Shown: one piece after another, positions 1-64,000 of the stretch | Position numbering within the stretch: position 1 is the first letter of the stretch | Layout: every line of letters starts with the position of its first letter | IMG/VR virus record: IMGVR_UViG_3300033146_001099 | Length of the DNA stretch: 64,000 bases | DNA from: an uncultured virus (IMG/VR IMGVR_UViG_3300033146_001099) | Lineage: Duplodnaviria; Heunggongvirae; Uroviricota; Caudoviricetes | Reading direction: 5' to 3' (one strand) | Notes under the pieces: model-generated | The model's input: the letters and a program-made list of their open reading frames with translations, nothing else | What the model was told of the DNA's origin: nothing | The model's database searches: none | Translations under genes and position numbers: made by a program

Positions 1-46
1 ATAAGACTCGTTAATGATACTGTTGCCAAATATGAGGGAGTTGAAG

Positions 47-214
47 ATGCCTGAATATAATGACAAGAATATAGCAAGGCTGGCAGAAGAAGTAACTGAC
101 TCCGTTGACATGGATGCCCTTCGTCAGAACTTCTATGAGGATCAGTACGATTATTTCAAGAATGATAAGGAAGCATTCCTAGACACTTGGGATTACATGG
201 AGATTGAACTATAA
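47..214 (+). CDS. small acidic hypothetical protein
   Basis: Within ORF 14..214; GGAG RBS at 37-40 supports ATG 47. Confidence 0.6.
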   Translation: MPEYNDKNIARLAEEVTDSVDMDALRQNFYEDQYDYFKNDKEAFLDTWDYMEIEL

Positions 215-384
215 TGTACAAAATAGTAGTGAAGGAAGTGACTGATAGGGAGAGTGAGAACTTCGGCCAATACAAGGTTGTGGAGATGGTTAATAATGTA
301 ACTTACAATATTGGTGCATACATCTCTAGGGAAGCCGTAAAGAGTCTTGCTTTCAGACCGGCATATAAGGTTGTGGTACGATGA
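214..384 (+). CDS. hypothetical protein (56 aa, MYKIVVKEVTDRES...)
   Basis: Translated by hand; TAATG overlap with upstream stop and ATGA overlap with next ORF. Confidence 0.6.
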   Translation: MYKIVVKEVTDRESENFGQYKVVEMVNNVTYNIGAYISREAVKSLAFRPAYKVVVR

Positions 385-518
385 GTGAGTACAAAGATCT
401 AAGTTGCCCTGAGTGTACTGGTATAGTTAATGATTATGGTTTCTGTGAGGACTGTAGTTTTGATGTTGAACAAAATCTACAAGAAACCAATGAAGTGTGG
501 GACGAACTACTTCCCTAA
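381..518 (+). CDS. small Zn-ribbon protein (CPEC...CEDC, 45 aa)
   Basis: Translated by hand; ATGA coupling; its TAA stop forms the first 3 bp of the repeat at 516. Confidence 0.6.
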   Translation: MSEYKDLSCPECTGIVNDYGFCEDCSFDVEQNLQETNEVWDELLP

Positions 519-599
519 GTGCTGAGCCTGTAACGACTTAGAACAATAAGCGTGCGGCGGCGGCAAAATCGCCGTAAACCCTTTGATAGCAACGACTTA
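516..599. repeat. paired 25-bp quasi-palindromes, module A (516-540, 575-599)
   Basis: TAAGTGCTG-N7-AACGACTTA and TAAACCCTT-N7-AACGACTTA; starts 59 bp apart; GC-rich linker. Confidence 0.85.
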
Positions 600-640
600 A
601 AGCTGTTTTCTTTTTCTGCTACTTTAACTCAACTCTGAGC

Positions 641-668
641 TTGACATGGTCGATAATAATAGTATAAT
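641..668 (+). promoter_or_regulatory. sigma70-like promoter
   Basis: TTGACA-16nt-TATAAT; spacer contains TCGATA. Confidence 0.85.
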
Positions 669-696
669 GATACTATAACCTTAAAGGAGTTGAATT

Positions 697-1479
697 ATGT
701 TGAGTCTGAAACGGGCACGAGAAATTTCCAAAGCGTACGGTTTTTCCAGTCTAATTACTGAGCCTACGGCGAATGCCAAGCTACTTAAATCTAAGGATTG
801 GTATAATGCGGGCATTTCATTAGCACAGGCTATGCTGTCGGGATTCAATATGTGTTCCGCGTCTACTGTCCAATGTCGCAATGCTTGCCTAGGTGGAACC
901 GGGCGAGCCGAATTCACTCCAGCGATTGAAAAAGTACGCATTAGTCGGACTAAATTGTACGCTACAGACAGAGAGGTTTTTTGGTCCGTGTTGGAGCCGG
1001 AATTACATAAGGTAGATAGAAAAGCTAAAAAGTTAGGCTTGCCGGTCGCATTCCGTCCTAATATCCTATCCGATCAGCCTTGGCATATTCGCTATCCCGA
1101 AATGTTTAGCACGTTTGCACACTGGCAATTCTATGGCTATACGAAAGTTCGCAGCATGGTATCGGCAGCTATTGCGGGCAGTCTACCTAAAAATATGCAC
1201 GTCACCTATAGCTGGTCGGAAAAGTGCGGCCTAGATTATGTTGAGCAGTGTCTCGACAAAGGGATTAACGTTGCGGTTCCGTTTTATAATCTAGAAACTT
1301 TTAAGCCTATCATTCCGGCCAAATGGCACGGCTGGGATGTGGTTAGCGGTGATATCTCTGATTTGCGTTTCAACGATCCACAAGGCGTTATTGTGGGTTT
1401 GGGTGTCAAGTTGCCAAAAAATCTGAAAAAGGCAAAAGCCCGGATTGAACAGTCAAACGGTTTTTTCGTGGGAGTTTAA
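697..1479 (+). CDS. phage gp88-like protein (Cys-cluster, radical-SAM-like architecture)
   Basis: N-x-C-x6-C-x3-CL-x3-GR, FRPNILSD, FYGYTK, HVTYSWSE, GDISDLRF motifs; AAGGAG RBS. Confidence 0.7.
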   Translation: MLSLKRAREISKAYGFSSLITEPTANAKLLKSKDWYNAGISLAQAMLSGFNMCSASTVQCRNACLGGTGRAEFTPAIEKVRISRTKLYATDREVFWSVLEPELHKVDRKAKKLGLPVAFRPNILSDQPWHIRYPEMFSTFAHWQFYGYTKVRSMVSAAIAGSLPKNMHVTYSWSEKCGLDYVEQCLDKGINVAVPFYNLETFKPIIPAKWHGWDVVSGDISDLRFNDPQGVIVGLGVKLPKNLKKAKARIEQSNGFFVGV

Positions 1480-1480
1480 T

Positions 1481-1672
1481 ATGGGGATGACGTGGAATGA
1501 TTTGTATATGATGATACATGAGAAAGGGCATGTCGACCAAAACTTTTTAGAGGAGAGCGTCACAATTTATGATATGTCAGTGGGAGAATTTTACCCGTGC
1601 GATACTATAGAATTTGAAGAATCTGATGACGTGTTGGATAAGGGTTCTGTATTTTTAGAGATTAAAACTTAA
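1481..1672 (+). CDS. hypothetical protein
   Basis: ORF 1445..1672; ATG 1481 follows GGGAG. Confidence 0.65.
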   Translation: MGMTWNDLYMMIHEKGHVDQNFLEESVTIYDMSVGEFYPCDTIEFEESDDVLDKGSVFLEIKT

Positions 1673-1688
1673 CCAAGGAGCTTTTAGA

Positions 1689-1958
1689 ATGGCTGAAAAA
1701 AAGACTAGGATTAGTGTGACCCTAAAGGATTTTCTACGTGTGACGGTAAAAGAACGCACGACCTTTGAAACACCCGATGCGGCGGCAACAGAGTTAGGTT
1801 TTACGTCGGTGGATTCGTTCAAGCAGCGATTGACTACGATGCGGAAACGTTATCCGGCGATCTTCTCGAACGTCGATAAGTATACGGCCAATAATGGGCC
1901 GCGTATAGCCGACGAACAAGAGGCTTTAGCTTTGCTAGACGAATTGGATTCGGAATAG
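1689..1958 (+). CDS. hypothetical protein, possible HTH DNA-binding
   Basis: AAGGAG RBS; 'AAATELGF' resembles an HTH segment. Confidence 0.65.
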   Translation: MAEKKTRISVTLKDFLRVTVKERTTFETPDAAATELGFTSVDSFKQRLTTMRKRYPAIFSNVDKYTANNGPRIADEQEALALLDELDSE

Positions 1959-2032
1959 TGTGGCTACTTCCTGCTGTCATGGTGGGAATAGTAATCTTTG
2001 CTGCGATTGCTATGTGGCTAGAAGCAACACCC

Positions 2033-2065
2033 CCCCGTTAGGTGGAACCCTAGCGGGGTTTTTTT
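2033..2065 (+). terminator. intrinsic terminator
   Basis: CCCCGTTAGG/CCTAGCGGGG stem followed by T7. Confidence 0.85.
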
Positions 2066-2070
2066 ATTCG

Positions 2071-2154
2071 TAACCTGTTGATACCAAAGGGTTTAGGCCG
2101 AAAAATCCGGCCCGCCCGGCGAATCGCCGTAACCCTTGCCTATCAAAGGACTTA
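2071..2154. repeat. paired 25-bp quasi-palindromes, module B (2071-2095, 2130-2154)
   Basis: TAACCTGTT-N7-AAGGGTTTA and TAACCCTTG-N7-AAGGACTTA; 59-bp spacing; linker GGCCGAAAAATCCGGCCCGCCCGGCGAATCGCCG. Confidence 0.9.
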
Positions 2155-2185
2155 GAACTACTTTATTTTTATGTAAAGTTTAGCC

Positions 2186-2213
2186 TTGTAAATGCCGATA
2201 ATAATAGTATAAT
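2186..2213 (+). promoter_or_regulatory. sigma70-like promoter
   Basis: TTGTAA-16nt-TATAAT; spacer GCCGATAATAATAG nearly identical to the promoter at 641. Confidence 0.75.
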
Positions 2214-2219
2214 CAAAGC

Positions 2220-2438
2220 ATGGAGACAAGACAAATGAAAACTGAAATGCTGATTCAGTGCTGCGAGTGCAACACAATGTCAGAACGGACGATTACTTTG
2301 GAGATCCCTGCCCTACAGGGTTGGAATCGGACGGGTGCAATCGCTTGCACAATAGACCGGGCTCGTCGGGTCTTTCCTAATCTATCAGAACTTGAGCTAC
2401 GAATGTTTGTAGAAACTAAATGTGAAAAATGTGCTTGA
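2220..2438 (+). CDS. small Cys-containing hypothetical protein, possibly leaderless
   Basis: CCEC and CEKC motifs; ATG 7 nt after the -10 box. Confidence 0.6.
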   Translation: METRQMKTEMLIQCCECNTMSERTITLEIPALQGWNRTGAIACTIDRARRVFPNLSELELRMFVETKCEKCA

Positions 2439-2463
2439 CATCCGACTAGTTGGATGTTACAAT
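2435..2463 (+). promoter_or_regulatory. sigma70-like promoter
   Basis: TTGACA-17nt-TACAAT with extended -10 TG. Confidence 0.75.
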
Positions 2464-2506
2464 TAAAATATCAGAAGTTTCGTTTCTTTCTTTAGGAGAT
2501 TTTGTT

Positions 2507-3463
2507 ATGTCGGCACGAGTCGAACAAATGGCGTATTTTGGTGAGGTTCCGTGGCATGGTCTAGGTAATACCCTGGACGGTACTGAGGACGTGGAAGGCG
2601 TCATGCTTAAGGCAGGCTTAGATTGGACGGTCAAGACTGAAACTCTTTATCGTAAAATCGGTGACAGCTACGTCGATTACAAGCTTGGTCGTGCTAGCGT
2701 CCGACAGTCGGATAATTCAGACTTGGGATGCGTCGGCCCACGCTGGACACCGTTACAGAATGCTGATGCGTTTAGGGTTTTCGAGCCGCTCGTAAACTCT
2801 GGCGATATGGCTTGGCATACTGCCGGGTCACTCAAAAACGGGCAGAGAGTTTGGGTTATGTGCCAATTGAACCTGGATAATTCGGTGATCGTCCCTGGTG
2901 ACGAAATCCGCAAATTTGCGTTACTCTCAAACGGCCATGATGGCAAGCTGGCGGTTCACTTTGGCTTCACCCCAATTCGGGTGGTGTGTGCCAATACGGA
3001 GGCTCTTGCCCGTGGTTCCGAGGCATCGAAATTGATTCGAGTTCGGCATCATCAGTTCGTGAAAGAAAACGTGGAGAAGCTTCGTGATATCATGAACCTT
3101 GCCGATCAGGAATTTGAGGCTACTTGCGATCAGTACCGATTCCTCGCTAGTCGCGGAATTAACAAAGCTGATCTTAAAAAGTACGTTAAATTGGTGTTTG
3201 AAGTTCACGACAAGGAAGATACGGACATCTCCACTCGAACCAAGAACATTATCGCAAAGGTGGAAAACTTGTTTGAGACTGGTCGCGGTACCGATGTGCC
3301 GGGAGTGACCGGGACATGGTGGGGAGCATATAATGCTGTCTCCGAGTACCTCAATTACGACAAAGGTAATAACGAGGCAAACCGAATGGACTCGCTTTGG
3401 TTTGGGCCAAATGGTAACCAAAACCAAAAGGCCCTTCTACAGGCTGTGACTCTGGCCGCCTAG
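2507..3463 (+). CDS. DUF932 family phage/plasmid protein
   Basis: PWHGLG, LDWTV, TAGSL..GQRVW, NGHDG, TPIRVVCANT, GTWWGAYNAVSEY; AGGAG RBS before ATG 2507. Confidence 0.9.
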   Translation: MSARVEQMAYFGEVPWHGLGNTLDGTEDVEGVMLKAGLDWTVKTETLYRKIGDSYVDYKLGRASVRQSDNSDLGCVGPRWTPLQNADAFRVFEPLVNSGDMAWHTAGSLKNGQRVWVMCQLNLDNSVIVPGDEIRKFALLSNGHDGKLAVHFGFTPIRVVCANTEALARGSEASKLIRVRHHQFVKENVEKLRDIMNLADQEFEATCDQYRFLASRGINKADLKKYVKLVFEVHDKEDTDISTRTKNIIAKVENLFETGRGTDVPGVTGTWWGAYNAVSEYLNYDKGNNEANRMDSLWFGPNGNQNQKALLQAVTLAA

Positions 3464-3486
3464 AAATTTGGAGCTTGGAGCTTGGA

Positions 3487-3512
3487 ACCTCACCCGCAAG
3501 GGTGGGGTTTTT
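3487..3512 (+). terminator. intrinsic terminator
   Basis: ACCTCACCC-GCAA-GGGTGGGGT followed by T tract. Confidence 0.85.
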
Positions 3513-3521
3513 TATTTGACT

Positions 3522-3655
3522 TAACCTGTTGGTATGAAAAGACTTAGGCCGAAAAATCCGGCCCGCCCGGCGAATCGTCGTAACCCCTTGGTATGAAAGG
3601 ACTTACGGCGTTTTTTATTTAAATTCGATGTAACTCCTTTTAGGCTAAAGACTTA
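3522..3655. repeat. 25-bp quasi-palindromes, module C (3522-3546, 3581-3605, third copy 3631-3655)
   Basis: Same consensus; first two 59 bp apart; linker 33/34 identical to module B. Confidence 0.9.
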
Positions 3656-3657
3656 CG

Positions 3658-3686
3658 TTGACATGTGTCGATATATATAGTATAAT
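3658..3686 (+). promoter_or_regulatory. sigma70-like promoter with no obvious downstream gene
   Basis: TTGACA-17nt-TATAAT; spacer contains TCGATA. Confidence 0.8.
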
Positions 3687-3778
3687 GTAGTACAGGGGGT
3701 ACAGGTAAGGTAGAGAAGATAAAAAAAGTAGAGAAACAAATCGAGACTCGGGTCGGCGTCGAGGTGATCTGGACGGAT

Positions 3779-4300
3779 TGTACCAGCCGTTCCAGCTTGA
3801 GTAGTCTACGAATTGTCTGTATCTCGCGAGTTTTTATAGTCTGTCTGGCCCTGCGAGCACGTCGGTTATATTTACAGTTCGGCCCTGTACCACCCCAGCT
3901 AGCTTAAGCAGCTCCAGGCACGCCAGTTTAATAGTCTAGGGGTAGTCAATGGCACTGGAGTAGCACGCGGGTTTAATAACTCAGAGTATAATTGAATATA
4001 AGTGCTGACTGTATAGGAGATACTATGAGACCTGAATATCGTATATGTAAAAAATGTAATATAGAAAAAGAACTACAGAGATTCGCGGCAAGTAAGCAAT
4101 GTAAATGGGGTCGGGAATGGCGATGCAACACTTGTAAGTGTAGGGCTGTAGCACCCCTTCCAGCTTGGTACGCCCTTCCTTTCTTTGCACGCCAGTTTCG
4201 TAGTCACTGCGTGATCTGTAGCACCCCAGTTAGCTTGGGAACCGCCAATCTAATCTATGCACGCGAGTTAGTCTATAACATGAATTGGCACGGGAGTTAT
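3779..4300 (+). repeat. degenerate bipartite direct repeats
   Basis: TGTASCACCCC...AGCTT at 3779, 3886, 4147, 4217, each followed by a GCACGCSAGTT...TAGTC-like box; extra single boxes near 3857, 3963, 4288. Confidence 0.7.
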
Positions 4301-4327
4301 TTTAATTAAAAAATAAGGTAGAGAAGA

Positions 4328-4657
4328 CTATTGAAGCAGGCAAAAGACAACCCATAGCTGAGCAAGACTCAACGCAGCTAGACCTAGATAGGCCGACCGT
4401 GGTTTGGTCTTGTATAGCTTAAGAAGTGTGGCCGCAATTACCCATAGGCCAGCCATTTTGAGAGTCATGAAGAGAGCCACGGAATTCCCGTCAGCCATAA
4501 TCAGCCACGCACCTATTGGATTTTGTTCATTCGCTATGACATTGGCTTGAAATTTGATCGTAAGGTAGTGGTCAATCAGGCTTATTAAAAGAATCCAAAT
4601 AAAGCCCGCCACTAGTATCTTATCATAATATAATGTTTTCATTTGATTTAAAAACAA
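4328..4657 (-). CDS. small membrane protein (DUF5658-like)
   Basis: Three hydrophobic segments; D..LT and EQNPI motifs. Confidence 0.7.
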   Translation of the reverse strand: MFLNQMKTLYYDKILVAGFIWILLISLIDHYLTIKFQANVIANEQNPIGAWLIMADGNSVALFMTLKMAGLWVIAATLLKLYKTKPRSAYLGLAALSLAQLWVVFCLLQ

Positions 4658-5264
4658 ACCCCCGTAAAATGTACCTGTCGGGATAGTCTTCTTTCATTTG
4701 GACAGAATGCCACGAGTTGTCACATGGGGCGAATACAAATAAAGTATTGCGAATGTATTCAGCCTGCTTAACGATGGTAAAATCAGACCAAGCCGCGTGA
4801 GTACGATCTTCCTGGGTCAGAGAGGACATGTCTTTTTGAGGAACACAAATATTAGTTCCCATGTCCGTTGGCGATCCTTCGGTCGGCATATAAACCATAT
4901 AGCTAACTAGCTTTATTAGCATGTCTCTATGTGGGGTAATCTTATAAGGGAATCTGCTTTTTTGAAACTTACCTACTGAATAGCCGCGTTCCCGCTTATT
5001 AAATTTATCTAGGAATAACTGGGCTATTGTATCGCTCTCTAAAAAATCCAGAACTTTTCGCCCTAGCACCCCTTCTTCCAACATGCTGGTAAAGTTTGTA
5101 AGACTTGGAAATCCTTCTACACTGTCCTTAGTAGCCTTATAGTTGAATACTTCTTTTTCCAACTCAGAATAAAAAAAGTCAGAAAAAACGTCTCTTATGA
5201 TCAGGTGAGGATAAGGAAACTCGATGATCCTGCCCGCACGTAGCTTTTCCTCAAATTCTTTCAA
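4623..5264 (-). CDS. 2OG-Fe(II) oxygenase-like protein
   Basis: PYPH, PHRD (HxD), SWHSV and downstream R; probable TTG start at 5264 coupled to the upstream stop. Confidence 0.75.
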   Translation of the reverse strand: MKEFEEKLRAGRIIEFPYPHLIIRDVFSDFFYSELEKEVFNYKATKDSVEGFPSLTNFTSMLEEGVLGRKVLDFLESDTIAQLFLDKFNKRERGYSVGKFQKSRFPYKITPHRDMLIKLVSYMVYMPTEGSPTDMGTNICVPQKDMSSLTQEDRTHAAWSDFTIVKQAEYIRNTLFVFAPCDNSWHSVQMKEDYPDRYILRGFVFKSNENIIL

Positions 5265-5446
5265 ATCGAGTAATCCGATATGTAAAAAGATAAGGTATAA
5301 ACCAGGACAATTAATACAGAGATGACTACGATATAGCACCCAAGCAATACCTCGTTTTCAATATATTTCATGCTTTTTGCCGTGTAAGGTTCCTCATTCT
5401 TCCCTAATATTCCCAGTCTTTCATCCGAATATATTGTTCCCACCAT
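5261..5446 (-). CDS. small membrane protein
   Basis: C-terminal hydrophobic stretch; translationally coupled to the oxygenase. Confidence 0.5.
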   Translation of the reverse strand: MVGTIYSDERLGILGKNEEPYTAKSMKYIENEVLLGCYIVVISVLIVLVYTLSFYISDYSI

Positions 5447-5613
5447 CCACCCCGCACTCCGAAGAGGCGGCTACTAAAAAGAACAACGAGAAAAAACCCC
5501 ATTGAGCTGGGAGGTTTCTGGGGTGGCTCGTCCCATCTTTCTACCTTTTTTCACCTGCATGAATGTGTGGTAGTCAGCAAGCCTAATTCTCTCGTTGTTC
5601 CCTTAATTATACA

Positions 5614-5886
5614 CTAGGAATCCTTGTTTGCAAGCCTCTCAGACCGCTTTTTAAGAATTTTATAGAAGTTTGTAGCTTCCTCAACCTTCCCGGTTAATTC
5701 TTCCTGAGAAATAATCTCTTTGTCAAGTAGAAGGGAAATTAATCCAAAGAACATTAGATCCTTGACCTCTTCGGAGTGTTCCATCTGAAAGAAGTCTTTC
5801 GCTACTTCATTGAGGGCGGCGTCCCTAACAAAAGGATTATCTGATTCCAGCTCAGAGTTCGGGGTATAATCCATTCTTCTCTCCAT
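5614..5886 (-). CDS. hypothetical protein
   Basis: 90 aa ORF with protein-like composition (LLLDKEIISQEEL). Confidence 0.7.
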   Translation of the reverse strand: MERRMDYTPNSELESDNPFVRDAALNEVAKDFFQMEHSEEVKDLMFFGLISLLLDKEIISQEELTGKVEEATNFYKILKKRSERLANKDS

Positions 5887-6195
5887 CTTTAAAGGGTTTA
5901 AAGGTTTAAAATAATTATTCTTCCAGATTCGTCTTGCCCTCTAGTGGGGACGGAAACCTCGTTGAAGCTCACTGTGTCCTCACAACTGCTAAGTAATATT
6001 TTCTTCTACTATAGTTGTACTACCGGCGAGAACTTTGAAGAAAGAAATCTGGAAAGAAATCCCAGAAAGTTTCAGGAGTATAATTAAAGTGGCACCCAAC
6101 CTGAAATAAAAGTGGCCGTTAAAAGCACTTGAGCATGTCAGTCGTCGTTTTGCGGGAGTTTTATCTTCTTATTATCTTTTTCCTCTACTTTATTC

Positions 6196-6224
6196 TTGAC
6201 ACATTACAATAACAATGGTACAAT
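6196..6224 (+). promoter_or_regulatory. sigma70-like promoter
   Basis: TTGACA-17nt-TACAAT with TG. Confidence 0.65.
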
Positions 6225-6696
6225 GAACATGTAGTAACTGAATAGTACGCTGTTTTACGGGAGTTTTGCTTAATTAAACAGAAGATTTAAGTGGCTGAAT
6301 TCAAAGGGTCACTTATTGTGGGGGACGCACATGCCATGAAGCAGCCAGCCAAAATCCGACAGCCACAAGAGAGGTTGCTAGCTTACTAGTTGTTATAGTG
6401 TTTAAGGGACTCAGTACAAACAAAAACAATAGAAAATAAGCGGTTTTTCCGGTACGAAAGACGAATCACCAATTTCGACTAAAAAACCACCTCAGCAGGC
6501 GACGACACAACATAGTACATCAATCCCCTATGACCTCTGGTCCTATATGTAGTCAAATGTGTTATAGCCAATTAAAGAATTAGAAAGAATAAGAAACCTT
6601 TGACAGGCGAATCAAAACTATTTTGTGTATTAATTAAGAGTTCTTCCAATTTGGAGCCTCAACACACGAGGCGATGAACATTAAGAAAGGTTGATA

Positions 6697-6915
6697 ATGG
6701 ACACAATTATTCAGAGGTTTCATTGGTTTGCGGGTATTACTATTCTAGCACTTATTGGTTTGTTGGTGGTCTTGGGTTTTAGCCGAATTGAATGGCTAGA
6801 TATGGTACTCGGGATTGCTCTCGCTATACTAGGTTGGTTTGCCGGTGTAAATGGAGGTATTGCGGCTACATTGATGAAATTCGATAATATCAATAAGGAT
6901 GAAGGAAATGACTGA
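6697..6915 (+). CDS. two-TM membrane protein
   Basis: Two hydrophobic helices. Confidence 0.7.
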   Translation: MDTIIQRFHWFAGITILALIGLLVVLGFSRIEWLDMVLGIALAILGWFAGVNGGIAATLMKFDNINKDEGND

Positions 6916-7276
6916 CCACTTGATGTTTACAATAACTACTCCAGAGAACCTTTTACATCTTGCTCTCTATGCAGCAGTAAATATAGAAGATGAGAATAAT
7001 AGCGTACGTTTGGTGGCGGATGAGCTAATCTTGGGCTATATAATTCACGATTTCTCTAAGGATAAAACAAAGGAGTACACCGAAAAAGACATGCAAGAGA
7101 AATATCACAGCATGTGCCTGGATTTTACCTTGACAAGGATGGAACAGGAAGGTTTAATAGAGGTAGACTTATCAGGAGAAGAAGCGTCTTATAAGCTAAC
7201 TAGCAAAGGAAAAAAGTACCTATCAACGATGCCAACTACTATGCCATTTTTTAAAAGGGATGATTCTGATGACTAA
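6908..7276 (+). CDS. hypothetical protein with winged-helix-like C-terminus
   Basis: LTRMEQEGLIE...YKLTSKGKKYL. Confidence 0.7.
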   Translation: MTDHLMFTITTPENLLHLALYAAVNIEDENNSVRLVADELILGYIIHDFSKDKTKEYTEKDMQEKYHSMCLDFTLTRMEQEGLIEVDLSGEEASYKLTSKGKKYLSTMPTTMPFFKRDDSDD

Positions 7277-7454
7277 TGAAGACTATTGCCAGAACTGCGA
7301 AGGCAGCGGAAAAGACATTGAAAATGTTTGTCCGAAGTGCCAAGAGAACGAGGCTCATAGTGAATGTGTCATTAATATCGTAGAGGTTCCTTGCCTGCAT
7401 TGTGATTGGGAAGGATACGTTCGAGTCTGTGGGGAACTAGATGGAGATTATTAA
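7269..7454 (+). CDS. small Cys-rich protein (DnaJ-type Zn finger-like)
   Basis: CQNCEGSG, CPKC, CLHC. Confidence 0.6.
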   Translation: MTNEDYCQNCEGSGKDIENVCPKCQENEAHSECVINIVEVPCLHCDWEGYVRVCGELDGDY

Positions 7455-8011
7455 TGATAAACCCTAAGAATATCGTACGATACGATTATAGCTACCGCGA
7501 GCTGGAAGAGCTACTTATCTTCTGCGTCTGTGTGGCAGGTAAGAGGGCGAAAGATATCGCTCCCCGTGTCCATAGTCTGTGTAACCGGATAGCGAGTCCA
7601 CTTTGTTTGAATATCTACTATACTAGGGAAGAATTAGCAAAACGTCTTAAAAAATTAGGTATCGGTTGCTACAACGCAAAAGCAGGGACTATCTATGATA
7701 TAGTTGGTCCGAATGGTCCTGGTGACCTTCGTACGTGCTCGCTGAGCGACCTGGAAGCGATTAAAGGTATCGGACCTAAAACCTCGCGGTTCTTTCTTAT
7801 GTCGTCACGAGCGGGAGTCGTACACGCCACGCTGGATACACATCTTCTACGTTGGATGCGAGACAATGGAGTGGAAAATGTTCCTAAATCGACGCCAACT
7901 GGCAAAAGATACCTTGACTTAGAGAAAACATTTATTACAATGATACCAGAAGGCAAGAGTGCCGCCGAATTTGACCTGGAAATTTGGAACAAGTATAGTA
8001 ATGGGAGTTAA
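7454..8011 (+). CDS. HhH-GPD N-glycosylase/AP lyase (OGG-like)
   Basis: ELLIFCVCVAG, IKGIGPKTSRFF, LDTHLLRWM, YLDLE, DLEIW. Confidence 0.8.
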   Translation: MINPKNIVRYDYSYRELEELLIFCVCVAGKRAKDIAPRVHSLCNRIASPLCLNIYYTREELAKRLKKLGIGCYNAKAGTIYDIVGPNGPGDLRTCSLSDLEAIKGIGPKTSRFFLMSSRAGVVHATLDTHLLRWMRDNGVENVPKSTPTGKRYLDLEKTFITMIPEGKSAAEFDLEIWNKYSNGS

Positions 8012-8135
8012 GTTATGGCTACTGTCGCTTGGTGGATTTTAGTGGGAACTTTTCTTTGCTCTATCCATTACCAAGAAAGTGCTACTATAGTCTTGGGTTT
8101 TATCCTCACTCGTTCATACCTAAAGGTATAAAAAC

Positions 8136-8339
8136 ATGACAAAAGAAATCGTTGAACAATACATGGAAGATAACGCATTTCTCAACGCCGATCATAAATT
8201 GAGAATCCATGAGGTGTATGCTGGGCGTTTTCGAGTTAACGTATGGCAGCACGATCCCGTTAATAAGATTTATAGCTCTTACTTTATTCGGGCTAATGAG
8301 AGCGGGGTCATCTCTTGTGATCCACAGTTGGGTGCATAA
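8136..8339 (+). CDS. hypothetical protein
   Basis: ORF with RBS; coupled to the next gene. Confidence 0.65.
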   Translation: MTKEIVEQYMEDNAFLNADHKLRIHEVYAGRFRVNVWQHDPVNKIYSSYFIRANESGVISCDPQLGA

Positions 8340-8629
8340 TGCCTGATCTAATATCACAATCGTTTTTGTATTGCCCTTCTGTTGAGAACTTCACCTCAGT
8401 TAAGGGTAGTAAAAACTACCTTGTTCGTCATGGAGCGTCCCCATATGGTAAACACCTATATGAATGGCATTGTGAGTGTGACGGTTTCAAATACCGTAAG
8501 AAGTGCCGACATATAGAAGAAGCAAAGAAAGAATACTGTGGATGGGATCAGTTTACTGATGGAGAGGCGGCTGGAGCTCAATGTCCACGATGTGGAGAGA
8601 AACTGTTAAGTAGAGAGGTACGAGTATAA
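8339..8629 (+). CDS. SWIM zinc-finger protein
   Basis: WHCECDGFKYRKKCRHI; also CPRC. Confidence 0.8.
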   Translation: MPDLISQSFLYCPSVENFTSVKGSKNYLVRHGASPYGKHLYEWHCECDGFKYRKKCRHIEEAKKEYCGWDQFTDGEAAGAQCPRCGEKLLSREVRV

Positions 8630-8850
8630 CGACTTATACTATCGGCCTAAGAGATGGACCGCTACACAACAGTATAATTAAAATAGACACAAACATTGCT
8701 CCAGGCGAAACGTTCAACCTTCCTCATCTGGGCAAGGAGTACACCTATCGCCTGTTAGTTACTGCTGTGGCAAAAATGACATACAGAGAGGGCAGTACCC
8801 CTGCGTCTCTGGCATGTGGTGCAATTTATGTTGATCCATTAAGGAATTAA
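8626..8850 (+). CDS. hypothetical 74-aa ORF with apparent ATA start
   Basis: Open frame fills the gap; GAGAGG RBS 7 nt before ATA, which overlaps the previous TAA. Confidence 0.45.
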   Translation: MTTYTIGLRDGPLHNSIIKIDTNIAPGETFNLPHLGKEYTYRLLVTAVAKMTYREGSTPASLACGAIYVDPLRN

Positions 8851-8856
8851 GATATC

Positions 8857-9003
8857 ATGAGCGGACCAAAGCTATCGAAGAAAGATCGTAAGAAAATAAG
8901 GGAATTGCGACGTAAGAGACAGAATAAGAGAAACCCTAAAGGTACTATTAAAACTGACGACCGTAAAAAAGAGGAATATTACGATGATCAGAGTAATAGG
9001 TGA
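8857..9003 (+). CDS. small basic protein (MSGPKLSKKDRKK...)
   Basis: Translated by hand; AAGGA upstream. Confidence 0.5.
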   Translation: MSGPKLSKKDRKKIRELRRKRQNKRNPKGTIKTDDRKKEEYYDDQSNR

Positions 9004-9676
9004 TGTACATAACAAGCTATCCCAGTATGTACCTATCGCACAAGAAGCAGAGCACTCTCTCCAGCTCGGAGATATGGGATTTGACTATACTGAGCTAAGC
9101 GAGCTGAATCCTAGGCGACATAGGTTTTTTGGCGGAAATCACGACAACTATGATTTGTATGATGATAGTTCTCATGCATTAGGTGATTATGGTTCAGAGA
9201 TGTTGGGTTGCATAGAATTTTTCTATGTACGTGGCTCAATTAGTATCGACTGTGTTCAGCGTGTTCAAGACTTCATTCTTTCTGGCCACAAGAGTTGGTG
9301 GTACGAAGAAGAGTTAAATAGCAAGCAACTGGAAGCGGCGATTGACTTGTATACTAAAATCAAGCCTAACATTATGATCACGCATGACTGCCCCAGTGTC
9401 ATCAAGAGTCGATTTGCTTCTAGCACTGCCATGAAACGCTTTGGTTGGCCCGAAGATCACACTTGTCTTACACAGCAGGCTTTGACAGTGATGCACGAGA
9501 CGCATCCCCCGAAGCTACATTTTCTAGGTCATTGGCATCGCAATTGGAATGCAGTGATAGATGGAACACATTTTATTATGATAGATGAACTTAGCTGGGT
9601 TGATTTAAAAAAGGAAAATGGTAGATATATAGTGACTTCTCCTGAAGGTAAGGAACTAGCTAATATTTCAGCTTGA
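8984..9676 (+). CDS. calcineurin-like metallophosphoesterase
   Basis: GDVH, GDMG, GNHD, THDCP, GHWH. Confidence 0.9.
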   Translation: MIRVIGDVHNKLSQYVPIAQEAEHSLQLGDMGFDYTELSELNPRRHRFFGGNHDNYDLYDDSSHALGDYGSEMLGCIEFFYVRGSISIDCVQRVQDFILSGHKSWWYEEELNSKQLEAAIDLYTKIKPNIMITHDCPSVIKSRFASSTAMKRFGWPEDHTCLTQQALTVMHETHPPKLHFLGHWHRNWNAVIDGTHFIMIDELSWVDLKKENGRYIVTSPEGKELANISA

Positions 9677-9700
9677 CATAGCCGATATAGATGTTAGAAT
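9673..9700 (+). promoter_or_regulatory. sigma70-like promoter
   Basis: TTGACA-16nt-TAGAAT; GCCGATA in spacer; TG extension. Confidence 0.75.
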
Positions 9701-9706
9701 GAAAGC

Positions 9707-10150
9707 ATGTGTAAGGCGACTGACAACTCCCATAAAACTGCAACAACACGCAGTAAACTATCGTCGGCGGCTCAATATCTTGTTGACAATGACCTCCTAC
9801 AGGGCGAATGTCTCGACTTTGGTTGCGGTAAGGGATGGGACTGTAATGAATTGCAGATTGATGGTTACGATCCGTACTATCGACCAAATGATGGGATAGA
9901 GTTTAAACTATATGATACTATTATGTGTAATTTTGTACTAAATGTATTACAAAAGCCGATGAGAGATAAAGTTATATTGGACATTCAACAGCACCTTGCG
10001 GTCGGAGGGATAGCATATATCGCAGTCCGTAATGATAAGAAGAACCTCAATGGCTTTATGTGGGGGGGTACTTTTCAGACCTTTGTAGAGTTGGATCTTC
10101 CAATTGAGAAAAAGACCTCTAGCTTTGTTATGTATAGAATCAACAACTAA
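9707..10150 (+). CDS. small class I SAM-dependent methyltransferase
   Basis: LDFGCGKG, YDPYY, CNFVLNV. Confidence 0.85.
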   Translation: MCKATDNSHKTATTRSKLSSAAQYLVDNDLLQGECLDFGCGKGWDCNELQIDGYDPYYRPNDGIEFKLYDTIMCNFVLNVLQKPMRDKVILDIQQHLAVGGIAYIAVRNDKKNLNGFMWGGTFQTFVELDLPIEKKTSSFVMYRINN

Positions 10151-10234
10151 CTGGCGGGGGCAACGAGGACAAGTTCCTACACGGATGTAGCAAGTGGTGT
10201 ATAATTAGCTTTGGCTTAACAGGGGGCATTTTAG

Positions 10235-10435
10235 ATGGTGTTTGAGTACCATATTCTAGGTAGAAATATCAAGAAAAAAGAGAAGTACGATAAGGTCTTG
10301 CAGATAAAAGGCTCAGCTTTTGAGCTTAAGACGAAGTTATATCCTAATCATGAGAATATCCGCCGTCATATTGTACATCTATTGCTAGAAATGGGTATAG
10401 TTGTATCTGAGATACAGCCCGTTGAACAAGCGTAA
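10235..10435 (+). CDS. hypothetical protein
   Basis: 66 aa ORF in operon context. Confidence 0.55.
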   Translation: MVFEYHILGRNIKKKEKYDKVLQIKGSAFELKTKLYPNHENIRRHIVHLLLEMGIVVSEIQPVEQA

Positions 10436-10448
10436 TTTAAGACTGGAG

Positions 10449-10649
10449 ATGATGATGACTGAGAGAGAGACATTTTGGAAGCAGGCGTATCTTCGCAGCA
10501 TGGAGCATGACTTAGCTCATTCTGTTCATGAGAAGAATGCCAAGGTCGCTCTAGAATCATTTGATAAAAAGTTTCCCAAGGTAAAAGAAAAAGAAGAGGA
10601 AGGGAAAGACGGAACTAAGGTTAGCGGATTTTCACACAACGAGGTCTGA
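10449..10649 (+). CDS. hypothetical protein
   Basis: GGAG RBS; start within ORF 10401..10649. Confidence 0.6.
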   Translation: MMMTERETFWKQAYLRSMEHDLAHSVHEKNAKVALESFDKKFPKVKEKEEEGKDGTKVSGFSHNEV

Positions 10650-10936
10650 GACCCCTAATTACCCTGGTACTACAGCGGGGAATAAACTACTGTAGCATTA
10701 TTTATGTTATGTTCAAGGAGGTATTACTATGCCATTCAAAAACAGGGAAAAACAATTAGAAGCACAGCCGGACTTCCAAGAATATCATGAACAGACTTCG
10801 ATGGATCGAAACGACGACCCGCCCATATCGGAGGACTTGGTAGTCTGGATGACAGAGCCTATTCCGTGGGCGTTGGCCCCACGTTCAAACTGCGGGTAAG
10901 GGATGACTGTAACATAAAACCGGGAGAATAAGAAGC

Positions 10937-11251
10937 ATGATAAATATTACTGATGCGGCAGTCGCGGAAGTCAAGCGAATAATTGGGGACGAAGAGTTTC
11001 TACGAGTAGGCGTTGAGGCTGCGGGATGCAACGGACTCAGCTATAGATTGCGTTTTGATAAACAATTTGATAAAGAGAACGATGTTAGATATACCTCTGA
11101 GGGATTTGATATTGTAATAGATAAGAAAAGCGACCTGTATATAGACGGCACTACATTGGACTGGATAGACGAATTAATGAATAGGGGGTTTCATTTCAGC
11201 AATCCAGCGGCGGTCAAAAATTGTGGATGCGGAAAGTCGTTCTCAGTTTAA
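10937..11251 (+). CDS. iscA: HesB/IscA family A-type Fe-S carrier protein
   Basis: ITDAA, LRVGVEAAGCNGLSY, GFHFSNP, CGCGKSF. Confidence 0.95.
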   Translation: MINITDAAVAEVKRIIGDEEFLRVGVEAAGCNGLSYRLRFDKQFDKENDVRYTSEGFDIVIDKKSDLYIDGTTLDWIDELMNRGFHFSNPAAVKNCGCGKSFSV

Positions 11252-11261
11252 TATCATATCT

Positions 11262-11882
11262 ATGAAAACATCAACTATATGTCTTGTCGGCAATGCCTAT
11301 AGCTTGAAGGGTTTAGGACTAGGAGAGGCAATAGACAATCATACTCATATTCTAAGGTTCAACCACTATAAGGTAGAAGGGTATGAAGAAGACGTAGGAG
11401 AAAGAACTACTCATTGGTCGGCAGCCCCGGAACCAATCTGTAGGCTAATAAAACAAGAAGGTCTACAATATTTTAGACAATACAAGACAGTATGGGCAAG
11501 GAATTGGGGAGGTAGGGGACGACCACCTAACCAGATACAGATCGCCAAGATCGCCTCGTACTGGAAAGATCACGAAGTATGTGACCTGCAATGGCTTTCG
11601 GAAGACACTCTAAGAGAATGTGGTTCACCCTATAGGGATTGGGAAGAGGAGTTCTTAAAAGCTCAAAAACAGGGAACAACAACAGGATTCTTAGCATTGA
11701 TTTTTGCTATGCATCACTACAAGACGCCAATCAGTATAGGTGGATTTGGATTCTCTGAATATTCAAACTATGACTATTATTCAGGAGGAGAGATTAATAG
11801 AAATCATTCATTAGATAAAGAGCGTCTCGTAATCAACAGATGGGTTGAACAAGGCTTGCTTAACAGGATAGAAGAAGAATGA
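11262..11882 (+). CDS. GT29-family sialyltransferase-like protein
   Basis: Sialylmotif L (ICLVGN..IDNH..ILRFN..EDVGERTT), S (TTGFLAL..IGGFG), DYY, and VS (HSLDKE). Confidence 0.8.
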   Translation: MKTSTICLVGNAYSLKGLGLGEAIDNHTHILRFNHYKVEGYEEDVGERTTHWSAAPEPICRLIKQEGLQYFRQYKTVWARNWGGRGRPPNQIQIAKIASYWKDHEVCDLQWLSEDTLRECGSPYRDWEEEFLKAQKQGTTTGFLALIFAMHHYKTPISIGGFGFSEYSNYDYYSGGEINRNHSLDKERLVINRWVEQGLLNRIEEE

Positions 11883-12544
11883 AGGTCATTATTCCATATC
11901 GTGAGAAATCAGATCGATGTGTAAACAAGAACACTCGTGAATTCTTCAAGGGTCGATCTATCCTTGATCTCAGTGTAGAACACCTTAAAGACCATGATGT
12001 AACTTTGGCTTGCCTTCCTTCGCCATCGTCGACTAAAAGAGCAATAGACCTTAACGTAAAACAGATGACTCTCTCAGCACACACTTCCACCGGAAGCTGG
12101 TCTGAGTTAGCTATTGATATAGCTGAAAAAATTGATTTGTGCGAACACGAAGAACCAGTAGCTTTCGTATACTGTACTTGTCCTGTATTTTACAAGCTTA
12201 ATCTCGTCAATGATTTCTTGTTGCGTGGAAAAGAAGCTGTAGAGTCTGGCAAAAGTGCTATAGTAGTTGAGTCGCTAAGGCATTACATTGTAGACGAGAA
12301 TATGAAAGGCGTTAATTTTGAACAAGGAGAAGGACATAAATACTCACAAAGCATTCTAAAGTGGTATAGTATACCGGGAGTCTTGACTGTAACCACGCCA
12401 GAAGATATGTTAAAGCATAAATACTGGTACTCTCCTGCACCAACTCCTCTAGAAGCTGTTGGCCCCTGTCTTGATATAGATACCGAAGAAGATTTTAAAA
12501 TTGCCAAGACAATTTATGCTACACTAAGTCAGGACATTTTATAA
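11879..12544 (+). CDS. acylneuraminate cytidylyltransferase-like protein (NeuA/KdsB fold)
   Basis: IIPYREKSDRC.NKN.R.F, CTCP, LDIDTEEDF. Confidence 0.8.
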   Translation: MKVIIPYREKSDRCVNKNTREFFKGRSILDLSVEHLKDHDVTLACLPSPSSTKRAIDLNVKQMTLSAHTSTGSWSELAIDIAEKIDLCEHEEPVAFVYCTCPVFYKLNLVNDFLLRGKEAVESGKSAIVVESLRHYIVDENMKGVNFEQGEGHKYSQSILKWYSIPGVLTVTTPEDMLKHKYWYSPAPTPLEAVGPCLDIDTEEDFKIAKTIYATLSQDIL

Positions 12545-12548
12545 ATCT

Positions 12549-12623
12549 GCGGCACGGCGATCCCGGTTGGGTCGGGAAATCTTATAAGTTTCTGCTTTCA
12601 GAGTTCAACTCTCTGGTGCCGTA
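12549..12623 (+). tRNA. tRNA-Ile, anticodon UAU, atypical D arm
   Basis: Acceptor GCGGCAC/GTGCCGT+A; anticodon arm GAAAT-CTTATAA-GTTTC; T arm CAGAG-TTCAACT-CTCTG; CCA not encoded. Confidence 0.8.
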
Positions 12624-12653
12624 CTTAACAATCCAGAAAGGTGTATTTGTGCT

Positions 12654-12860
12654 ATGAAGATCCTTAGGCGGGGCATTCCAAAAGCAAAGTTGTTCTATCA
12701 GGGTGAATGTCATTCCTGTAACACTGTAGTGGAGTTTAGCAAGAGAGAGAGTGAAATCATTCAGGGAGATGTGGAATACGTATCTGTTGCGTGCCCTGTC
12801 TGTCAAAAAGACAATATAAAAGTCGAATCAAGTAAAGGCTATGAAAAAGGTCTATCTTAA
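12654..12860 (+). CDS. Zn-ribbon protein
   Basis: CHSC...CPVC. Confidence 0.7.
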   Translation: MKILRRGIPKAKLFYQGECHSCNTVVEFSKRESEIIQGDVEYVSVACPVCQKDNIKVESSKGYEKGLS

Positions 12861-13006
12861 ATTAATGTGTCACTCTCAATGTCGTAATTGGGATGACCTC
12901 TATCCAAGTTGGTTTCTGAGCCCTCTTTGCTATGTCAAATTTGAGCAACTACAGAAAACCATATCTTGTCATCCGGCAGATGACTTAGAAAAATTTGAAT
13001 AAATTC

Positions 13007-13034
13007 TTGACATTTGATCAGATAATGTTATAAT
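13007..13034 (+). promoter_or_regulatory. sigma70-like promoter of the phage sigma factor gene
   Basis: TTGACA-16nt-TATAAT; CAGATA in spacer; TG extension. Confidence 0.8.
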
Positions 13035-13110
13035 CAAGCTAGGAAATGACGATAATGATAGTATGGCCCATTTAATCTAATTTTGTTCACGACAACGATA
13101 GGAAAATCAC

Positions 13111-13878
13111 ATGACAGACCAGTACAAAGTTGATATTACAGCAGCATTCGTTAAACTAACATCCGCTGAGATGGAGGCTCTTTCTTACCGTAAGACTAAC
13201 GGCGATCTCGCAGCTCGCGACACGCTTGTTTGTAGCTGCCTTCCGTTGGTGTATGATATTGCTCAAAAGTTTCGAAGGAATAATTGGCACATTGATCTGG
13301 AAGACATGATTCAACATGGCAACGTTGCTTTGATTCGTGCGGTCGACGACTGGGATCATACGCGGGCACGCTTATCTACTCTTGCTACTTGGTATGTGCG
13401 TAATTCTTTAATTGACATGATCAAAGAAAGTAAGTACTGTATCAAGAATAAGTTTGAGATGAGTAGACAATCCTGTGATGACATGCGAAAGATCAGGGAT
13501 GCCGACAGCAACGATATTATAATTATCAAAGAAAAAACTGGCTTGACTGAGAAGCGAATCAAGTTGCTTCAACGTATCATGTCCTCCAAGAGAATCGGCT
13601 ATGATATATGCGATATGCGGCTACATACCTATGAAGAGTATGAGAGTCAAGTAGACAGTAATATTGATGGTTGCCTAGCCGAGTTGATTGAGTTGGTTGA
13701 AGAAGTAGTTGATGACGAAGATGAAAAGGACATCTTCTTCTATTGGCTACGTCACGTTCATAAGAACAATAAAACTCGATTAACTGCTGATGGTATGGAT
13801 AGTTCATTACAGGATGTATCTAGGATTGTACGTAAGACTAAAAAGGCAGTACGAACTCAGGTGCGTTCTAATGCCTAA
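13111..13878 (+). CDS. sigma70-family RNA polymerase sigma factor
   Basis: Region 2: GDLAARDTLV..LPLV..IA, LEDMIQHGNVALIRAVDDWD, LSTLATWYVR. Confidence 0.85.
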   Translation: MTDQYKVDITAAFVKLTSAEMEALSYRKTNGDLAARDTLVCSCLPLVYDIAQKFRRNNWHIDLEDMIQHGNVALIRAVDDWDHTRARLSTLATWYVRNSLIDMIKESKYCIKNKFEMSRQSCDDMRKIRDADSNDIIIIKEKTGLTEKRIKLLQRIMSSKRIGYDICDMRLHTYEEYESQVDSNIDGCLAELIELVEEVVDDEDEKDIFFYWLRHVHKNNKTRLTADGMDSSLQDVSRIVRKTKKAVRTQVRSNA

Positions 13879-14095
13879 ATATTATATTCAGGACGGTCTT
13901 GACGAAGCAGTTGTCGATGCCCAGAGCCCCACTAGTGCCTGCGTAAAAGCCATAAGACTGCATATGTTTCGATCTGTTATGATCGGCGGACACTACTGGG
14001 TATCAGAGCGAGGCTTCAACGTTCATCCTGAAGGAGAAGACCAAAAAATTTGTTCTGATGAAATAAATTCCATATTATTTTTGGACGAGCCTTGA
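13871..14095 (+). CDS. hypothetical protein
   Basis: Coupled start MPKYYIQ; VSERGF motif. Confidence 0.65.
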   Translation: MPKYYIQDGLDEAVVDAQSPTSACVKAIRLHMFRSVMIGGHYWVSERGFNVHPEGEDQKICSDEINSILFLDEP

Positions 14096-14119
14096 CAACG
14101 CAGATAGAGATGTTAGAAT
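14092..14119 (+). promoter_or_regulatory. sigma70-like promoter of rIIA
   Basis: TTGACA-16nt-TAGAAT; CAGATA in spacer; TG extension. Confidence 0.75.
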
Positions 14120-14161
14120 GGAAGCAACGAAAGACATTTTACTAAAAACTGGAGCATCGAA

Positions 14162-16264
14162 GTGAAACTTGAAATCACACCGGCAAACATCGAACGTCAC
14201 GGCGTAGTAAAAAAGATCAAATGTGGCATGGAGCCGACAGCTCAATCGTTTCGGATGTTGGCTCGCCAATACTCTGATCCTATCAAAGCTATTCTACAAG
14301 AGTTGGGTGCTAACGCTGCCGACTCTCACATTCGGGCTGGAAAAAAGGATATTCCTTTTACTGTCCAATTGCCCACCACTCTTGATCCGCATTTACGGAT
14401 TCGTGATTACGGCATCAGTATGTCTCCAGAAACCATGGAAAACGTTTATGCTAATTATATGAAGTCTGATAAGTTGCACACCAACGAAGAGACTGGCTAC
14501 TTCGGTATCGGCTCTAAGACCCCGTTAGCGTACAGCGACTCATTCAATATCACCACCTATTTTTCTGGCGTTATGAGAATGTATACTGTGTGTTACGACG
14601 AAGTAGGTATTCCTGAATTGAATGTCTATAGCGAGTACCCAACAGACGAGGAGAATGGCGTAGAAGTTTCTTTTGCTGTAAAAAAAGACGATCATACTCG
14701 CTTTATGGAGCAGGCACAACGTGTCTACGCTTTCTTTTCTACTTCACCTACTGTCAATGGTTGTGAGAATTTTGCCCTTAAGACTTACGAAAAGGTATTA
14801 AAAGGTAAGGATTGGTACTTCGCAGCAACTAAGGATTACGGCTACGAATCATATGTGATTATGGGAAATATTGCATATCCCATTAAATCATCAATGTTCG
14901 GGTGGGACAGTCCTGCTCGTCACCTCTTGCAGGCCGGTATACACTTTGAGGTTCCTATGGGTGCTATTTCAATGGTTCCCTCCCGCGAGAGTCTGGAATA
15001 CAACGAACTTACTATTGCCTCTATCGAAAAACGATGTATCGAAATTAAAAAAGAAGCCTCTTTGCAAGTTATTGAGGAGTTGAATCAATGTCGCAGCCAA
15101 TGGGAAGCTTCTATTCTGGCGAATAAGTGGAAGACTAAGCTGCAAGGCATGGATTGGGATCTGTCTGCCTGTAAGTTTGATATTATGAAGTATTTTGATA
15201 TCGCCTCCTCCGATCTTGAGTGGAGATTCAAGTACTATAGCGATAGTGATTACGCTGGGAGCCATCGAAGCGGGCGGGTTAAAAGAAGTGCTAATCATGC
15301 TGCCCACCGTATTGAAGCGAAGGTGCGTATGATTATCCAAGATATTGACAGTGGTTTTGATAAGCGTTGTCGCAGTCTGGCAGGGGCATATCTCGTTGTA
15401 TACTTAGTTAAAAATATTACCAAAGAGAAATGCATGGAGCTTATGGGTGCTATCGAAGAGGATGGAGTAGTTTTTTACGCCAGCGAACTTCCAGAGCCAC
15501 CAAAACCTGTAAGAGGTCCGTATGTTCGCAAGACCACTCGTACCGTTAAAAGGTTCTGTCCTCAAGGTAATAGTCCTACTCGTAGCAATGTGTATGACTC
15601 TCGACTGTGGGATAGCGAGCATGAGATCGATCCTAAAATTGATGAGCACGTTTATGTTTGCCTGGATCGTTACCAGAGTATGGATAAAAGAGGTATACAA
15701 ATTTCCGTAGACAGGATTCTATATGCTGCTAAAAAGTTAGGTCTGGTTGTACCTAATATTATTGGTCTGAACAGTGCTAACGCTAAATTAGGTAATCGCA
15801 AGAACTTTATCTGTCTTACTGACTGGGTGGCAGCTAAACTCAAAGATCTTGATGACCAATCATTGAAAGATAGAGCAACTGCCCTGCGTATTTTAGGCAA
15901 ACTTGAATTAGCTAATCGCATGACAAAGATTGTCAATATGTCAAGTATTAAGCTAAATGATAAAATGGCACCTGCTGCTAAGCTGGTTGCATATGCAAGA
16001 TCGCTTTCACAAGGTGCGAAGGAAGATGAATTTATTATAAACTTTATTAATTTAGCTGAAAAGACAGGGTATAATTTTAAGTTCAACGATGATCACTCTG
16101 ACTTTAAGGCACTGGAAGAGTCGGTCAGAGATCGCTACCCTTTAGTTGTAGACTATATCGATGATCATTCATGTCGCTATGGCTATAGCATAAACAATAC
16201 AGTCTCAGATACGATTGTCAATACTATTAATGCGTTGGATTTAGCAAACTCTTTTGGAGAATAA
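14162..16264 (+). CDS. rIIA: RIIA-like protein (GHKL ATPase N-terminus)
   Basis: YSDPIKAILQELGANAADSH, IRDYGISM, GYFGIGSKTPLAYSDSF, MGNIAYPI, PSRESLEY; adjacent to rIIB. Confidence 0.9.
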   Translation: MKLEITPANIERHGVVKKIKCGMEPTAQSFRMLARQYSDPIKAILQELGANAADSHIRAGKKDIPFTVQLPTTLDPHLRIRDYGISMSPETMENVYANYMKSDKLHTNEETGYFGIGSKTPLAYSDSFNITTYFSGVMRMYTVCYDEVGIPELNVYSEYPTDEENGVEVSFAVKKDDHTRFMEQAQRVYAFFSTSPTVNGCENFALKTYEKVLKGKDWYFAATKDYGYESYVIMGNIAYPIKSSMFGWDSPARHLLQAGIHFEVPMGAISMVPSRESLEYNELTIASIEKRCIEIKKEASLQVIEELNQCRSQWEASILANKWKTKLQGMDWDLSACKFDIMKYFDIASSDLEWRFKYYSDSDYAGSHRSGRVKRSANHAAHRIEAKVRMIIQDIDSGFDKRCRSLAGAYLVVYLVKNITKEKCMELMGAIEEDGVVFYASELPEPPKPVRGPYVRKTTRTVKRFCPQGNSPTRSNVYDSRLWDSEHEIDPKIDEHVYVCLDRYQSMDKRGIQISVDRILYAAKKLGLVVPNIIGLNSANAKLGNRKNFICLTDWVAAKLKDLDDQSLKDRATALRILGKLELANRMTKIVNMSSIKLNDKMAPAAKLVAYARSLSQGAKEDEFIINFINLAEKTGYNFKFNDDHSDFKALEESVRDRYPLVVDYIDDHSCRYGYSINNTVSDTIVNTINALDLANSFGE

Positions 16265-16265
16265 C

Positions 16266-17150
16266 ATGATTGCTTGGACAAAAAGTGGTGCAGGAAACAT
16301 TAGTCTGGTCTTGCTGGGTCGTCAATATTACGTCAATGTAGAGGATGCAGCACTACACAGTCAGGTTCTTCAGGCCCTTAAGGACGACATGGGCGAACAG
16401 GAACTAGTAGATCTGGTTGATTGTTCCACGCGAATACAAAAGCATCTGGAGTTGCACGATGACCGTCTTCGTATTGAGGATGGGGCCATCATTTATCGCG
16501 ACGAAGATGGCGATGACGAGCAGGTACATGGCACGATTGTAGATCGTCTGTTGTCCTTCGTGAATGAGGACTTGCCGGTTACCCCCCTCGTTAACTTCGT
16601 TAAGAAGCTGATGCAAAATCCCTCAATGGTTTCGGCCCATGAGTTGTACGACTTTTTGGATCACAAGAGTCTACCTATCTGTGAAGACGGTGACTTCTTG
16701 GCATACAAGGTAGTTACTAATGACTATAAAGATAAGTATAGTAGGACCAAAGATAATACAGTTGGTGCTACAGTAACCGAGGTTCGTCGTAAGGTTGACG
16801 ACAATCGTAAGAACGGTTGCTCCAAAGGTCTTCATGCGGGTACTTTGGAGTACGTACAAAGCTTTGGTCATTTTGAGAAAGATGAAGACGGTGAAATTAC
16901 TCCTAGTTCTGACAAGGTTATTATCGTCAAGATTAACCCGAAGCATGTTGTGTCGGTGCCGTTATGTACCGATTGTCAGAAGCTGCGTACCGAGGAATAC
17001 TCAGTACTTCGTGACTATGATGGTGAGATGGAATACTCTCTTGCGAGTAATGACGGCCTAGAATACGAGGAAAACGATATCGAGGATGACTGGTATGAGC
17101 AGTGGTTAGAAACAGAAGATGATGGACTAAGCTTTATTTATTCAGAATAA
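16266..17150 (+). CDS. rIIB: RIIB-like protein
   Basis: NPS..SAHELYDFL, EDGDFLAYKVV, CSKGLHAG, VKINP..VVSVP..KLR. Confidence 0.9.
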   Translation: MIAWTKSGAGNISLVLLGRQYYVNVEDAALHSQVLQALKDDMGEQELVDLVDCSTRIQKHLELHDDRLRIEDGAIIYRDEDGDDEQVHGTIVDRLLSFVNEDLPVTPLVNFVKKLMQNPSMVSAHELYDFLDHKSLPICEDGDFLAYKVVTNDYKDKYSRTKDNTVGATVTEVRRKVDDNRKNGCSKGLHAGTLEYVQSFGHFEKDEDGEITPSSDKVIIVKINPKHVVSVPLCTDCQKLRTEEYSVLRDYDGEMEYSLASNDGLEYEENDIEDDWYEQWLETEDDGLSFIYSE

Positions 17151-17167
17151 CTTTAAAGGAGACAACA

Positions 17168-17548
17168 ATGCAGTATGTTTTGCAGATTAAGGCAGTCAGA
17201 GGTATATCTGACGACGAGAACTTCACACGACACATTAGGCTTAGTGTCAAAGGCGATGTTCGATTTGAATATGAATTAGACGAGAGAGAACACAGGTATA
17301 CGGTCTCCGTAGAGCAGGGTCAAGAAGTAAGAGTTGATTTCGGATTGAATAGTCTGACTAGCCATGCTGTATTTTCGGCTGGAATGGATTGCGGAATTAC
17401 GAATGAGTTCTTTTCGCTCTTGCCAGATGGAGCACCTGAGCCCGCACCTGAGCCTGAGCCCGCACCCGAACCTGAGCCTGAGCCCGCACCTGAACCTGAG
17501 CCTGAGCCCGCACCTGAGCCTGAACCTGATACAGATTCTAACGAATAA
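17168..17548 (+). CDS. hypothetical protein with Pro-Glu/Pro-Ala repeat tail
   Basis: AAGGAG RBS; (PEPEPEPA)n. Confidence 0.75.
   Translation: MQYVLQIKAVRGISDDENFTRHIRLSVKGDVRFEYELDEREHRYTVSVEQGQEVRVDFGLNSLTSHAVFSAGMDCGITNEFFSLLPDGAPEPAPEPEPAPEPEPEPAPEPEPEPAPEPEPDTDSNE
17432..17527 (+). repeat. coding tandem repeat (6-bp CCTGAG units, about 24-bp period)
   Basis: GAGCCCGCACCTGAGCCT repeated. Confidence 0.85.
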
Positions 17549-17553
17549 AACGG

Positions 17554-17586
17554 AAGGGGGCAGCTAATAACTGACCCCCTTTTTTT
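17554..17586 (+). terminator. intrinsic terminator
   Basis: AGGGGGCAG/CTGACCCCCT followed by T tract. Confidence 0.75.
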
Positions 17587-17587
17587 C

Positions 17588-17962
17588 ATGAAGGCTACAC
17601 TGCTAAACTATGAAGTAGACATCAACTATGAATGCCCCAACTGTCGTCTAGTGTTCCGGCTCCGCAATAACCAGATACCTACTGAGCGGGCGACTACTCA
17701 TGTCTGTTCTCATTGCCTTGAACCGGTGACTGTTGGGCCGGTAGCAATCATAGTCGAAGAGGGACATAAAAAGCAGCCGCCATTGACAGTTGTGAACTTT
17801 AGTTCCGCTAAAAAGACCTTAGTAAGTCTGGGGTATGGCACTGGAAGGGCGAGCTGGCTGTTAGATACTATTATTAAAAACAACAAACTAAGCCCAAATA
17901 CCAAAGCGACTGTACTAGTTAAACTAGCTTTGGCTCACCAAACAGAAGATGAGATATCATGA
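17588..17962 (+). CDS. Zn-ribbon protein with RuvA domain III-like C-terminus
   Basis: CPNC..CSHC; SAKKTLVSLGYG..RA...LVKLAL resembles the RuvA C-terminal helical bundle; directly upstream of ruvB. Confidence 0.65.
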   Translation: MKATLLNYEVDINYECPNCRLVFRLRNNQIPTERATTHVCSHCLEPVTVGPVAIIVEEGHKKQPPLTVVNFSSAKKTLVSLGYGTGRASWLLDTIIKNNKLSPNTKATVLVKLALAHQTEDEIS

Positions 17963-18870
17963 CATTCAGACCGCAAAAGTTCGATGAGATCATTGGCCAA
18001 AATGCCATTCTCGAACCGCTTCGTATCTCCATTAAGTCTGCTAACGTCCGAAACGACGCTCTAGCTCACCTGTTGCTAAACGGGCCGGGAGGTTTAGGCA
18101 AGACTACTCTTGCTGGAGCCATCGCGAACGAAATGGGCTCTAAGATGAAGGTAGTGATGGGAAGTAACATTAAGTGTTTTAAGGATATTCTCTCTACGTT
18201 AGTAAACATACAAGAAGGCGAAGTTTTGTTTATTGATGAGATTCATCGAGTAAATAAGAGAATTGCTGAGTCGCTGTACACGGTAATGGAAGACTTTACT
18301 ATTGATATCCCCATGGCTGGTGCAGCAAAGGGCGACGATCCCGAAATCATGCATATTGAATTGCCAAAGTTCACCATGATCGGTGCTACGACCAATGCTG
18401 GAATGCTTACTGGTCCTCTATTGACTCGATTCAAGCTTAAGTTTACTCTGGAGCTATATGACTTAACAGACTTGACTGATTTGCTCGAAAAAAATGCAGT
18501 AAAAGAAAAGATCACTATTGACCGAGGTGGATTAGAGGCGATTGCCAAGGCAAGCCGTGGGACGCCTAGGATCGCGAATGCGTTACTTGAGTGGGTCCGC
18601 GACTACGGGATCGCTAAAGCCATATCGTCGCTTACAGAGGGCCATGTAGACGCTGCCCTGGCAATGAGAGAGATTGGTAAGGACGGCTCGACAAAGACCG
18701 ACCGACTCTATTTAGATTTTCTGAAAAAAAGAGGTGGTGGTCCAGTCGGCGTCGATTCAATCTGTTCTGGAATTAATGTGGATAATGATACAGTCATGAG
18801 TACAATTGAGCCGTGGCTAATTCAGCAAAATCTTATTATTAAGACTAGAGGTGGCAGACAACTCATATGA
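17959..18870 (+). CDS. ruvB: Holliday junction branch migration ATPase RuvB
   Basis: RPQKFDEIIGQ, GPGGLGKTTLA, FIDEIHR, MEDF, IGATT, SRGTPRIAN, IEPWL, TRGGR. Confidence 0.95.
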   Translation: MTFRPQKFDEIIGQNAILEPLRISIKSANVRNDALAHLLLNGPGGLGKTTLAGAIANEMGSKMKVVMGSNIKCFKDILSTLVNIQEGEVLFIDEIHRVNKRIAESLYTVMEDFTIDIPMAGAAKGDDPEIMHIELPKFTMIGATTNAGMLTGPLLTRFKLKFTLELYDLTDLTDLLEKNAVKEKITIDRGGLEAIAKASRGTPRIANALLEWVRDYGIAKAISSLTEGHVDAALAMREIGKDGSTKTDRLYLDFLKKRGGGPVGVDSICSGINVDNDTVMSTIEPWLIQQNLIIKTRGGRQLI

Positions 18871-19238
18871 TTAAATCTTTTACTACTACTAAGGTATCTA
18901 AGCTTAATCAATGGCGGAAATTGGTATGTAAGCATCGGCTTCACTTCGCTTCCGGTCCCAGCGGGATACTAGTGATTTGCTCAAATGAGGAACATCCCGT
19001 TCATGCAATGGCTATGGCTTTTGATCCGAACAGTATTCCAATCGGAGTAGCCATCATTGCGGATCACATATGGGACTGTAATATTATGGTCTACGTTAAA
19101 GCGGCTTACCGCCGACGCGGTATTGGTACCTCGCTAATCAAAAGTGTTAAAAGACGTCATCAGTCAGTAACGCAGTATGATTGTTATTGTAAGAATTATC
19201 GTTATCGTTTTTATAAGAAAGCAGGGATTGTTGTATGA
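18867..19238 (+). CDS. GNAT acetyltransferase-like protein
   Basis: YVKAAYRRRGIGTSL; FYKKAG. Confidence 0.8.
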   Translation: MIKSFTTTKVSKLNQWRKLVCKHRLHFASGPSGILVICSNEEHPVHAMAMAFDPNSIPIGVAIIADHIWDCNIMVYVKAAYRRRGIGTSLIKSVKRRHQSVTQYDCYCKNYRYRFYKKAGIVV

Positions 19239-19366
19239 GCGGTATAGTTGCTGTGCTAGAAGATGGCTGGAGGGAAGGTGATATAGTCCTCCTAGATGGA
19301 GTCCCTCACGAAATAGATAATATTAATGAGGCAGATCAAATGGCAGTTTTAATTAAAATCGCTTGA
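19235..19366 (+). CDS. small hypothetical protein (43 aa)
   Basis: Translated by hand; ATGA coupling. Confidence 0.5.
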   Translation: MSGIVAVLEDGWREGDIVLLDGVPHEIDNINEADQMAVLIKIA

Positions 19367-19390
19367 CTTAGAGAAAATGTTTGTTACAAT
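19363..19390 (+). promoter_or_regulatory. sigma70-like promoter
   Basis: TTGACT-16nt-TACAAT with TG. Confidence 0.65.
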
Positions 19391-19434
19391 GATACTAGAC
19401 GGCAAGCTACACTAACACTTTTTGAGGAATCGTT

Positions 19435-20004
19435 ATGTCAAATCGAAGTTACAGTCACAGACGAGATCATCGAACCGACAAAGAGTTCAAGCGGGATATT
19501 AGCTCGCGAACTAAGAAAGAAAGGTTCCTGATTCAAGCATTCCAGAGAGAGATGAAACATCGTGGACATGAGGTCAAAGTGCTAGATAATGGCATAGACA
19601 ATTCAGGACAAGTAATTCGAGGAAACACTACCTGTGCCGCCGATTACCTTGTTACAGTCGATGGCAAAGAGATGGAATTGGAAGTAAAAAATTCCTATGT
19701 TGGATTTAAATGCACCTTTAAGGTGTATAATCTAGAAAAATATGTGGAGTCCTGTGCTTCCATTCTTCTGTTTTATGATACCGGAAATATCAACTATAAT
19801 CTCAGTAATATGGACTATGACACTGCAAGGTGGGCAATTATCACACCTGAGAAGATCGCTCAAATGCTTGAGGATAAACAAGAGCTGTACTACAACGAAG
19901 CCAAATTTGGTGGTAAGCTATGTCTACAAATTACCGAAGACGAGTATGACAAATATTTCACCCCAGAAGAACTTACATATCACAGAAAAGGTAGAGTCCT
20001 ATGA
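19435..20004 (+). CDS. putative PD-(D/E)XK nuclease-fold protein
   Basis: E...ADY....ELEVK pattern. Confidence 0.6.
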   Translation: MSNRSYSHRRDHRTDKEFKRDISSRTKKERFLIQAFQREMKHRGHEVKVLDNGIDNSGQVIRGNTTCAADYLVTVDGKEMELEVKNSYVGFKCTFKVYNLEKYVESCASILLFYDTGNINYNLSNMDYDTARWAIITPEKIAQMLEDKQELYYNEAKFGGKLCLQITEDEYDKYFTPEELTYHRKGRVL

Positions 20005-20264
20005 ACACCAAGGTCACCGACGCAGTATTTGGACTAGTACTTGGCTTAGCAGTTGGAATTGCCTGCATGACCCTATTCAGATCTCCAGCAGCAGTAGAAA
20101 CCGAAGCTATCAAGAGAGGTTTTGCTTACCGCGAGGAGACGACTCAGGAGTTCACATGGCACCTCTCTTACACAGTTCTGATACAAGAAGAGGTACAACA
20201 AATGATGGCAGAGGACTTTGCCACTAAGCACCTTTCTCCTGAAAGGGCTACTTATAATGACTAA
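20001..20264 (+). CDS. membrane-anchored hypothetical protein
   Basis: N-terminal TM segment. Confidence 0.65.
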   Translation: MNTKVTDAVFGLVLGLAVGIACMTLFRSPAAVETEAIKRGFAYREETTQEFTWHLSYTVLIQEEVQQMMAEDFATKHLSPERATYND

Positions 20265-20721
20265 GCTACAACGAGGACAGAAGCTATGCCCTAAGTGCGA
20301 TGAGATAAATGCATCTCGTCAACGCACCTGTAAATACTGTCAGCATGAGTTTATCTCTAAAAATACTCCTATTAAAAATGAAGTAAGAGATTGGAAAAAC
20401 CTGGAAGTTGGCACGTATATTAAGATAGTACAAGGAACAGGCCCTTACTTTATCGCTCGGAGAGACTCTGAGGAGGGAGTGGCTGGGGAACGAATCTGTC
20501 TCGGCAGTACTGGTGTATATAGTGTTGCCGGGCTAGACAGCAACGGTATTCATGCATATGGAACTACCCGTAAGAACGGTGGGTTCTGCTATCTCTATAT
20601 GGGACCACCACATATTTCAAAAGCTACCGGAACCCATATGGAAGCCTATCGAATTAAGCGAGTAAAACGCAAAGGGGAAAGACATGGCAAATGTAACCGC
20701 GACCGCATCAATAACAAATGA
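20257..20721 (+). CDS. hypothetical protein with N-terminal Zn ribbon
   Basis: CPKC...CKYC. Confidence 0.7.
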   Translation: MTKLQRGQKLCPKCDEINASRQRTCKYCQHEFISKNTPIKNEVRDWKNLEVGTYIKIVQGTGPYFIARRDSEEGVAGERICLGSTGVYSVAGLDSNGIHAYGTTRKNGGFCYLYMGPPHISKATGTHMEAYRIKRVKRKGERHGKCNRDRINNK

Positions 20722-21199
20722 TATAAATCTAACCTTGATTAAATTGGGCAGTAATCTCCAGACTGAATCAGCACTAACAGATTACTCGGTATCACTCACT
20801 GATGGAACAGGCACGTTAAATGTTAATTACGGAGTAATTACAACTGGCCAGCTACCCGCTGGTGGAAAGCAGTACTTCGATTTTCGGGCCTTACCAAAAT
20901 CAGTTTGGGACTTAAGTGCAAATGTACAATTTAACCAAATCAAGAGTATAATTTTTGAGAACAGACAAACGTTGTCTGGCGTAGACTACACAGTCTACGC
21001 AACAGGGTCATTGGGTCTGAATGACATGTTCAACGGCGGCTCGGGCAACCTAGCTATTAAGCCACGAGCAACGTATATTTATTCCGATCCAACGGCAGGA
21101 TTGGTCGTTGATGGCACCAATAGAGAGCTAGTGCTAGAAGACGGTGCTAGCAGCTCTGGTGCGTTGTATACTATGATCATAGTAGGTATCACAGGATAA
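20684..21199 (+). CDS. hypothetical T/G/N-rich beta protein, possibly virion-associated
   Basis: Composition; AAGGGG RBS. Confidence 0.7.
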   Translation: MANVTATASITNDINLTLIKLGSNLQTESALTDYSVSLTDGTGTLNVNYGVITTGQLPAGGKQYFDFRALPKSVWDLSANVQFNQIKSIIFENRQTLSGVDYTVYATGSLGLNDMFNGGSGNLAIKPRATYIYSDPTAGLVVDGTNRELVLEDGASSSGALYTMIIVGITG

Positions 21200-21202
21200 A
21201 AC

Positions 21203-21799
21203 ATGAAACACAGACTATTTGGTAATATGGCTTACGCTTGTGGTGCCATGGATCGAGCACCAGATGGTGGTGTAGAGTGGAGACTAGACATACAGCCCTT
21301 TATTAATTCATTAGGAGTTGGTTTTTTAAATCCCTGTGACAAACCTATATCTGTAGGCGTCGAGAATCGAGACTCTAGACATAAAAGAGAGACTCAAAAA
21401 CATAATGGCGATTTTGATAGCATGAGCAATGACATGAAGATCATTCGCTCAGTAGATCTACGAATGGTAGATCTTTCTAACTTTTTGATTGTCAATATCG
21501 ACCTAGAACACTATGCCTGTGGAACCATAGAGGAAATGGTCCTGGCTAATAGACAAAAGAAGCCTATATTAATTCATGTCAAACAAGGGAAAAGATTGTG
21601 TCCTGACTGGATTTTAGGAATGTTGGGGCCAAAAGGCCATGACATGATATTTGATGAATGGAAAGAGCTTAAAAAATACTTAACAATAATAAATTCTGGC
21701 AGCGATAAGGATGTAGAAAAACGAAACTCTCATCACCGCTGGGTATTTTTTGACTTTCGAAAGATTTTTAATAGTGATGTTGCCGGATTTGACGTATAA
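21203..21799 (+). CDS. nucleoside 2-deoxyribosyltransferase-like protein
   Basis: YACGAM, WR, LNPC, DLRMVD.S, GTIEEM..A...KKP. Confidence 0.8.
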   Translation: MKHRLFGNMAYACGAMDRAPDGGVEWRLDIQPFINSLGVGFLNPCDKPISVGVENRDSRHKRETQKHNGDFDSMSNDMKIIRSVDLRMVDLSNFLIVNIDLEHYACGTIEEMVLANRQKKPILIHVKQGKRLCPDWILGMLGPKGHDMIFDEWKELKKYLTIINSGSDKDVEKRNSHHRWVFFDFRKIFNSDVAGFDV

Positions 21800-21836
21800 T
21801 TGTGTGGAACTAGTCATAAACACATAGGAACAGAGG

Positions 21837-22691
21837 ATGAAAATACTTTGGATAAGTGATTTCGATATTAGCAACAACCCTGGCGGATCGCAGAGAACAG
21901 ATGACGAGGTTATTAAGGCAGGTCAGCATCAGCATCAGATCACTCGCTTTAATCTCCAGTCCGACGAGGGCCTGCTCACGGCAGATACCTATGATGCAAT
22001 AGTCAGTAATAACCTAGAGCACCTGAGAAGTCGGCGTCCAACCGTGTTCCAGTTTATTATTAAGCATCCGAACCATATTCGGTTTGAGCATGATTCCAAT
22101 GCATATTTGACCACTGACGACAGAAAGCTATTGTTTGGTAGTACTAAACGAACTTTCTTTTTATCCGAATATCATCACCACCAATTCATTGAGCTCTACG
22201 GGAACATCTTTCATAATGTTAGCATTATCACGTCTCCTATTGACTTGGACAAATTTAAAACTCTTACCAGTCAAGAGGAACGTCAGGACGCCATTCTTTA
22301 TATAGGCTTCCTACATTTCCTAAAGGGTACTCATACCTTCTTTTCTCATGTCCTAAATAATCCTGACACCCAATTTGTTATGGCTTCTTGGGGTGATAAA
22401 AATCTAGAAAGGACAGCTAGATCTTTCAAGAATGTCAAGTGGCTCGGCACCGTCAAGTATGATGCGATGCCCGCTCTCTTCAATCAATATAAAAAACTCT
22501 ATTATCATCCAGCTAAATTTGAACCCTTCTGTCGTTCGGTAGGAGAGGCAATCTTGTGTGGGATGGACCTGGATGTTGCGGGTAATATTGGTGCCGTACA
22601 TGATCTACAACGCTACGGAATAGACAAGCTAAGAGAAATGTGTGGTAAGTCTAAGCATACCTTCTGGCAACTAGTAGGGGAACAGCCATGA
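21837..22691 (+). CDS. glycosyltransferase (GT4/GT-B)
   Basis: PGGSQ, YIGFLHFLKG, EPFCRSVGEA. Confidence 0.8.
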   Translation: MKILWISDFDISNNPGGSQRTDDEVIKAGQHQHQITRFNLQSDEGLLTADTYDAIVSNNLEHLRSRRPTVFQFIIKHPNHIRFEHDSNAYLTTDDRKLLFGSTKRTFFLSEYHHHQFIELYGNIFHNVSIITSPIDLDKFKTLTSQEERQDAILYIGFLHFLKGTHTFFSHVLNNPDTQFVMASWGDKNLERTARSFKNVKWLGTVKYDAMPALFNQYKKLYYHPAKFEPFCRSVGEAILCGMDLDVAGNIGAVHDLQRYGIDKLREMCGKSKHTFWQLVGEQP

Positions 22692-23572
22692 ATATTGGAG
22701 TGATTGGAACAGGATTCGTGGGTTCAGCAATTAATGCATTTTTGAACAAGTGGTCTGATCACCATGTATTCACCTATGATATCAAAGATGGAATACCCGC
22801 AGACGAAGGCTATCAAGGGATAGTCATGAAGTGTAAGATGATCTACCTGTGCCTTCCTACTCCCATGAATGCCGAAGGCCGATGCCATATAGAGATAGTA
22901 GAGAACGCACTAAGATTGTTAGACCACCATGCATCTCTAGCTAATAAGATGCCAATTGTACTAATAAAATCTACGATGGTACCAGGAACCAGTCAGCGGC
23001 TACAGTCCTTATTTAATAGTCTTATCTTGGTTACTAATCCCGAATTCTTAACTGAGCGTACTGCATACAATGATTTCAAGAATGCCTCTCGACATGTCCT
23101 AGGTATCATTGACCCAGAAAACAATCCGATCAAAAGCATACTGGCCAACTACCATACGGAACTATGGGGACACGCTGAGTGCCTGTTCGTCACACCAACA
23201 GAAGCAGAACTTATAAAGTATGTGACCAACTCCTACTTTACAGTCAAGGTAACATTTGCTAATCATATGTATCAGCTGTGTCAGACACTAGGTATTGAGT
23301 ACGAGCAATGGATTAAAAACGCAATACATGCTGATCCACGACTTGGAGAGAACCATTGGCGGGTTCCTGGGCCTGATGGTAAGCTGGGGTATTCAGGTAG
23401 TTGCTTCTGTAAAGATTTAAGCGGGATGATCACTCTTTTTAATGATAACGAAGTTGACGCTGTACTTCTAGAGACGGCACGAGAGTATAATAATAAGGTC
23501 AGACCAGAACGTGACTGGGAACAACTCAAGGGTCGAGCAGTTATTGATGAGGAATCCGAATGTCAGTCGTAG
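22688..23572 (+). CDS. UDP-glucose/GDP-mannose dehydrogenase family (short form)
   Basis: GTGFVG, CLPTP, IKSTMVPG, NPEFL, AELIKY..N, GYSGSCFCKD. Confidence 0.9.
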   Translation: MNIGVIGTGFVGSAINAFLNKWSDHHVFTYDIKDGIPADEGYQGIVMKCKMIYLCLPTPMNAEGRCHIEIVENALRLLDHHASLANKMPIVLIKSTMVPGTSQRLQSLFNSLILVTNPEFLTERTAYNDFKNASRHVLGIIDPENNPIKSILANYHTELWGHAECLFVTPTEAELIKYVTNSYFTVKVTFANHMYQLCQTLGIEYEQWIKNAIHADPRLGENHWRVPGPDGKLGYSGSCFCKDLSGMITLFNDNEVDAVLLETAREYNNKVRPERDWEQLKGRAVIDEESECQS

Positions 23573-24555
23573 GCTCCATGGTCTATGCTACTAAATCAGG
23601 ACTCGGAATCTTAGGGAAGCTTTTATATGACTCTAAGATCATCGACAAAGTATTTGTAGCACAGCATTCCAAATTTGAATCACACTTAGAGTGGTATCGT
23701 ACCGAAGATATTATCTTGTCGGTTGATGAGTTCTTGGACTCAATAGATACCCTCTTGCTTCTTGAGGCCCCAATACCAGACCCATTTGATTGGTCTGTGG
23801 TGCAGCGGGCAAAATACAAAGGTAAAAAGATCGTCCTTATGCCTATGTATGAGTCGACTCCGAGACAAAACCTCTTCTTGGTGGATAAGATAATATGTCC
23901 CTCTCTATTAGACTTGGAATACTACGAGGATTATGATGCCGAGTTTATTCCGGTACCTTCTTCAAGGGATATCCAGTGGAAGCTAAGGGAAAAAGCTGAC
24001 GTTTTCGTACACAACGTGGGACATGGGGGTATATTCTCTCGGAATGGGACCGTAGAGATTATAGAAGCACTACCCCTGATTAAATCAAACATTAAGTTAA
24101 TTATTAGAATCCAACCCGATGCTAATAGTGAACTACTAACTTTAGTAGACAATATAACAGACAAGAGAGTTGAAGTAGTAAAGCAGCATGTTCCTTTCTC
24201 TGAGCTGTGGTCAGTCGGAGACGTGTTTCTTTTTCCAGAGAAATTTAATGGGTTATCTCTGCCTCTACAGGAGGCTCATGCGGCGGGGATGTTGGTGATG
24301 GCAGGAGACAGGCACCCTATCAACACATGGCTCCCACGAGAGCCCCTGATACCTGTGGGAGGCTATTTTAATACAGACCTCCCTTGGATAGGCATAAAGA
24401 TTAAAAACGCCCTCATTCAGCCGCAGGCGATTGCCGAGACGATAGACAAGTGGGCAGGTAAGGATATTATGAGTCAGTCCATAGATGGTAGAGCTTGGGC
24501 TATAGAGAACTCAGGGGAAGTTTTGAAGCCAAGATATGATGAGATATTGAGATGA
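23560..24555 (+). CDS. glycosyltransferase (GT-B)
   Basis: DVFLFPEKFNGLSLPLQEAHAAG. Confidence 0.8.
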   Translation: MSVVGSMVYATKSGLGILGKLLYDSKIIDKVFVAQHSKFESHLEWYRTEDIILSVDEFLDSIDTLLLLEAPIPDPFDWSVVQRAKYKGKKIVLMPMYESTPRQNLFLVDKIICPSLLDLEYYEDYDAEFIPVPSSRDIQWKLREKADVFVHNVGHGGIFSRNGTVEIIEALPLIKSNIKLIIRIQPDANSELLTLVDNITDKRVEVVKQHVPFSELWSVGDVFLFPEKFNGLSLPLQEAHAAGMLVMAGDRHPINTWLPREPLIPVGGYFNTDLPWIGIKIKNALIQPQAIAETIDKWAGKDIMSQSIDGRAWAIENSGEVLKPRYDEILR

Positions 24556-25061
24556 AGAAATATAACTTTGGGCCATATAGCAAAGAGCATTTAGACGCCC
24601 GATGGGAAGAGGCAATGTCCTCTAATCGTCCTTGGAGGTTATCAATTAAAATTGAAAAAATTCAGCATTGGATGGAAAGAATAAAGCAGCACCACTCAAT
24701 ATTGCGACATCTAAATATAACACCAGATACAAAAGTTATGTCTGCTGGCTGTGCAATAGGTCATTTAGCACCGTATTTCAATTTTGATAACTATTTAGGA
24801 ATAGACATCTACAAACCAGCAATAGAATACGCCAAGACAATGTATCCTAGCCATCAGTTCTTGTCCGAAGACATGACACAAATCTCATACCCTGATAATA
24901 CTTTTGAATGGATCATCTGTGCGGGGTTTAGGCCAAGAGGTGAAATGTTTGAACATTTAAACGCTTGGGGTCATAATATTGTTTCGTTTTCCTACACTCC
25001 CGCGAATGAATACATGGCGTGGAACAAACAAACTAAGAAAATATTAAGAGGTCTGGCATAA
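24552..25061 (+). CDS. class I SAM methyltransferase
   Basis: SAGCAIG, YLGIDI, YPDNTFE. Confidence 0.75.
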   Translation: MKKYNFGPYSKEHLDARWEEAMSSNRPWRLSIKIEKIQHWMERIKQHHSILRHLNITPDTKVMSAGCAIGHLAPYFNFDNYLGIDIYKPAIEYAKTMYPSHQFLSEDMTQISYPDNTFEWIICAGFRPRGEMFEHLNAWGHNIVSFSYTPANEYMAWNKQTKKILRGLA

Positions 25062-25062
25062 G

Positions 25063-25196
25063 ATGAAGATTTTGTATCACCATCTACCAAAGTGCGGGGA
25101 ATTATCTCCGAGTCAGTTCAAAAACAGCTAGATAATAGCCTTGACTATCAAATATATCTGAATATTCAAGAGAGGATGGTATCTCGTGATAGATAA
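25063..25196 (+). pseudogene. internally deleted sulfotransferase (family 2-like) remnant
   Basis: N-terminal MKILYHHLPKCGG (PAPS loop) joined out of frame to a C-terminal-like NSLDYQIY segment. Confidence 0.65.
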
Positions 25197-25752
25197 AACA
25201 AACTTTTGGACAGATCCAGATGAACAGGCATTTCTCCTTGGCTATATAGAAGAGAATAACTGTGTCAATATGTTAGAATGGGGGTCGGGACACTCAACTT
25301 TGATCTTACAGGATAAGGTTGAGCGGCTTACTTCTGTTGAGCATCACCCGGATTGGTATGCTATATTGAAGTCTAAGATAGGAAAGAATGTAGATTACAT
25401 GTATATCCCTCCTAACAATCCGCTTTGGGAACAGCAATTCCATCCTGATGGTAAGAAGAATCCGGCAGGAGATGACGGCAGTTTCGAAGACTTCGCATCA
25501 TATGTTCTTGCTCCTTCCCGTTCCATGAATGCCTCATACGATGTAGTCTTTATCGACGGTCGAGCACGAGTAGCTTGTGCCTGGGCAGCAATGCATATGC
25601 TAAGCCCAGAAGGTAAGATTTTCATCCATGATTTTGGGCCAGAAGCACCACATCCTTACTTGCACCACAGAACGTACTATGACGTGGTTAGCGAATGGCT
25701 AGAGCCAGTAGGAAGGGTCAAGACAATGGCTTGTTTTAGGATACGAAAATGA
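25186..25752 (+). CDS. SAM-dependent methyltransferase
   Basis: LEWGSGHST, SVEH, FIDGRAR, IHD. Confidence 0.85.
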   Translation: MIDKTNFWTDPDEQAFLLGYIEENNCVNMLEWGSGHSTLILQDKVERLTSVEHHPDWYAILKSKIGKNVDYMYIPPNNPLWEQQFHPDGKKNPAGDDGSFEDFASYVLAPSRSMNASYDVVFIDGRARVACAWAAMHMLSPEGKIFIHDFGPEAPHPYLHHRTYYDVVSEWLEPVGRVKTMACFRIRK

Positions 25753-26642
25753 GAATACTATATATTGCTAAACATGGTCAGGCGAACAATGATGATGAAG
25801 GATCTATCATGTGGGGCATGACTCAGCTAGGACATACTGTTCATTGCCTTACCTATAGTCCCTCTCTTGAAGAAGATAAAAAAGAATTAGATAAGCTAGG
25901 TGCTGATGAATTTGATATAGCCCTGTTTCATAAACTACCTATAGACTATGTGCATTATGTCTGCGAGAAGTGGAAAGGTGTATGCTGGTTCTTCGATCCA
26001 ATCTATAAAAAGTTTGCCTCTAACGATGAATATGTAGAAGCTATTGAGCCATACTTATATAAGGGGTTCTTTACGGATGGTGATTACACAATTCTGAAAA
26101 ATGATCCACGACTAATTGATCTTAAGCAGGGATTTGATAGTAGAAGAATAGGAATATCTACAGAAGGCTTAGCTGGGCCTGCGACTTTGCCCAAAAAGAT
26201 ACTTTTTATTGGCACTGTGGGCGGAGAGGGATACCTGGAGAGAGAACGGATGTGTAATACATTGACAGATTGGTTTGGGCCTATGGCTCATTTTCAGTAC
26301 AATGTATTTAAGAATCATCTTAAAAAAGTAATCGCAACAACTCAGGTAATGCTGGCGATGCCACCAGTTACCGACAACTATTGGTCTAATAGAGTGTACA
26401 TCATTGGTGGCTACGGTGGATTTTTAATGCATCCTGCCTCCAAAGGGTTAGCTGAACAATTTGTTCCCAACGAAGAATTAGTGTTCTATAATGATGTAGA
26501 CCATCTTGCTCTTCTGTTAAATAAAGCATTAGATAATCCAGAATATTGTAAGAAGATAGCCGCACGTACTAATGAAATTATTTTGGAAAAGCATTGTTAT
26601 GTGCATCGATGTGAAAAAATAGTGGAGATATGTAATGAGTGA
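25749..26642 (+). CDS. glycosyltransferase (CgeB-like)
   Basis: FIGT, YWSNRVY...GGFL, H.YVHR. Confidence 0.8.
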   Translation: MRILYIAKHGQANNDDEGSIMWGMTQLGHTVHCLTYSPSLEEDKKELDKLGADEFDIALFHKLPIDYVHYVCEKWKGVCWFFDPIYKKFASNDEYVEAIEPYLYKGFFTDGDYTILKNDPRLIDLKQGFDSRRIGISTEGLAGPATLPKKILFIGTVGGEGYLERERMCNTLTDWFGPMAHFQYNVFKNHLKKVIATTQVMLAMPPVTDNYWSNRVYIIGGYGGFLMHPASKGLAEQFVPNEELVFYNDVDHLALLLNKALDNPEYCKKIAARTNEIILEKHCYVHRCEKIVEICNE

Positions 26643-27189
26643 CGAAGTAATCGAAAAACACAAGCCAGTTGATACTCCCGATTTTTGGAAAACTAGGATC
26701 AAGGAGGCGATTGATGTAGGCTCTCTAAGACATGCAGTCTATCGCGTTCCTGAGTCTATGTGGCTTGAGGTAACTGATCATCATAAAATGATTCTTGCCG
26801 AGAATATAGACCCTGATTCCATGGTTCTTGATGCTGGTTGCGGCTATGGTCGTGCCTCAGAATTTATAGATGTAAACCCCGAGGTAGGCGGCGGATATAT
26901 GGGTGTTGATATATCTCCTGACTTTATCCAGTTTGCTGGTCAACTATATCCTGATAAAGATTTTATGGTAGGTGATCTTACTGATCTACCATTTAAAGAT
27001 AAGACCTTTGACTATGCTGTATGTATTAGCGTAATGATTATGGTAGTGCAAAATCTGGGCTGGTCTAAATGGGAACAAATACAGAATGAGTTGCTCCGAG
27101 TTTCTCGTAATATTATTTGTCTAGAGTATGGTACTGCCGATACTGACACAGAATCTAACACCTATTATGTAATTAAATCTAGTGGCTAG
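26635..27189 (+). CDS. class I SAM methyltransferase
   Basis: VLDAGCGYGR, GVDIS, LPFKDKTFD. Confidence 0.9.
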   Translation: MSDEVIEKHKPVDTPDFWKTRIKEAIDVGSLRHAVYRVPESMWLEVTDHHKMILAENIDPDSMVLDAGCGYGRASEFIDVNPEVGGGYMGVDISPDFIQFAGQLYPDKDFMVGDLTDLPFKDKTFDYAVCISVMIMVVQNLGWSKWEQIQNELLRVSRNIICLEYGTADTDTESNTYYVIKSSG

Positions 27190-27204
27190 AGATAAGGTTT
27201 AGGT

Positions 27205-27885
27205 ATGAAAACTATAGTATTCAGTTGTAAATACGGAAAACTTCTTCCTTACTTCGCAATACAATTCAACAAGTACTTTAGTCCCGACCAAGAGGTGGTT
27301 GTACTAAGCCCTCGCCCCCTACCCCCTCTTCCTGACAATTTTAGTCACTTTTTATTACCAGGATACAGTATGTCCTGGTGCAATGATCTCCAACCATTCT
27401 TCGATCAGTTTACAGATGAGTATTTCCATGCATGCATGGAAGACCATTTTTTGTACGATAATGTTGACGTTCAGACTATAGAGGATGCAAAAACATATAT
27501 AGAGCGGGAAGACATTGACAAGTTTGGATTTCAAATTGGCACTCGCAGTGGAACAAAACCTTTTTCAGTCAACCTAAGATATAAGCAATTAACACCCGCA
27601 TGTAATTTAGTCTCTTCATTACAACCGAGTGTTTGGAGGACTAGCTTCTTCAAAAAGATATTAGACTCTAGTCGAGGTCTTGATGCTTGGGAATTTGAAA
27701 CTAACAACAAGAAGGAGTCTTTAGTCACAGATCACGTCTGTATATATCAGGAAAGCCCAGAACCTTACCCTGTAGCTGATGTAGTGCGTCGTAGACAACC
27801 CAATAAGGCTTTCTGGGGCAAGTGTGTTACAGATGTCGACGACATAGCTATATTCGAAGCAGCAACGAAAGCAGTATTCTCATGA
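27205..27885 (+). CDS. putative glycosyltransferase (GT-A-like)
   Basis: MEDHFL, SLQPSVWR, AWEFE; cluster context. Confidence 0.6.
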   Translation: MKTIVFSCKYGKLLPYFAIQFNKYFSPDQEVVVLSPRPLPPLPDNFSHFLLPGYSMSWCNDLQPFFDQFTDEYFHACMEDHFLYDNVDVQTIEDAKTYIEREDIDKFGFQIGTRSGTKPFSVNLRYKQLTPACNLVSSLQPSVWRTSFFKKILDSSRGLDAWEFETNNKKESLVTDHVCIYQESPEPYPVADVVRRRQPNKAFWGKCVTDVDDIAIFEAATKAVFS

Positions 27886-28115
27886 TGATTACAGTAGGAA
27901 ATTTGATAGACCAGTTGACGATTGCTAACCTAAAGATTTGGATGCTTGAAGATCTGAAACGTGACAGTGATGACGATAAAACTATCGCTGACGCCTGTCG
28001 AAGAACGAATACACTTAATGTACAGAGAAATGAGCTCATTATGGCTATTGATGAGGCATTGAATACGGGTGGGGCGTCTGCTGGCAACTCTAAACTCTAT
28101 GGGCATAAATCATGA
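27882..28115 (+). CDS. small helical protein (DUF4254-like)
   Basis: LIDQLTI.NLKIW.LED, N.QRNELI.AIDE. Confidence 0.65.
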   Translation: MMITVGNLIDQLTIANLKIWMLEDLKRDSDDDKTIADACRRTNTLNVQRNELIMAIDEALNTGGASAGNSKLYGHKS

Positions 28116-28738
28116 CTTGGTATGGACAAAAAGATACGGATAAATTGATTTCCGACTACTTTCAGAGCTCTCATGTGGGCGTCTGTGTAGAGGTAGGCGT
28201 CTCGGATGGTATAAAGGGTTCAAATACTCTGCATTTTGAACGAGAAAGAGGATGGCGAACGCTATGTATTGACCCCATTCCAGAGCACGTTGAGGCAGCA
28301 CGCAAGATACGTGAGTATGTATGGCAAGGTGCCTGCGGAGCACACCCTAGTAAAGAGGAATTCTACATATTTGATATCGGTGAACGCAATATCTTATCCT
28401 CCTTAAGTGGCCTCAAGCCTGATCCAAAACTGCTAGTGTCACATGGACATCTAATCAATAAGTGCTATACTATTAATGTGTCGGTCGATCCCCTTACCAG
28501 TATACTTATGTACGCAAATATGCCTAAGCATATTGACTTTATCTCTATTGATACAGAGGGAACAGAACTAGATGTTTTATATGGCCTTGGCCTAGAAGAA
28601 GAACTTGACTTTACAGTTAGCCTATTGGTAGTGGAAAATAATCATAACGAGCCCGAGATTGAGCAATATCTTAATACTTGTGGATGGTCCAAGGTCGAAC
28701 GTTACTTTGTTAACGATTTTTATATGAAGGAAAAGTAA
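28112..28738 (+). CDS. FkbM family methyltransferase
   Basis: VEVGVSDG..GSNT, GW..LCIDP, IDFISIDTEGTE. Confidence 0.9.
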   Translation: MTWYGQKDTDKLISDYFQSSHVGVCVEVGVSDGIKGSNTLHFERERGWRTLCIDPIPEHVEAARKIREYVWQGACGAHPSKEEFYIFDIGERNILSSLSGLKPDPKLLVSHGHLINKCYTINVSVDPLTSILMYANMPKHIDFISIDTEGTELDVLYGLGLEEELDFTVSLLVVENNHNEPEIEQYLNTCGWSKVERYFVNDFYMKEK

Positions 28739-29895
28739 TGACTAAGTGCAGAATAGGCGGCGACGAACTAGTTGAACTGTTCTCTTTGGGAGACCTATAT
28801 GTTTCTAACTTCCTACAAGATAGCGAAGCGTCCGAAACCTTTGACAAGGGTGAACTAACCCTGGCCATCGGTCCTAAAACTGGACTAGTACAATTAACAA
28901 ACAGCATTGACTTTGATACCATGTACCGTAGATACTGGTATAATTCGGGAACTAATAATTCGATGACCGCTGAACTAAGAGCGCTCCTGTCTTTCGTTCC
29001 CGACAGCATGCGACGAGTAGGGATGGACCCGTCAAACAGCAGTGCGAATGCACACACCAAGGCAGACCTCATTATTCCTGACTACTTTAATTATGAGGCG
29101 ATAAAAGACCAGGGGAAATTTAAATTCATTACAGCTATTGCTATGTTTTACGACCTGGAGCGGCCATTAGATTTTCTTTCTGACATCCATGAGGCACTAG
29201 AGGACGATGGTCTATTCGTGGTCCAGATGAGTTACCTTCCCCTAATGCTAGAGCAGCTTGCGTTTGATAATATTTGTCACGAGCACCTGACTTATTACTC
29301 GCTAGAGATACTGACAGTCTTGTTTGCCGCAGCAGGCTTTACTATCGTAGACTGTGAAATCAATGATACTAACGGTGGCAGCTTTAGAGTCTACGCACAG
29401 AAGACAACTGCCGCAGTCACTTCCTTTGGAACAGCACCCTTTAGAGACGTGGCTAGATTTCGAGTTCACAGTATACTTAGCTACGAAGTTCTACTGCAAC
29501 TAAAGAAACCTTTGACTTACAAGTTGTTTTACGATAGACTACTAAGCCTTAGGAAAGATGTAATAGAGTTAATCGACAATATCAAAAGCGAGGGCAAGAC
29601 TATCTGGGGCTATGGAGCCTCAACAAAAGGCAATACTCTTCTACAATATTTTGGCTTAGACAAGACAGTAATAGATGGCATCGCTGAGCGACAATCGATT
29701 AAGTTTGGCCTTCGCACAGTAGGCACAGAGATATCTATCATGTCTGAACATGTGATGCGTGAAGCAAAGCCTGATTATCTATTGATGCTGCCATGGCATT
29801 TTGTATACGAATTTACACAACGTGAACAAGCCTATCTAGAAGGTGGCGGTAAGTTTATTGTTCCATGCCCTACCTTGGAGGTAATAGGGAAATGA
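28738..29895 (+). CDS. NDP-sugar C-methyltransferase-like protein, apparently lacking SAM motif I
   Basis: CRI, YWYNSG.N..M, FDNICHEHL.YY, NGGS, YGASTKGNTLL, LPWHF; no DIGxNDG motif. Confidence 0.8.
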   Translation: MTKCRIGGDELVELFSLGDLYVSNFLQDSEASETFDKGELTLAIGPKTGLVQLTNSIDFDTMYRRYWYNSGTNNSMTAELRALLSFVPDSMRRVGMDPSNSSANAHTKADLIIPDYFNYEAIKDQGKFKFITAIAMFYDLERPLDFLSDIHEALEDDGLFVVQMSYLPLMLEQLAFDNICHEHLTYYSLEILTVLFAAAGFTIVDCEINDTNGGSFRVYAQKTTAAVTSFGTAPFRDVARFRVHSILSYEVLLQLKKPLTYKLFYDRLLSLRKDVIELIDNIKSEGKTIWGYGASTKGNTLLQYFGLDKTVIDGIAERQSIKFGLRTVGTEISIMSEHVMREAKPDYLLMLPWHFVYEFTQREQAYLEGGGKFIVPCPTLEVIGK

Positions 29896-30644
29896 TGAGA
29901 GCATACGATACGAATCTTGTTTATGAGAATGTTACTATTGAAGACGATGTTTCTATCGGTGCCGGTGCAATTATATATCCTGGAGTAACATTAGGAGCAG
30001 GCACTACAGTAATGCCATACGCTATTATTGGAGAGCCAAGTGTTGAAAGGATGCGTGAGTATTCTAACAACCCATACTGCAAGGCTACCCAGACTACAAC
30101 TATAGGAAAAAACAGTATTATTCGTTCCTTTGTGAATATAAGCGAAGGTGTTGAAATCGGTGATAACTGCCATGTTGGAGATCGGGTATTGATTCGACCT
30201 AATACAAAGATCGGAAACAACGTTAGCATCGGTAACCTATGCGATCTACAAGGTGACATAAGTATAGGTGATTACACTCGATTACATTCCAACGTATTCC
30301 TAGCGGAATTCACAACCCTAGGAAAATTTGTGTGGATTTTTCCACATGTTGTGTTCACAAACGATCCGTACCCTCCACACGGAGAGTCTATTGGGTCAAC
30401 AGTTAAAGACTATTCTTTGGTAGCGGTACACGCAACCGTCATGCCGGGGGTTACTATAGGTGAAAACAGCTTAGTTGGTGCTCACTCTCTCGTTCTCAAA
30501 GATATAGGGGAAGACGAACTATGGTGCGGAGTACCTGCAAAACTTAAGCGTAAGCTATCCGAGATAAAAGACAAAAGTGGTCGTTCGATCTATCCTTGGA
30601 AAAATTTTCTAAAAAAGAACAGAGGCTATCCGTGGCAAAAATAA
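29892..30644 (+). CDS. hexapeptide-repeat sugar N-acyltransferase
   Basis: Left-handed beta-helix repeats; VVFTNDPYP; GVPAK. Confidence 0.9.
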   Translation: MMRAYDTNLVYENVTIEDDVSIGAGAIIYPGVTLGAGTTVMPYAIIGEPSVERMREYSNNPYCKATQTTTIGKNSIIRSFVNISEGVEIGDNCHVGDRVLIRPNTKIGNNVSIGNLCDLQGDISIGDYTRLHSNVFLAEFTTLGKFVWIFPHVVFTNDPYPPHGESIGSTVKDYSLVAVHATVMPGVTIGENSLVGAHSLVLKDIGEDELWCGVPAKLKRKLSEIKDKSGRSIYPWKNFLKKNRGYPWQK

Positions 30645-30660
30645 AGAGGGAGTCTGACAC

Positions 30661-31527
30661 ATGAAGGTTTGGGTATATCATACAGGACATACAGGGTATG
30701 TGAATACAATTATAGAGTCTCTTAGTAAGTTCGTAGACGTACAGAGTGCTCCCGATGCCCAAACTGACTTATTTTTCTCTCTTCAAATGGGTCATCATGA
30801 TCAGCTAATTCATCTCAAGAGATCCTTCCCCCATATCCCTTTCATTACCTATGTTTGGGACTGTTATGGCTGGATATGGAGTCACGGTAGAGGCTATGAC
30901 TGGAAAGGTTATGGTGACCTGTGTAAAATAAGCGATGAGGTATGGGTGCCTTCATATGGTCAAGTGTTACGAATTAAGGAGCACTGGGGAATAGAAACAT
31001 ATGATGTAGTAAAGTGCTATGCTCAATACTTCGATCATGAGGTGGAAGATGGCGGATATGTCTGTAATGCGTTGAGGGAGATACCCGACTCGCAATTAGG
31101 GTGGGTTGAAAAAGCCTGCGAAGAACTAGGCATTCCATACGAGCACGGCGGCAGAAAGCAGGGTCAGGTTGGTCGAACCTGGGAAGAGTACAAGAAATTC
31201 ATTGCTCGGTCCAGCTTTATTATTTGTCCTTGGTTTGAGGCATCCACAGGTGGCATGTCATTACTAGAGTCCTACAATCTAGGTAAAGAAGTACTTATCT
31301 GTGACACTCCATACCTGGGGGCGAAGGATTATTTTGCAGATCGTGCCAATTATTTTAAACCTACGTACGAATCCATGAAGGAACGGATACAACTATTATG
31401 GGATCAGAAGCATTCCTTTCCATTCGAGCCATTAGAAGACAAGCAGGAGTTCTGTCAGGAGTTTACTGTTGATGCTTTTGCGAAGCGAATATATGACAGA
31501 TTCCGAAAGATATTGGAGAATAATTAA
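30661..31527 (+). CDS. glycosyltransferase (GT-B)
   Basis: EASTGGMSLLESYNLGK. Confidence 0.7.
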   Translation: MKVWVYHTGHTGYVNTIIESLSKFVDVQSAPDAQTDLFFSLQMGHHDQLIHLKRSFPHIPFITYVWDCYGWIWSHGRGYDWKGYGDLCKISDEVWVPSYGQVLRIKEHWGIETYDVVKCYAQYFDHEVEDGGYVCNALREIPDSQLGWVEKACEELGIPYEHGGRKQGQVGRTWEEYKKFIARSSFIICPWFEASTGGMSLLESYNLGKEVLICDTPYLGAKDYFADRANYFKPTYESMKERIQLLWDQKHSFPFEPLEDKQEFCQEFTVDAFAKRIYDRFRKILENN

Positions 31528-32651
31528 TGGACCCTACACTAAATCTAAAGGCCGAACGATTAATCTGGGTGGCTCAGCCATGGCTCGGAAACGAAGAAGC
31601 TCAGGCTGTGTTTGATGCAGTTACCGATAATTGGATCTCCCAAGGCCCAAGAGTTAAAAAGTTTGAAAAAGCCATTGCACAATCAACTGGGAAAACTTAT
31701 GGTTCAGCCTGTAACTCAGGCACCACGGCACTTCACTTAGCACTACATATTTGTGACGTGACTGTTGGTGATGAAGTAATCATACCCAACCTGACCATGG
31801 TAGCTCTAGCTAATGCTGTGCTATTGACTCATGCTACCCCTGTTTTTTGTGACTCATCCTTACTAAGTGAGGTAGGGAACATAAGCTATGAAAGTGTAAA
31901 ATCTTTGATTACCGAAAAAACTAAGGCCGTTATTTTGGTTCATACTTATGGTGAGCCGGTAGAAGATATCCAGCTAATCGTTAGCTACTGCAAAGCCAAA
32001 GGTATCAAGGTAATAGAAGACTGTGCCGAGTGTCACTTCGGAACCTATGAAGACCAGCCACTAGGATCATTCAGTGATATTGCTATCTTTTCTTTCTACT
32101 CTAATAAAAACATCACAACAGGTGAAGGTGGGATGTTTACTACGGATAGCCTGGAAATAAAGGAGAGATTAGATCGAGTACGTATGCACGCCTTCACCCC
32201 AGGAAAACATTTCTGTCACACTGAGCGGGCGTTTGGTTATCGAATGACGGACCTACAGGCAGCTATTGGTCTAGAGCAGTTTGCAAAAGCCGAAATCTTC
32301 ATGAGTCGCCGCAAGAAAATACGTGAAATGTACGAGCACGGCTTGGCCGGTGTTCGACACCTAACCATTCCAAAAACCTCTGATACATCAGCCCATTGGG
32401 TAATGCCGTTACTAGCAAAGAATAGTAACCAGCGAGATGCTATACGTGAGCAAATTGCTGATAAAGGTATTGACTCTCGAACTTATTTCCAGCCCATGAA
32501 TGAACAAGCTTTTCTCCAAGAATTTAGCGTAGGTAAATATCCACGGTCCAGAGAACTGTCTAAACGTGGATTTTATGTTCCTCTGTACCCTAAACTATCT
32601 GATGATGAAGTTGATTACGTCATCGAAGCTCTAAGGACTTTCTGGTCATGA
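31527..32651 (+). CDS. DegT/DnrJ/EryC1/StrS sugar aminotransferase (perosamine synthase-like)
   Basis: SGTTALHLAL, IEDCAE, FSFYSNKNITTGEGG, YRMTDLQAAIG. Confidence 0.95.
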   Translation: MDPTLNLKAERLIWVAQPWLGNEEAQAVFDAVTDNWISQGPRVKKFEKAIAQSTGKTYGSACNSGTTALHLALHICDVTVGDEVIIPNLTMVALANAVLLTHATPVFCDSSLLSEVGNISYESVKSLITEKTKAVILVHTYGEPVEDIQLIVSYCKAKGIKVIEDCAECHFGTYEDQPLGSFSDIAIFSFYSNKNITTGEGGMFTTDSLEIKERLDRVRMHAFTPGKHFCHTERAFGYRMTDLQAAIGLEQFAKAEIFMSRRKKIREMYEHGLAGVRHLTIPKTSDTSAHWVMPLLAKNSNQRDAIREQIADKGIDSRTYFQPMNEQAFLQEFSVGKYPRSRELSKRGFYVPLYPKLSDDEVDYVIEALRTFWS

Positions 32652-33265
32652 TAAAGGCGATACTGTTTGATCTCGACGGCGTGATATGCGATACATATAT
32701 GCTACATTACGAGGCATACAAGATAGCATTGCACACTGTGTATGATTTTGATCTAACACTAGATTTATATGATGCCATAGGAACGGTGCCAACTAGACTG
32801 CGAACAGTACACCTTACTGATCACGGTCACCTACCTTATGACGAAGAAAAGATCACAAAACTACATGAACTAAAGCAAGAACATACTGAACGTCTAAACG
32901 CTAATATGGCCGAAGATGATAAGTTGCTTGCACTTTTGAGCAAAGGAAAAGAGAAGTATAATTTAACTTATGCAATCGCATCAAATGCCTCTGATGCCTT
33001 TATACAAGATGTACTGACTCGAAAAAATATTGCACAGCTATTTGATTCTGTCATTGGTGGTTCGATAGCGAGAACTAAACCACACCCCATGATGTACATA
33101 AAATCAATGGTCAATTTAGGCGTGTCTCCGCAGGAGTGCATTGTTGTAGAAGATTCTAACACGGGACTGGTAGCGGCTTACCGCAGCGGAGCTTACGTAT
33201 ATCGTGTGAATAATCCTGACGATGTGAATGATAAGTTAATGAACTTGGTAGGACAGATGCAATGA
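32648..33265 (+). CDS. HAD-family phosphatase
   Basis: FDLDGV, KPHP, VEDS..G..AA. Confidence 0.9.
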   Translation: MIKAILFDLDGVICDTYMLHYEAYKIALHTVYDFDLTLDLYDAIGTVPTRLRTVHLTDHGHLPYDEEKITKLHELKQEHTERLNANMAEDDKLLALLSKGKEKYNLTYAIASNASDAFIQDVLTRKNIAQLFDSVIGGSIARTKPHPMMYIKSMVNLGVSPQECIVVEDSNTGLVAAYRSGAYVYRVNNPDDVNDKLMNLVGQMQ

Positions 33266-33987
33266 ACATTATAATTCCTATGGCTGGAGCTGGGTCACGC
33301 TTTAAAGACGCAGGCTATACCTTTCCGAAACCGTTGATTGAGGTTCATGGTGGGCGTCCAATGATCCAGTTAGTACTAGAAAATCTGAATATGCCATATG
33401 CACACTACATTTTTCTAGTGCAAGAAGAACATGAAAAACAATATAATATTTCTTCTATGCTTAGACAATTACTACCAGTACCTCCTAAGATCGTCGTCGT
33501 AGATGAGGTGACTGAGGGTGCAGCCTGTACAACGTTACTCGCAGCACCTTTTCTTCGGCGTAACGAATCACTTGTAATTGCTAACTCCGATCAGTTTGTA
33601 GAATGGGGGGGTCTAGAGCAGTTTATTACTTCGATGGAACAACAAAATGTAGATGGAGGGATACTAACCTTTAAATCTGTCCATCCTAAGTGGAGTTATT
33701 CTAAGCTAAACGACGAAGGTAATGTATGTCAAGTAGCAGAGAAAAATCCAATTAGTGAAAACGCAACAGTCGGAATCTATTACTGGAAAGTTGCCGAGAA
33801 TTATGTTCGCTACGCTCAAGATATGATAGCAAAAAATATTCGTACACGCGGAGAATTCTATGTTTGTCCCGTTTTCAACGAGGCTATTGAAGCAGGAGAT
33901 ATAATTCGAACTCACGAGGTACTAAAGATGTGGGGACTAGGAACCCCGGAAGACCTAGAAACTTTCCAGCGTAAGTATTATGGGTGA
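33262..33987 (+). CDS. nucleotidyltransferase (NTP-sugar pyrophosphorylase-like)
   Basis: IPMAGAGSRF, PKPLI, EGAACT, NSDQ, AEK.PIS, GLGTPEDL. Confidence 0.9.
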   Translation: MNIIIPMAGAGSRFKDAGYTFPKPLIEVHGGRPMIQLVLENLNMPYAHYIFLVQEEHEKQYNISSMLRQLLPVPPKIVVVDEVTEGAACTTLLAAPFLRRNESLVIANSDQFVEWGGLEQFITSMEQQNVDGGILTFKSVHPKWSYSKLNDEGNVCQVAEKNPISENATVGIYYWKVAENYVRYAQDMIAKNIRTRGEFYVCPVFNEAIEAGDIIRTHEVLKMWGLGTPEDLETFQRKYYG

Positions 33988-34720
33988 TATACTTCAAATT
34001 AGAAAGTTCATCGACTGTACGCTTAAAAATTTTTATCATGATCTTTGTCAAATAGAATCTCATTTGTCTATCGAGTCAGACAGTATAAATAGTCCGCAAT
34101 TTGACTTAAGCGACTCCCACTACTATGATGAGCGATCCATCAAGGGACATAAAATTGACAGAGCGTTAGAGTTTGGCTGCGGTGATGGTCGATGGTTAGA
34201 ATATTTTAGTCAATATTTTCCACAGGTAGATGGCTGTGACATATCTCCTTGGCAATTGTCCTTGGCTAAGAAAAGAGGGTTGGCCAGCGAACTATTTCAG
34301 GTTGACTATGAGAAGCTAACAGATGTTCCCAATGGCGTATATGATTTGATCTACTCTATTTCTTTGTTTCAACATTTGCCTGTGTATGATTTACGTCGCC
34401 TCTATCTCCAAGAGTTTTTGAAAAAGCTTAAGAGCGGCGGCTACATTGCAATTCAGATGGGTGGTGGGCTTATCCATTTTAATGAATCGCCAGATAGGTG
34501 GGGATTCGCAAAGTACAAGGACAATCTAGAGTGGTGCCGCTGGACAAATTCTCGATATGACGTACAAATATTAGATTACGAAGAGGTTAAAGAAGACCTA
34601 ATAAGCATAGGGTACGTGAATGTCGAAGTAAATAAGCTATTAGACTCTAACGATGACAACTTCTCTAAGGGACCGATGTTCCATACAGAGCATATTTTGC
34701 TTAGAGGGTTCAAGCCATGA
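33980..34720 (+). CDS. class I SAM methyltransferase
   Basis: ALEFGCGDGR, GCDIS, FQHL, LKSGG. Confidence 0.85.
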   Translation: MGDILQIRKFIDCTLKNFYHDLCQIESHLSIESDSINSPQFDLSDSHYYDERSIKGHKIDRALEFGCGDGRWLEYFSQYFPQVDGCDISPWQLSLAKKRGLASELFQVDYEKLTDVPNGVYDLIYSISLFQHLPVYDLRRLYLQEFLKKLKSGGYIAIQMGGGLIHFNESPDRWGFAKYKDNLEWCRWTNSRYDVQILDYEEVKEDLISIGYVNVEVNKLLDSNDDNFSKGPMFHTEHILLRGFKP

Positions 34721-35439
34721 TTATTGATGATAGATGTAAATTTGTTGTTCAGCATATTCCTAAGGCTGGAGGAACCTTCGTTAATGAATGTCTTTTGCGT
34801 AACGTTTCTAGTTGCGGAGTAATACGCAATGAGAGTCGTAAATGGTATTTGAAACCAGATGAGGTGATCATCCATAACGGGATAACAGATCAGACACAAA
34901 GCCTAGGATGGCTTGAGCATGTCGAGTTTAGAAAGCTGGATGATTATTTTATTGAAAACTATACCCTATGGATAGGTATTCGTCATCCTGTTGATCTATG
35001 GATTTCCCATTATATAGACAAGGAACATAGACATTTAGTTGATCCCCAAGTAGAAAATGTGCATAATCCTATCACGTTTTCTGAACATGTATTGCAGGCT
35101 ACAAAAGGTTTTTCTCCATCAGAATCGTTCTCTCGTAAGATTTTCAATGCTACAAAGCTAGCTCAGGGGAATGCGGGGGTGCGTGTTTTACGTCAAGAAA
35201 CATTACGCCTAGACTTACTAGAGGCTGTGCGAGCTACTCCAGGGTTAGTATTAACTGATACCTTGTACACTAATATAGTTACGGGAAATGTATATAGCAG
35301 GAGGGCTCAAGTCAAAGAGCGAGAAGAATTCCGACGACTTATCTACAAAGACATGGTTCTTTACGATAAGATACGAACATATGAGTTGTTTTTAACTGAA
35401 GAGTTCTATAATACAAGATGGAAATATAAGGCAAGATGA
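34717..35439 (+). CDS. sulfotransferase family 2-like protein
   Basis: HIPKAGGT, IRHPVD.WISHY, LRQETL. Confidence 0.8.
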   Translation: MIIDDRCKFVVQHIPKAGGTFVNECLLRNVSSCGVIRNESRKWYLKPDEVIIHNGITDQTQSLGWLEHVEFRKLDDYFIENYTLWIGIRHPVDLWISHYIDKEHRHLVDPQVENVHNPITFSEHVLQATKGFSPSESFSRKIFNATKLAQGNAGVRVLRQETLRLDLLEAVRATPGLVLTDTLYTNIVTGNVYSRRAQVKEREEFRRLIYKDMVLYDKIRTYELFLTEEFYNTRWKYKAR

Positions 35440-36437
35440 AAATAGGCGTTGTGATACAAGGACCACTAAAGAATAGCGACACCTTGGAGAGGTCTCTTAG
35501 TTGTGTACAGGAATTTATTAGCCCAGAAGACATAGTAATTTCCTCTTGGCTGGGGGAGGATCTACAAAGTAAAGTTAATGTAGAAATTATACGAAGTGAT
35601 CCCGCCTTGCTTAATGTGAACGAGAATTACTTTGATATTCTGAATCAGAATAACCGTTTCTATCAGGTATATAGTACAGCCGTAGGCATAGCTCATCTAC
35701 TAAGAAAAAAAGACTATGACTATCTTATCAAGCTACGTACGGACGAGTACTACTGCGATTACACCGAGCTAATCAATCGCATGACAAGCGACCCACGGAT
35801 ACATTCGGGCAATATGTTCTTTAGAAAAGATTTTCCGTTTCATGTGGGTGATCACCTTATGGCTGGTCCTGCCGAAGAGATAAAGCAATTCTTTGAAGCA
35901 TCAGTCACCAAGTTTATTGAATTAACTAATCCTGAGACGTTCTTCGCTGAGTTCAAGGGTGATAAGTATCAGAAGACTATCTTTCCTGCGAATTCCGCTT
36001 TGAGTAGTATTTTTTCATGGGACTTGACGGTCCTGCCAGTAGAGACCGTACTTACTCTCTTTTATTTATGGAGCAAAGGACATGATGTACAGCTTAGTGA
36101 TCAGGTAGAACTAATGAACAAATACTTTTGTCCTTTTCCGATACAGAAGTTTAAAAAGTTCCAGGCAACAGCTAACGTAATTTTCTTACAATTTACTGAG
36201 GAGACGATAGAGGGCTTGCGAGACTCTATTCTAGGCCCTATGTACGAGTGTAAGTCATGCCCCCCAGATATTATTTGTAGTCAGAGACAACATCAAGCAC
36301 TGGTCTGTTGTCTAATAGATAGCTTTACGCTAGATAGTTCTGAAATTGTTTCGCTACCTAACGGTGCCGACAACTATAATAGTCTTAGATGCCCCTGGAG
36401 GGTTGTTGACGAATTTAAATGGAGAATTAAACTATGA
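35436..36437 (+). CDS. WavE-like lipopolysaccharide synthesis protein
   Basis: VVIQGP, ISSW, N..YQ..ST..G, KLRTD, FHVGDH. Confidence 0.75.
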   Translation: MKIGVVIQGPLKNSDTLERSLSCVQEFISPEDIVISSWLGEDLQSKVNVEIIRSDPALLNVNENYFDILNQNNRFYQVYSTAVGIAHLLRKKDYDYLIKLRTDEYYCDYTELINRMTSDPRIHSGNMFFRKDFPFHVGDHLMAGPAEEIKQFFEASVTKFIELTNPETFFAEFKGDKYQKTIFPANSALSSIFSWDLTVLPVETVLTLFYLWSKGHDVQLSDQVELMNKYFCPFPIQKFKKFQATANVIFLQFTEETIEGLRDSILGPMYECKSCPPDIICSQRQHQALVCCLIDSFTLDSSEIVSLPNGADNYNSLRCPWRVVDEFKWRIKL

Positions 36438-37114
36438 AGCACATATACTTAGCCCCGCACGACAGCGACGTTCGTACAGTAATCGAGTCGCAGGCAAAAC
36501 GATTCATCTCTGATGAAGACCTTTTGATTTGGGATATAGAAGATGAGTTCAAGTCATCTTTTCAAGGCCTATTACAGTCTGACCTAGGAGAATATGTGGT
36601 CCTTTGCCCACGCGACACAATATTAATCGAAAATCCAGACTTCAAGCAACTAGATATAGTGGCTGGTGAGATGTCAGACCGTGGTTTAGACTACACGCAG
36701 CTAAGAAAGATCGGTAACAGCTCAGCAAACAAGCTAGAGAATTCCAGCGAACTTTACAAAGATGAGTGTAATAGATTTGTTGCTGTACCTCATGTTTTTA
36801 AAACCGATTCTCTTCGTGACATGATCGATAAAAGTCGTGATCGAGATGAACTCTATTGGATATCTTTACAGACAGGAGCATTAAGTGGTGCTTTCTTCCA
36901 TCGAGCAGGGGCACAGCCCCAGAAAACCCTGTCCTATTGGAAGTGCCCTATCTATCATACGATCAGTGACATCCTGACACCTGATGGTCTCTGGAATGAC
37001 ACCCATATTGACTTCAACAATAAGGTATTGGCAATAGTACTGTCGGATTTAGGTATTGACTCCACTATACGCGGAGTAGGCTCCATAGGAGGATGCTGTC
37101 ATGATCTGGGTTAA
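36434..37114 (+). CDS. hypothetical protein, possible degenerate glycosyltransferase
   Basis: Coupled ORF within the cluster. Confidence 0.6.
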   Translation: MKHIYLAPHDSDVRTVIESQAKRFISDEDLLIWDIEDEFKSSFQGLLQSDLGEYVVLCPRDTILIENPDFKQLDIVAGEMSDRGLDYTQLRKIGNSSANKLENSSELYKDECNRFVAVPHVFKTDSLRDMIDKSRDRDELYWISLQTGALSGAFFHRAGAQPQKTLSYWKCPIYHTISDILTPDGLWNDTHIDFNNKVLAIVLSDLGIDSTIRGVGSIGGCCHDLG

Positions 37115-37430
37115 TGTTGCGAAGAAGTATCTGGCTGCTTATGCTTCAAAAAATGTAGAATTATTGGAGGAAATGTACGCAAGCAGAGTAGAATTATGTT
37201 GTTGGGACTGTCATTTTATAGGCAAAGAGGAGGTTTTAGCCGGAAATCGCCGGTTTTTTGAGGTTGCTGACCATATTAATATTAGAATTCAAAACACTTG
37301 CTATAAACATAAGCAGATTTTTGTAGAGTTTACTAAAACTTGGGGATCAAACAAAATTTTACAAATTGTAGAGATCATTGAGTTTGATGACTTCGGTAAG
37401 ATAAAAGCAATACGTTCTTACAGGCAATAG
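37101..37430 (+). CDS. SnoaL/NTF2-like protein
   Basis: Y..AYASKN, WD...GKEEV, EIIEFDD.GKI..I.SY. Confidence 0.75.
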   Translation: MIWVNVAKKYLAAYASKNVELLEEMYASRVELCCWDCHFIGKEEVLAGNRRFFEVADHINIRIQNTCYKHKQIFVEFTKTWGSNKILQIVEIIEFDDFGKIKAIRSYRQ

Positions 37431-37441
37431 GAGAAAATAGA

Positions 37442-37723
37442 ATGGCAATTAGTGTAGACCAAATGGCAGGGGCATATCTAACAAATATGATTCAAGAATT
37501 AGAGAGAATAAGGAACGTTGCGGCTGAGCATCAAACAACTATTGTTGCTATGGAAGCTCATATTGAAGAGTGTAAGGCCAGTATGCAACCAGCAGTGGCT
37601 CCACCAGCCGTGGTTCCAAGCCCACTCGGAATGGGGGTTCCGAATGCTGACGGTTCCACTACAGAAAAACTTAAATTACCAAATCCATTTGATGAAATTC
37701 TGACAAAAGTTGAGCAGAACTGA
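37442..37723 (+). CDS. hypothetical coiled-coil protein
   Basis: AGGAG RBS. Confidence 0.7.
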   Translation: MAISVDQMAGAYLTNMIQELERIRNVAAEHQTTIVAMEAHIEECKASMQPAVAPPAVVPSPLGMGVPNADGSTTEKLKLPNPFDEILTKVEQN

Positions 37724-37789
37724 GAAGGAGAAGTATAATAAAGGGTAGACTGGACATGACACAAGACTAAAAGAAAGAGGAATTAGGAC

Positions 37790-38023
37790 ATGAAAACTGT
37801 GAATTCGGCTGATTGGAATTTGTTATTGGAAGTTGACGACGAAGCTCGCCAAGCGATTCGGGATTGGGCCAGCGGCACGTTGACAACTCGTGATGTGGTT
37901 GGCCGATTTGCCTATACTTCGTATGCGGGCGAGTTCCGACGCTTGGTAAGAGGTAACGGCACTACATACGCTCGTCGTTTAGCTCGCAAGGCCTTAAAGT
38001 ACCGTGGCTTTGCGAACGTTTAA
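37790..38023 (+). CDS. hypothetical basic protein
   Basis: AGGA RBS. Confidence 0.7.
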   Translation: MKTVNSADWNLLLEVDDEARQAIRDWASGTLTTRDVVGRFAYTSYAGEFRRLVRGNGTTYARRLARKALKYRGFANV

Positions 38024-38061
38024 TCTTTTTCAGAAAACGGTGTATTAGGAGAAATGCGAAA

Positions 38062-38481
38062 ATGAGTGATCTTAACAAGTGGCTAGGCTCAGGTAGATTG
38101 ACGAAAGATGCTGAGCTACGATACATCCCCGCAGGAACTGCAGTGACCGACATGTCTATCTGCACGAATCGTGTATGGTCTAAGGATGGTGAAAAGCAAG
38201 AGGAGCCGTGTTTTATAGACGTTACAATTTGGGGCAAGCAGGGAGAAGCTATCCAGCAGTACCTAAAGAAGGGGCAGTATGTCCTAATCGAAGGACGATT
38301 GAAGCTTGACCAGTGGGAAAATAATGAGGGAGTAAAGCGATCTCGTCTACGAGTAGTTGCAGATCGAGTTCATCTCGCACCTCGCTCAACCTCTCCTAAA
38401 AATGGTAACGGCAGTGCAGTAATGAGCAGTTCTCCAGCCGAGAACAATGAAGTTCCGGTTGATGAGGAAATCCCATTTTAA
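38062..38481 (+). CDS. ssb: single-stranded DNA-binding protein
   Basis: NK...GRLTKDAELRY, WGKQGE, EGRL...W, acidic tail DEEIPF. Confidence 0.95.
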   Translation: MSDLNKWLGSGRLTKDAELRYIPAGTAVTDMSICTNRVWSKDGEKQEEPCFIDVTIWGKQGEAIQQYLKKGQYVLIEGRLKLDQWENNEGVKRSRLRVVADRVHLAPRSTSPKNGNGSAVMSSSPAENNEVPVDEEIPF

Positions 38482-38514
38482 TATTTTACAACGAGTAAAA
38501 TAGATAGTATAATC

Positions 38515-38545
38515 GAAGGGTGGCAGAAATGCTACCCTTCTTTTT
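38515..38545 (+). terminator. intrinsic terminator
   Basis: GAAGGGTGGCA/TGCTACCCTTC followed by T tract. Confidence 0.8.
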
Positions 38546-38562
38546 GGACCGAGGGAGAAAAC

Positions 38563-38916
38563 ATGAACTGGGTTGATCTAGCACCAACTATTTTTCGACA
38601 AAGGTTGATCATCGAAGGCACACTGCATAGTGCCATGCTTCCCAAAGACCTGAGTAAATACGTGTCAGGGATGGGACCAGAATTAAATATGGTGGCAGTA
38701 ACGACTCCTATGCTAAATTACAATTCTGATTATGGATGGTGTGCGTATATGCACTGGAAGGAATCGGGAATTCACATGTATGGCTGGGATCATCACGTTC
38801 CACCGTTTTTTAGTGTGGATATTTATACCTGTAAGCCTTTCGACCCTATGACTGCTATAGGCTTTACTGAAAAGTTTTTTGGAAAACAATTAAAACAATT
38901 AACTTATAAAGAGTAG
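38563..38916 (+). CDS. S-adenosylmethionine decarboxylase-like proenzyme
   Basis: KES (E|S pyruvoyl site), SVDIYTCKPFD. Confidence 0.75.
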   Translation: MNWVDLAPTIFRQRLIIEGTLHSAMLPKDLSKYVSGMGPELNMVAVTTPMLNYNSDYGWCAYMHWKESGIHMYGWDHHVPPFFSVDIYTCKPFDPMTAIGFTEKFFGKQLKQLTYKE

Positions 38917-38944
38917 TCCCATGAGCTACAGGATCGTTATCTAA

Positions 38945-40588
38945 ATGTGTGGTATAATAGCATTTGCTAAGAGTACTGATGATCCCAGTTTTGTACTCGA
39001 TATCCTGAAAGCTTTACAGTATCGTGGATATGATAGCGGAGGGCTATGTTTTCAGACAACAGACCATACAAAAGTTCAAAGAAAATGGCTAGGAGGGGTT
39101 CCCGATCTTAAACTACCAAGTTATGACTATACAATGGGGATGGCTCATACACGATGGGCTACACATGGTAAAGTAAACAAAAAGAATACACATCCTATCA
39201 CTAGTGGCAACGTAACAATTGTTCATAACGGGATCGTCGAAAACCACCAGAAATATGCTGGTACTCGCCACACAGACACGGACACAGAGGCGATTGCAAC
39301 ATACATTAATGACCGGATTGTGATGGGGTGGTCTATCGTAGAGGCAATTGAACAGGCGGCGGAATTCTTTAATAACAAAATGGGAGCTTTCGTCTTACAT
39401 TGGGATACTGTGCCGCGACGAAGCGGTTTGACTCCTCCAACTTGGAACGCTCTCTTCGCGTACACGGACGGACCACCGCTATACTATACACGGTCAGGGC
39501 TGATCTGTAGTAATCTGGAGGTGTTGAGTGGATATGAGAAAGAGGCTTTTCTGATTGATAGTGGCGGTATAGTTGAGATAAGCGAGGGGCAGATAATACG
39601 ACGTAAGAGGGGAGCAACTCTATTAGATGTACCAGAAATCGCTATTGCTAACTTTGACGAAGCTTATATGCCACGAGAGATTCAGGAGCAACTTGATCTC
39701 ATACTAGATAGAAAAACATACACTAAGATCATATATGCAGACGAAAGAACGGTAATGTTAGGTTGTGGCAGTAGCTACTATGCAGCTATGGTAGCAGCGT
39801 GCATCCTCCGTACAGAAGGCTACGATGTTACTGCTGAATATGCTACAGAAGCACAATTTAATAAAAGGGTAAAGAACTATATCTTTGTTAGTCAGAGTGG
39901 AGAAACAAAAGACCTGATTGACTTTAAAAGAAAATATAGAGAACAACTTAAAGGTAAACAGCTAGTCTATGTACAGAATAAAGCCACAAGCCCCCTGTCT
40001 CAGTCATTTGATTATCACGGAGCGGTAGTCGTTAATATTAAGGCAGGACCAGAGATAGGGGTGGCGGCAACAAAGACCTTCACTCTTTCTATTTTGTCCT
40101 TGCTAGAGATTGCTGGAATCAAAACAAAACTTAGCAGTATAGTTAAAGGTATAGGTGACCACTGGCAGCATACTCTCGACCACTGCAAGGAGATGGGGGA
40201 ATACATAGCAGGCTTTAAAAATGTACTGATTTTAGGTACCGAAGAGTATTATCCCTTGGCATTGGAGGCCGCTTTAAAGTTCAAAGAAATAGCACAGATA
40301 CACGCCGAAGCTATGCCTGCCGCCGAAATTAAACATGGACCGATTGCCCTTGTCGATAAAAATACCCTTACGCTGGTTTTGAGGTCGCCCAGAAAGGCAC
40401 ACGGCAATAAGGTAGAGGATAATATTAGACAGATACAGGCTCGGGGCGGGCCAGTAATTGATCTGGTTGGACAGCAATGGTTGCTTGATACGATCATTCG
40501 GTTCCAATTAATAGCTTTATATGCTACTTCATTTAAAGGTTTAGATTGCGATAAGCCTAGAAACTTAGCGAAAACGGTAACAGTATGA
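38945..40588 (+). CDS. glmS: glutamine-fructose-6-phosphate aminotransferase (compact)
   Basis: MCGII, YRGYDSGG, HTRWATHG, HNGIVEN, SQSGET, GPEIGVAATKTF, KHGPIAL, PRNLAKTVTV. Confidence 0.95.
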   Translation: MCGIIAFAKSTDDPSFVLDILKALQYRGYDSGGLCFQTTDHTKVQRKWLGGVPDLKLPSYDYTMGMAHTRWATHGKVNKKNTHPITSGNVTIVHNGIVENHQKYAGTRHTDTDTEAIATYINDRIVMGWSIVEAIEQAAEFFNNKMGAFVLHWDTVPRRSGLTPPTWNALFAYTDGPPLYYTRSGLICSNLEVLSGYEKEAFLIDSGGIVEISEGQIIRRKRGATLLDVPEIAIANFDEAYMPREIQEQLDLILDRKTYTKIIYADERTVMLGCGSSYYAAMVAACILRTEGYDVTAEYATEAQFNKRVKNYIFVSQSGETKDLIDFKRKYREQLKGKQLVYVQNKATSPLSQSFDYHGAVVVNIKAGPEIGVAATKTFTLSILSLLEIAGIKTKLSSIVKGIGDHWQHTLDHCKEMGEYIAGFKNVLILGTEEYYPLALEAALKFKEIAQIHAEAMPAAEIKHGPIALVDKNTLTLVLRSPRKAHGNKVEDNIRQIQARGGPVIDLVGQQWLLDTIIRFQLIALYATSFKGLDCDKPRNLAKTVTV

Positions 40589-40629
40589 CAGGTGCAACCG
40601 CTTGACTTTTAAAGGGAAGGAAGGATAGA

Positions 40630-40815
40630 ATGGATAGCATCAAGAGGCTTATCGACAAGTCAATGCAGGCGGCTATCGAGGATTACGACGAGGAGGCGTT
40701 TAGTATTGCTAGTGCGGCAGATATCGAGTTTGATGATATGCAAGAGCTACTACTAGCGTTGGCAGGTGAGGCACAGGATAGCCTGATGACTAGGATCAGA
40801 CAATTTATTGTTTAG
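40630..40815 (+). CDS. small acidic hypothetical protein
   Basis: AAGGA RBS. Confidence 0.55.
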   Translation: MDSIKRLIDKSMQAAIEDYDEEAFSIASAADIEFDDMQELLLALAGEAQDSLMTRIRQFIV

Positions 40816-40924
40816 CTCAGCACCACTTAAAGGAATAAGTATGGCACCAACTGACCCCGTAGGAATATTGTTATGGTTAAAAGATATAATGGACCTTTGG
40901 GGAGACTTTCTGCTAAGTAAGTTA

Positions 40925-41225
40925 CGACTAAGATAATTCCCTTCGGGGATAATGATTGTAGACGTTGTTATAGAAGTTTGTTATGGACGTGGGGGGCAGT
41001 TCCCCACCGCCTCCACCAAATTTTCGACCACCTCCACCGTTTTTTGTGTATAAACGGGGGCGAAATAGTTTCGACATGCAAAAAGAAGTAATAACTGCAA
41101 TCCGTAGTTGACAGAAGGGCTACGTTAAAAATCTGTTACCTTTAATTGCAGACGCAAGTCTAGCTTTGGCAGCGTAAGCTGTCTGGGGAGTGGCCTCGTC
41201 CTTATTATCCAAACGGGGCATTTTC
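40925..41225 (+). ncRNA. ssrA: circularly permuted (two-piece) tmRNA; outer boundaries approximate
   Basis: Acceptor 3' strand CGCCTCC-ACCA (41008-41018) precedes the 5' strand GGGGGCG (41056-41062) with G3:U70; pk1; tag ADASLALAA* at 41148-41177. Confidence 0.9.
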
Positions 41226-41288
41226 ACCACCAAGAGGGGGTTCCAGAAAGTGTTTAGTGCAGGTTTGATTCCTGCCAAAGGATCAAGT

Positions 41289-41486
41289 ATGCTCACAAAA
41301 GCACAATTTGAAACACTCACTCCATTTGATCGTGGGTATATTGTTTACCTGTGTGGCAACAAGAAGGATCAACCATGCATTCCAAACGAACAAAACCCTT
41401 ATGATGAAACAAGCAGCGAATACATACAGTGGAATCGTGGACAACATCAAGCGGTTACAGAAGCACAGGGTAATCCGCAACTTTAG
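41289..41486 (+). CDS. small protein with RMF-like motif
   Basis: FDRGY...G...NPY...W.RG..A; AAGGA RBS. Confidence 0.6.
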   Translation: MLTKAQFETLTPFDRGYIVYLCGNKKDQPCIPNEQNPYDETSSEYIQWNRGQHQAVTEAQGNPQL

Positions 41487-41502
41487 AGAAGAAAGGCACA
41501 CC

Positions 41503-41817
41503 ATGGACAATACAGATATGATCCAGCTATATCGGTTTAGGATCTGGCCCCACCCCTACGGCTCCTATAGAGTGGACGGCGACAATGCCGAAAAAAATTC
41601 ATATAAATTTGATGAGGAGATTATGGTTCTAGATGTTCCGGCTGCGGGCCTTGGGGAGTTTCATCAAGAAAACGAGGTGTATACGATTGTCGACGGTACA
41701 GTCGATGAGCCAGTACTCGTAATCTTGTGCGACAACGGGCAAAAGGTACGCGACTATATATCTGGCCTTTTGTTTAGCTTCAAGCTAGATGAAATCTTTA
41801 GCAAACAGAGAACGTAA
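41503..41817 (+). CDS. hypothetical protein
   Basis: AAAGG RBS; within ORF 41308..41817. Confidence 0.65.
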   Translation: MDNTDMIQLYRFRIWPHPYGSYRVDGDNAEKNSYKFDEEIMVLDVPAAGLGEFHQENEVYTIVDGTVDEPVLVILCDNGQKVRDYISGLLFSFKLDEIFSKQRT

Positions 41818-41818
41818 T

Positions 41819-42292
41819 ATGCCCCATAGCTTTAATCTATCAGCGAGGTTAAATTCGCCTTGCCCCGAAGATACTTTTAGTATTTTTAACAATTGGGCTA
41901 TTAAAGCTACTGGAAATTTTCCACAATGTATACGAAATGCTGATCGTATTATTGATGATTGTAATAGACACTTTAAAGACATACATAAGCTAAGTGCGTT
42001 GGAACTCGGGTCGTTAGAGGGCCACTTATCGGTAACATTTGATAAACATTTTCGACAACTGACCTGTATTGAGGGTAGACCCTACCATTATTTAAAGGCC
42101 TTGGTAGCAAAAGAGCTGCTCGGGTTGAAAGCTAAGATTTTATGTGGCAACTTTATTAATTTTTTACGAGAGACAGACGAGAGATGGGATGTGATTATAG
42201 CTACTGGTGTACTATACCATATGCACAATCCGATAGAGCTGATTAAGCTTATGTCGCAACATAGTGGGACTGCTGTTGCGATTCATAATTAA
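41819..42292 (+). CDS. SAM methyltransferase, probably C-terminally truncated
   Basis: ALELGSLEG, CIEGR, ATGVLYHM.NP; ends soon after. Confidence 0.7.
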   Translation: MPHSFNLSARLNSPCPEDTFSIFNNWAIKATGNFPQCIRNADRIIDDCNRHFKDIHKLSALELGSLEGHLSVTFDKHFRQLTCIEGRPYHYLKALVAKELLGLKAKILCGNFINFLRETDERWDVIIATGVLYHMHNPIELIKLMSQHSGTAVAIHN

Positions 42293-42304
42293 CTGGAGAA
42301 AACA

Positions 42305-42586
42305 ATGAGAAACTTACTTATTATATTAGTAGCAGTATTGGCTTTAACGTTTGTAACAAGCACATGCTCTGCACAGAACGGATGGCACAGGCACGGTAAT
42401 ATTGCACACGGTCATTATCATACCCAGTACCACTATCACTATCCCATTACTCATTGGCATTCAACCAGCACAAGCATACGTCCAGCATATATGTACGGTT
42501 ATAATGTGAGATTCGGCCATCCCTCCTTCGTCAGATATTACCGTCATCACAGCCATATTCATTACTACTATCGTCGAGGATGGTAA
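42305..42586 (+). CDS. secreted His/Tyr-rich small protein
   Basis: Signal peptide followed by an H/Y/R-rich mature part. Confidence 0.75.
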   Translation: MRNLLIILVAVLALTFVTSTCSAQNGWHRHGNIAHGHYHTQYHYHYPITHWHSTSTSIRPAYMYGYNVRFGHPSFVRYYRHHSHIHYYYRRGW

Positions 42587-42596
42587 AAATATTATT

Positions 42597-43025
42597 ATGA
42601 GGATACTAACAATCTTGTTTTTAGGAGCTATTATGGGATGTGATTTTCAAGGTAAGGATCTACCACCAGCATCAGCCAATGTCGAGACGACACTCACTGT
42701 CGCAGAACAATACCACGATGGTGACGAGATTATCATGCAGTTTAGTGCTGACTGGTGTGGTCCATGTCAACAGCTCAAGGCAATGGCCAATGAGAGTCAG
42801 GCTCTACAAAAGCACTTCAATTCTACCAAGGGGTACTTTGTTATTGATATTGACGAGGAAGATACCTTTAGCAAGGCTTGGACAGCTAAAGCTAATCCCG
42901 GTTCTATTCCAACAGTGATTCGCTACAGATATAAGGATGGGAAGTGGAGCGAGGGTATGCGTTTTGTAGGTTACCGTAACGAGGAAGCTTTCCTGTCCTT
43001 TTTAAAGGTCAAATGGCCGCTATAA
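42597..43025 (+). CDS. thioredoxin-family lipoprotein
   Basis: Lipobox-like IMGC; FSADWCGPC; SIPT. Confidence 0.85.
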   Translation: MRILTILFLGAIMGCDFQGKDLPPASANVETTLTVAEQYHDGDEIIMQFSADWCGPCQQLKAMANESQALQKHFNSTKGYFVIDIDEEDTFSKAWTAKANPGSIPTVIRYRYKDGKWSEGMRFVGYRNEEAFLSFLKVKWPL

Positions 43026-43069
43026 TAAGGTAGAGAAAAAATAGAACAACCAAAAAAGAGGATATATCG

Positions 43070-44293
43070 ATGCAACGCAGGCAGTTTTTAGTTGGTAGTG
43101 CTGCTGGTTTAGGCAGTATGGCGTCTCTGGGGAACGTTACTTTCTCCCAAGATCTCACCAAAAAAGAAGAGAACGCAGTTATTTTCTTATTCTTGGGCGG
43201 TGGAGCATCTTCTGTTGAACTCTTCAATCCTATTCCTACAGCTGATTCAACCCACAGATCCGTAACAGGTTACGTTAACACGAACGTTCCCGGTATGGAA
43301 TTGGGTGGGCTTTTCAAAGATTTAGCTAAATATGGGAATCGCATAGCTCTTTTCAGGGGATTTCATCACCGAGATGCTAATCATTCGAGTGCCACTCACT
43401 GGGTAGTCACTGGACAATCGAATTTTGGGGCTGGTACAACGCAAAAGTGGCCGAGTTATGGCTCAGCGGCGTCAGGATGGCTCGGAACAAATGCACTTAA
43501 CGGTCTGCCCACATATATTAAAATGAACAGCATAGCCCACGACGACGCGGCGTTCATGGGTGGTAAATTTGTCGGCTACGACGCCACCCAACAGGGTCGT
43601 AAGGATCTCCTGCTCAGTATGGAACTCAAGCGATTCGAAAAGCGGCTGAAATTCCTGTCAGTTATCGACAAAGACTTCGGCAAGGGCCAACGGCTAGCTG
43701 AACAGTGGACCGAATTGCGTGGACAGGCCGTAGAAATCGTAGCAGGAGACGCTTCTGAAGCGTTTAAAATAGAAGCAGATGAAGATTATGATGCTTTCAA
43801 GGAGGACACTCTTGGACGAGATGCTTTGACTGCTGTAAAGATAATTCAGGCAGGCTCTCGATTCGTGACGTTGAGCTATAATGGATGGGATATGCATAGT
43901 AATATTTTACAAGGGATGAACACAAGGCAACCTATACTAGATAAGTACATTGCTTTACTTCTTGATACTTTACGCAAAAGGGGAATGAATAAAAAGACCA
44001 TGTTGGTAGTTACATCGGAGTTTGGTCGAACTCCTATCAATGCTAATGCTGGTCGTGATCACAACGCGAGAATTGGCAATCTAATGATCGCTTGTGACTC
44101 ATATGAAATGGGAAAAGTTGTCGGTTCAACTGACCCGCTGGGGACAGAGGCTACGGAAGGCCTATGTCAGCCAAAAGACTTACGATGGACTATATTTGAC
44201 CATTTACAAATGCCAAAAGAGATGAAGTGGACTGGATTAGATGGTCGACCGATGCACTTAGTAGAATCAGAGTCAAAGAATATACTTAAATAA
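43070..44293 (+). CDS. DUF1501 family protein with Tat signal
   Basis: RRQFL; IFLFLGGGAS, PSYGS, GWDMH, SEFGRTP.N..GRDH. Confidence 0.9.
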   Translation: MQRRQFLVGSAAGLGSMASLGNVTFSQDLTKKEENAVIFLFLGGGASSVELFNPIPTADSTHRSVTGYVNTNVPGMELGGLFKDLAKYGNRIALFRGFHHRDANHSSATHWVVTGQSNFGAGTTQKWPSYGSAASGWLGTNALNGLPTYIKMNSIAHDDAAFMGGKFVGYDATQQGRKDLLLSMELKRFEKRLKFLSVIDKDFGKGQRLAEQWTELRGQAVEIVAGDASEAFKIEADEDYDAFKEDTLGRDALTAVKIIQAGSRFVTLSYNGWDMHSNILQGMNTRQPILDKYIALLLDTLRKRGMNKKTMLVVTSEFGRTPINANAGRDHNARIGNLMIACDSYEMGKVVGSTDPLGTEATEGLCQPKDLRWTIFDHLQMPKEMKWTGLDGRPMHLVESESKNILK

Positions 44294-44369
44294 CTAACAC
44301 ATGGGGAATTACCATGAGTGAAAACATTTATTATGATAATAATAATCCCGCCGACTGGCTAGACATCTG

Positions 44370-44729
44370 ATGTATACTTACAAAGCTAAATTAGTACGTG
44401 TGATTGATGGCGATTCTGTCGTTTTAGACATTGATCTAGGTCTAAACGTCTGGCAATGCAACGAGCACTGTCGTCTCTATGGCATCAATACCCCAGAAAT
44501 TCGTGGTGGTACACCCGAAACAAAAGCTGCGGGATTCGACGCTAAGATCGAACTAGCAGAACTCATAGCTAATTCTGATGGTAAGTTGATAATTCGAACC
44601 CACTTGGATAAAGAAGGAAAGTTTGGTCGTCTGCTGGTTATTTTGCATCATACAGAAGATATAGAGCTGAAATATAGTTTTAACGACCTAATGGTTAAGT
44701 CAGGTCACGCAGAATATAAAATTTATTAG
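44370..44729 (+). CDS. staphylococcal nuclease-like (thermonuclease) protein
   Basis: RVIDGDS..LDIDLG, RLYGINTPE, GKFGRLL. Confidence 0.9.
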   Translation: MYTYKAKLVRVIDGDSVVLDIDLGLNVWQCNEHCRLYGINTPEIRGGTPETKAAGFDAKIELAELIANSDGKLIIRTHLDKEGKFGRLLVILHHTEDIELKYSFNDLMVKSGHAEYKIY

Positions 44730-44759
44730 TCTTCACTGACGGATTCGCAACGTATAATT

Positions 44760-44793
44760 ACCGTAAGAGGGTAAATCCCCTTACGGTTTTTTT
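44760..44793 (+). terminator. intrinsic terminator
   Basis: ACCGTAAG..GG/CCTTACGGT followed by T tract. Confidence 0.8.
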
Positions 44794-44822
44794 GTGTCTA
44801 TACGAACGGAGTGCTGCGAAAA

Positions 44823-45902
44823 ATGAAACAGATCAATCTTCAAGTGGCAATAAATTCTCTGGGCTATGGAGTTGTAGGATATAATGTACATCAGCAACTA
44901 AACCAAACAGAGGACGTAACACTGTGGCCTATCGGCGGTCAGGTACAACCTCCATGCGAAATCAGTGAGATAGGTGTTCAGCAGATCAAAATTGATATCG
45001 GCAAACAGAATACCTTTGATCCCACCTTACCATTTCTTAAGATATGGCATGAGAACCAATTGGCAGAGCGTATTGGCAGTGGTCGTTATTCCGCTCTATC
45101 CTTTTTTGAAGTAAACAAATTTGATGATCGCCGCAAGTCGCACCTGCTATCGTTAGATAATATCATTGTTCCGTCTCGCTGGGCAGGGGATATTGTCTTC
45201 GACCAGTGCCATGTCAAGCCTGCTGTCGTCCCTATGGGCGTGAATCGGGACATCTTTAACGAGAGTTTTAATACTATCCAGCCCCACAGGTGCATCTTTT
45301 TTAATTGTGGAAAGTGGGAGGTAAGAAAGGGTCACGATATTCTGGGTGAAGCATTTAAAGATGCGTTTTCAAATCAAACCAACGTAGAACTATGGCTGAT
45401 GACAGAAAATCCTTTTCTTAACGCCGACGAAAGGCGATATTGGGAGAACCTTTACCGTGGTGACCGTCGTATAAAGATAATGTCTCGGGTTCAGTATCAA
45501 GAAGAGCTAGCACAGATCATGAGTCAAGTACATTGTGGTGTCTTCCCTGCTCGTGCAGAGGGTTGGAACCTAGAGCTATTAGAGTTAATGAGTATGGGCA
45601 AGCAAGTGATTACAACTAATTATTCTGCTCATACTGAATTTTGTACCGAAGCAAATGCTAGACTAATAAGTATAGTAGATGAAGAGCCCATGTTCGATGG
45701 TAAATGGTTTACTGGAGACTGTGGAGTATGGGCCTCGCTAGATGATCAACCTTATGATCAGCTAGTGACACATCTACAGGACGAATATAAGTCTTGGGTG
45801 AATGATCCCACCGTACTTAATACAGCGGGCATAGAGACTGCGGAGAATTTAACCTGGAATAAGACCGCCACTAGATTATTGGAGATAGCGGCTCATGACT
45901 AA
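44823..45902 (+). CDS. glycosyltransferase family 4
   Basis: GKWEVRKGHDIL, FPARAEGWNLELLE.M.MG, TNYSAHTEF. Confidence 0.9.
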   Translation: MKQINLQVAINSLGYGVVGYNVHQQLNQTEDVTLWPIGGQVQPPCEISEIGVQQIKIDIGKQNTFDPTLPFLKIWHENQLAERIGSGRYSALSFFEVNKFDDRRKSHLLSLDNIIVPSRWAGDIVFDQCHVKPAVVPMGVNRDIFNESFNTIQPHRCIFFNCGKWEVRKGHDILGEAFKDAFSNQTNVELWLMTENPFLNADERRYWENLYRGDRRIKIMSRVQYQEELAQIMSQVHCGVFPARAEGWNLELLELMSMGKQVITTNYSAHTEFCTEANARLISIVDEEPMFDGKWFTGDCGVWASLDDQPYDQLVTHLQDEYKSWVNDPTVLNTAGIETAENLTWNKTATRLLEIAAHD

Positions 45903-46359
45903 CACTGTGCTTGTCCAGCGACTTACGGAAGAGGCGACTGTCCCCACTCAAGCACATGAAAATGATGCGGGCTGGGACTTGTATTCTATTGAAGACATTT
46001 CGATCAACGGAGGGGAGCGGCGAACCATTAAAACTGGAATCGCTTTCCAAATTCCAAATGGTCATGCTGGGCTTATCTGGCCTCGTTCGGGACTCGCTGT
46101 CAAAAAGGGCCTGGACATATTAGCAGGAGTGATTGACTCAGACTATCGTGGGGAGATTAAGGTGTGTCTATTTAATTCTACTATACCTCTTCCTCTATGG
46201 GAGACTCCTCAAAGTGATGATGTGCGAGTGGATATTAAAAAAGGAGATAGAATCGCTCAGATAATATTCCATTCTCTACCTAAGTTCATAATGATGGAAG
46301 TCTATAGTCTTAACGACACGGAAAGATCTATGTCTGGGTTTGGGAGTAGCGGAACATGA
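45895..46359 (+). CDS. dut: dUTPase
   Basis: DAGWDL, PRSGLA, GVIDSDYRGE, GDRIAQ, R..SGFGSSG. Confidence 0.95.
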   Translation: MTNTVLVQRLTEEATVPTQAHENDAGWDLYSIEDISINGGERRTIKTGIAFQIPNGHAGLIWPRSGLAVKKGLDILAGVIDSDYRGEIKVCLFNSTIPLPLWETPQSDDVRVDIKKGDRIAQIIFHSLPKFIMMEVYSLNDTERSMSGFGSSGT

Positions 46360-47366
46360 AAATAGAAGAAGATATAAAACTAGATTTTCAAGATGTTCTT
46401 ATCCGCCCCAAGCGATCTAGAATGGCAAGTCGCAAGTGCGTTGATTTAGAGAAGACGTATCGCTTTCTTAATAGTAAGCAGTTGTGGCGAGGTGTTCCTA
46501 TCATTGCTGCAAACCTAGACACAGTTGGTACTTTCGCTATGGCTGTCGCCTTGGCGGAACAGAAGATGATGACGTGCTTGCATAAGTTTTATGATCCTAG
46601 TGAGGTTCAGAAGTTTGTCCAACATACCCCGTACGAAGATCAAGCGTTTTACACTATTGGCGGCACACTTGACATGCTTCTTGGATGGACTCCTAAGTTA
46701 ATCTGTATAGATGTTGCCAATGGTTACACCGAGACGTTTGTAGACCATGTGAAGCTAGTTCGTACGGCGTTTCCTGAGTCTATCATTATGGCCGGTAACG
46801 TCGCCACTAGAGAGATGACTGAGACACTCTTGATTCAAGGAGCTGACATTGTAAAGGTAGGGATTGGCCCAGGCTCCCTCTGCACAACGAGAAAAGTAGC
46901 TGGAGTGGGATTTCCTCAATTGTCTGCCATTGATGAGTGTGCAGATGCCGCTCATGGCCTGGGTGGACACATCTGTGCTGATGGCGGATGCACCACTCCC
47001 GGCGATGTGGCTAAAGCATTTGGTGCTGGGGCTGACTTTGTGATGCTAGGAGGTCTTTTAAGTGGCTGCGATGAATGCGAAGGGGAATGGATAGATAAAG
47101 ATGGACAGAAGTATCTACAAATTCATGGCATGGCCAGCAAAGCGGCGATGGATAAGCACAATGGAGGTCAAGGAGACTACAGGGCCGCAGAAGGCAAGGC
47201 AGTAGAAGTGCTGTCGAAAGGACCAGTGAAAAATGTTTTGCAAGAAATAACGGGCGGCTTGCGAAGTGCGTGTGCCTATGTTGGAGCCAGTAGATTGAAA
47301 GACCTACCGAAGTGTACAACCTTTATAAGGGTGGGTCGAACTCACAATACAATTTATGGAGAGTGA
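46356..47366 (+). CDS. guaC: GMP reductase
   Basis: KLDFQDVLIRPKRS, IDVANGY, KVGIGPGSLCTTR, ECADAAHG, GGLRSACAYVGA. Confidence 0.95.
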   Translation: MKIEEDIKLDFQDVLIRPKRSRMASRKCVDLEKTYRFLNSKQLWRGVPIIAANLDTVGTFAMAVALAEQKMMTCLHKFYDPSEVQKFVQHTPYEDQAFYTIGGTLDMLLGWTPKLICIDVANGYTETFVDHVKLVRTAFPESIIMAGNVATREMTETLLIQGADIVKVGIGPGSLCTTRKVAGVGFPQLSAIDECADAAHGLGGHICADGGCTTPGDVAKAFGAGADFVMLGGLLSGCDECEGEWIDKDGQKYLQIHGMASKAAMDKHNGGQGDYRAAEGKAVEVLSKGPVKNVLQEITGGLRSACAYVGASRLKDLPKCTTFIRVGRTHNTIYGE

Positions 47367-47399
47367 AGTAGTCAAGCCTCCTGAAAGGCACCCGAGCTT

Positions 47400-47741
47400 A
47401 TGGACATGAAGATATGTATTCGATGTAAGATTAATCAGCCTACTACAAAGTTTGCTCGACATACAGGTCATAAAGACAATCTCGATGGACGATGTAAGCA
47501 ATGTATAAACAAGGCTGGTGTCCTACGACATAAGTTAAGAAAGGTAGCACCACCAATGCCCGATACTTGCGACTGCTGTAATAAACCAGCCAAGAAAACT
47601 CTCTGCCTAGACCATGATCACGAAACATTAAAATTTCGGGGATGGATATGCGAATATTGTAATAGAGGTATAGGACAATTAGGTGATACATTGTCGGGCG
47701 TTATGAACGCAGTAGCTTACTTGCAAAAAGAGGTTGTATAA
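47400..47741 (+). CDS. endonuclease VII-like HNH endonuclease
   Basis: CDCC, LDHDHET..FRGWIC..CNRGIG; N-terminal Zn ribbon. Confidence 0.9.
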   Translation: MDMKICIRCKINQPTTKFARHTGHKDNLDGRCKQCINKAGVLRHKLRKVAPPMPDTCDCCNKPAKKTLCLDHDHETLKFRGWICEYCNRGIGQLGDTLSGVMNAVAYLQKEVV

Positions 47742-48850
47742 TGAAGGTCGCATTATTCGGTGCAGGACAGATGGGTTTTACAATTGCCTACATGCTTAAA
47801 TTGCTAGGCAACTATCACATTACCTGCTTTGATAGACGTACACATCCACCCCTCTTAGAGTGCGACGAATATGTTCGTCTTGAATTAAACCAGGCAAATA
47901 GCGGCGGGTCGACATTCGGATTCGGTGGAGACGAGTGGGGATGGGTAGACTCCCTAGTAGGACAAGGATTTGATATTGTACTCTCTGCTTTACCATGCAT
48001 GCATAATGAACATATAGCTACTCTTGCCATAGGAGAAGATATACCTTACTTCGATCTTGGTGGATCAGTTGAAGTAGCAGATAAAATAAATAAACTAGGA
48101 CGGGAGCATGGAGCTACGGTCTTTACTGACCTGGGGCTAGCTCCTGGCTGGGCAAATATTATGGCCGAAGAAGCATATAGCACATTTAAAAAAGCAGAGG
48201 TTGAGCCTCTGGAAATTAATATGAGATGCGGCGGATTGCCCGCTGCTTGTAATCCAAAAGACCCTTTCAACTATAAACTAACTTGGTCGATTGATGGGTT
48301 ATACAATGAGTACGTAGCTGATAGTGAGCTTCTAGAACATGGAAAAATTAAGACCGTTCCGTCTCTTGGCGGGATTTGTCTAACACAGATACAGGCTAAT
48401 TGGCAAGGGAATAATGTAAAACTAGAAGAGTTTTATACTAGCGGCGGAGCTTCACATACCTTGGAACTAATGCAGAAACGTGGAGTAGAAAACTGTAATT
48501 ATAAAACACTAAGATACCCAGGACACGCACAACTGATTGATTACTTTATTAATGAGAAACAGTATAATAAGAAACAACTATCTGAATTATTTTGTGACCA
48601 TAAAGGAGCTGATATAGTAGTAGTCCACTGTAATGCTCGCTCTGTACATGATAGTTTAGTATACAACAAGACTTATATCATTAGAGCCAAAGAGGGCTTT
48701 AGTGCTATGCAGTTATCAACAGCCAGTGCTTTCGTTTCGGCAGTACGAGCATCACCATTAACCAAAGGACAACCATTAAACTATTCAGATATTAAGCTAG
48801 ACATGTTTAATCGAGATATGGATAGGTTAGGTTTTTCGGAGGAAAATTAA
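47741..48850 (+). CDS. saccharopine dehydrogenase / lysine 6-dehydrogenase family protein
   Basis: GAGQMG, YFDLGG, GLAPG, CGGLP, WSIDGLYNEY, YKTLRYPGH. Confidence 0.85.
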   Translation: MKVALFGAGQMGFTIAYMLKLLGNYHITCFDRRTHPPLLECDEYVRLELNQANSGGSTFGFGGDEWGWVDSLVGQGFDIVLSALPCMHNEHIATLAIGEDIPYFDLGGSVEVADKINKLGREHGATVFTDLGLAPGWANIMAEEAYSTFKKAEVEPLEINMRCGGLPAACNPKDPFNYKLTWSIDGLYNEYVADSELLEHGKIKTVPSLGGICLTQIQANWQGNNVKLEEFYTSGGASHTLELMQKRGVENCNYKTLRYPGHAQLIDYFINEKQYNKKQLSELFCDHKGADIVVVHCNARSVHDSLVYNKTYIIRAKEGFSAMQLSTASAFVSAVRASPLTKGQPLNYSDIKLDMFNRDMDRLGFSEEN

Positions 48851-48874
48851 ATATAATATTTTTAAGCGGAAGGG

Positions 48875-49273
48875 ATGATAATGGCTTTACTGAGGTTGAT
48901 ATTAAGGTGGTTTGATAAGGTAGTTTTTCTGCCAAAACCAGAAGAAACAGAACAAACTGCAGGTGGCGGAGGTGTGCTCTCTATAGGATACGAAGTAGAG
49001 GCTGGTGATCTATCTGTAGATGTTGACATAACAGACAAGGGGGATGTGTCTGTCGAGTTGCTTGCTCTCATCCTTTTCCAGCTAGAGAATGGCACTCTCT
49101 CTTCATTTTTCTATCAGGCGTTAATAGTCTGGGCCGAAGAAAACCCAGAAAGACTTATCTTTAACGAAGCAGTCGGAACTAGAATAGGAGAGTTACGAGG
49201 GTCCGAAGTGGGAGAACGTAAATTAGCAGTTGATCCGAGTGCCGTATTCAACTTTAGGGACATGAAGAAATGA
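48875..49273 (+). CDS. hypothetical protein
   Basis: Coupled to thyA. Confidence 0.65.
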   Translation: MIMALLRLILRWFDKVVFLPKPEETEQTAGGGGVLSIGYEVEAGDLSVDVDITDKGDVSVELLALILFQLENGTLSSFFYQALIVWAEENPERLIFNEAVGTRIGELRGSEVGERKLAVDPSAVFNFRDMKK

Positions 49274-50241
49274 AACAGTACTTAGACATAGTGAAGAACG
49301 TATTAAATAACGGACAATGGAAACAAAATAGAACGGGAACACAGGCGACCACCACTTTTTGTGAAATCTTTCGGCATCAAATGTCAGACGGATTTCCACT
49401 TTTAACTACCAAAAAAATGTACACTCAGGGCGTAGCAGTCGAACTAGAAGGCTTTATTCAGGGTATAACAGATAAGAGATGGTTCCAGAAACGTAAATGT
49501 AACATTTGGAATGAGTGGGCCAATCCCGAAACAGTTGAAAGGGACTGGATAAAAAGAATGAAGTTCTTGGGGATGAGTGGCCAACGTTTACAGGGGACAA
49601 TAAAGAAACAAGCAGAGAAAGCTACAAAAGATTTGGGTCCGATATATGGCTATCAATGGCGTCATTTTGACCAACATTATTCTACTAGCGATGGTGGACC
49701 TAAGACCTTTTTGGATAGAATAAGCCTGGATTGGGCTGTAAATGGAGTCGAAAGGGGGGTTGATCAATTAAAAAATGTAGTAAAAACTTTAAAAACTAAT
49801 CCAGACGACCGCAGAATGGTTGTTTTGGCGTGGAATCCTAATCAACTTTCCCAAATGGCGTTGCCGCCTTGCCATTATGCGTTCACTCTCGTTCACATCA
49901 ATGGTGTATTAAATCTTAGTTGGAAGCAGCGTTCCTGTGACATGATGCTAGGGGTTCCGTTTAATATTGCCAACTACGCATTACTTTTGTTACTACTGTG
50001 TAAGGAGAGCGGTCTAGTACCAGGAGAACTAGTGGGGGTTCTTGAAGACTGTCACATCTATGAAACTCAAATAAAAAGTGCAATCGCACAAACTAGTCGC
50101 AAGCCCTATAAGCTACCGACTGTTACTGTTGGCAACGACGAACCTAGCGGTTTCGATATCTTTAGCTGGACGCACGAGGATTTGTTTGTACATAATTATG
50201 AGAGCCATCCAAAAATAGACTTCGGACCAGTCGCAATATGA
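49270..50241 (+). CDS. thyA: thymidylate synthase
   Basis: RTGT, GFPLLTTKK, LGPIYGYQWR, MALPPCH, QRSCD..LGVPFN. Confidence 0.97.
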   Translation: MKQYLDIVKNVLNNGQWKQNRTGTQATTTFCEIFRHQMSDGFPLLTTKKMYTQGVAVELEGFIQGITDKRWFQKRKCNIWNEWANPETVERDWIKRMKFLGMSGQRLQGTIKKQAEKATKDLGPIYGYQWRHFDQHYSTSDGGPKTFLDRISLDWAVNGVERGVDQLKNVVKTLKTNPDDRRMVVLAWNPNQLSQMALPPCHYAFTLVHINGVLNLSWKQRSCDMMLGVPFNIANYALLLLLLCKESGLVPGELVGVLEDCHIYETQIKSAIAQTSRKPYKLPTVTVGNDEPSGFDIFSWTHEDLFVHNYESHPKIDFGPVAI

Positions 50242-50747
50242 GGTATGATACTATGAGCGAACATAACGAATTGAATATAGATGGAGAATTAGCTCCCTAC
50301 CCATCAGGTAATGATGTTTATTGGGAGAAGTGGACTGATGCTTATAACAACGACGGTATTGAAGCATCAAAAAAACTGATAGAAGACATTAGAGAGGACG
50401 AATACGATCTAGAAGATGACGACGAAAGACTTGCCTTAGATAAAGACGAAGACATTCCGTTTTTCGACACACACATCCAAACTATACTAACTCCATTCGG
50501 AGTCTTACCGCTAACTGAGGACTCTTTTGTCAGTAATCACTTTAAGTTTTGGGTAGGACACGCTAACTTTAAACTTTGGGACGCTTACTATAAGGTAATC
50601 GGAGATATACTAGGAGTTGAATCCGTTGACATACTTACCCCTCTTCGCTTTCGCATTGCCGTAGGCAAGATGTTCAAGGATGAAGACGTAATGAGTCGGG
50701 TAAGGTCAGCATTACTAGAGGTCGTGAGCAATGAGTCTAAAGAATAG
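50238..50747 (+). CDS. hypothetical acidic protein
   Basis: FWVGHANF, RFRIAVGKMF; coupled ORF. Confidence 0.7.
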   Translation: MRYDTMSEHNELNIDGELAPYPSGNDVYWEKWTDAYNNDGIEASKKLIEDIREDEYDLEDDDERLALDKDEDIPFFDTHIQTILTPFGVLPLTEDSFVSNHFKFWVGHANFKLWDAYYKVIGDILGVESVDILTPLRFRIAVGKMFKDEDVMSRVRSALLEVVSNESKE

Positions 50748-51420
50748 GGACAGGGTATCCAAAGGTTATATTGTTGACGAAATGCATCGTTACAATATTT
50801 TGTTGGAAGCGAGAGAAGTATTTCTGCACGGATGCATAGAGGGCAGCGAAGAAGGTGATCCTGGTGTTGACTATCGTATGGCTACTAACTTTGTCAAGAA
50901 CATGGCATTGCTAGACCGTATTGACGATAAAATGCCAATAGTTGTACATCAGCACTCGGTCGGAGGGGGATGGACCGAAGGCATGATGATTTTCGATGCC
51001 ATTTCCACATGTACCTGCTCAGTGATTATGGTAACGCATGGTATAGCTGCCTCTATGGGCAGTATAATTCCTCAAGCAGCCGACCTTCGTATCAGTATGC
51101 CGAATTGCTGGTGGCTTATTCACGATGGAACCACCGATATTAACTCTGACTTCACTGTCAGAATGGCAAAGTCTTGGGCAGGATGGGAAGAAATTACTAC
51201 TAAGCAAATGATGAGTATTTATGCCGAAGTATGTAGCCATGGAGAGGTATATAAAGATAAAAGTGAATCTCAAATAAAACTCTTGATCCGTAAGCAACTT
51301 GAGAAAAAAGAAGACTGGTGGTTATCGTCTGAGGATTCTGTACGTCATGGCTTTTCTGATGCCGTGTGGGGTTCAGACGGTTACGAGTCCTTAGAAATTA
51401 TAAAGCAACATGTACTTTGA
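50731..51420 (+). CDS. ClpP-like protease subunit
   Basis: SVGG...GMMIFDAI, GIAASMGSII (catalytic Ser), LIHD (His), DWWLSSE. Confidence 0.85.
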   Translation: MSLKNRDRVSKGYIVDEMHRYNILLEAREVFLHGCIEGSEEGDPGVDYRMATNFVKNMALLDRIDDKMPIVVHQHSVGGGWTEGMMIFDAISTCTCSVIMVTHGIAASMGSIIPQAADLRISMPNCWWLIHDGTTDINSDFTVRMAKSWAGWEEITTKQMMSIYAEVCSHGEVYKDKSESQIKLLIRKQLEKKEDWWLSSEDSVRHGFSDAVWGSDGYESLEIIKQHVL

Positions 51421-52039
51421 ATATTGCAACTACAATAAATATATAAACGACTATGGCAAAGAACTCTCTCATATTTTTAAAGCACTAGATAAAGGACTAG
51501 CGGGACTTGCCCTCCCGATACATATGGTTCGAGAGGTTCGAGAGTTTATGCCTGAGGGTATTGTTCTATCGACTCCGATTGACTATCCGTTGGGATATGC
51601 GTCGACCACAGTCCGAAATCATTGGGTACTTAACTCTCTTAAGTGCGGTGTGAATGCTATAGATTACACACCCAATCAATACTTTGTAAGACACAAGTGG
51701 ACAGATTTGGTTAATGAGATTACCACCGACTTAAGAATGTGCTCTGACTATGGAGCCACTTTTCGTGTCTTTCTTGACTACCACCGGGTCAGCAACGTCG
51801 TTAACTATGCTCGTAGACTGGCGGATATCGGTGTCGAAGTCGTATTCCCCGCAATGGGCTATCATCATGATGATTTCTTTGACAATATCATAAATTCCAA
51901 ATTAATAGAGAAAAAGACCAACTTATCAGTCATTTTCAATGGATATATCTGGAAAAAGAGCCAGATCAAGATCCTTAAAAAGGCCAAGCTGTTCGGAGGA
52001 AGGCTGTATAATCTAGAACTTTGGTGTAATCAACAGTAG
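51410..52039 (+). CDS. DeoC/aldolase-like TIM barrel, probably inactive
   Basis: IDYPLG, GVNAID; Schiff-base KTSTG replaced by FPAMG. Confidence 0.6.
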   Translation: MYFEYCNYNKYINDYGKELSHIFKALDKGLAGLALPIHMVREVREFMPEGIVLSTPIDYPLGYASTTVRNHWVLNSLKCGVNAIDYTPNQYFVRHKWTDLVNEITTDLRMCSDYGATFRVFLDYHRVSNVVNYARRLADIGVEVVFPAMGYHHDDFFDNIINSKLIEKKTNLSVIFNGYIWKKSQIKILKKAKLFGGRLYNLELWCNQQ

Positions 52040-52103
52040 GATCGGGATATTTATTTGTTTGGAGTGATAGGAGACTACGACGTATTTAGTCGGAGTAAAT
52101 AAC

Positions 52104-52703
52104 ATGAGTTTTTGGGACATTGCAGGTGGTTTTGACAGCGGTATTTTCATCAACGGCGTGATGAGTGGTGTCGATAACGATCAAGGTGCTATCCGTTATG
52201 CGGGTACTAATATTGATGAAACCACCAAATGGTCAAACGTGGCACTAGGTGCTGGCAGTAGAGTTACTACCATAGTTTCTGGTATTAACGGCATAAGTGG
52301 AATTTTGGGCGGTGGCATATTTAATGGTGGTGACCAAGTTATTCTACGTGTGACCACAGATATCGCTAACGTTGCCAATACCGTATTGTTGGCTGGTGCA
52401 TCCAATTCTTCGAAGAACAGCACAATCCATCAAACAGCTAAAGTGTCTACACACTTTTACAAGACCGCTATTCGTACTAACAAGTGGAGTCAAATTTCTG
52501 GTGCATGGGAAGCCGGTTTCCCACTCGTAATTGATACGGGAGTGTGGGATCAAGCCACAGCTGCCGACGAAGCAGCTGATTTGCTAGCGAACAACACAGA
52601 CAATGCAGCTAATCCAACAGCAGCTATTCCTGGTGAGTTTGTCTATCGTAATGGCAGCCCAACGCCTGTGCAAGACAACTATAAGGCAAAGACTGCATTT
52701 TAA
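52104..52703 (+). CDS. hypothetical G/N/T-rich protein, possibly virion-associated
   Basis: GGAG RBS; DNAANPT..IPGEFVY. Confidence 0.7.
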   Translation: MSFWDIAGGFDSGIFINGVMSGVDNDQGAIRYAGTNIDETTKWSNVALGAGSRVTTIVSGINGISGILGGGIFNGGDQVILRVTTDIANVANTVLLAGASNSSKNSTIHQTAKVSTHFYKTAIRTNKWSQISGAWEAGFPLVIDTGVWDQATAADEAADLLANNTDNAANPTAAIPGEFVYRNGSPTPVQDNYKAKTAF

Positions 52704-52728
52704 CCTTGTGATTAAATAGAGGTGTATT

Positions 52729-53061
52729 ATGAATGACCCTATGTTAATCGCAGTTATCATTGCCTTGGTTAAAATTGTAGATTTGGTGATACAGACTCTT
52801 CTTAAAAAACTTTTTCCCGGTGGGGGATGGAGTGACAAAGAAAAATTTGTGGCCATGGCTCAGCTAAGAAGGTTGTACGATATGCACAATATAACAGATG
52901 GAGACGGAACACCTATTTGGTATGTTCCACAGGCGTTGGCTGATAATCAACAAGAGCTTGTAAAAACTGTAAGTGACATAGTTCACACACAGATGCTACA
53001 AACAACCGCGATGGAAAGGTGTGCTGTGATATTAGACAGAATTGACCAACGACACGTCTAA
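52729..53061 (+). CDS. single-TM membrane protein
   Basis: N-terminal TM plus coiled-coil tail; GAGG RBS. Confidence 0.7.
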   Translation: MNDPMLIAVIIALVKIVDLVIQTLLKKLFPGGGWSDKEKFVAMAQLRRLYDMHNITDGDGTPIWYVPQALADNQQELVKTVSDIVHTQMLQTTAMERCAVILDRIDQRHV

Positions 53062-53080
53062 TATCTCTGTTGAAAACTAT

Positions 53081-53127
53081 AAGGCAGAGTACAATTCCTT
53101 AACAGGTTTCGTACTTTGCCTTTTTTT
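53081..53127 (+). terminator. probable intrinsic terminator
   Basis: AAGGCAGAGTAC/GTACTTTGCCTT followed by T tract. Confidence 0.65.
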
Positions 53128-53139
53128 ATTGGAGTAAGG

Positions 53140-53352
53140 ATGAACGAGAAAGAAAAAGGTCTCCGCTATACTACTACTGTGGACTTGGATGTTGCTGGAA
53201 TGTATGCGGAGGAAAGATGTAAACATTGTTCAGGTCGCGGCATCCTTAGCACACAGGTTAGTTCAGGTGGTACTATTCGTAAAGATAAAGCAGTTGAACA
53301 TAGAGTTGACTATTGCTCATGTGTTCGTAAAAATGTAAGGAAATACGGATGA
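53140..53352 (+). CDS. small Zn-finger protein
   Basis: CKHCSGRG...CSC. Confidence 0.65.
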   Translation: MNEKEKGLRYTTTVDLDVAGMYAEERCKHCSGRGILSTQVSSGGTIRKDKAVEHRVDYCSCVRKNVRKYG

Positions 53353-53798
53353 ATTGGGACGAGTTCTACATAGGAATGTGTTTGCAAGTTTCTAAAAAAT
53401 CAAAAGACAGGAGTACTAAAGTAGGCGTTGTCATAGTCACTCCAGACAACACTCTTCTATCTATTGGTTTTAACGGATTCCCTCGCGGCATTGATGATGA
53501 AATCGAAAGATATCATGAGCGTCCCATGAAATATCGAATCACAGAACACGCCGAGCGGAACGCTATCTATAACGCTGCTCGTAATGGTATTCGCCTGCAA
53601 GGCTCTATCATGTATCTACCGTTCGAGCCAACCCCTTGTACAGACTGTACTAGGGGAATAATTCAAGCAGGTATAGTAGAAGTCAGAGGCACAAATGCTA
53701 AATTCCCCGGCAAAGGCACGCAGTGGGACGAGGATCTAGCCATTGCGAAGGAAATGCTGGACCACGCAGGTATTAAGCGTACGGCACTTAACTGTTGA
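53349..53798 (+). CDS. dCMP deaminase
   Basis: SKD.STKVG, GFNGFPRG, HAERNAI, PCTDC. Confidence 0.95.
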   Translation: MNWDEFYIGMCLQVSKKSKDRSTKVGVVIVTPDNTLLSIGFNGFPRGIDDEIERYHERPMKYRITEHAERNAIYNAARNGIRLQGSIMYLPFEPTPCTDCTRGIIQAGIVEVRGTNAKFPGKGTQWDEDLAIAKEMLDHAGIKRTALNC

Positions 53799-53889
53799 CA
53801 GTAAAAATTTATTACAAAAACTGAACTTAAAAAGTAGAGTGCAACTTTTACTTGGGTCACGAACGGTGTAGTTATAGATGGTCGGGACT

Positions 53890-54105
53890 AACACGGGCGA
53901 AACACTCCCCGTTAAAAGCGACACTCCTCGATCATTAACAACAGACGGTAAGATATACTACAAAGATAAGCGTTAAGGTTGGAAAGATTTACTAAAAATA
54001 AAACACACAACAAAAGCAATTAAACCTAGTAGCACACCGTCATTAACGTGTCGCCTTAAAACTAACGGCCCGCTCTGTACGCACGCATAGAGCGGGTCTT
54101 TTTTT
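53890..54105 (+). ncRNA. candidate structured RNA or attenuator leader upstream of nrdJ
   Basis: Nested helices CCGTTA/TAACGG, GCGACAC/GTGTCGC, GACGGT/ACCGTC, then terminator GGCCCGCTCT/AGAGCGGGTC+T7. Confidence 0.55.
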
Positions 54106-54123
54106 ATCAACGGAGGATCATCA

Positions 54124-56670
54124 ATGGGTGCATTTACCAATTCTTTTTCAGAAGAAACATGGTATCAAAAATACAAATTCGAAAATGATACGTGTGTTGA
54201 GGACACATGGGCGAGAGTTGCAAAAAACCTTGCATCAAAAGAAAGGTATAGCACTAAGTGGGATAAACGATTCTACTCAATACTAAAAGATTTTAAATTT
54301 GTCCCAGGCGGACGAGTTACGTCCAACGCAGGAACAGGTCTACAGGGCACAACGCTGGTCAACTGTTTCGTCTCGGGTCCAACAGGTAAAGATATAGACT
54401 CTATTGAGGGAATCTATGGTGAGCTACTTCGTCAGGCCCAAATCTTAAAGAGCGAAGGTGGTTACGGCTTTTGTTCTGATTTTATGAGACCAAACGGGGC
54501 TCATATTCACGGTATTGCCAACCAATCTCCTGGTGCTGTAAAGTTCCTAGAGCTTTGGGATAAATCCTCCGAGATCATTACTGCCGGATCAAACAAGAAG
54601 GCCGAAAAGGGCGAAAAAAACTTCATTCGTAAGGGTGCCCAGATGGTCACGATGTCCTGCTGGCATCCCGATGTATTGGAATTTATAGTAGCAAAGAAAA
54701 CCCCTGGCCGATTGACCAAATTCAACATGTCTGTCCTCTGCACTGACGAATTCATGGAAGCAGTAAAGAATGACGACCCCTGGCTCCTCAAGTTTCCCAA
54801 CTACAAACTCTATCCCAAAGATTACAAAGAGTCTTGGGACGGAGACATTAATGTATGGGAAAAATTGATCCTAAGCAAGTACGATCCCGAAGGCAAAGGA
54901 GACGACCTCTCAAGTATTGTCCTCTACGATACTCCAGTTAAGAAGGCCCGCGATCTCTGGGACTTGATAATGGAGAATACATACAACCGAAATGAGCCGG
55001 GGGTACTGTTCGTAGACACTATGAACCGCATGAATAATCTAGGGTATGTAGAGAATATCAACGCGACCAATCCATGCGGAGAACAGATACTCCCCATCGG
55101 AGGGGTGTGTCTACTTGGCTCTATTAACTTGGTTCACTTTATTGATCCTGATACTAAAGAATGGAAATGGGACGAACTAAAGGCTGCGATCCACGACGCT
55201 GTTCGTTTCATGGATAATGTGAACGATATCACTAATGTCCCCCTAAAATCTCAGAGGAAAAACCTCCAAGACAAGAGACGTATTGGACTAGGTATTTTGG
55301 GATATGGCTCTGCATTGCTAATGGCTCGTATCAAGTATGGTAGCAAGAGAGCATTAGAAATGACCGAGAATCTTATGCAGGTTTTCACTAACGAAGCATA
55401 TAAGACTTCGGCACTATTAGCCAAGGAAAAAGGTGCTTTTCCTCTCTATGATGAAGAGCAATATCTATCGGGCGAATTCATTAAACAGCTTGACCCTAAG
55501 ACTATAGCTCTGATTAAGAAGCACGGAATACGTAATTCCCACCTGACTTCAATACAGCCAACCGGCAATAGTGCGTGCTTTGCGAATCTGCCCAGTGGTG
55601 GTCAAGAGCCGCTATTTATGCACGGCTACGTTCGTACAGCAATTCAGCCATCAGCTCCAGAGTTTTTACATGAACCTATTAATATAGATTGGGATAAAAA
55701 GAAGCACGAGAATATACAGGCAGAGGGTCAACCAGAGACTCATTGGAAATGGATTAAAGAAGGGGATGAAGACCTTCTAGCTACTTTATTTGAAGGTAAA
55801 ACCTGGAAATTTGATCGTAATCGTGGGCTTACAAAAGAAGAGTGGATTGAAGACTATGGGGTTTCATATTTAAAATCAGTTGACAAATGGAATCCTGATG
55901 CTCAATGGGCGTCTTGCACTATGGATTTAGATGTAGATGCCCATATTAACACAATGTCAATCTTCGCAAAATGGGTAGATTCTGCCATCTCTAAGACTAT
56001 TAACCTTCCCAATGAATATCCTTATGAAGATTTCAAGCTGGTGTATAAGAAGGCGTGGGCTAATGGCATTAAAGGATTTACGACTTATAGGGCAGGTACA
56101 ACAATCTCTGTTTTGGCAGCGGAATCCTCCTTATCTGACAACAAAGATAAGATCCGCAAGACAGTAGCCCCAGTCCGTCCGCGAGAGTTACCGTGTGATG
56201 TGTATCATATTAAGGTAAAAGGCGAGTCCTACTTCGTATTGGTGGGTATCTATAATGGTGACCCTTACGAGGTGTTCGCGGGCAAGAATGGATTCCTGGA
56301 CAAAAAGGTTGTTAGTGGGACTATAATAAAGCTAGGTAAACCTAGGGGAGTATATAAGGTTATACTGTCGGATGGCCTAGAATTATCACCCATAAATGCC
56401 ACATGTTCTGCCGAAGAAGATGCTTTAACACGCATGACATCAACCGCCCTACAACACGGGGCCGACATGCACCTGATTGTAAAGCAGTTGGAGAAGGTTA
56501 AGGGAGATATGCATACTTTTGCCAGAAGTATGGCACGAGCAATCAAAAAATACATTCCGAATGGTGCAAAAGAAAATATTGCCTGTCCAGAATGTGAAGC
56601 GACAGATGGTTTAATTCGCCAGGAAGGGTGTATTACTTGTCTGTTATGTGGCTGGAGTAAGTGTGGGTAA
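54124..56670 (+). CDS. nrdJ: class II (adenosylcobalamin-dependent) ribonucleotide reductase with C-terminal TSCPD-like/Zn domain
   Basis: FVPGGR..NAG, NCFV, GGYG, EPGVLF, TNPCGEQ, CLLGSINL, RRIGLG, IQPTG, ISKTINLP, EGC..C..CGWSKCG. Confidence 0.93.
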   Translation: MGAFTNSFSEETWYQKYKFENDTCVEDTWARVAKNLASKERYSTKWDKRFYSILKDFKFVPGGRVTSNAGTGLQGTTLVNCFVSGPTGKDIDSIEGIYGELLRQAQILKSEGGYGFCSDFMRPNGAHIHGIANQSPGAVKFLELWDKSSEIITAGSNKKAEKGEKNFIRKGAQMVTMSCWHPDVLEFIVAKKTPGRLTKFNMSVLCTDEFMEAVKNDDPWLLKFPNYKLYPKDYKESWDGDINVWEKLILSKYDPEGKGDDLSSIVLYDTPVKKARDLWDLIMENTYNRNEPGVLFVDTMNRMNNLGYVENINATNPCGEQILPIGGVCLLGSINLVHFIDPDTKEWKWDELKAAIHDAVRFMDNVNDITNVPLKSQRKNLQDKRRIGLGILGYGSALLMARIKYGSKRALEMTENLMQVFTNEAYKTSALLAKEKGAFPLYDEEQYLSGEFIKQLDPKTIALIKKHGIRNSHLTSIQPTGNSACFANLPSGGQEPLFMHGYVRTAIQPSAPEFLHEPINIDWDKKKHENIQAEGQPETHWKWIKEGDEDLLATLFEGKTWKFDRNRGLTKEEWIEDYGVSYLKSVDKWNPDAQWASCTMDLDVDAHINTMSIFAKWVDSAISKTINLPNEYPYEDFKLVYKKAWANGIKGFTTYRAGTTISVLAAESSLSDNKDKIRKTVAPVRPRELPCDVYHIKVKGESYFVLVGIYNGDPYEVFAGKNGFLDKKVVSGTIIKLGKPRGVYKVILSDGLELSPINATCSAEEDALTRMTSTALQHGADMHLIVKQLEKVKGDMHTFARSMARAIKKYIPNGAKENIACPECEATDGLIRQEGCITCLLCGWSKCG

Positions 56671-56702
56671 TTCACTATGTATTATTTTAAAGGAGGCATA
56701 AT

Positions 56703-56840
56703 ATGCCATTGTTCAATGGGGTTATAGCCGAATTCGTTAGAAAGCACAAATTAATTAAGCGTACTGCTCTCTTGGGTGGGGCTTTGGCTGGCTTATATTT
56801 CTTGGGAACTTCTCAGGGGTGGTGGGAATCTGCGTTCTAG
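56703..56840 (+). CDS. small single-TM protein (45 aa)
   Basis: Translated by hand; AAGGAGG RBS. Confidence 0.65.
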   Translation: MPLFNGVIAEFVRKHKLIKRTALLGGALAGLYFLGTSQGWWESAF

Positions 56841-56871
56841 GAAGCTTTAGTATCAATGATTGGAGCAGACG

Positions 56872-57801
56872 ATGGCAAATGATTACAATACTCCCGAAGA
56901 ATTGCTGCATGCCTACCAAACCGGCCTAGCAGGAGCAGAGTGTGATCCAGAAGACTTAAAGGTACTTCTGGGTGAGCTGCCCATGCCCGTGTTCGGAGCC
57001 GCAGCGTACGAGCTATACGAAAGCGGAGCTGGTAAGCTAAGTTTACCTTTTAAGTCCTTACTTAAGTTCGATCCGAACTTTGGCCCACTAGAACGTCAAA
57101 CAACAGGTGACTGTGTATCCCATTCGACACGTAATGCGGTTGATATTACACGGGCAGTTGAGATTGACATCAAGGGTGAGTCAGAATCGTGGGAAGCAAG
57201 GGGAGCAACCGAGGCCATCTACCAGTCCAGAGGTCACAAGGGACAAGGAATGTCCTGCTCTGGTGCAGCCAGATATGTGAATAAGACTGGCGGTCTATTG
57301 ATTAGAAAAGATTATGGCGATATAGATTTAAGTACTTACAACTCTACCGTTGGTATGAGACATCGTATCCCAAGTTCCATTTACAAGTCAGAGGCACGTA
57401 AGCATCCAATCAATACTATCTCTTTGATTTCAACAGTCGAAGAGGCTCGTGATGCCTTAGCTAATGGTTATGCATTGTCATGTTGTAGTGGATTAGGCTT
57501 TTCATCTAATCGAGATAGTAAGGGTATTGCTAGACGATCTGGATCATGGAGTCATGCAATGGCATGGATAGCTTGCGACGATACTAACGAGATTTACAAG
57601 GAGACATTGTTCTTAATCCAAAATAGCTGGGGAAAGTGGAATAGCGGCCCGAAACGTCATGGTCAACCTGACGGAAGCTTCTGGGTACGTGAGCGTGATG
57701 CCCGGTCTATTTTGAACTCTAGAGGTTCTTTTGCATTCAGTGATGTAGAAGGATTTCCAGCCAGACAACTACCACAGTACGGTCTAGGAGGATGGGTGTA
57801 A
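56872..57801 (+). CDS. papain-like (C1) cysteine protease
   Basis: Q.TGDCVSH (Cys), WSHAM (His), IQNSWG (Asn), DGSFW. Confidence 0.9.
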   Translation: MANDYNTPEELLHAYQTGLAGAECDPEDLKVLLGELPMPVFGAAAYELYESGAGKLSLPFKSLLKFDPNFGPLERQTTGDCVSHSTRNAVDITRAVEIDIKGESESWEARGATEAIYQSRGHKGQGMSCSGAARYVNKTGGLLIRKDYGDIDLSTYNSTVGMRHRIPSSIYKSEARKHPINTISLISTVEEARDALANGYALSCCSGLGFSSNRDSKGIARRSGSWSHAMAWIACDDTNEIYKETLFLIQNSWGKWNSGPKRHGQPDGSFWVRERDARSILNSRGSFAFSDVEGFPARQLPQYGLGGWV

Positions 57802-58568
57802 TGGGCAGCGAAAAAGCGAGAATGTGGCTTGGTATACTATTGATTGTTGTCGGCATTTTTTATAAGCCAGGGGAACCGACTCCTCCTGTTGTTGACAACA
57901 AGTTAAAAGAACCGGCAGCCGATATAGTAGTTCTAGTGAAAGACATTAGTATAAGCGACAACGCTGATTCAAGCAAGTTAGCTGGCATGTTTAATGCTAT
58001 GTCAACCAAGCTGGACGGTACGACACTGAATAGTAATCTACAAGTTCAATACTTTATGAATGCGATAGGTAAGAATACATTCGGTAGCGAGTTGATGGAC
58101 AATGGTAATTCAAAATATCCTAAGTTTGCTCCTGCTGTTGCAGAGGCTATGACTAGCATTTTAGGACCACAAACGGATACTAGTCCGGTCACAAGCGACA
58201 AAAAGCGTAAACTAGCTAGACTGTTCTACGGATTATCATGGAAATTATACAAGTCCAGTAACGATGAAGAGTACGAAGAGTATAAAGCTAAGGCATTATC
58301 GGCAATTGCAGAGTATAATAAAGAAGACGAACCACTTCCTCCACCGGACAGTGAAGATTGTCCATGCGAAGGCAAGGGTTATATTATTCATGGAGACGGA
58401 CACCAAACGGATTGTCCATGTGTAGCGTCAGGTACAGACTGTGAGCACGATCCAAAGTGCGGGACTGGAGACTTACCTGATCTTTCAACCAACAAATCTT
58501 CTGGTTCACAAGTATACAAGACAACTCAACGAAGACGTGGAATATTGAGAGGTATATTTAGACAATGA
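57801..58568 (+). CDS. membrane-anchored protein with Cys-rich C-terminus
   Basis: N-terminal TM; DCPCEGKG..HGDGH.TDCPC. Confidence 0.75.
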   Translation: MGSEKARMWLGILLIVVGIFYKPGEPTPPVVDNKLKEPAADIVVLVKDISISDNADSSKLAGMFNAMSTKLDGTTLNSNLQVQYFMNAIGKNTFGSELMDNGNSKYPKFAPAVAEAMTSILGPQTDTSPVTSDKKRKLARLFYGLSWKLYKSSNDEEYEEYKAKALSAIAEYNKEDEPLPPPDSEDCPCEGKGYIIHGDGHQTDCPCVASGTDCEHDPKCGTGDLPDLSTNKSSGSQVYKTTQRRRGILRGIFRQ

Positions 58569-58924
58569 CAACAATAGATGAAAAAATGTTGCCGTTGGCA
58601 ACTAAGGTGTTGGAGGAGTCTAACTCCAAAGCAAAAGAAGATAGCCATCAAATCGACCCCATGACAATCCTTACGATTATCTCGCTGTTGATTAAACTGG
58701 CGACTTTCCTTTGGGAATGGTATAGACGAGATAAGGACAAGTTTGTTAAGTCCAATCAGCTAAATTTTATAATGAGATGGGTTGTTTGGAGACATGTTAA
58801 GAAGGATGTAGTAAATCGCAAGGACGCCAAATACATTTACGAAGGTATCTGTGGTATGGTGTATAAGTTTACGGATGACGACCGTAAAACTTTAATAGAA
58901 GTCATAACTGAAAAGGGTAAATAA
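58565..58924 (+). CDS. membrane protein
   Basis: IDPMTILTIISLLIKL. Confidence 0.7.
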   Translation: MTTIDEKMLPLATKVLEESNSKAKEDSHQIDPMTILTIISLLIKLATFLWEWYRRDKDKFVKSNQLNFIMRWVVWRHVKKDVVNRKDAKYIYEGICGMVYKFTDDDRKTLIEVITEKGK

Positions 58925-58925
58925 T

Positions 58926-59105
58926 ATGAAACTTAAACTTCATGCGTTATTGCAATCTCGTAGATTTTGGGCAGCAGCAGCCGGTCTTTTGGCTGTGCTT
59001 GGCCAAGACTTGTTCGGAGTCGAGCTAGCAACAGAGCAATTAGTGTCTATAGCTTCTATCGTAGTGGCTTGGATCATTGGTGACACTCTACGAGTAACTA
59101 AGTAA
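58926..59105 (+). CDS. holin-like two-TM protein (59 aa)
   Basis: Translated by hand: MKLKLHALLQSRRFWAAAAGLLAVLG...IVVAWIIGD; SRRFW motif. Confidence 0.7.
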   Translation: MKLKLHALLQSRRFWAAAAGLLAVLGQDLFGVELATEQLVSIASIVVAWIIGDTLRVTK

Positions 59106-59123
59106 TAAGAGAGGGGCAAAGTT

Positions 59124-59450
59124 ATGGATCAGGTATTAGGATTCTTGAAAAACCTTGACACCTTTCAATACGTGCTTCTGGCGGCTGGTGCCTTCTTGTT
59201 ATTCCCTACAGTTATAAAGTGGTGGAACGCAAAACCAGAAGATGATGTTGTAGACGATGTGGATCACGACGATCATAAGCACGAAACTGAGTTAAGTAGT
59301 CTAATATGTAAGTGGGAATGTCTGTGTGACTCCTGTCACAAGCGTGGCTTACATGGTGCCTGTGAAGCATTGCAGGCGGTTTTTCCAATGCTAGGTAAAA
59401 TATATGAGGGAAAACACGATGTCGAAAAAGAGGGGATCGATCCAGAGTAG
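59124..59450 (+). CDS. membrane-anchored hypothetical protein
   Basis: TM segment near the N-terminus; GAGG RBS. Confidence 0.7.
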   Translation: MDQVLGFLKNLDTFQYVLLAAGAFLLFPTVIKWWNAKPEDDVVDDVDHDDHKHETELSSLICKWECLCDSCHKRGLHGACEALQAVFPMLGKIYEGKHDVEKEGIDPE

Positions 59451-59610
59451 GATTGTTGATAGCTTTTTGAAAGAGCTTGGAGTCTCCCGCGAGCAAGTCG
59501 ACAAGATGACTCAGCTCTGGGAGACAGTGGATGTGCAAAAAAATGATGACGGGATTGTCATTAATATCAAGTTGAAAAACATCCAGGTTAAGATCGAAAC
59601 TGACAATTAA
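59419..59610 (+). CDS. hypothetical protein
   Basis: GAGG RBS; ends before the terminator. Confidence 0.6.
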   Translation: MSKKRGSIQSRIVDSFLKELGVSREQVDKMTQLWETVDVQKNDDGIVINIKLKNIQVKIETDN

Positions 59611-59614
59611 CGAT

Positions 59615-59642
59615 AAGGGGTTGTGGTAACACGGCCCCTTTT
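59615..59642 (+). terminator. intrinsic terminator
   Basis: AAGGGGTTGTG/CACGGCCCCTT followed by T tract. Confidence 0.7.
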
Positions 59643-59833
59643 CTATTACTGTTTTCCAGAAAAAATCTGAAATTGGCTAGAAAGCCGCTATAATTATCTT
59701 TGTAGGGGCGTCCGGTTCTCTTACTGCGGAGTTAATAGCTCAGTGCTTGATGAGATAAGACATAGTCCATGCCTGACATTGGCATGTCTCCTTGGCAGTC
59801 AACACCAGAAGAATGGTGGGAGTTCATTAAGGT

Positions 59834-60073
59834 ATGAAAAGACAAAATCGTTGTGATGCTTGCAATCGCATGTTCAACGATGGCGATAAGGTAACTGTCG
59901 TTATTCCTGATGTCGAAATCACGAATAGATATCAAAAAGGCTCATCATCTATTCGACTCAAATTATCACCTGACGCCGTTGATGCCCGAGCAACAAAGGT
60001 ATATTGCTCGAATTGTTTAAATTACTCAGGATATATATTAGAGGACCAAGAGGATGGAAAGAAGAAACTGTAA
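59834..60073 (+). CDS. Zn-ribbon hypothetical protein
   Basis: CDAC...CSNC. Confidence 0.7.
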   Translation: MKRQNRCDACNRMFNDGDKVTVVIPDVEITNRYQKGSSSIRLKLSPDAVDARATKVYCSNCLNYSGYILEDQEDGKKKL

Positions 60074-60201
60074 CGTAATCTTGGCAGGGCTCCCTTTGGT
60101 GGGGGCGTTGCCTTTCTTTATGCCAGCCAAAGGCGATGAAGTATTCGCTAATCATTCTATTAATTCGCTAATCATTAGTGTAGTACTTGCTGGAGAAATT
60201 A

Positions 60202-60864
60202 ATGAATGAATACGATCCTAAACTATTCGTACATCCACGATGGCAAAAGTTTTATGACCAAGGTCTTAGGACTTGTGAAGGTAAGTCTGCACCGCACTTC
60301 GCGGAAGCAAATACCCTGCTACTCACCACCCATACACAACTAGGACATAGAAGCTCTCTCTCAATACTAGAATTTGGATCAAATACTGGCTCGTTATGCT
60401 ACGAAATCATGCACAAGCATAAAGATCACATTAAAAGTTATACATTAGTCGATGAAGACAAGCTGCTGAGTCAGGCAATACCAAAACTAAGACGTCATAA
60501 AACCAAGTTGAAATTTTGCAACATACCAGATACAAACGATTGTCTAGGTCAACCTTATAACCTGTTGATTGCGTTTGGGTGCATAGAAGAAACAACTGAT
60601 CACTTTAGGGATTTCCTGTACAATAGGATTTTTCCTAATGTGGAAGAGATCTTTCTGGTCATTGGCCAGAATGACGACCCGACATGTTGGGGTAAGAATT
60701 TCGATGACAAATTACTTTATAAGGTTTTTAACGACAATTTTGAGCAGGTAGATGAGCCTGCTCTGGTAGGATACATGGGTAAGCATAGGTGTATCTATCA
60801 TCACCATGCAGTAGGAAATAAGACGTTACTTAATAATCAAGAATGGATAGAGCATTATGCCTGA
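60202..60864 (+). CDS. putative sugar O-methyltransferase
   Basis: ILEFGSNTGSL, YTLVD; GGAG RBS. Confidence 0.65.
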   Translation: MNEYDPKLFVHPRWQKFYDQGLRTCEGKSAPHFAEANTLLLTTHTQLGHRSSLSILEFGSNTGSLCYEIMHKHKDHIKSYTLVDEDKLLSQAIPKLRRHKTKLKFCNIPDTNDCLGQPYNLLIAFGCIEETTDHFRDFLYNRIFPNVEEIFLVIGQNDDPTCWGKNFDDKLLYKVFNDNFEQVDEPALVGYMGKHRCIYHHHAVGNKTLLNNQEWIEHYA

Positions 60865-61255
60865 GTATAGTTTTAAGTGTGATAAATGTGATACGGCCTT
60901 TGGAAAGATATGGTCTATGAGCGATTACGAGCAGAAAATACAAAATGTAAGATGCCCCTGCTGTCGTGCCTGTCGAGTTTATCGCGACTACGGCGAAGAC
61001 GCGGTAATTACTAACTACATTAAGGGACTCCATGAAGTAAGTACTATTGGAGAGTATGCAGATAAACAAACAAAAAAATATGGTAAGGATAAATGCGAAA
61101 AAATGGTTCACGATTTTAGTGCATACCGTCGCAATAAAGATGGTGGCATGAAAGAGCTGCCTTCGGGTATGACTCGAATGGATAAGCCAGAAGATATGCC
61201 TAAGCCATTAACCAAGAAGGCAGCAAAAGCAAAAAGAAAGGGAAAGAGAACATGA
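60857..61255 (+). CDS. FmdB-family Zn-ribbon protein
   Basis: MPEYSFKCDKC...CPCC. Confidence 0.8.
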   Translation: MPEYSFKCDKCDTAFGKIWSMSDYEQKIQNVRCPCCRACRVYRDYGEDAVITNYIKGLHEVSTIGEYADKQTKKYGKDKCEKMVHDFSAYRRNKDGGMKELPSGMTRMDKPEDMPKPLTKKAAKAKRKGKRT

Positions 61256-61668
61256 GTCACTTTCACACAATCAAGAAAGACAAAGAAACCGACATAGACG
61301 AGCGTTCTGTTGAAATTTATACCTTTAAGGGTTCAGAGGACTTTTTAAATCGAGAAAGGTTTCCTCTGCTTTACCATCCCGAACCCGAAGACGGAAAAGA
61401 GGTAGATATCTTTACTCTTTGGAATGCTTATGCTATAAAAGTTAACACCGGCACCCGCATCCGGTACTATGTAAAACGCGGAAAGTACGGTAAGCTATTC
61501 AATCCGATTGGCTTGTATAGTGAGGGCTCACAACGTAAACAACATCGCCATGCCGGTAAGCCCGCTTGGGAATTTAAAGAAGCCACTGAGAGAGTATTTA
61601 CTCTCTACGCTAAGTTCTTACGCAGTAAGAATGCATCTTGGCTAAACAATGCAGAAAGGGAAACCTAA
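61252..61668 (+). CDS. hypothetical protein
   Basis: Coupled ORF; GKLFNPIG. Confidence 0.75.
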   Translation: MSHFHTIKKDKETDIDERSVEIYTFKGSEDFLNRERFPLLYHPEPEDGKEVDIFTLWNAYAIKVNTGTRIRYYVKRGKYGKLFNPIGLYSEGSQRKQHRHAGKPAWEFKEATERVFTLYAKFLRSKNASWLNNAERET

Positions 61669-62012
61669 TGAGCAAAAAAGGACGACTAAATAAGTCAGAG
61701 AAGTATGTTATTGAGGGAATGTTTGAAGATGGCCACACTTTTGACGAGATAGCTACAGAGACTGGTCGTACTGCGGGCACTATAGAAAACCATATCCGTT
61801 TGATTGCTGAGGCAGCCAACGGCGAAGACACTGAGGCCGAGAAACCAAAGCGTAAGGGACTCTTTATTCGCGAAACCATGCTCAAAAAGAACACGGGCGT
61901 AAGTATTATGACAGAAGCGGAGTCTTCTAGAGGTGAAATCCCGAAAACTCAAAGTAAAATTAAGAAAAGGTTTCGACCTACGATTCATAAGATCGATGAA
62001 GATCGAGAGTAA
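61668..62012 (+). CDS. HTH DNA-binding protein
   Basis: TFDEIATETGRTAGTIENHI. Confidence 0.75.
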   Translation: MSKKGRLNKSEKYVIEGMFEDGHTFDEIATETGRTAGTIENHIRLIAEAANGEDTEAEKPKRKGLFIRETMLKKNTGVSIMTEAESSRGEIPKTQSKIKKRFRPTIHKIDEDRE

Positions 62013-62446
62013 TGGCAAAAGAACAGTCGGATTTAAGTCGCTATCCTTCTCGCTATGCCCCAAGGGGTTGGGTTCACGCTGGACAATATGCAGCGGAACT
62101 TATTTGTGAGAAGTATGCCAAAACCAAAAACAAAGAACTCCCCCTGCGGTTTTGGGAGTTACCGGATTGGAAGAAGTACTATCAATATCAGGTCATACTT
62201 GCGAGTAGACTGATTAAGAAGTATGGAGAACATCCAGTGATAGCGGCTCTAAATGACAAGCGAACTTACAAGACGTATTCATTAAGAGGAGGCTGGTTCG
62301 TCAAGGTAGTAGAGGACTACCATACTAAGGCCGAGCTTGCTAAGAAGATTGCCCATAAAGTTTCTTATGATTTTTCAGAGAAGAAAACCTTTGAAAGCAA
62401 TAACCAAAAGAAATCAGTAATCTCCAAGCTTAGGGACTTAGAATGA
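62012..62446 (+). CDS. hypothetical protein
   Basis: Coupled ORF before the recA-like gene. Confidence 0.75.
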   Translation: MAKEQSDLSRYPSRYAPRGWVHAGQYAAELICEKYAKTKNKELPLRFWELPDWKKYYQYQVILASRLIKKYGEHPVIAALNDKRTYKTYSLRGGWFVKVVEDYHTKAELAKKIAHKVSYDFSEKKTFESNNQKKSVISKLRDLE

Positions 62447-64000
62447 GCAAAGGCGAATTTGCAAAAGACATAGTAAAAGAGTATGGCGACGTCCTACATG
62501 ATGCAGCGTATATCATTGACAATCCGCCAGCTATAATTCCGTTATCACCTAAATTAGACATAGCCTTGGGGGGCGGCGTTCCCGAAGGCTCTTTGTTTAT
62601 TATGACTGGTCAAGAAAAAGTAGGAAAAGATCAGCCGTTAGATGCTATGGTGCATACTCCTGTCGGACCCAAGAAAATGGGCGATATAAAAGTGGGAGAC
62701 GAAGTATTGTCTCCTAGTTCTGATAGTGGTATAGCAAAAGTAGTAGGGGTCTTTCCACAAGGACTACAGGATGTTTATCGAGTTCATTTTTCAGACAGGA
62801 CTTATACTGACTGCGGACTAAACCATTTATGGCATGTCGCCAACGAGCGATGGAAACAGTCTAAAGTTATTCCATTAAAAGAGATCCTGTATGACTCTTT
62901 GTTTCGTAAAAACAAGCAGTACAAGACAGCAAAATATTCTGTTCCTATGGTACCCTGTGTCTACGCAACCCAGAAGGTTAGCATGCATCCTTATTTGATG
63001 GGATGTTTAATTGGAGATGGAACATTAAAAAAGAAAACTGTTTGTATCACCAATATTGATCAAGAGCTACTTGATAGGATACGTGACATATTAGATCCAG
63101 CCTATGAGCTATACCAAGATAAGACTGATCCTATTACATATAGGATTACTCGATTAGATCGTAAATATTCTGCAAAACAAAAACATAAATATCTTGAGAT
63201 GTTAAGAACATATGACTTAGCGGGTGTCAAAAGTAAGTTCAAGTTTATTCCACCAGAATACAAATATAACTCTACGACGGTTAGATTTGCGATTGTTCGT
63301 GGACTTATGGATACCGATGGAACCGTAGATAAGAAAGGTAAGGTGTCTTTTTCAAGCTCGTCTTTGTTGCTGGCTGAAGATCTTGCAGAAGTAGTTAGGT
63401 CTCTAGGATATAAATGTAAACTATTTAAACGCTTTACCACATGCAATGGTAAAAAATTTAAGTCCTATTTATGTTATATCTCAGGGCCTCGTCTATCGGA
63501 ATTATTTAAACTTACTAGAAAACGGGCGAGATGTAAGCCACGATCATATACCGCTCATAGAAAAATAGTAGACATAGAATATATAGAGAAAAAGGAAACT
63601 CAATGTATTCAAATAGATAATCAAGGTGGACTTTACTTTACAGACTACCATATCGTTACACATAATACCGTTACTGCCCTGCAATTCTGTAAGAATGCAC
63701 AGAAGGCTAGACTAGAGGATGGTTCTCGACGTAAGATCGTCTACGGGAACATTGAAGGCCGACTTAAGAAAAGAGACTTAGAAGGAGTGTCTGGTCTCGA
63801 CTTAGACCCTGACTACTTTCGTATTATAGGATCAACTAAGGGAAATATTCTATCCGGTGAAACGTATCTGTCTATCATTGATAATATAGTCCACCAAATT
63901 CCCCATGCTGTAGCAGTGATTGATTCATTCTCGGCATTGGCATCAGAGAAAGAATTGACAGACGACATTAAAGATTCACAAGTAGCAGTCATGCAAAAAT
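62443..64000 (+). CDS. RecA/UvsX-like recombinase, intein-containing, truncated by the window end
   Basis: Translated by hand: LDIALGGGVPEG, P-loop GQEKVGK|T, Walker B AVIDSFSAL; frame open to 64000. Confidence 0.9.
   Translation, partial: MSKGEFAKDIVKEYGDVLHDAAYIIDNPPAIIPLSPKLDIALGGGVPEGSLFIMTGQEKVGKDQPLDAMVHTPVGPKKMGDIKVGDEVLSPSSDSGIAKVVGVFPQGLQDVYRVHFSDRTYTDCGLNHLWHVANERWKQSKVIPLKEILYDSLFRKNKQYKTAKYSVPMVPCVYATQKVSMHPYLMGCLIGDGTLKKKTVCITNIDQELLDRIRDILDPAYELYQDKTDPITYRITRLDRKYSAKQKHKYLEMLRTYDLAGVKSKFKFIPPEYKYNSTTVRFAIVRGLMDTDGTVDKKGKVSFSSSSLLLAEDLAEVVRSLGYKCKLFKRFTTCNGKKFKSYLCYISGPRLSELFKLTRKRARCKPRSYTAHRKIVDIEYIEKKETQCIQIDNQGGLYFTDYHIVTHNTVTALQFCKNAQKARLEDGSRRKIVYGNIEGRLKKRDLEGVSGLDLDPDYFRIIGSTKGNILSGETYLSIIDNIVHQIPHAVAVIDSFSALASEKELTDDIKDSQVAVMQK
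62629..63666 (+). mobile_element. 346-aa intein with LAGLIDADG homing endonuclease, class 3 signature
   Basis: Starts DQPLDAMVHTP; block B NHLW; LMGCLIGDG and RGLMDTDG; block F TQCI; ends VTHN|T. Confidence 0.9.

Follow-up and report, generated by a model that had tools for sequence, protein, structure and literature searches.

The T4-type phages RB49/phi1, T4/PST and KVP40/nt-1 carry promoter-early stem-loops (PeSLs), lineage-specific units of a stem-loop, an A/T-rich stretch and a sigma-70 promoter that are found in hyperplastic regions, where they mediate shuffling (Arbiol et al., 2010, PMC2839356; Comeau et al., 2014, PMC4122927). The locus described here, from a 64-kb window (the whole stretch of DNA analysed), shares much with PeSLs as the accessible portions of these accounts portray them. 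Both consist of composite non-coding units that recur between small early genes, mostly ORFans, of T4-related genomes; each unit opens with a symmetric element, followed by A/T-rich DNA, a promoter close to the sigma-70 consensus, a Shine-Dalgarno sequence and a start codon, and in both the symmetric element is lineage-specific and ORFs are inserted, deleted, replaced or displaced between close relatives. However, a PeSL as presented there is one short stem-loop acting as a terminator, whereas here a pair or triplet of 25-bp pseudo-palindromes, 52-53 bp apart (59 bp in the window), encloses a G/C-only spacer, the arms lack covariation, and modules B and C of the window are preceded by a separate terminator-like hairpin. 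The accessible text of PMC4122927 holds nothing resembling paired sites or two alternative site types, and the module is apparently new to the literature. Judged by sequence comparison, the palindromes are copies of a widespread DNA module standing between the early gene cassettes of uncultured T4 relatives, and the module may be regarded as a PeSL-like regulatory cassette in paired-site form, with the putative mechanism considered below.

Multi-operator global repressors are a second point of reference, among them KorB with its 12 OB palindromes on plasmid RK2 and the Aca repressors at strong anti-CRISPR promoters. The likeness lies in one palindromic word standing before many promoters of one replicon, with some copies adjoining the -35 box and others lying further upstream by tens of bp, and in strong promoters that need damping; the present sites differ in forming fixed pairs around a G+C spacer, in belonging to a lytic T4-related phage replicon and in having a cognate protein that is only putative. 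Integron attC sites and the core sites of tyrosine recombinases (loxP, dif and att) resemble the sites in their inverted arms around a 6-8 bp centre and in the gene-cassette array, but here no recombinase, no common crossover core and no attC-like single-strand fold were found, and each cassette has its own promoter, unlike the promoterless cassettes of integrons.

Modules and cassettes in the window

The seven 25-bp pseudo-palindromes of the window are grouped as three modules, A, B and C; all were recovered where the initial annotation had placed them, and none elsewhere in the 64 kb. Neither sites nor linkers are assigned a strand. Module A comprises A1 (516..540, TAAGTGCTGAGCCTGTAACGACTTA), the weakest palindrome, with the right half AACGACTTA, and A2 (575..599, TAAACCCTTTGATAGCAACGACTTA), which has a GTT-type half-site (TAAGTCGTT, read on the other strand) on its promoter-proximal side, as sites of the family are usually oriented. 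In module B, the outer half of B1 (2071..2095, TAACCTGTTGATACCAAAGGGTTTA), TAACCTGTT, is of the GTT type and here promoter-distal, and B2 (2130..2154, TAACCCTTGCCTATCAAAGGACTTA) follows. Module C consists of C1 (3522..3546, TAACCTGTTGGTATGAAAAGACTTA), C2 (3581..3605, TAACCCCTTGGTATGAAAGGACTTA), which gives the top match to the family consensus at 32.9 bits, and a third site, C3 (3631..3655, TAACTCCTTTTAGGCTAAAGACTTA), which lies 50 bp past C2 over an A/T-rich linker and ends 2 bp short of a -35 box; other three-site modules occur in loci L035 and L059. On our reading of the half-site types, modules B and C appear inverted relative to the common family orientation.

The sites behind the originally proposed consensus, TAAnnCnTT-N7-AAnGACTTA, are real, but its symmetric part is corrected here to TAAnnCCTT-N7-AAGGnnTTA. 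Six of the seven sites fit the earlier form with at most two mismatches and the site at 2071 with three, as do all remaining matches in the window. Both strands together hold 24 matches against 11.6 expected, a number reached in 2 of 100 shuffles; the sites are thus distinguished by clustering and pairing rather than by raw count. A seven-site matrix scores 21.9-32.9 bits at the sites on which it was trained and at best 12.7 elsewhere in the window. Within the window, pairs start 59 bp apart as claimed (516 to 575, 2071 to 2130 and 3522 to 3581), with 50 bp from 3581 to 3631; as a fixed property this spacing did not extend to the family, where it is a minority variant and 53 bp is the norm. 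The 34-bp linker of module A (541..574) has the G+C-rich core GCGGCGGCGGC, and the G+C-rich 34-bp linkers of modules B (2096..2129, GGCCGAAAAATCCGGCCCGCCCGGCGAATCGCCG) and C (3547..3580) agree at 33 of 34 positions, as had been reported, as had the core GGTATGA that C1 and C2 have in common.

Each module lies between the end of an early unit and a near-consensus sigma-70 promoter, in keeping with the initial annotation, and the serial unit of site pair, promoter, genes and terminator proved real in the window and is kept in many related phages. The last small ORF before module A (381..518, + strand; 45 aa) has as its TAA stop the first three bases of A1, while terminator-like intrinsic hairpins, also on the + strand, close cassette A before module B (2033..2068; 10 pairs at 2033-2058, then a T-run) and cassette B before module C (3484..3520; 12 pairs at 3484-3511, then a T-run). 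All three promoters are on the + strand: promoter A (641..668; TTGACA, 16-bp spacer with CGATAATAATAG, TATAAT; 12/12 consensus positions), with the A/T-rich stretch 600-640 just upstream; promoter B (2186..2213; TTGTAA, 16-bp spacer with CGATAATAATAG, TATAAT; 10/12); and promoter C (3658..3686; TTGACA, 17-bp spacer with CGATATATATAG, TATAAT; 12/12). They have CGATA(A/T)(T/A)AATAGTATAAT in common, and at each of them, as in PeSLs, an A/T-rich stretch and a sigma-70-like early promoter are followed by a Shine-Dalgarno sequence and a start codon. Promoters of the CGATA type also occur without a module (2 of 5 in the window, 9 of 20 in relative G004 and 8 of 14 in G002), so the module is not required for promoter function.

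The cassette genes likewise lie on the + strand. Cassette A encodes a GP88 protein (PF17338; 697-1479), which is without a homologue in locus L040, followed by two genes (1481-1672 and 1689-1958) that both have homologues there. Cassette B carries a 67-aa gene (2235-2438), an internal promoter-like site (2435-2463, +) and a DUF932 gene (PF06067; 2507-3463), homologues of which adjoin such modules in 10 loci, including L173, the same phage as the window. By its rIIA and rIIB genes, found at 14162-17150, the window comes from a T4-related phage. The majority of array ORFs are without a homologue even in related complete genomes, and the modules thus occupy, like PeSLs, an early region that is hyperplastic and rich in ORFans within a T4-related genome.

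A module family with two site types

Beyond the window, a search pattern for one site, with pairing not a condition, matched more than 163 IMG/VR stretches against some 3-6 expected by chance, the latter being our estimate from about 17.5 specified bases. Among 80 loci taken from these single-site matches, paired sites around a G+C-only spacer were present in at least 59 contigs. Neighbouring sites in de-duplicated viral pairs stand 53 bp apart in 95 cases and 52 bp apart in another 30. Of 242 unique modules, 177 have a spacing of 53 bp, 36 one of 52 bp and 9 one of 59 bp. In helical turns, 53 bp corresponds to 5.0, and the 59 and 50 bp of the window to 5.6 and 4.8. Complete relatives each have one 9-23 kb region filled with sites (28 in G002, 15 in G003, 26 in G004, 17 in G005 and 11 in G006), against 0-1 matches to a reversed control pattern. 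A 33-bp matrix trained on array sites found, at 14 bits or more in five sequences, 113 sites within the arrays and 0 outside. The confinement to one early region that a matrix scan had been proposed to check is thereby borne out, both in the window (516-3655) and in the complete relatives.

Conservation in the 242 unique modules extends into the flanks, with C at -1 and G/C at 0, and A or T is nearly absent from the spacer centre (columns 36-43). Under a strict promoter pattern, 98 of these modules have a promoter on exactly one side, 143 on none and 1 on both. In the 98 promoter-oriented modules a GTT-type outer half-site is found on the promoter-proximal side in 52 cases and on the distal side in about 5; judged by the position of this half-site, the module is polar. 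The distance from the second site to the -35 box has a median of 41 bp, and most modules lie 20-60 bp upstream of that box and do not overlap the promoter.

A second site type occurs in the same architecture in genome G008, where CTGCCA-N3-TGGCAG pairs, 29 bp apart, surround a G+C-rich linker and 20 of 20 matches fall within 172-14,044. Type I sites were found in 44 loci and type II in 4, both together in 0, so the two types are mutually exclusive. The type II genome is nearest to the type I genome G004, with a median amino-acid identity of 68.8%, against 56.1% and 58.6% to G002 and G003. Alternative site types within one architecture suggest a swappable specificity factor.

Recombination, hairpins and protein binding

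The initial annotation had proposed an integron-like system in which each 25-bp site is the crossover site of a tyrosine or serine recombinase and exchange within the 7-bp core moves cassettes. The geometry of 9-13 bp inverted arms around a 7-bp centre, the common core of C1 and C2, the differing cassette orders of relatives and a single 51-bp back-step joint (604 to 554) that repeats A2, seen in one contig of one of four DNA runs, would all agree with such a system. Yet neither the tyrosine recombinase family PF00589 nor the serine recombinase family PF00239 was detected in any of five complete array-bearing genomes (positive controls, 14 of 14 and 12 of 14 genomes, respectively), and the scanned window ORFs contain no recombinase, as originally noted; likewise, the cognate serine recombinase that characterises serine resolvase res sites is missing (PF00239, 0/5). 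Apart from C1 and C2, the central 7-mers are nearly all distinct, the commonest occurring 4 times in 108 sites. Single-stranded window modules give no consistent fold (z = -0.25, -3.96, -1.59 and +0.75, with differing structures). The words characteristic of attC sites are GTTRRRY / RYYYAAC, and direct reading finds them absent from the sites. With no recombinase of either family in 5 of 5 complete relatives, differing cores and inconsistent folds, the integron-like reading was rejected, and we regard site-specific recombination at these sites as extremely improbable.

It is also highly improbable that the palindromes are programmed nick or cut sites, at which a phage nuclease would start cassette exchange or release mini-circles. 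HNH and endonuclease VII genes occur in the clade, and PeSL mini-circles have been reported for RB49/phi1, as cited in the accessible part of PMC4122927; assembled contigs from the four DNA runs contained no deletion joints. Nor did these contigs show any point at which molecules start or stop, although contigs could not reveal one.

The modules may alternatively be structural, the palindromes and G+C-rich spacer forming hairpins that serve, like the PeSL stem-loop, as a terminator or an RNA-processing or stabilising structure, or else a DNA cruciform. Whole modules do fold better than shuffles (mean -28.4 versus -20.7 kcal/mol), a sense-strand G+C run precedes TTT in 22 of 98 oriented modules, each type II site is a perfect 6-bp palindrome, and a separate terminator-like hairpin within 90 nt upstream is found in only 8 of the 98, making the module the sole structured element between cassettes in most phages. 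However, the linker by itself hardly folds better than shuffled sequence (-10.5 versus -8.7 kcal/mol), modules B and C already have strong terminators just upstream, the folds of the window modules are inconsistent, and an Rfam search gave no match at E up to 1. Moreover, there is no covariation between the arms: the two half-sites agree in the dinucleotide at positions 4-5 in 36 of 108 sites, where independence would predict 46.5, a depletion of matched arms, and a perfect 9-bp stem is present in only 3 of 108. A structural role is on balance unlikely, and the lack of covariation suggests that the sites are double-stranded protein sites and not hairpins.

Two-fold symmetric conservation without compensatory change is what operator pairs display, so the second original proposal, paired operators for a dimeric protein, agrees with the half-site statistics, although profiling has yielded no binder to go with it. 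Presence/absence and divergence profiling of complete genomes found no binding protein; 36 of 36 protein families common to four type I complete genomes also occur in G008 and G011, and no core protein of the type II genome is unusually diverged. The one DNA-binding candidate adjoining the arrays is a GcrA/Myb-like protein of about 75 aa that carries an AT-hook. Since its type I and type II versions share 76-80% identity, and it thus does not track site type, and since it was not detected in the array-bearing G006, it is unlikely to be the palindrome reader.

Cassette shuffling and the proposed role of the modules

Comparison of cassette order and content among relatives, set beforehand as a test, showed that both vary, with modules at the borders. 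Between G004 and six close relatives, gene order is permuted and modules stand between the moved genes; between the window and L040, modules are retained and genes replaced, so the ORF indels, replacements and displacement that characterise PeSL regions recur here. As far as the accessible text of PMC4122927 describes it, order variation in a recombinase-less T4-related phage fits homology-driven shuffling of the PeSL type and not recombination within a 7-bp core. Loose contig ends accumulate at 554, 599, 3573 and 3610, indicating many near-identical copies in the same samples.

These observations could be taken to mean that the module is purely portable homology, or a selfish regulatory cassette, its copies kept alike by gene conversion inside genomes and by horizontal transfer among co-infecting phages and serving only as a recombination substrate, with no dedicated protein. 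Shuffling with modules at the borders, the abundance of near-identical copies, linkers in B and C that are more alike than their sites, and the replacement of one site type by the other throughout the array of a close relative, whose core proteins show no visible change, all speak for it. Against it, the same position-specific half-site words recur in phages that have only 25-60% identity between their core proteins, spacing is held at 52-53 bp, the spacer core is G/C only yet without a fixed sequence, and the module is polar towards the promoter; word conservation, spacing, G/C core and polarity together point to selection on function rather than mere homogenisation, which leaves homology as the whole explanation unlikely.

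We instead favour, at about even odds (roughly 0.5), the reading that the sites form the hallmark component of a PeSL-like control cassette between genes, a putative platform for protein dimers in a hyperplastic early region. Each cassette border holds two (in C, three) pseudo-palindromes of the form gaCG-TAAGTCCTT-N7-AAGGACTTA-CGtc; the central 8-10 bp of the spacer between sites are G/C only, and an A/T-rich stretch and a strong sigma-70 promoter come next. We infer that a protein binds, what it is and in which direction it regulates: a sequence-specific protein of two-fold symmetry, encoded by phage or host, would occupy every site as a dimer, and both dimers of a module would work together. 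Because the platform precedes promoters of the whole array, one such protein could control all cassettes together, governing or insulating the early accessory genes at once. Its likeliest role would be a global shut-off of, or brake on, very strong early promoters, of which C3, abutting a -35 box, gives the clearest example. This does not imply simple steric repression, as the -35 box lies 20-60 bp downstream of most modules, and in the window a spacing of 5.6 turns would set paired sites on different helix faces, an arrangement that weakens the simple cooperative-dimer picture here.

The 80-200 bp of conserved non-coding DNA at each border furthermore provides a recombination-proficient phage with portable homology, by which cassettes are swapped, lost and reordered between relatives; shuffling as a by-product of the border modules is shown by comparison. 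For these uncultured T4 relatives, the module thus looks like a docking site for a putative protein and at the same time a gene-shuffling border, rather than the cut-and-paste site of a recombinase.

Module architecture in the window phage

Re-reading of the window sequence placed the seven 25-bp pseudo-palindromic sites where the initial annotation had set them, with starts at 516 and 575 (module A), 2071 and 2130 (module B) and 3522, 3581 and 3631 (module C), and bore out the exact 59-bp start-to-start spacing of three pairs, the single-base difference between the 34-bp linkers of B and C, and the centre GGTATGA common to C1 and C2, the first two sites of module C; the third, C3, starts 50 bp past the start of C2. 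The consensus proposed earlier holds with at most two mismatches for six of the seven sites and has to be relaxed for the site at 2071, which departs from it at three positions, the truly symmetric positions being TAAnnCCTT-N7-AAGGnnTTA. All further consensus matches in the 64 kb carry three mismatches each, and both strands together hold 24 matches against 11.6 expected, a number reached in 2 of 100 shuffles. A matrix built from the seven sites, circular for these training sites and informative for the remaining window, scores them at 21.9-32.9 bits and the rest of the window at no more than 12.7.

The described cassette ends were likewise recovered: terminator-like hairpins end at 2058 and 3511 ahead of modules B and C, the TAA of site A1 is the stop codon of the ORF at 381-518, and consensus or near-consensus sigma-70 promoters follow the modules at 641-668, 2186-2213 and 3658-3686. 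These three promoters have in common an 18-base spacer/-10 block, CGATA(A/T)(T/A)AATAGTATAAT (651-668, 2196-2213 and 3669-3686), whose sole further match in the window, at 37271, has three mismatches. Promoter C is followed by a 332-nt leader (3693-4024) with no convincing ORF and with folding no better than that of shuffles (z = +0.98); a 36-bp stretch within it (3803-3838) is 86% identical in L040, the nearest syntenic relative, and repeated short words occur at 3800-4200. An Rfam search of window 400-4400 gave no match at E up to 1.

Pfam/PHROG scans and tblastn located rIIA at 14162-16264 and rIIB at 16254-17150, and the same profile scans (Pfam/PHROG) found a recombinase/helicase gene with an intein, SSB, RuvB, nucleotide-metabolism genes and a sigma factor of the phage's own, while the cassettes contain a GP88-family gene, a DUF932 gene and small ORFs without family matches. 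Because the rII genes are present and rIIA is only about 27% identical to its best cultured matches by tblastn, the roseobacter phages MD18 and DSS3_MAL1, the window phage is, judged on its genes, a distant uncultured relative of T4-type phages. No sites were found in Phaeobacter phage MD18, its nearest cultured relative by rIIA, and when 8 kb of the window and two of the modules were compared by blastn with 50,697 GenBank phage records, nothing meaningful came back. The 6.6-kb contig L173, filed in a Flavobacteriales MAG bin, encodes proteins that match those of window 2235-8008 at 97-100% identity; being a fragment of the window phage in a bacterial bin, it is no firm host evidence. Elsewhere in the window lie a permuted tmRNA gene at 40954-41177 on the plus strand (RF04321, 100.6 bits, above the Rfam gathering score; alpha_tmRNA also matches), a tRNA-Ile gene with anticodon TAT at 12549-12624, a P-loop helicase/recombinase-like gene at 62443-63999 that is split by a LAGLIDADG intein-like domain and runs past the window end, and, at 21837-37111, a long series of glycosyltransferase, methyltransferase, aminotransferase, nucleotidyl-transferase and sulfotransferase genes, which is a phage-carried surface-sugar pathway.

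Twenty listed sequencing runs contain the stretch, all recorded as probable DNA ('DNA?') and drawn from marine sediment, marine and hydrothermal-vent metagenomes and one coded organism; none of the runs listed is an RNA run. When contigs of four runs were aligned on window 1-8000, loose ends appeared at 554, 599, 3571-3579 and 3610, where other contigs are alike over a site and part of the linker and then diverge; these contigs reveal further near-identical modules in the same samples, probably including some left of the window start. Neither cassette-skipping (deletion) joints between modules nor a pile-up of molecule ends was seen in these contigs, which cannot reveal rare forms. In one contig of run X1, 554-604 is repeated by a 51-bp back-step covering part of the linker and site A2, by which module A would gain another site. 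At window 4142, within the ORF at 4025-4309, contigs of two runs have 30 bp inserted in frame.

A family of modules in early-gene arrays

The window modules are real and represent one instance of a large family, whose other members were found in viral contigs with a loose two-site pattern. The single-site pattern TAAMCCCTT-N7-AAGGACTTA matched more than 163 stretches in IMG/VR, where our own estimate from about 17.5 specified bases puts chance at about 3-6, and the 80 loci retrieved correspond to 59 contigs by table count. In GTDB genomes the same pattern matched more than 130 stretches; the multi-site matches lie on short contigs of 37-45% G+C binned in MAGs of many phyla, evidently phage contigs, and the single matches in high-G+C chromosomes are near chance level (about 35 expected, again by our own estimate). 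Adjacent sites in de-duplicated viral pairs, found by a search that required one site only, start 53 bp (n = 95) or 52 bp (n = 30) apart, and among 242 unique modules with full flanks, a set that includes loci retrieved by the 59-bp pattern, the spacing is 53 bp in 177, 52 bp in 36 and 59 bp in 9. Since 52-53 bp dominates, the 59-bp spacing of the window is a minority form.

With up to two departures from the symmetric pattern allowed, five records with a completeness rating of 100% hold 28, 15, 26, 17 and 11 sites, against 0-1 for a reversed-pattern control. Pattern matches form a single block per genome, at 107-130 kb in G002, 0-9 kb in G003, 36-55 kb in G004 and 131-139 kb in G006, all genome records of relatives, and a 33-bp symmetric family matrix found 113 sites of at least 14 bits within the arrays of these four and the window and none elsewhere in them. 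The arrays adjoin the structural-gene block, upstream of rIIA, and their ORFs are mostly small and without homologues even in other complete genomes; these surroundings match the description of a hyperplastic early region. A full-text literature search with the half-site words turned up, among the matches listed, none dealing with such sites.

Under a strict promoter pattern, a promoter lies beside the module on one side only in 98 of the 242 modules, on both sides in 1 and on neither in 143; in the 98 promoter-oriented modules the -35 box has its median 41 bp beyond site 2. The module itself is polar, the promoter-proximal outer half-site being of the GTT type (TAAGTCGTT, TAAGTTGTT, TAAAGTGTT or TAAGTGGTT) in 52 of 98 and the distal outer one in about 5 of 98; on our reading of its half-sites against this family table, module A would have the usual orientation, with B and C inverted. 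A separate terminator-like hairpin lies upstream in only 8 of the 98, so that the window layout, with strong terminators before B and C, is not the rule. Family promoters have the CGATA word in their spacer in common, but not every CGATA promoter has a module: 2 of 5 lack one in the window, 9 of 20 in G004 and 8 of 14 in G002. Words resembling a -24/-12 (sigma-54-like) promoter, whose consensus we take to be TGGCAC-N5-TTGCA, recur opposite to the early-gene strand between module and promoter in some arrays (G002 108.6-128.7 kb, G008 7.3-14.9 kb), and none was seen in the window's array.

Cassette shuffling and the nature of the sites

The initial annotation had proposed either an integron-like cassette-exchange system or cooperative operators for a dimeric protein, and had seen no recombinase in the window. 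That observation stands, no tyrosine or serine recombinase domain being present among the window ORFs scanned, and it extends to the family: six-frame profile searches with Phage_integrase and Resolvase were negative in all five complete array-bearing genomes, with positive controls in 14 of 14 (Phage_integrase) and 12 of 14 (Resolvase) reference genomes. The central 7-mers of the sites are moreover nearly all different. The integron-like model fails at its defining features.

Cassette order and content do vary between relatives, with modules at the borders, in the comparison of related phages that the initial annotation had called for. Between the window and L040, modules B and C, the genes at 1481-1672 and 1689-1958 and the DUF932 gene are kept; L040 lacks counterparts of the GP88 gene and of the 67-aa gene that follows promoter B. 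Among six close relatives of G004, in which the protein of a small helix-turn-helix (HTH) gene found by the arrays is 78-92% identical, genes of one G004 cassette are distributed over separate cassettes, with their order reversed; those homologous to G004 36141-36440 and 36740-37057 lie at 14618 and 12334 of locus L342, with proteins 98% and 90% identical, and are separated there by modules at 12655, 13152 and 14378.

This pattern resembles that of the promoter-early stem-loop (PeSL) cassettes of T4-type phages, which the accessible part of Comeau et al. (2014; PMC4122927) describes as composite units of stem-loop, A/T-rich stretch and sigma-70 promoter, with a lineage-specific stem-loop sequence. 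According to the same portion of that text, PeSLs cluster in hyperplastic regions and adjoin insertions, deletions, replacements and displaced ORFs, and mini-circles between tandem PeSL copies are cited there from Arbiol et al. (2010; PMC2839356). Unlike PeSLs as portrayed in those passages, the present cassettes have a fixed pseudo-palindrome pair around a G/C-only spacer and at least two alternative site types.

Whether the palindromes act as hairpins or as protein sites can be weighed from their statistics. The same dinucleotide at positions 4-5 of both half-sites, which would make the arms complementary, occurs in 36 of 108 array sites against 46.5 expected with independent arms; a perfect 9-bp stem is found in only 3 of the 108, and the two arms of a site hardly ever carry the position-7 G variant together. 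The half-sites draw on a small set of words (TAAGTCCTT 268, TAAACCCTT 140, TAAGTCGTT 100 and TAAGTGCTT 62 of 968 half-sites), conservation reaches into the flanks (gaCG before and CGtc after the site), and the eight central columns of the spacer are nearly devoid of A/T without having a fixed sequence. As single-stranded DNA, window modules A and C and site C3 fold no better than shuffles, module B folds through a different pairing, and hairpins of the linkers gain little stability over shuffles (-10.5 vs -8.7 kcal/mol). The absence of covariation between the arms, the small set of half-site words, the conserved flanks and spacer and the weak folding together point to double-stranded DNA recognised by a two-fold symmetric protein rather than to a hairpin.

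A second site type bears on the same question. The complete genome G008 carries the HTH gene and almost no sites of the window's kind (type I); its array instead has CTGCCAAAATGGCAG in pairs spaced by 29 bp across a G+C-rich linker, and downstream of these come an A/T-rich stretch and a CGATA promoter like those of type I. All 20 G008 matches to this type II pattern fall within 172-14,044 (loci L418 and L376), other genomes have 0-1, and type II modules also occur at L349, L358 and L387. Of 80 loci surrounding the HTH gene, two or more type I sites occur in 44, two or more type II sites in 4, both in none and neither in 32, many of the last having little downstream DNA or an array more than 10 kb away (e.g. 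G009). Because G008 is nearest to G004, which is of type I (48 proteins, median identity 68.8%, vs 56.1% to G002 and 58.6% to G003, also of type I), the site type has been replaced within the clade with the architecture kept. Such a swap would be expected of an exchangeable regulator-operator pair and less so of a purely structural element. The CGATA(A/T) word itself, in the promoter spacer a few bases past the -35 box, is common to type I and type II phages.

Candidate readers and proposed role

The paired-operator alternative of the initial annotation thus agrees with the site statistics, which fit a symmetric protein site, and falls short on the cognate protein, which gene profiling did not find: G008 and G011 also have all 36 protein families shared by the four complete type I genomes, none of the core proteins of G008 stands out by its divergence, and the ORFs confined to type II genomes are short and, judged by eye, without a DNA-binding signature.

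The HTH gene, of about 75 aa, stands at the head of many arrays under its own module-less promoter (L324:13514-13744 in G004, L337:1501-1725 in G002, L336:1468-1698 in G003 and L335:1468-1701 in G005), has 334 relatives in IMG/VR and was not found in the window's 64 kb. Its predicted structure (pLDDT 81.8) comprises three helices and an AT-hook-like R-G-R-P tail, and the model suggests a weak fold likeness to GcrA, Myb DNA-binding domains and the small-terminase HTH (E about 1). Modules lie downstream of it in 34 of the 57 loci with at least 4 kb of downstream DNA and upstream in none. As a reader of the palindromes it was set aside: being 76-80% identical between G004 and G008 and undetected in the array-bearing G006, the protein cannot discriminate the site types. 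Speculatively, it may read a feature common to both types, such as the CGATA word of the promoter.

Host factors were also compared with the sites. IHF, whose word we take to be WATCAANNNNTTR, fits a few of them, but its required A and T columns are not conserved; nor do the words we assume for CtrA, LexA and CRP fit, as judged by eye. The predicted binder may be a small protein that evolves fast, may enter the cell together with the injected DNA, or may be encoded by the host.

Overall, we infer with a probability of about 0.5 that the modules form a platform that would control or insulate early promoters globally, and whose DNA would double as portable homology for cassette shuffling. We are highly confident of the part on cassette borders and shuffling, moderately so of protein binding, and have little confidence in the direction of regulation. 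A further reading, held tentatively and judged rather unlikely, takes the paired sites to be the operators in an exchangeable regulator-operator specificity system that comes in two or more 'immunity-like' types (TAAGTCCTT-N7-AAGGACTTA and CTGCCA-N3-TGGCAG), by which the whole accessory early-gene array of a large uncultured T4-related clade would be switched as one block, the regulator being a small fast-evolving or injected protein missed by homology searches. The paired-site part appears undescribed in what was searched, namely the literature by half-site words, the accessible part of the PeSL text (PMC4122927) and cultured phages. The modules are best filed among PeSL-like regulatory cassettes, and they extend the idea of PeSL shuffling to uncultured T4 relatives on a distant branch.

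As a DNA signature the module is strongly conserved and readily spotted; it marks the hyperplastic early regions of many uncultured aquatic and sediment phages and can therefore be used to locate early accessory-gene arrays in metagenomes. In T4-type phages, such regions house host-takeover and anti-defence genes. A cognate protein, should there be one, would control the early accessory genes globally, with a specificity swapped between close relatives.
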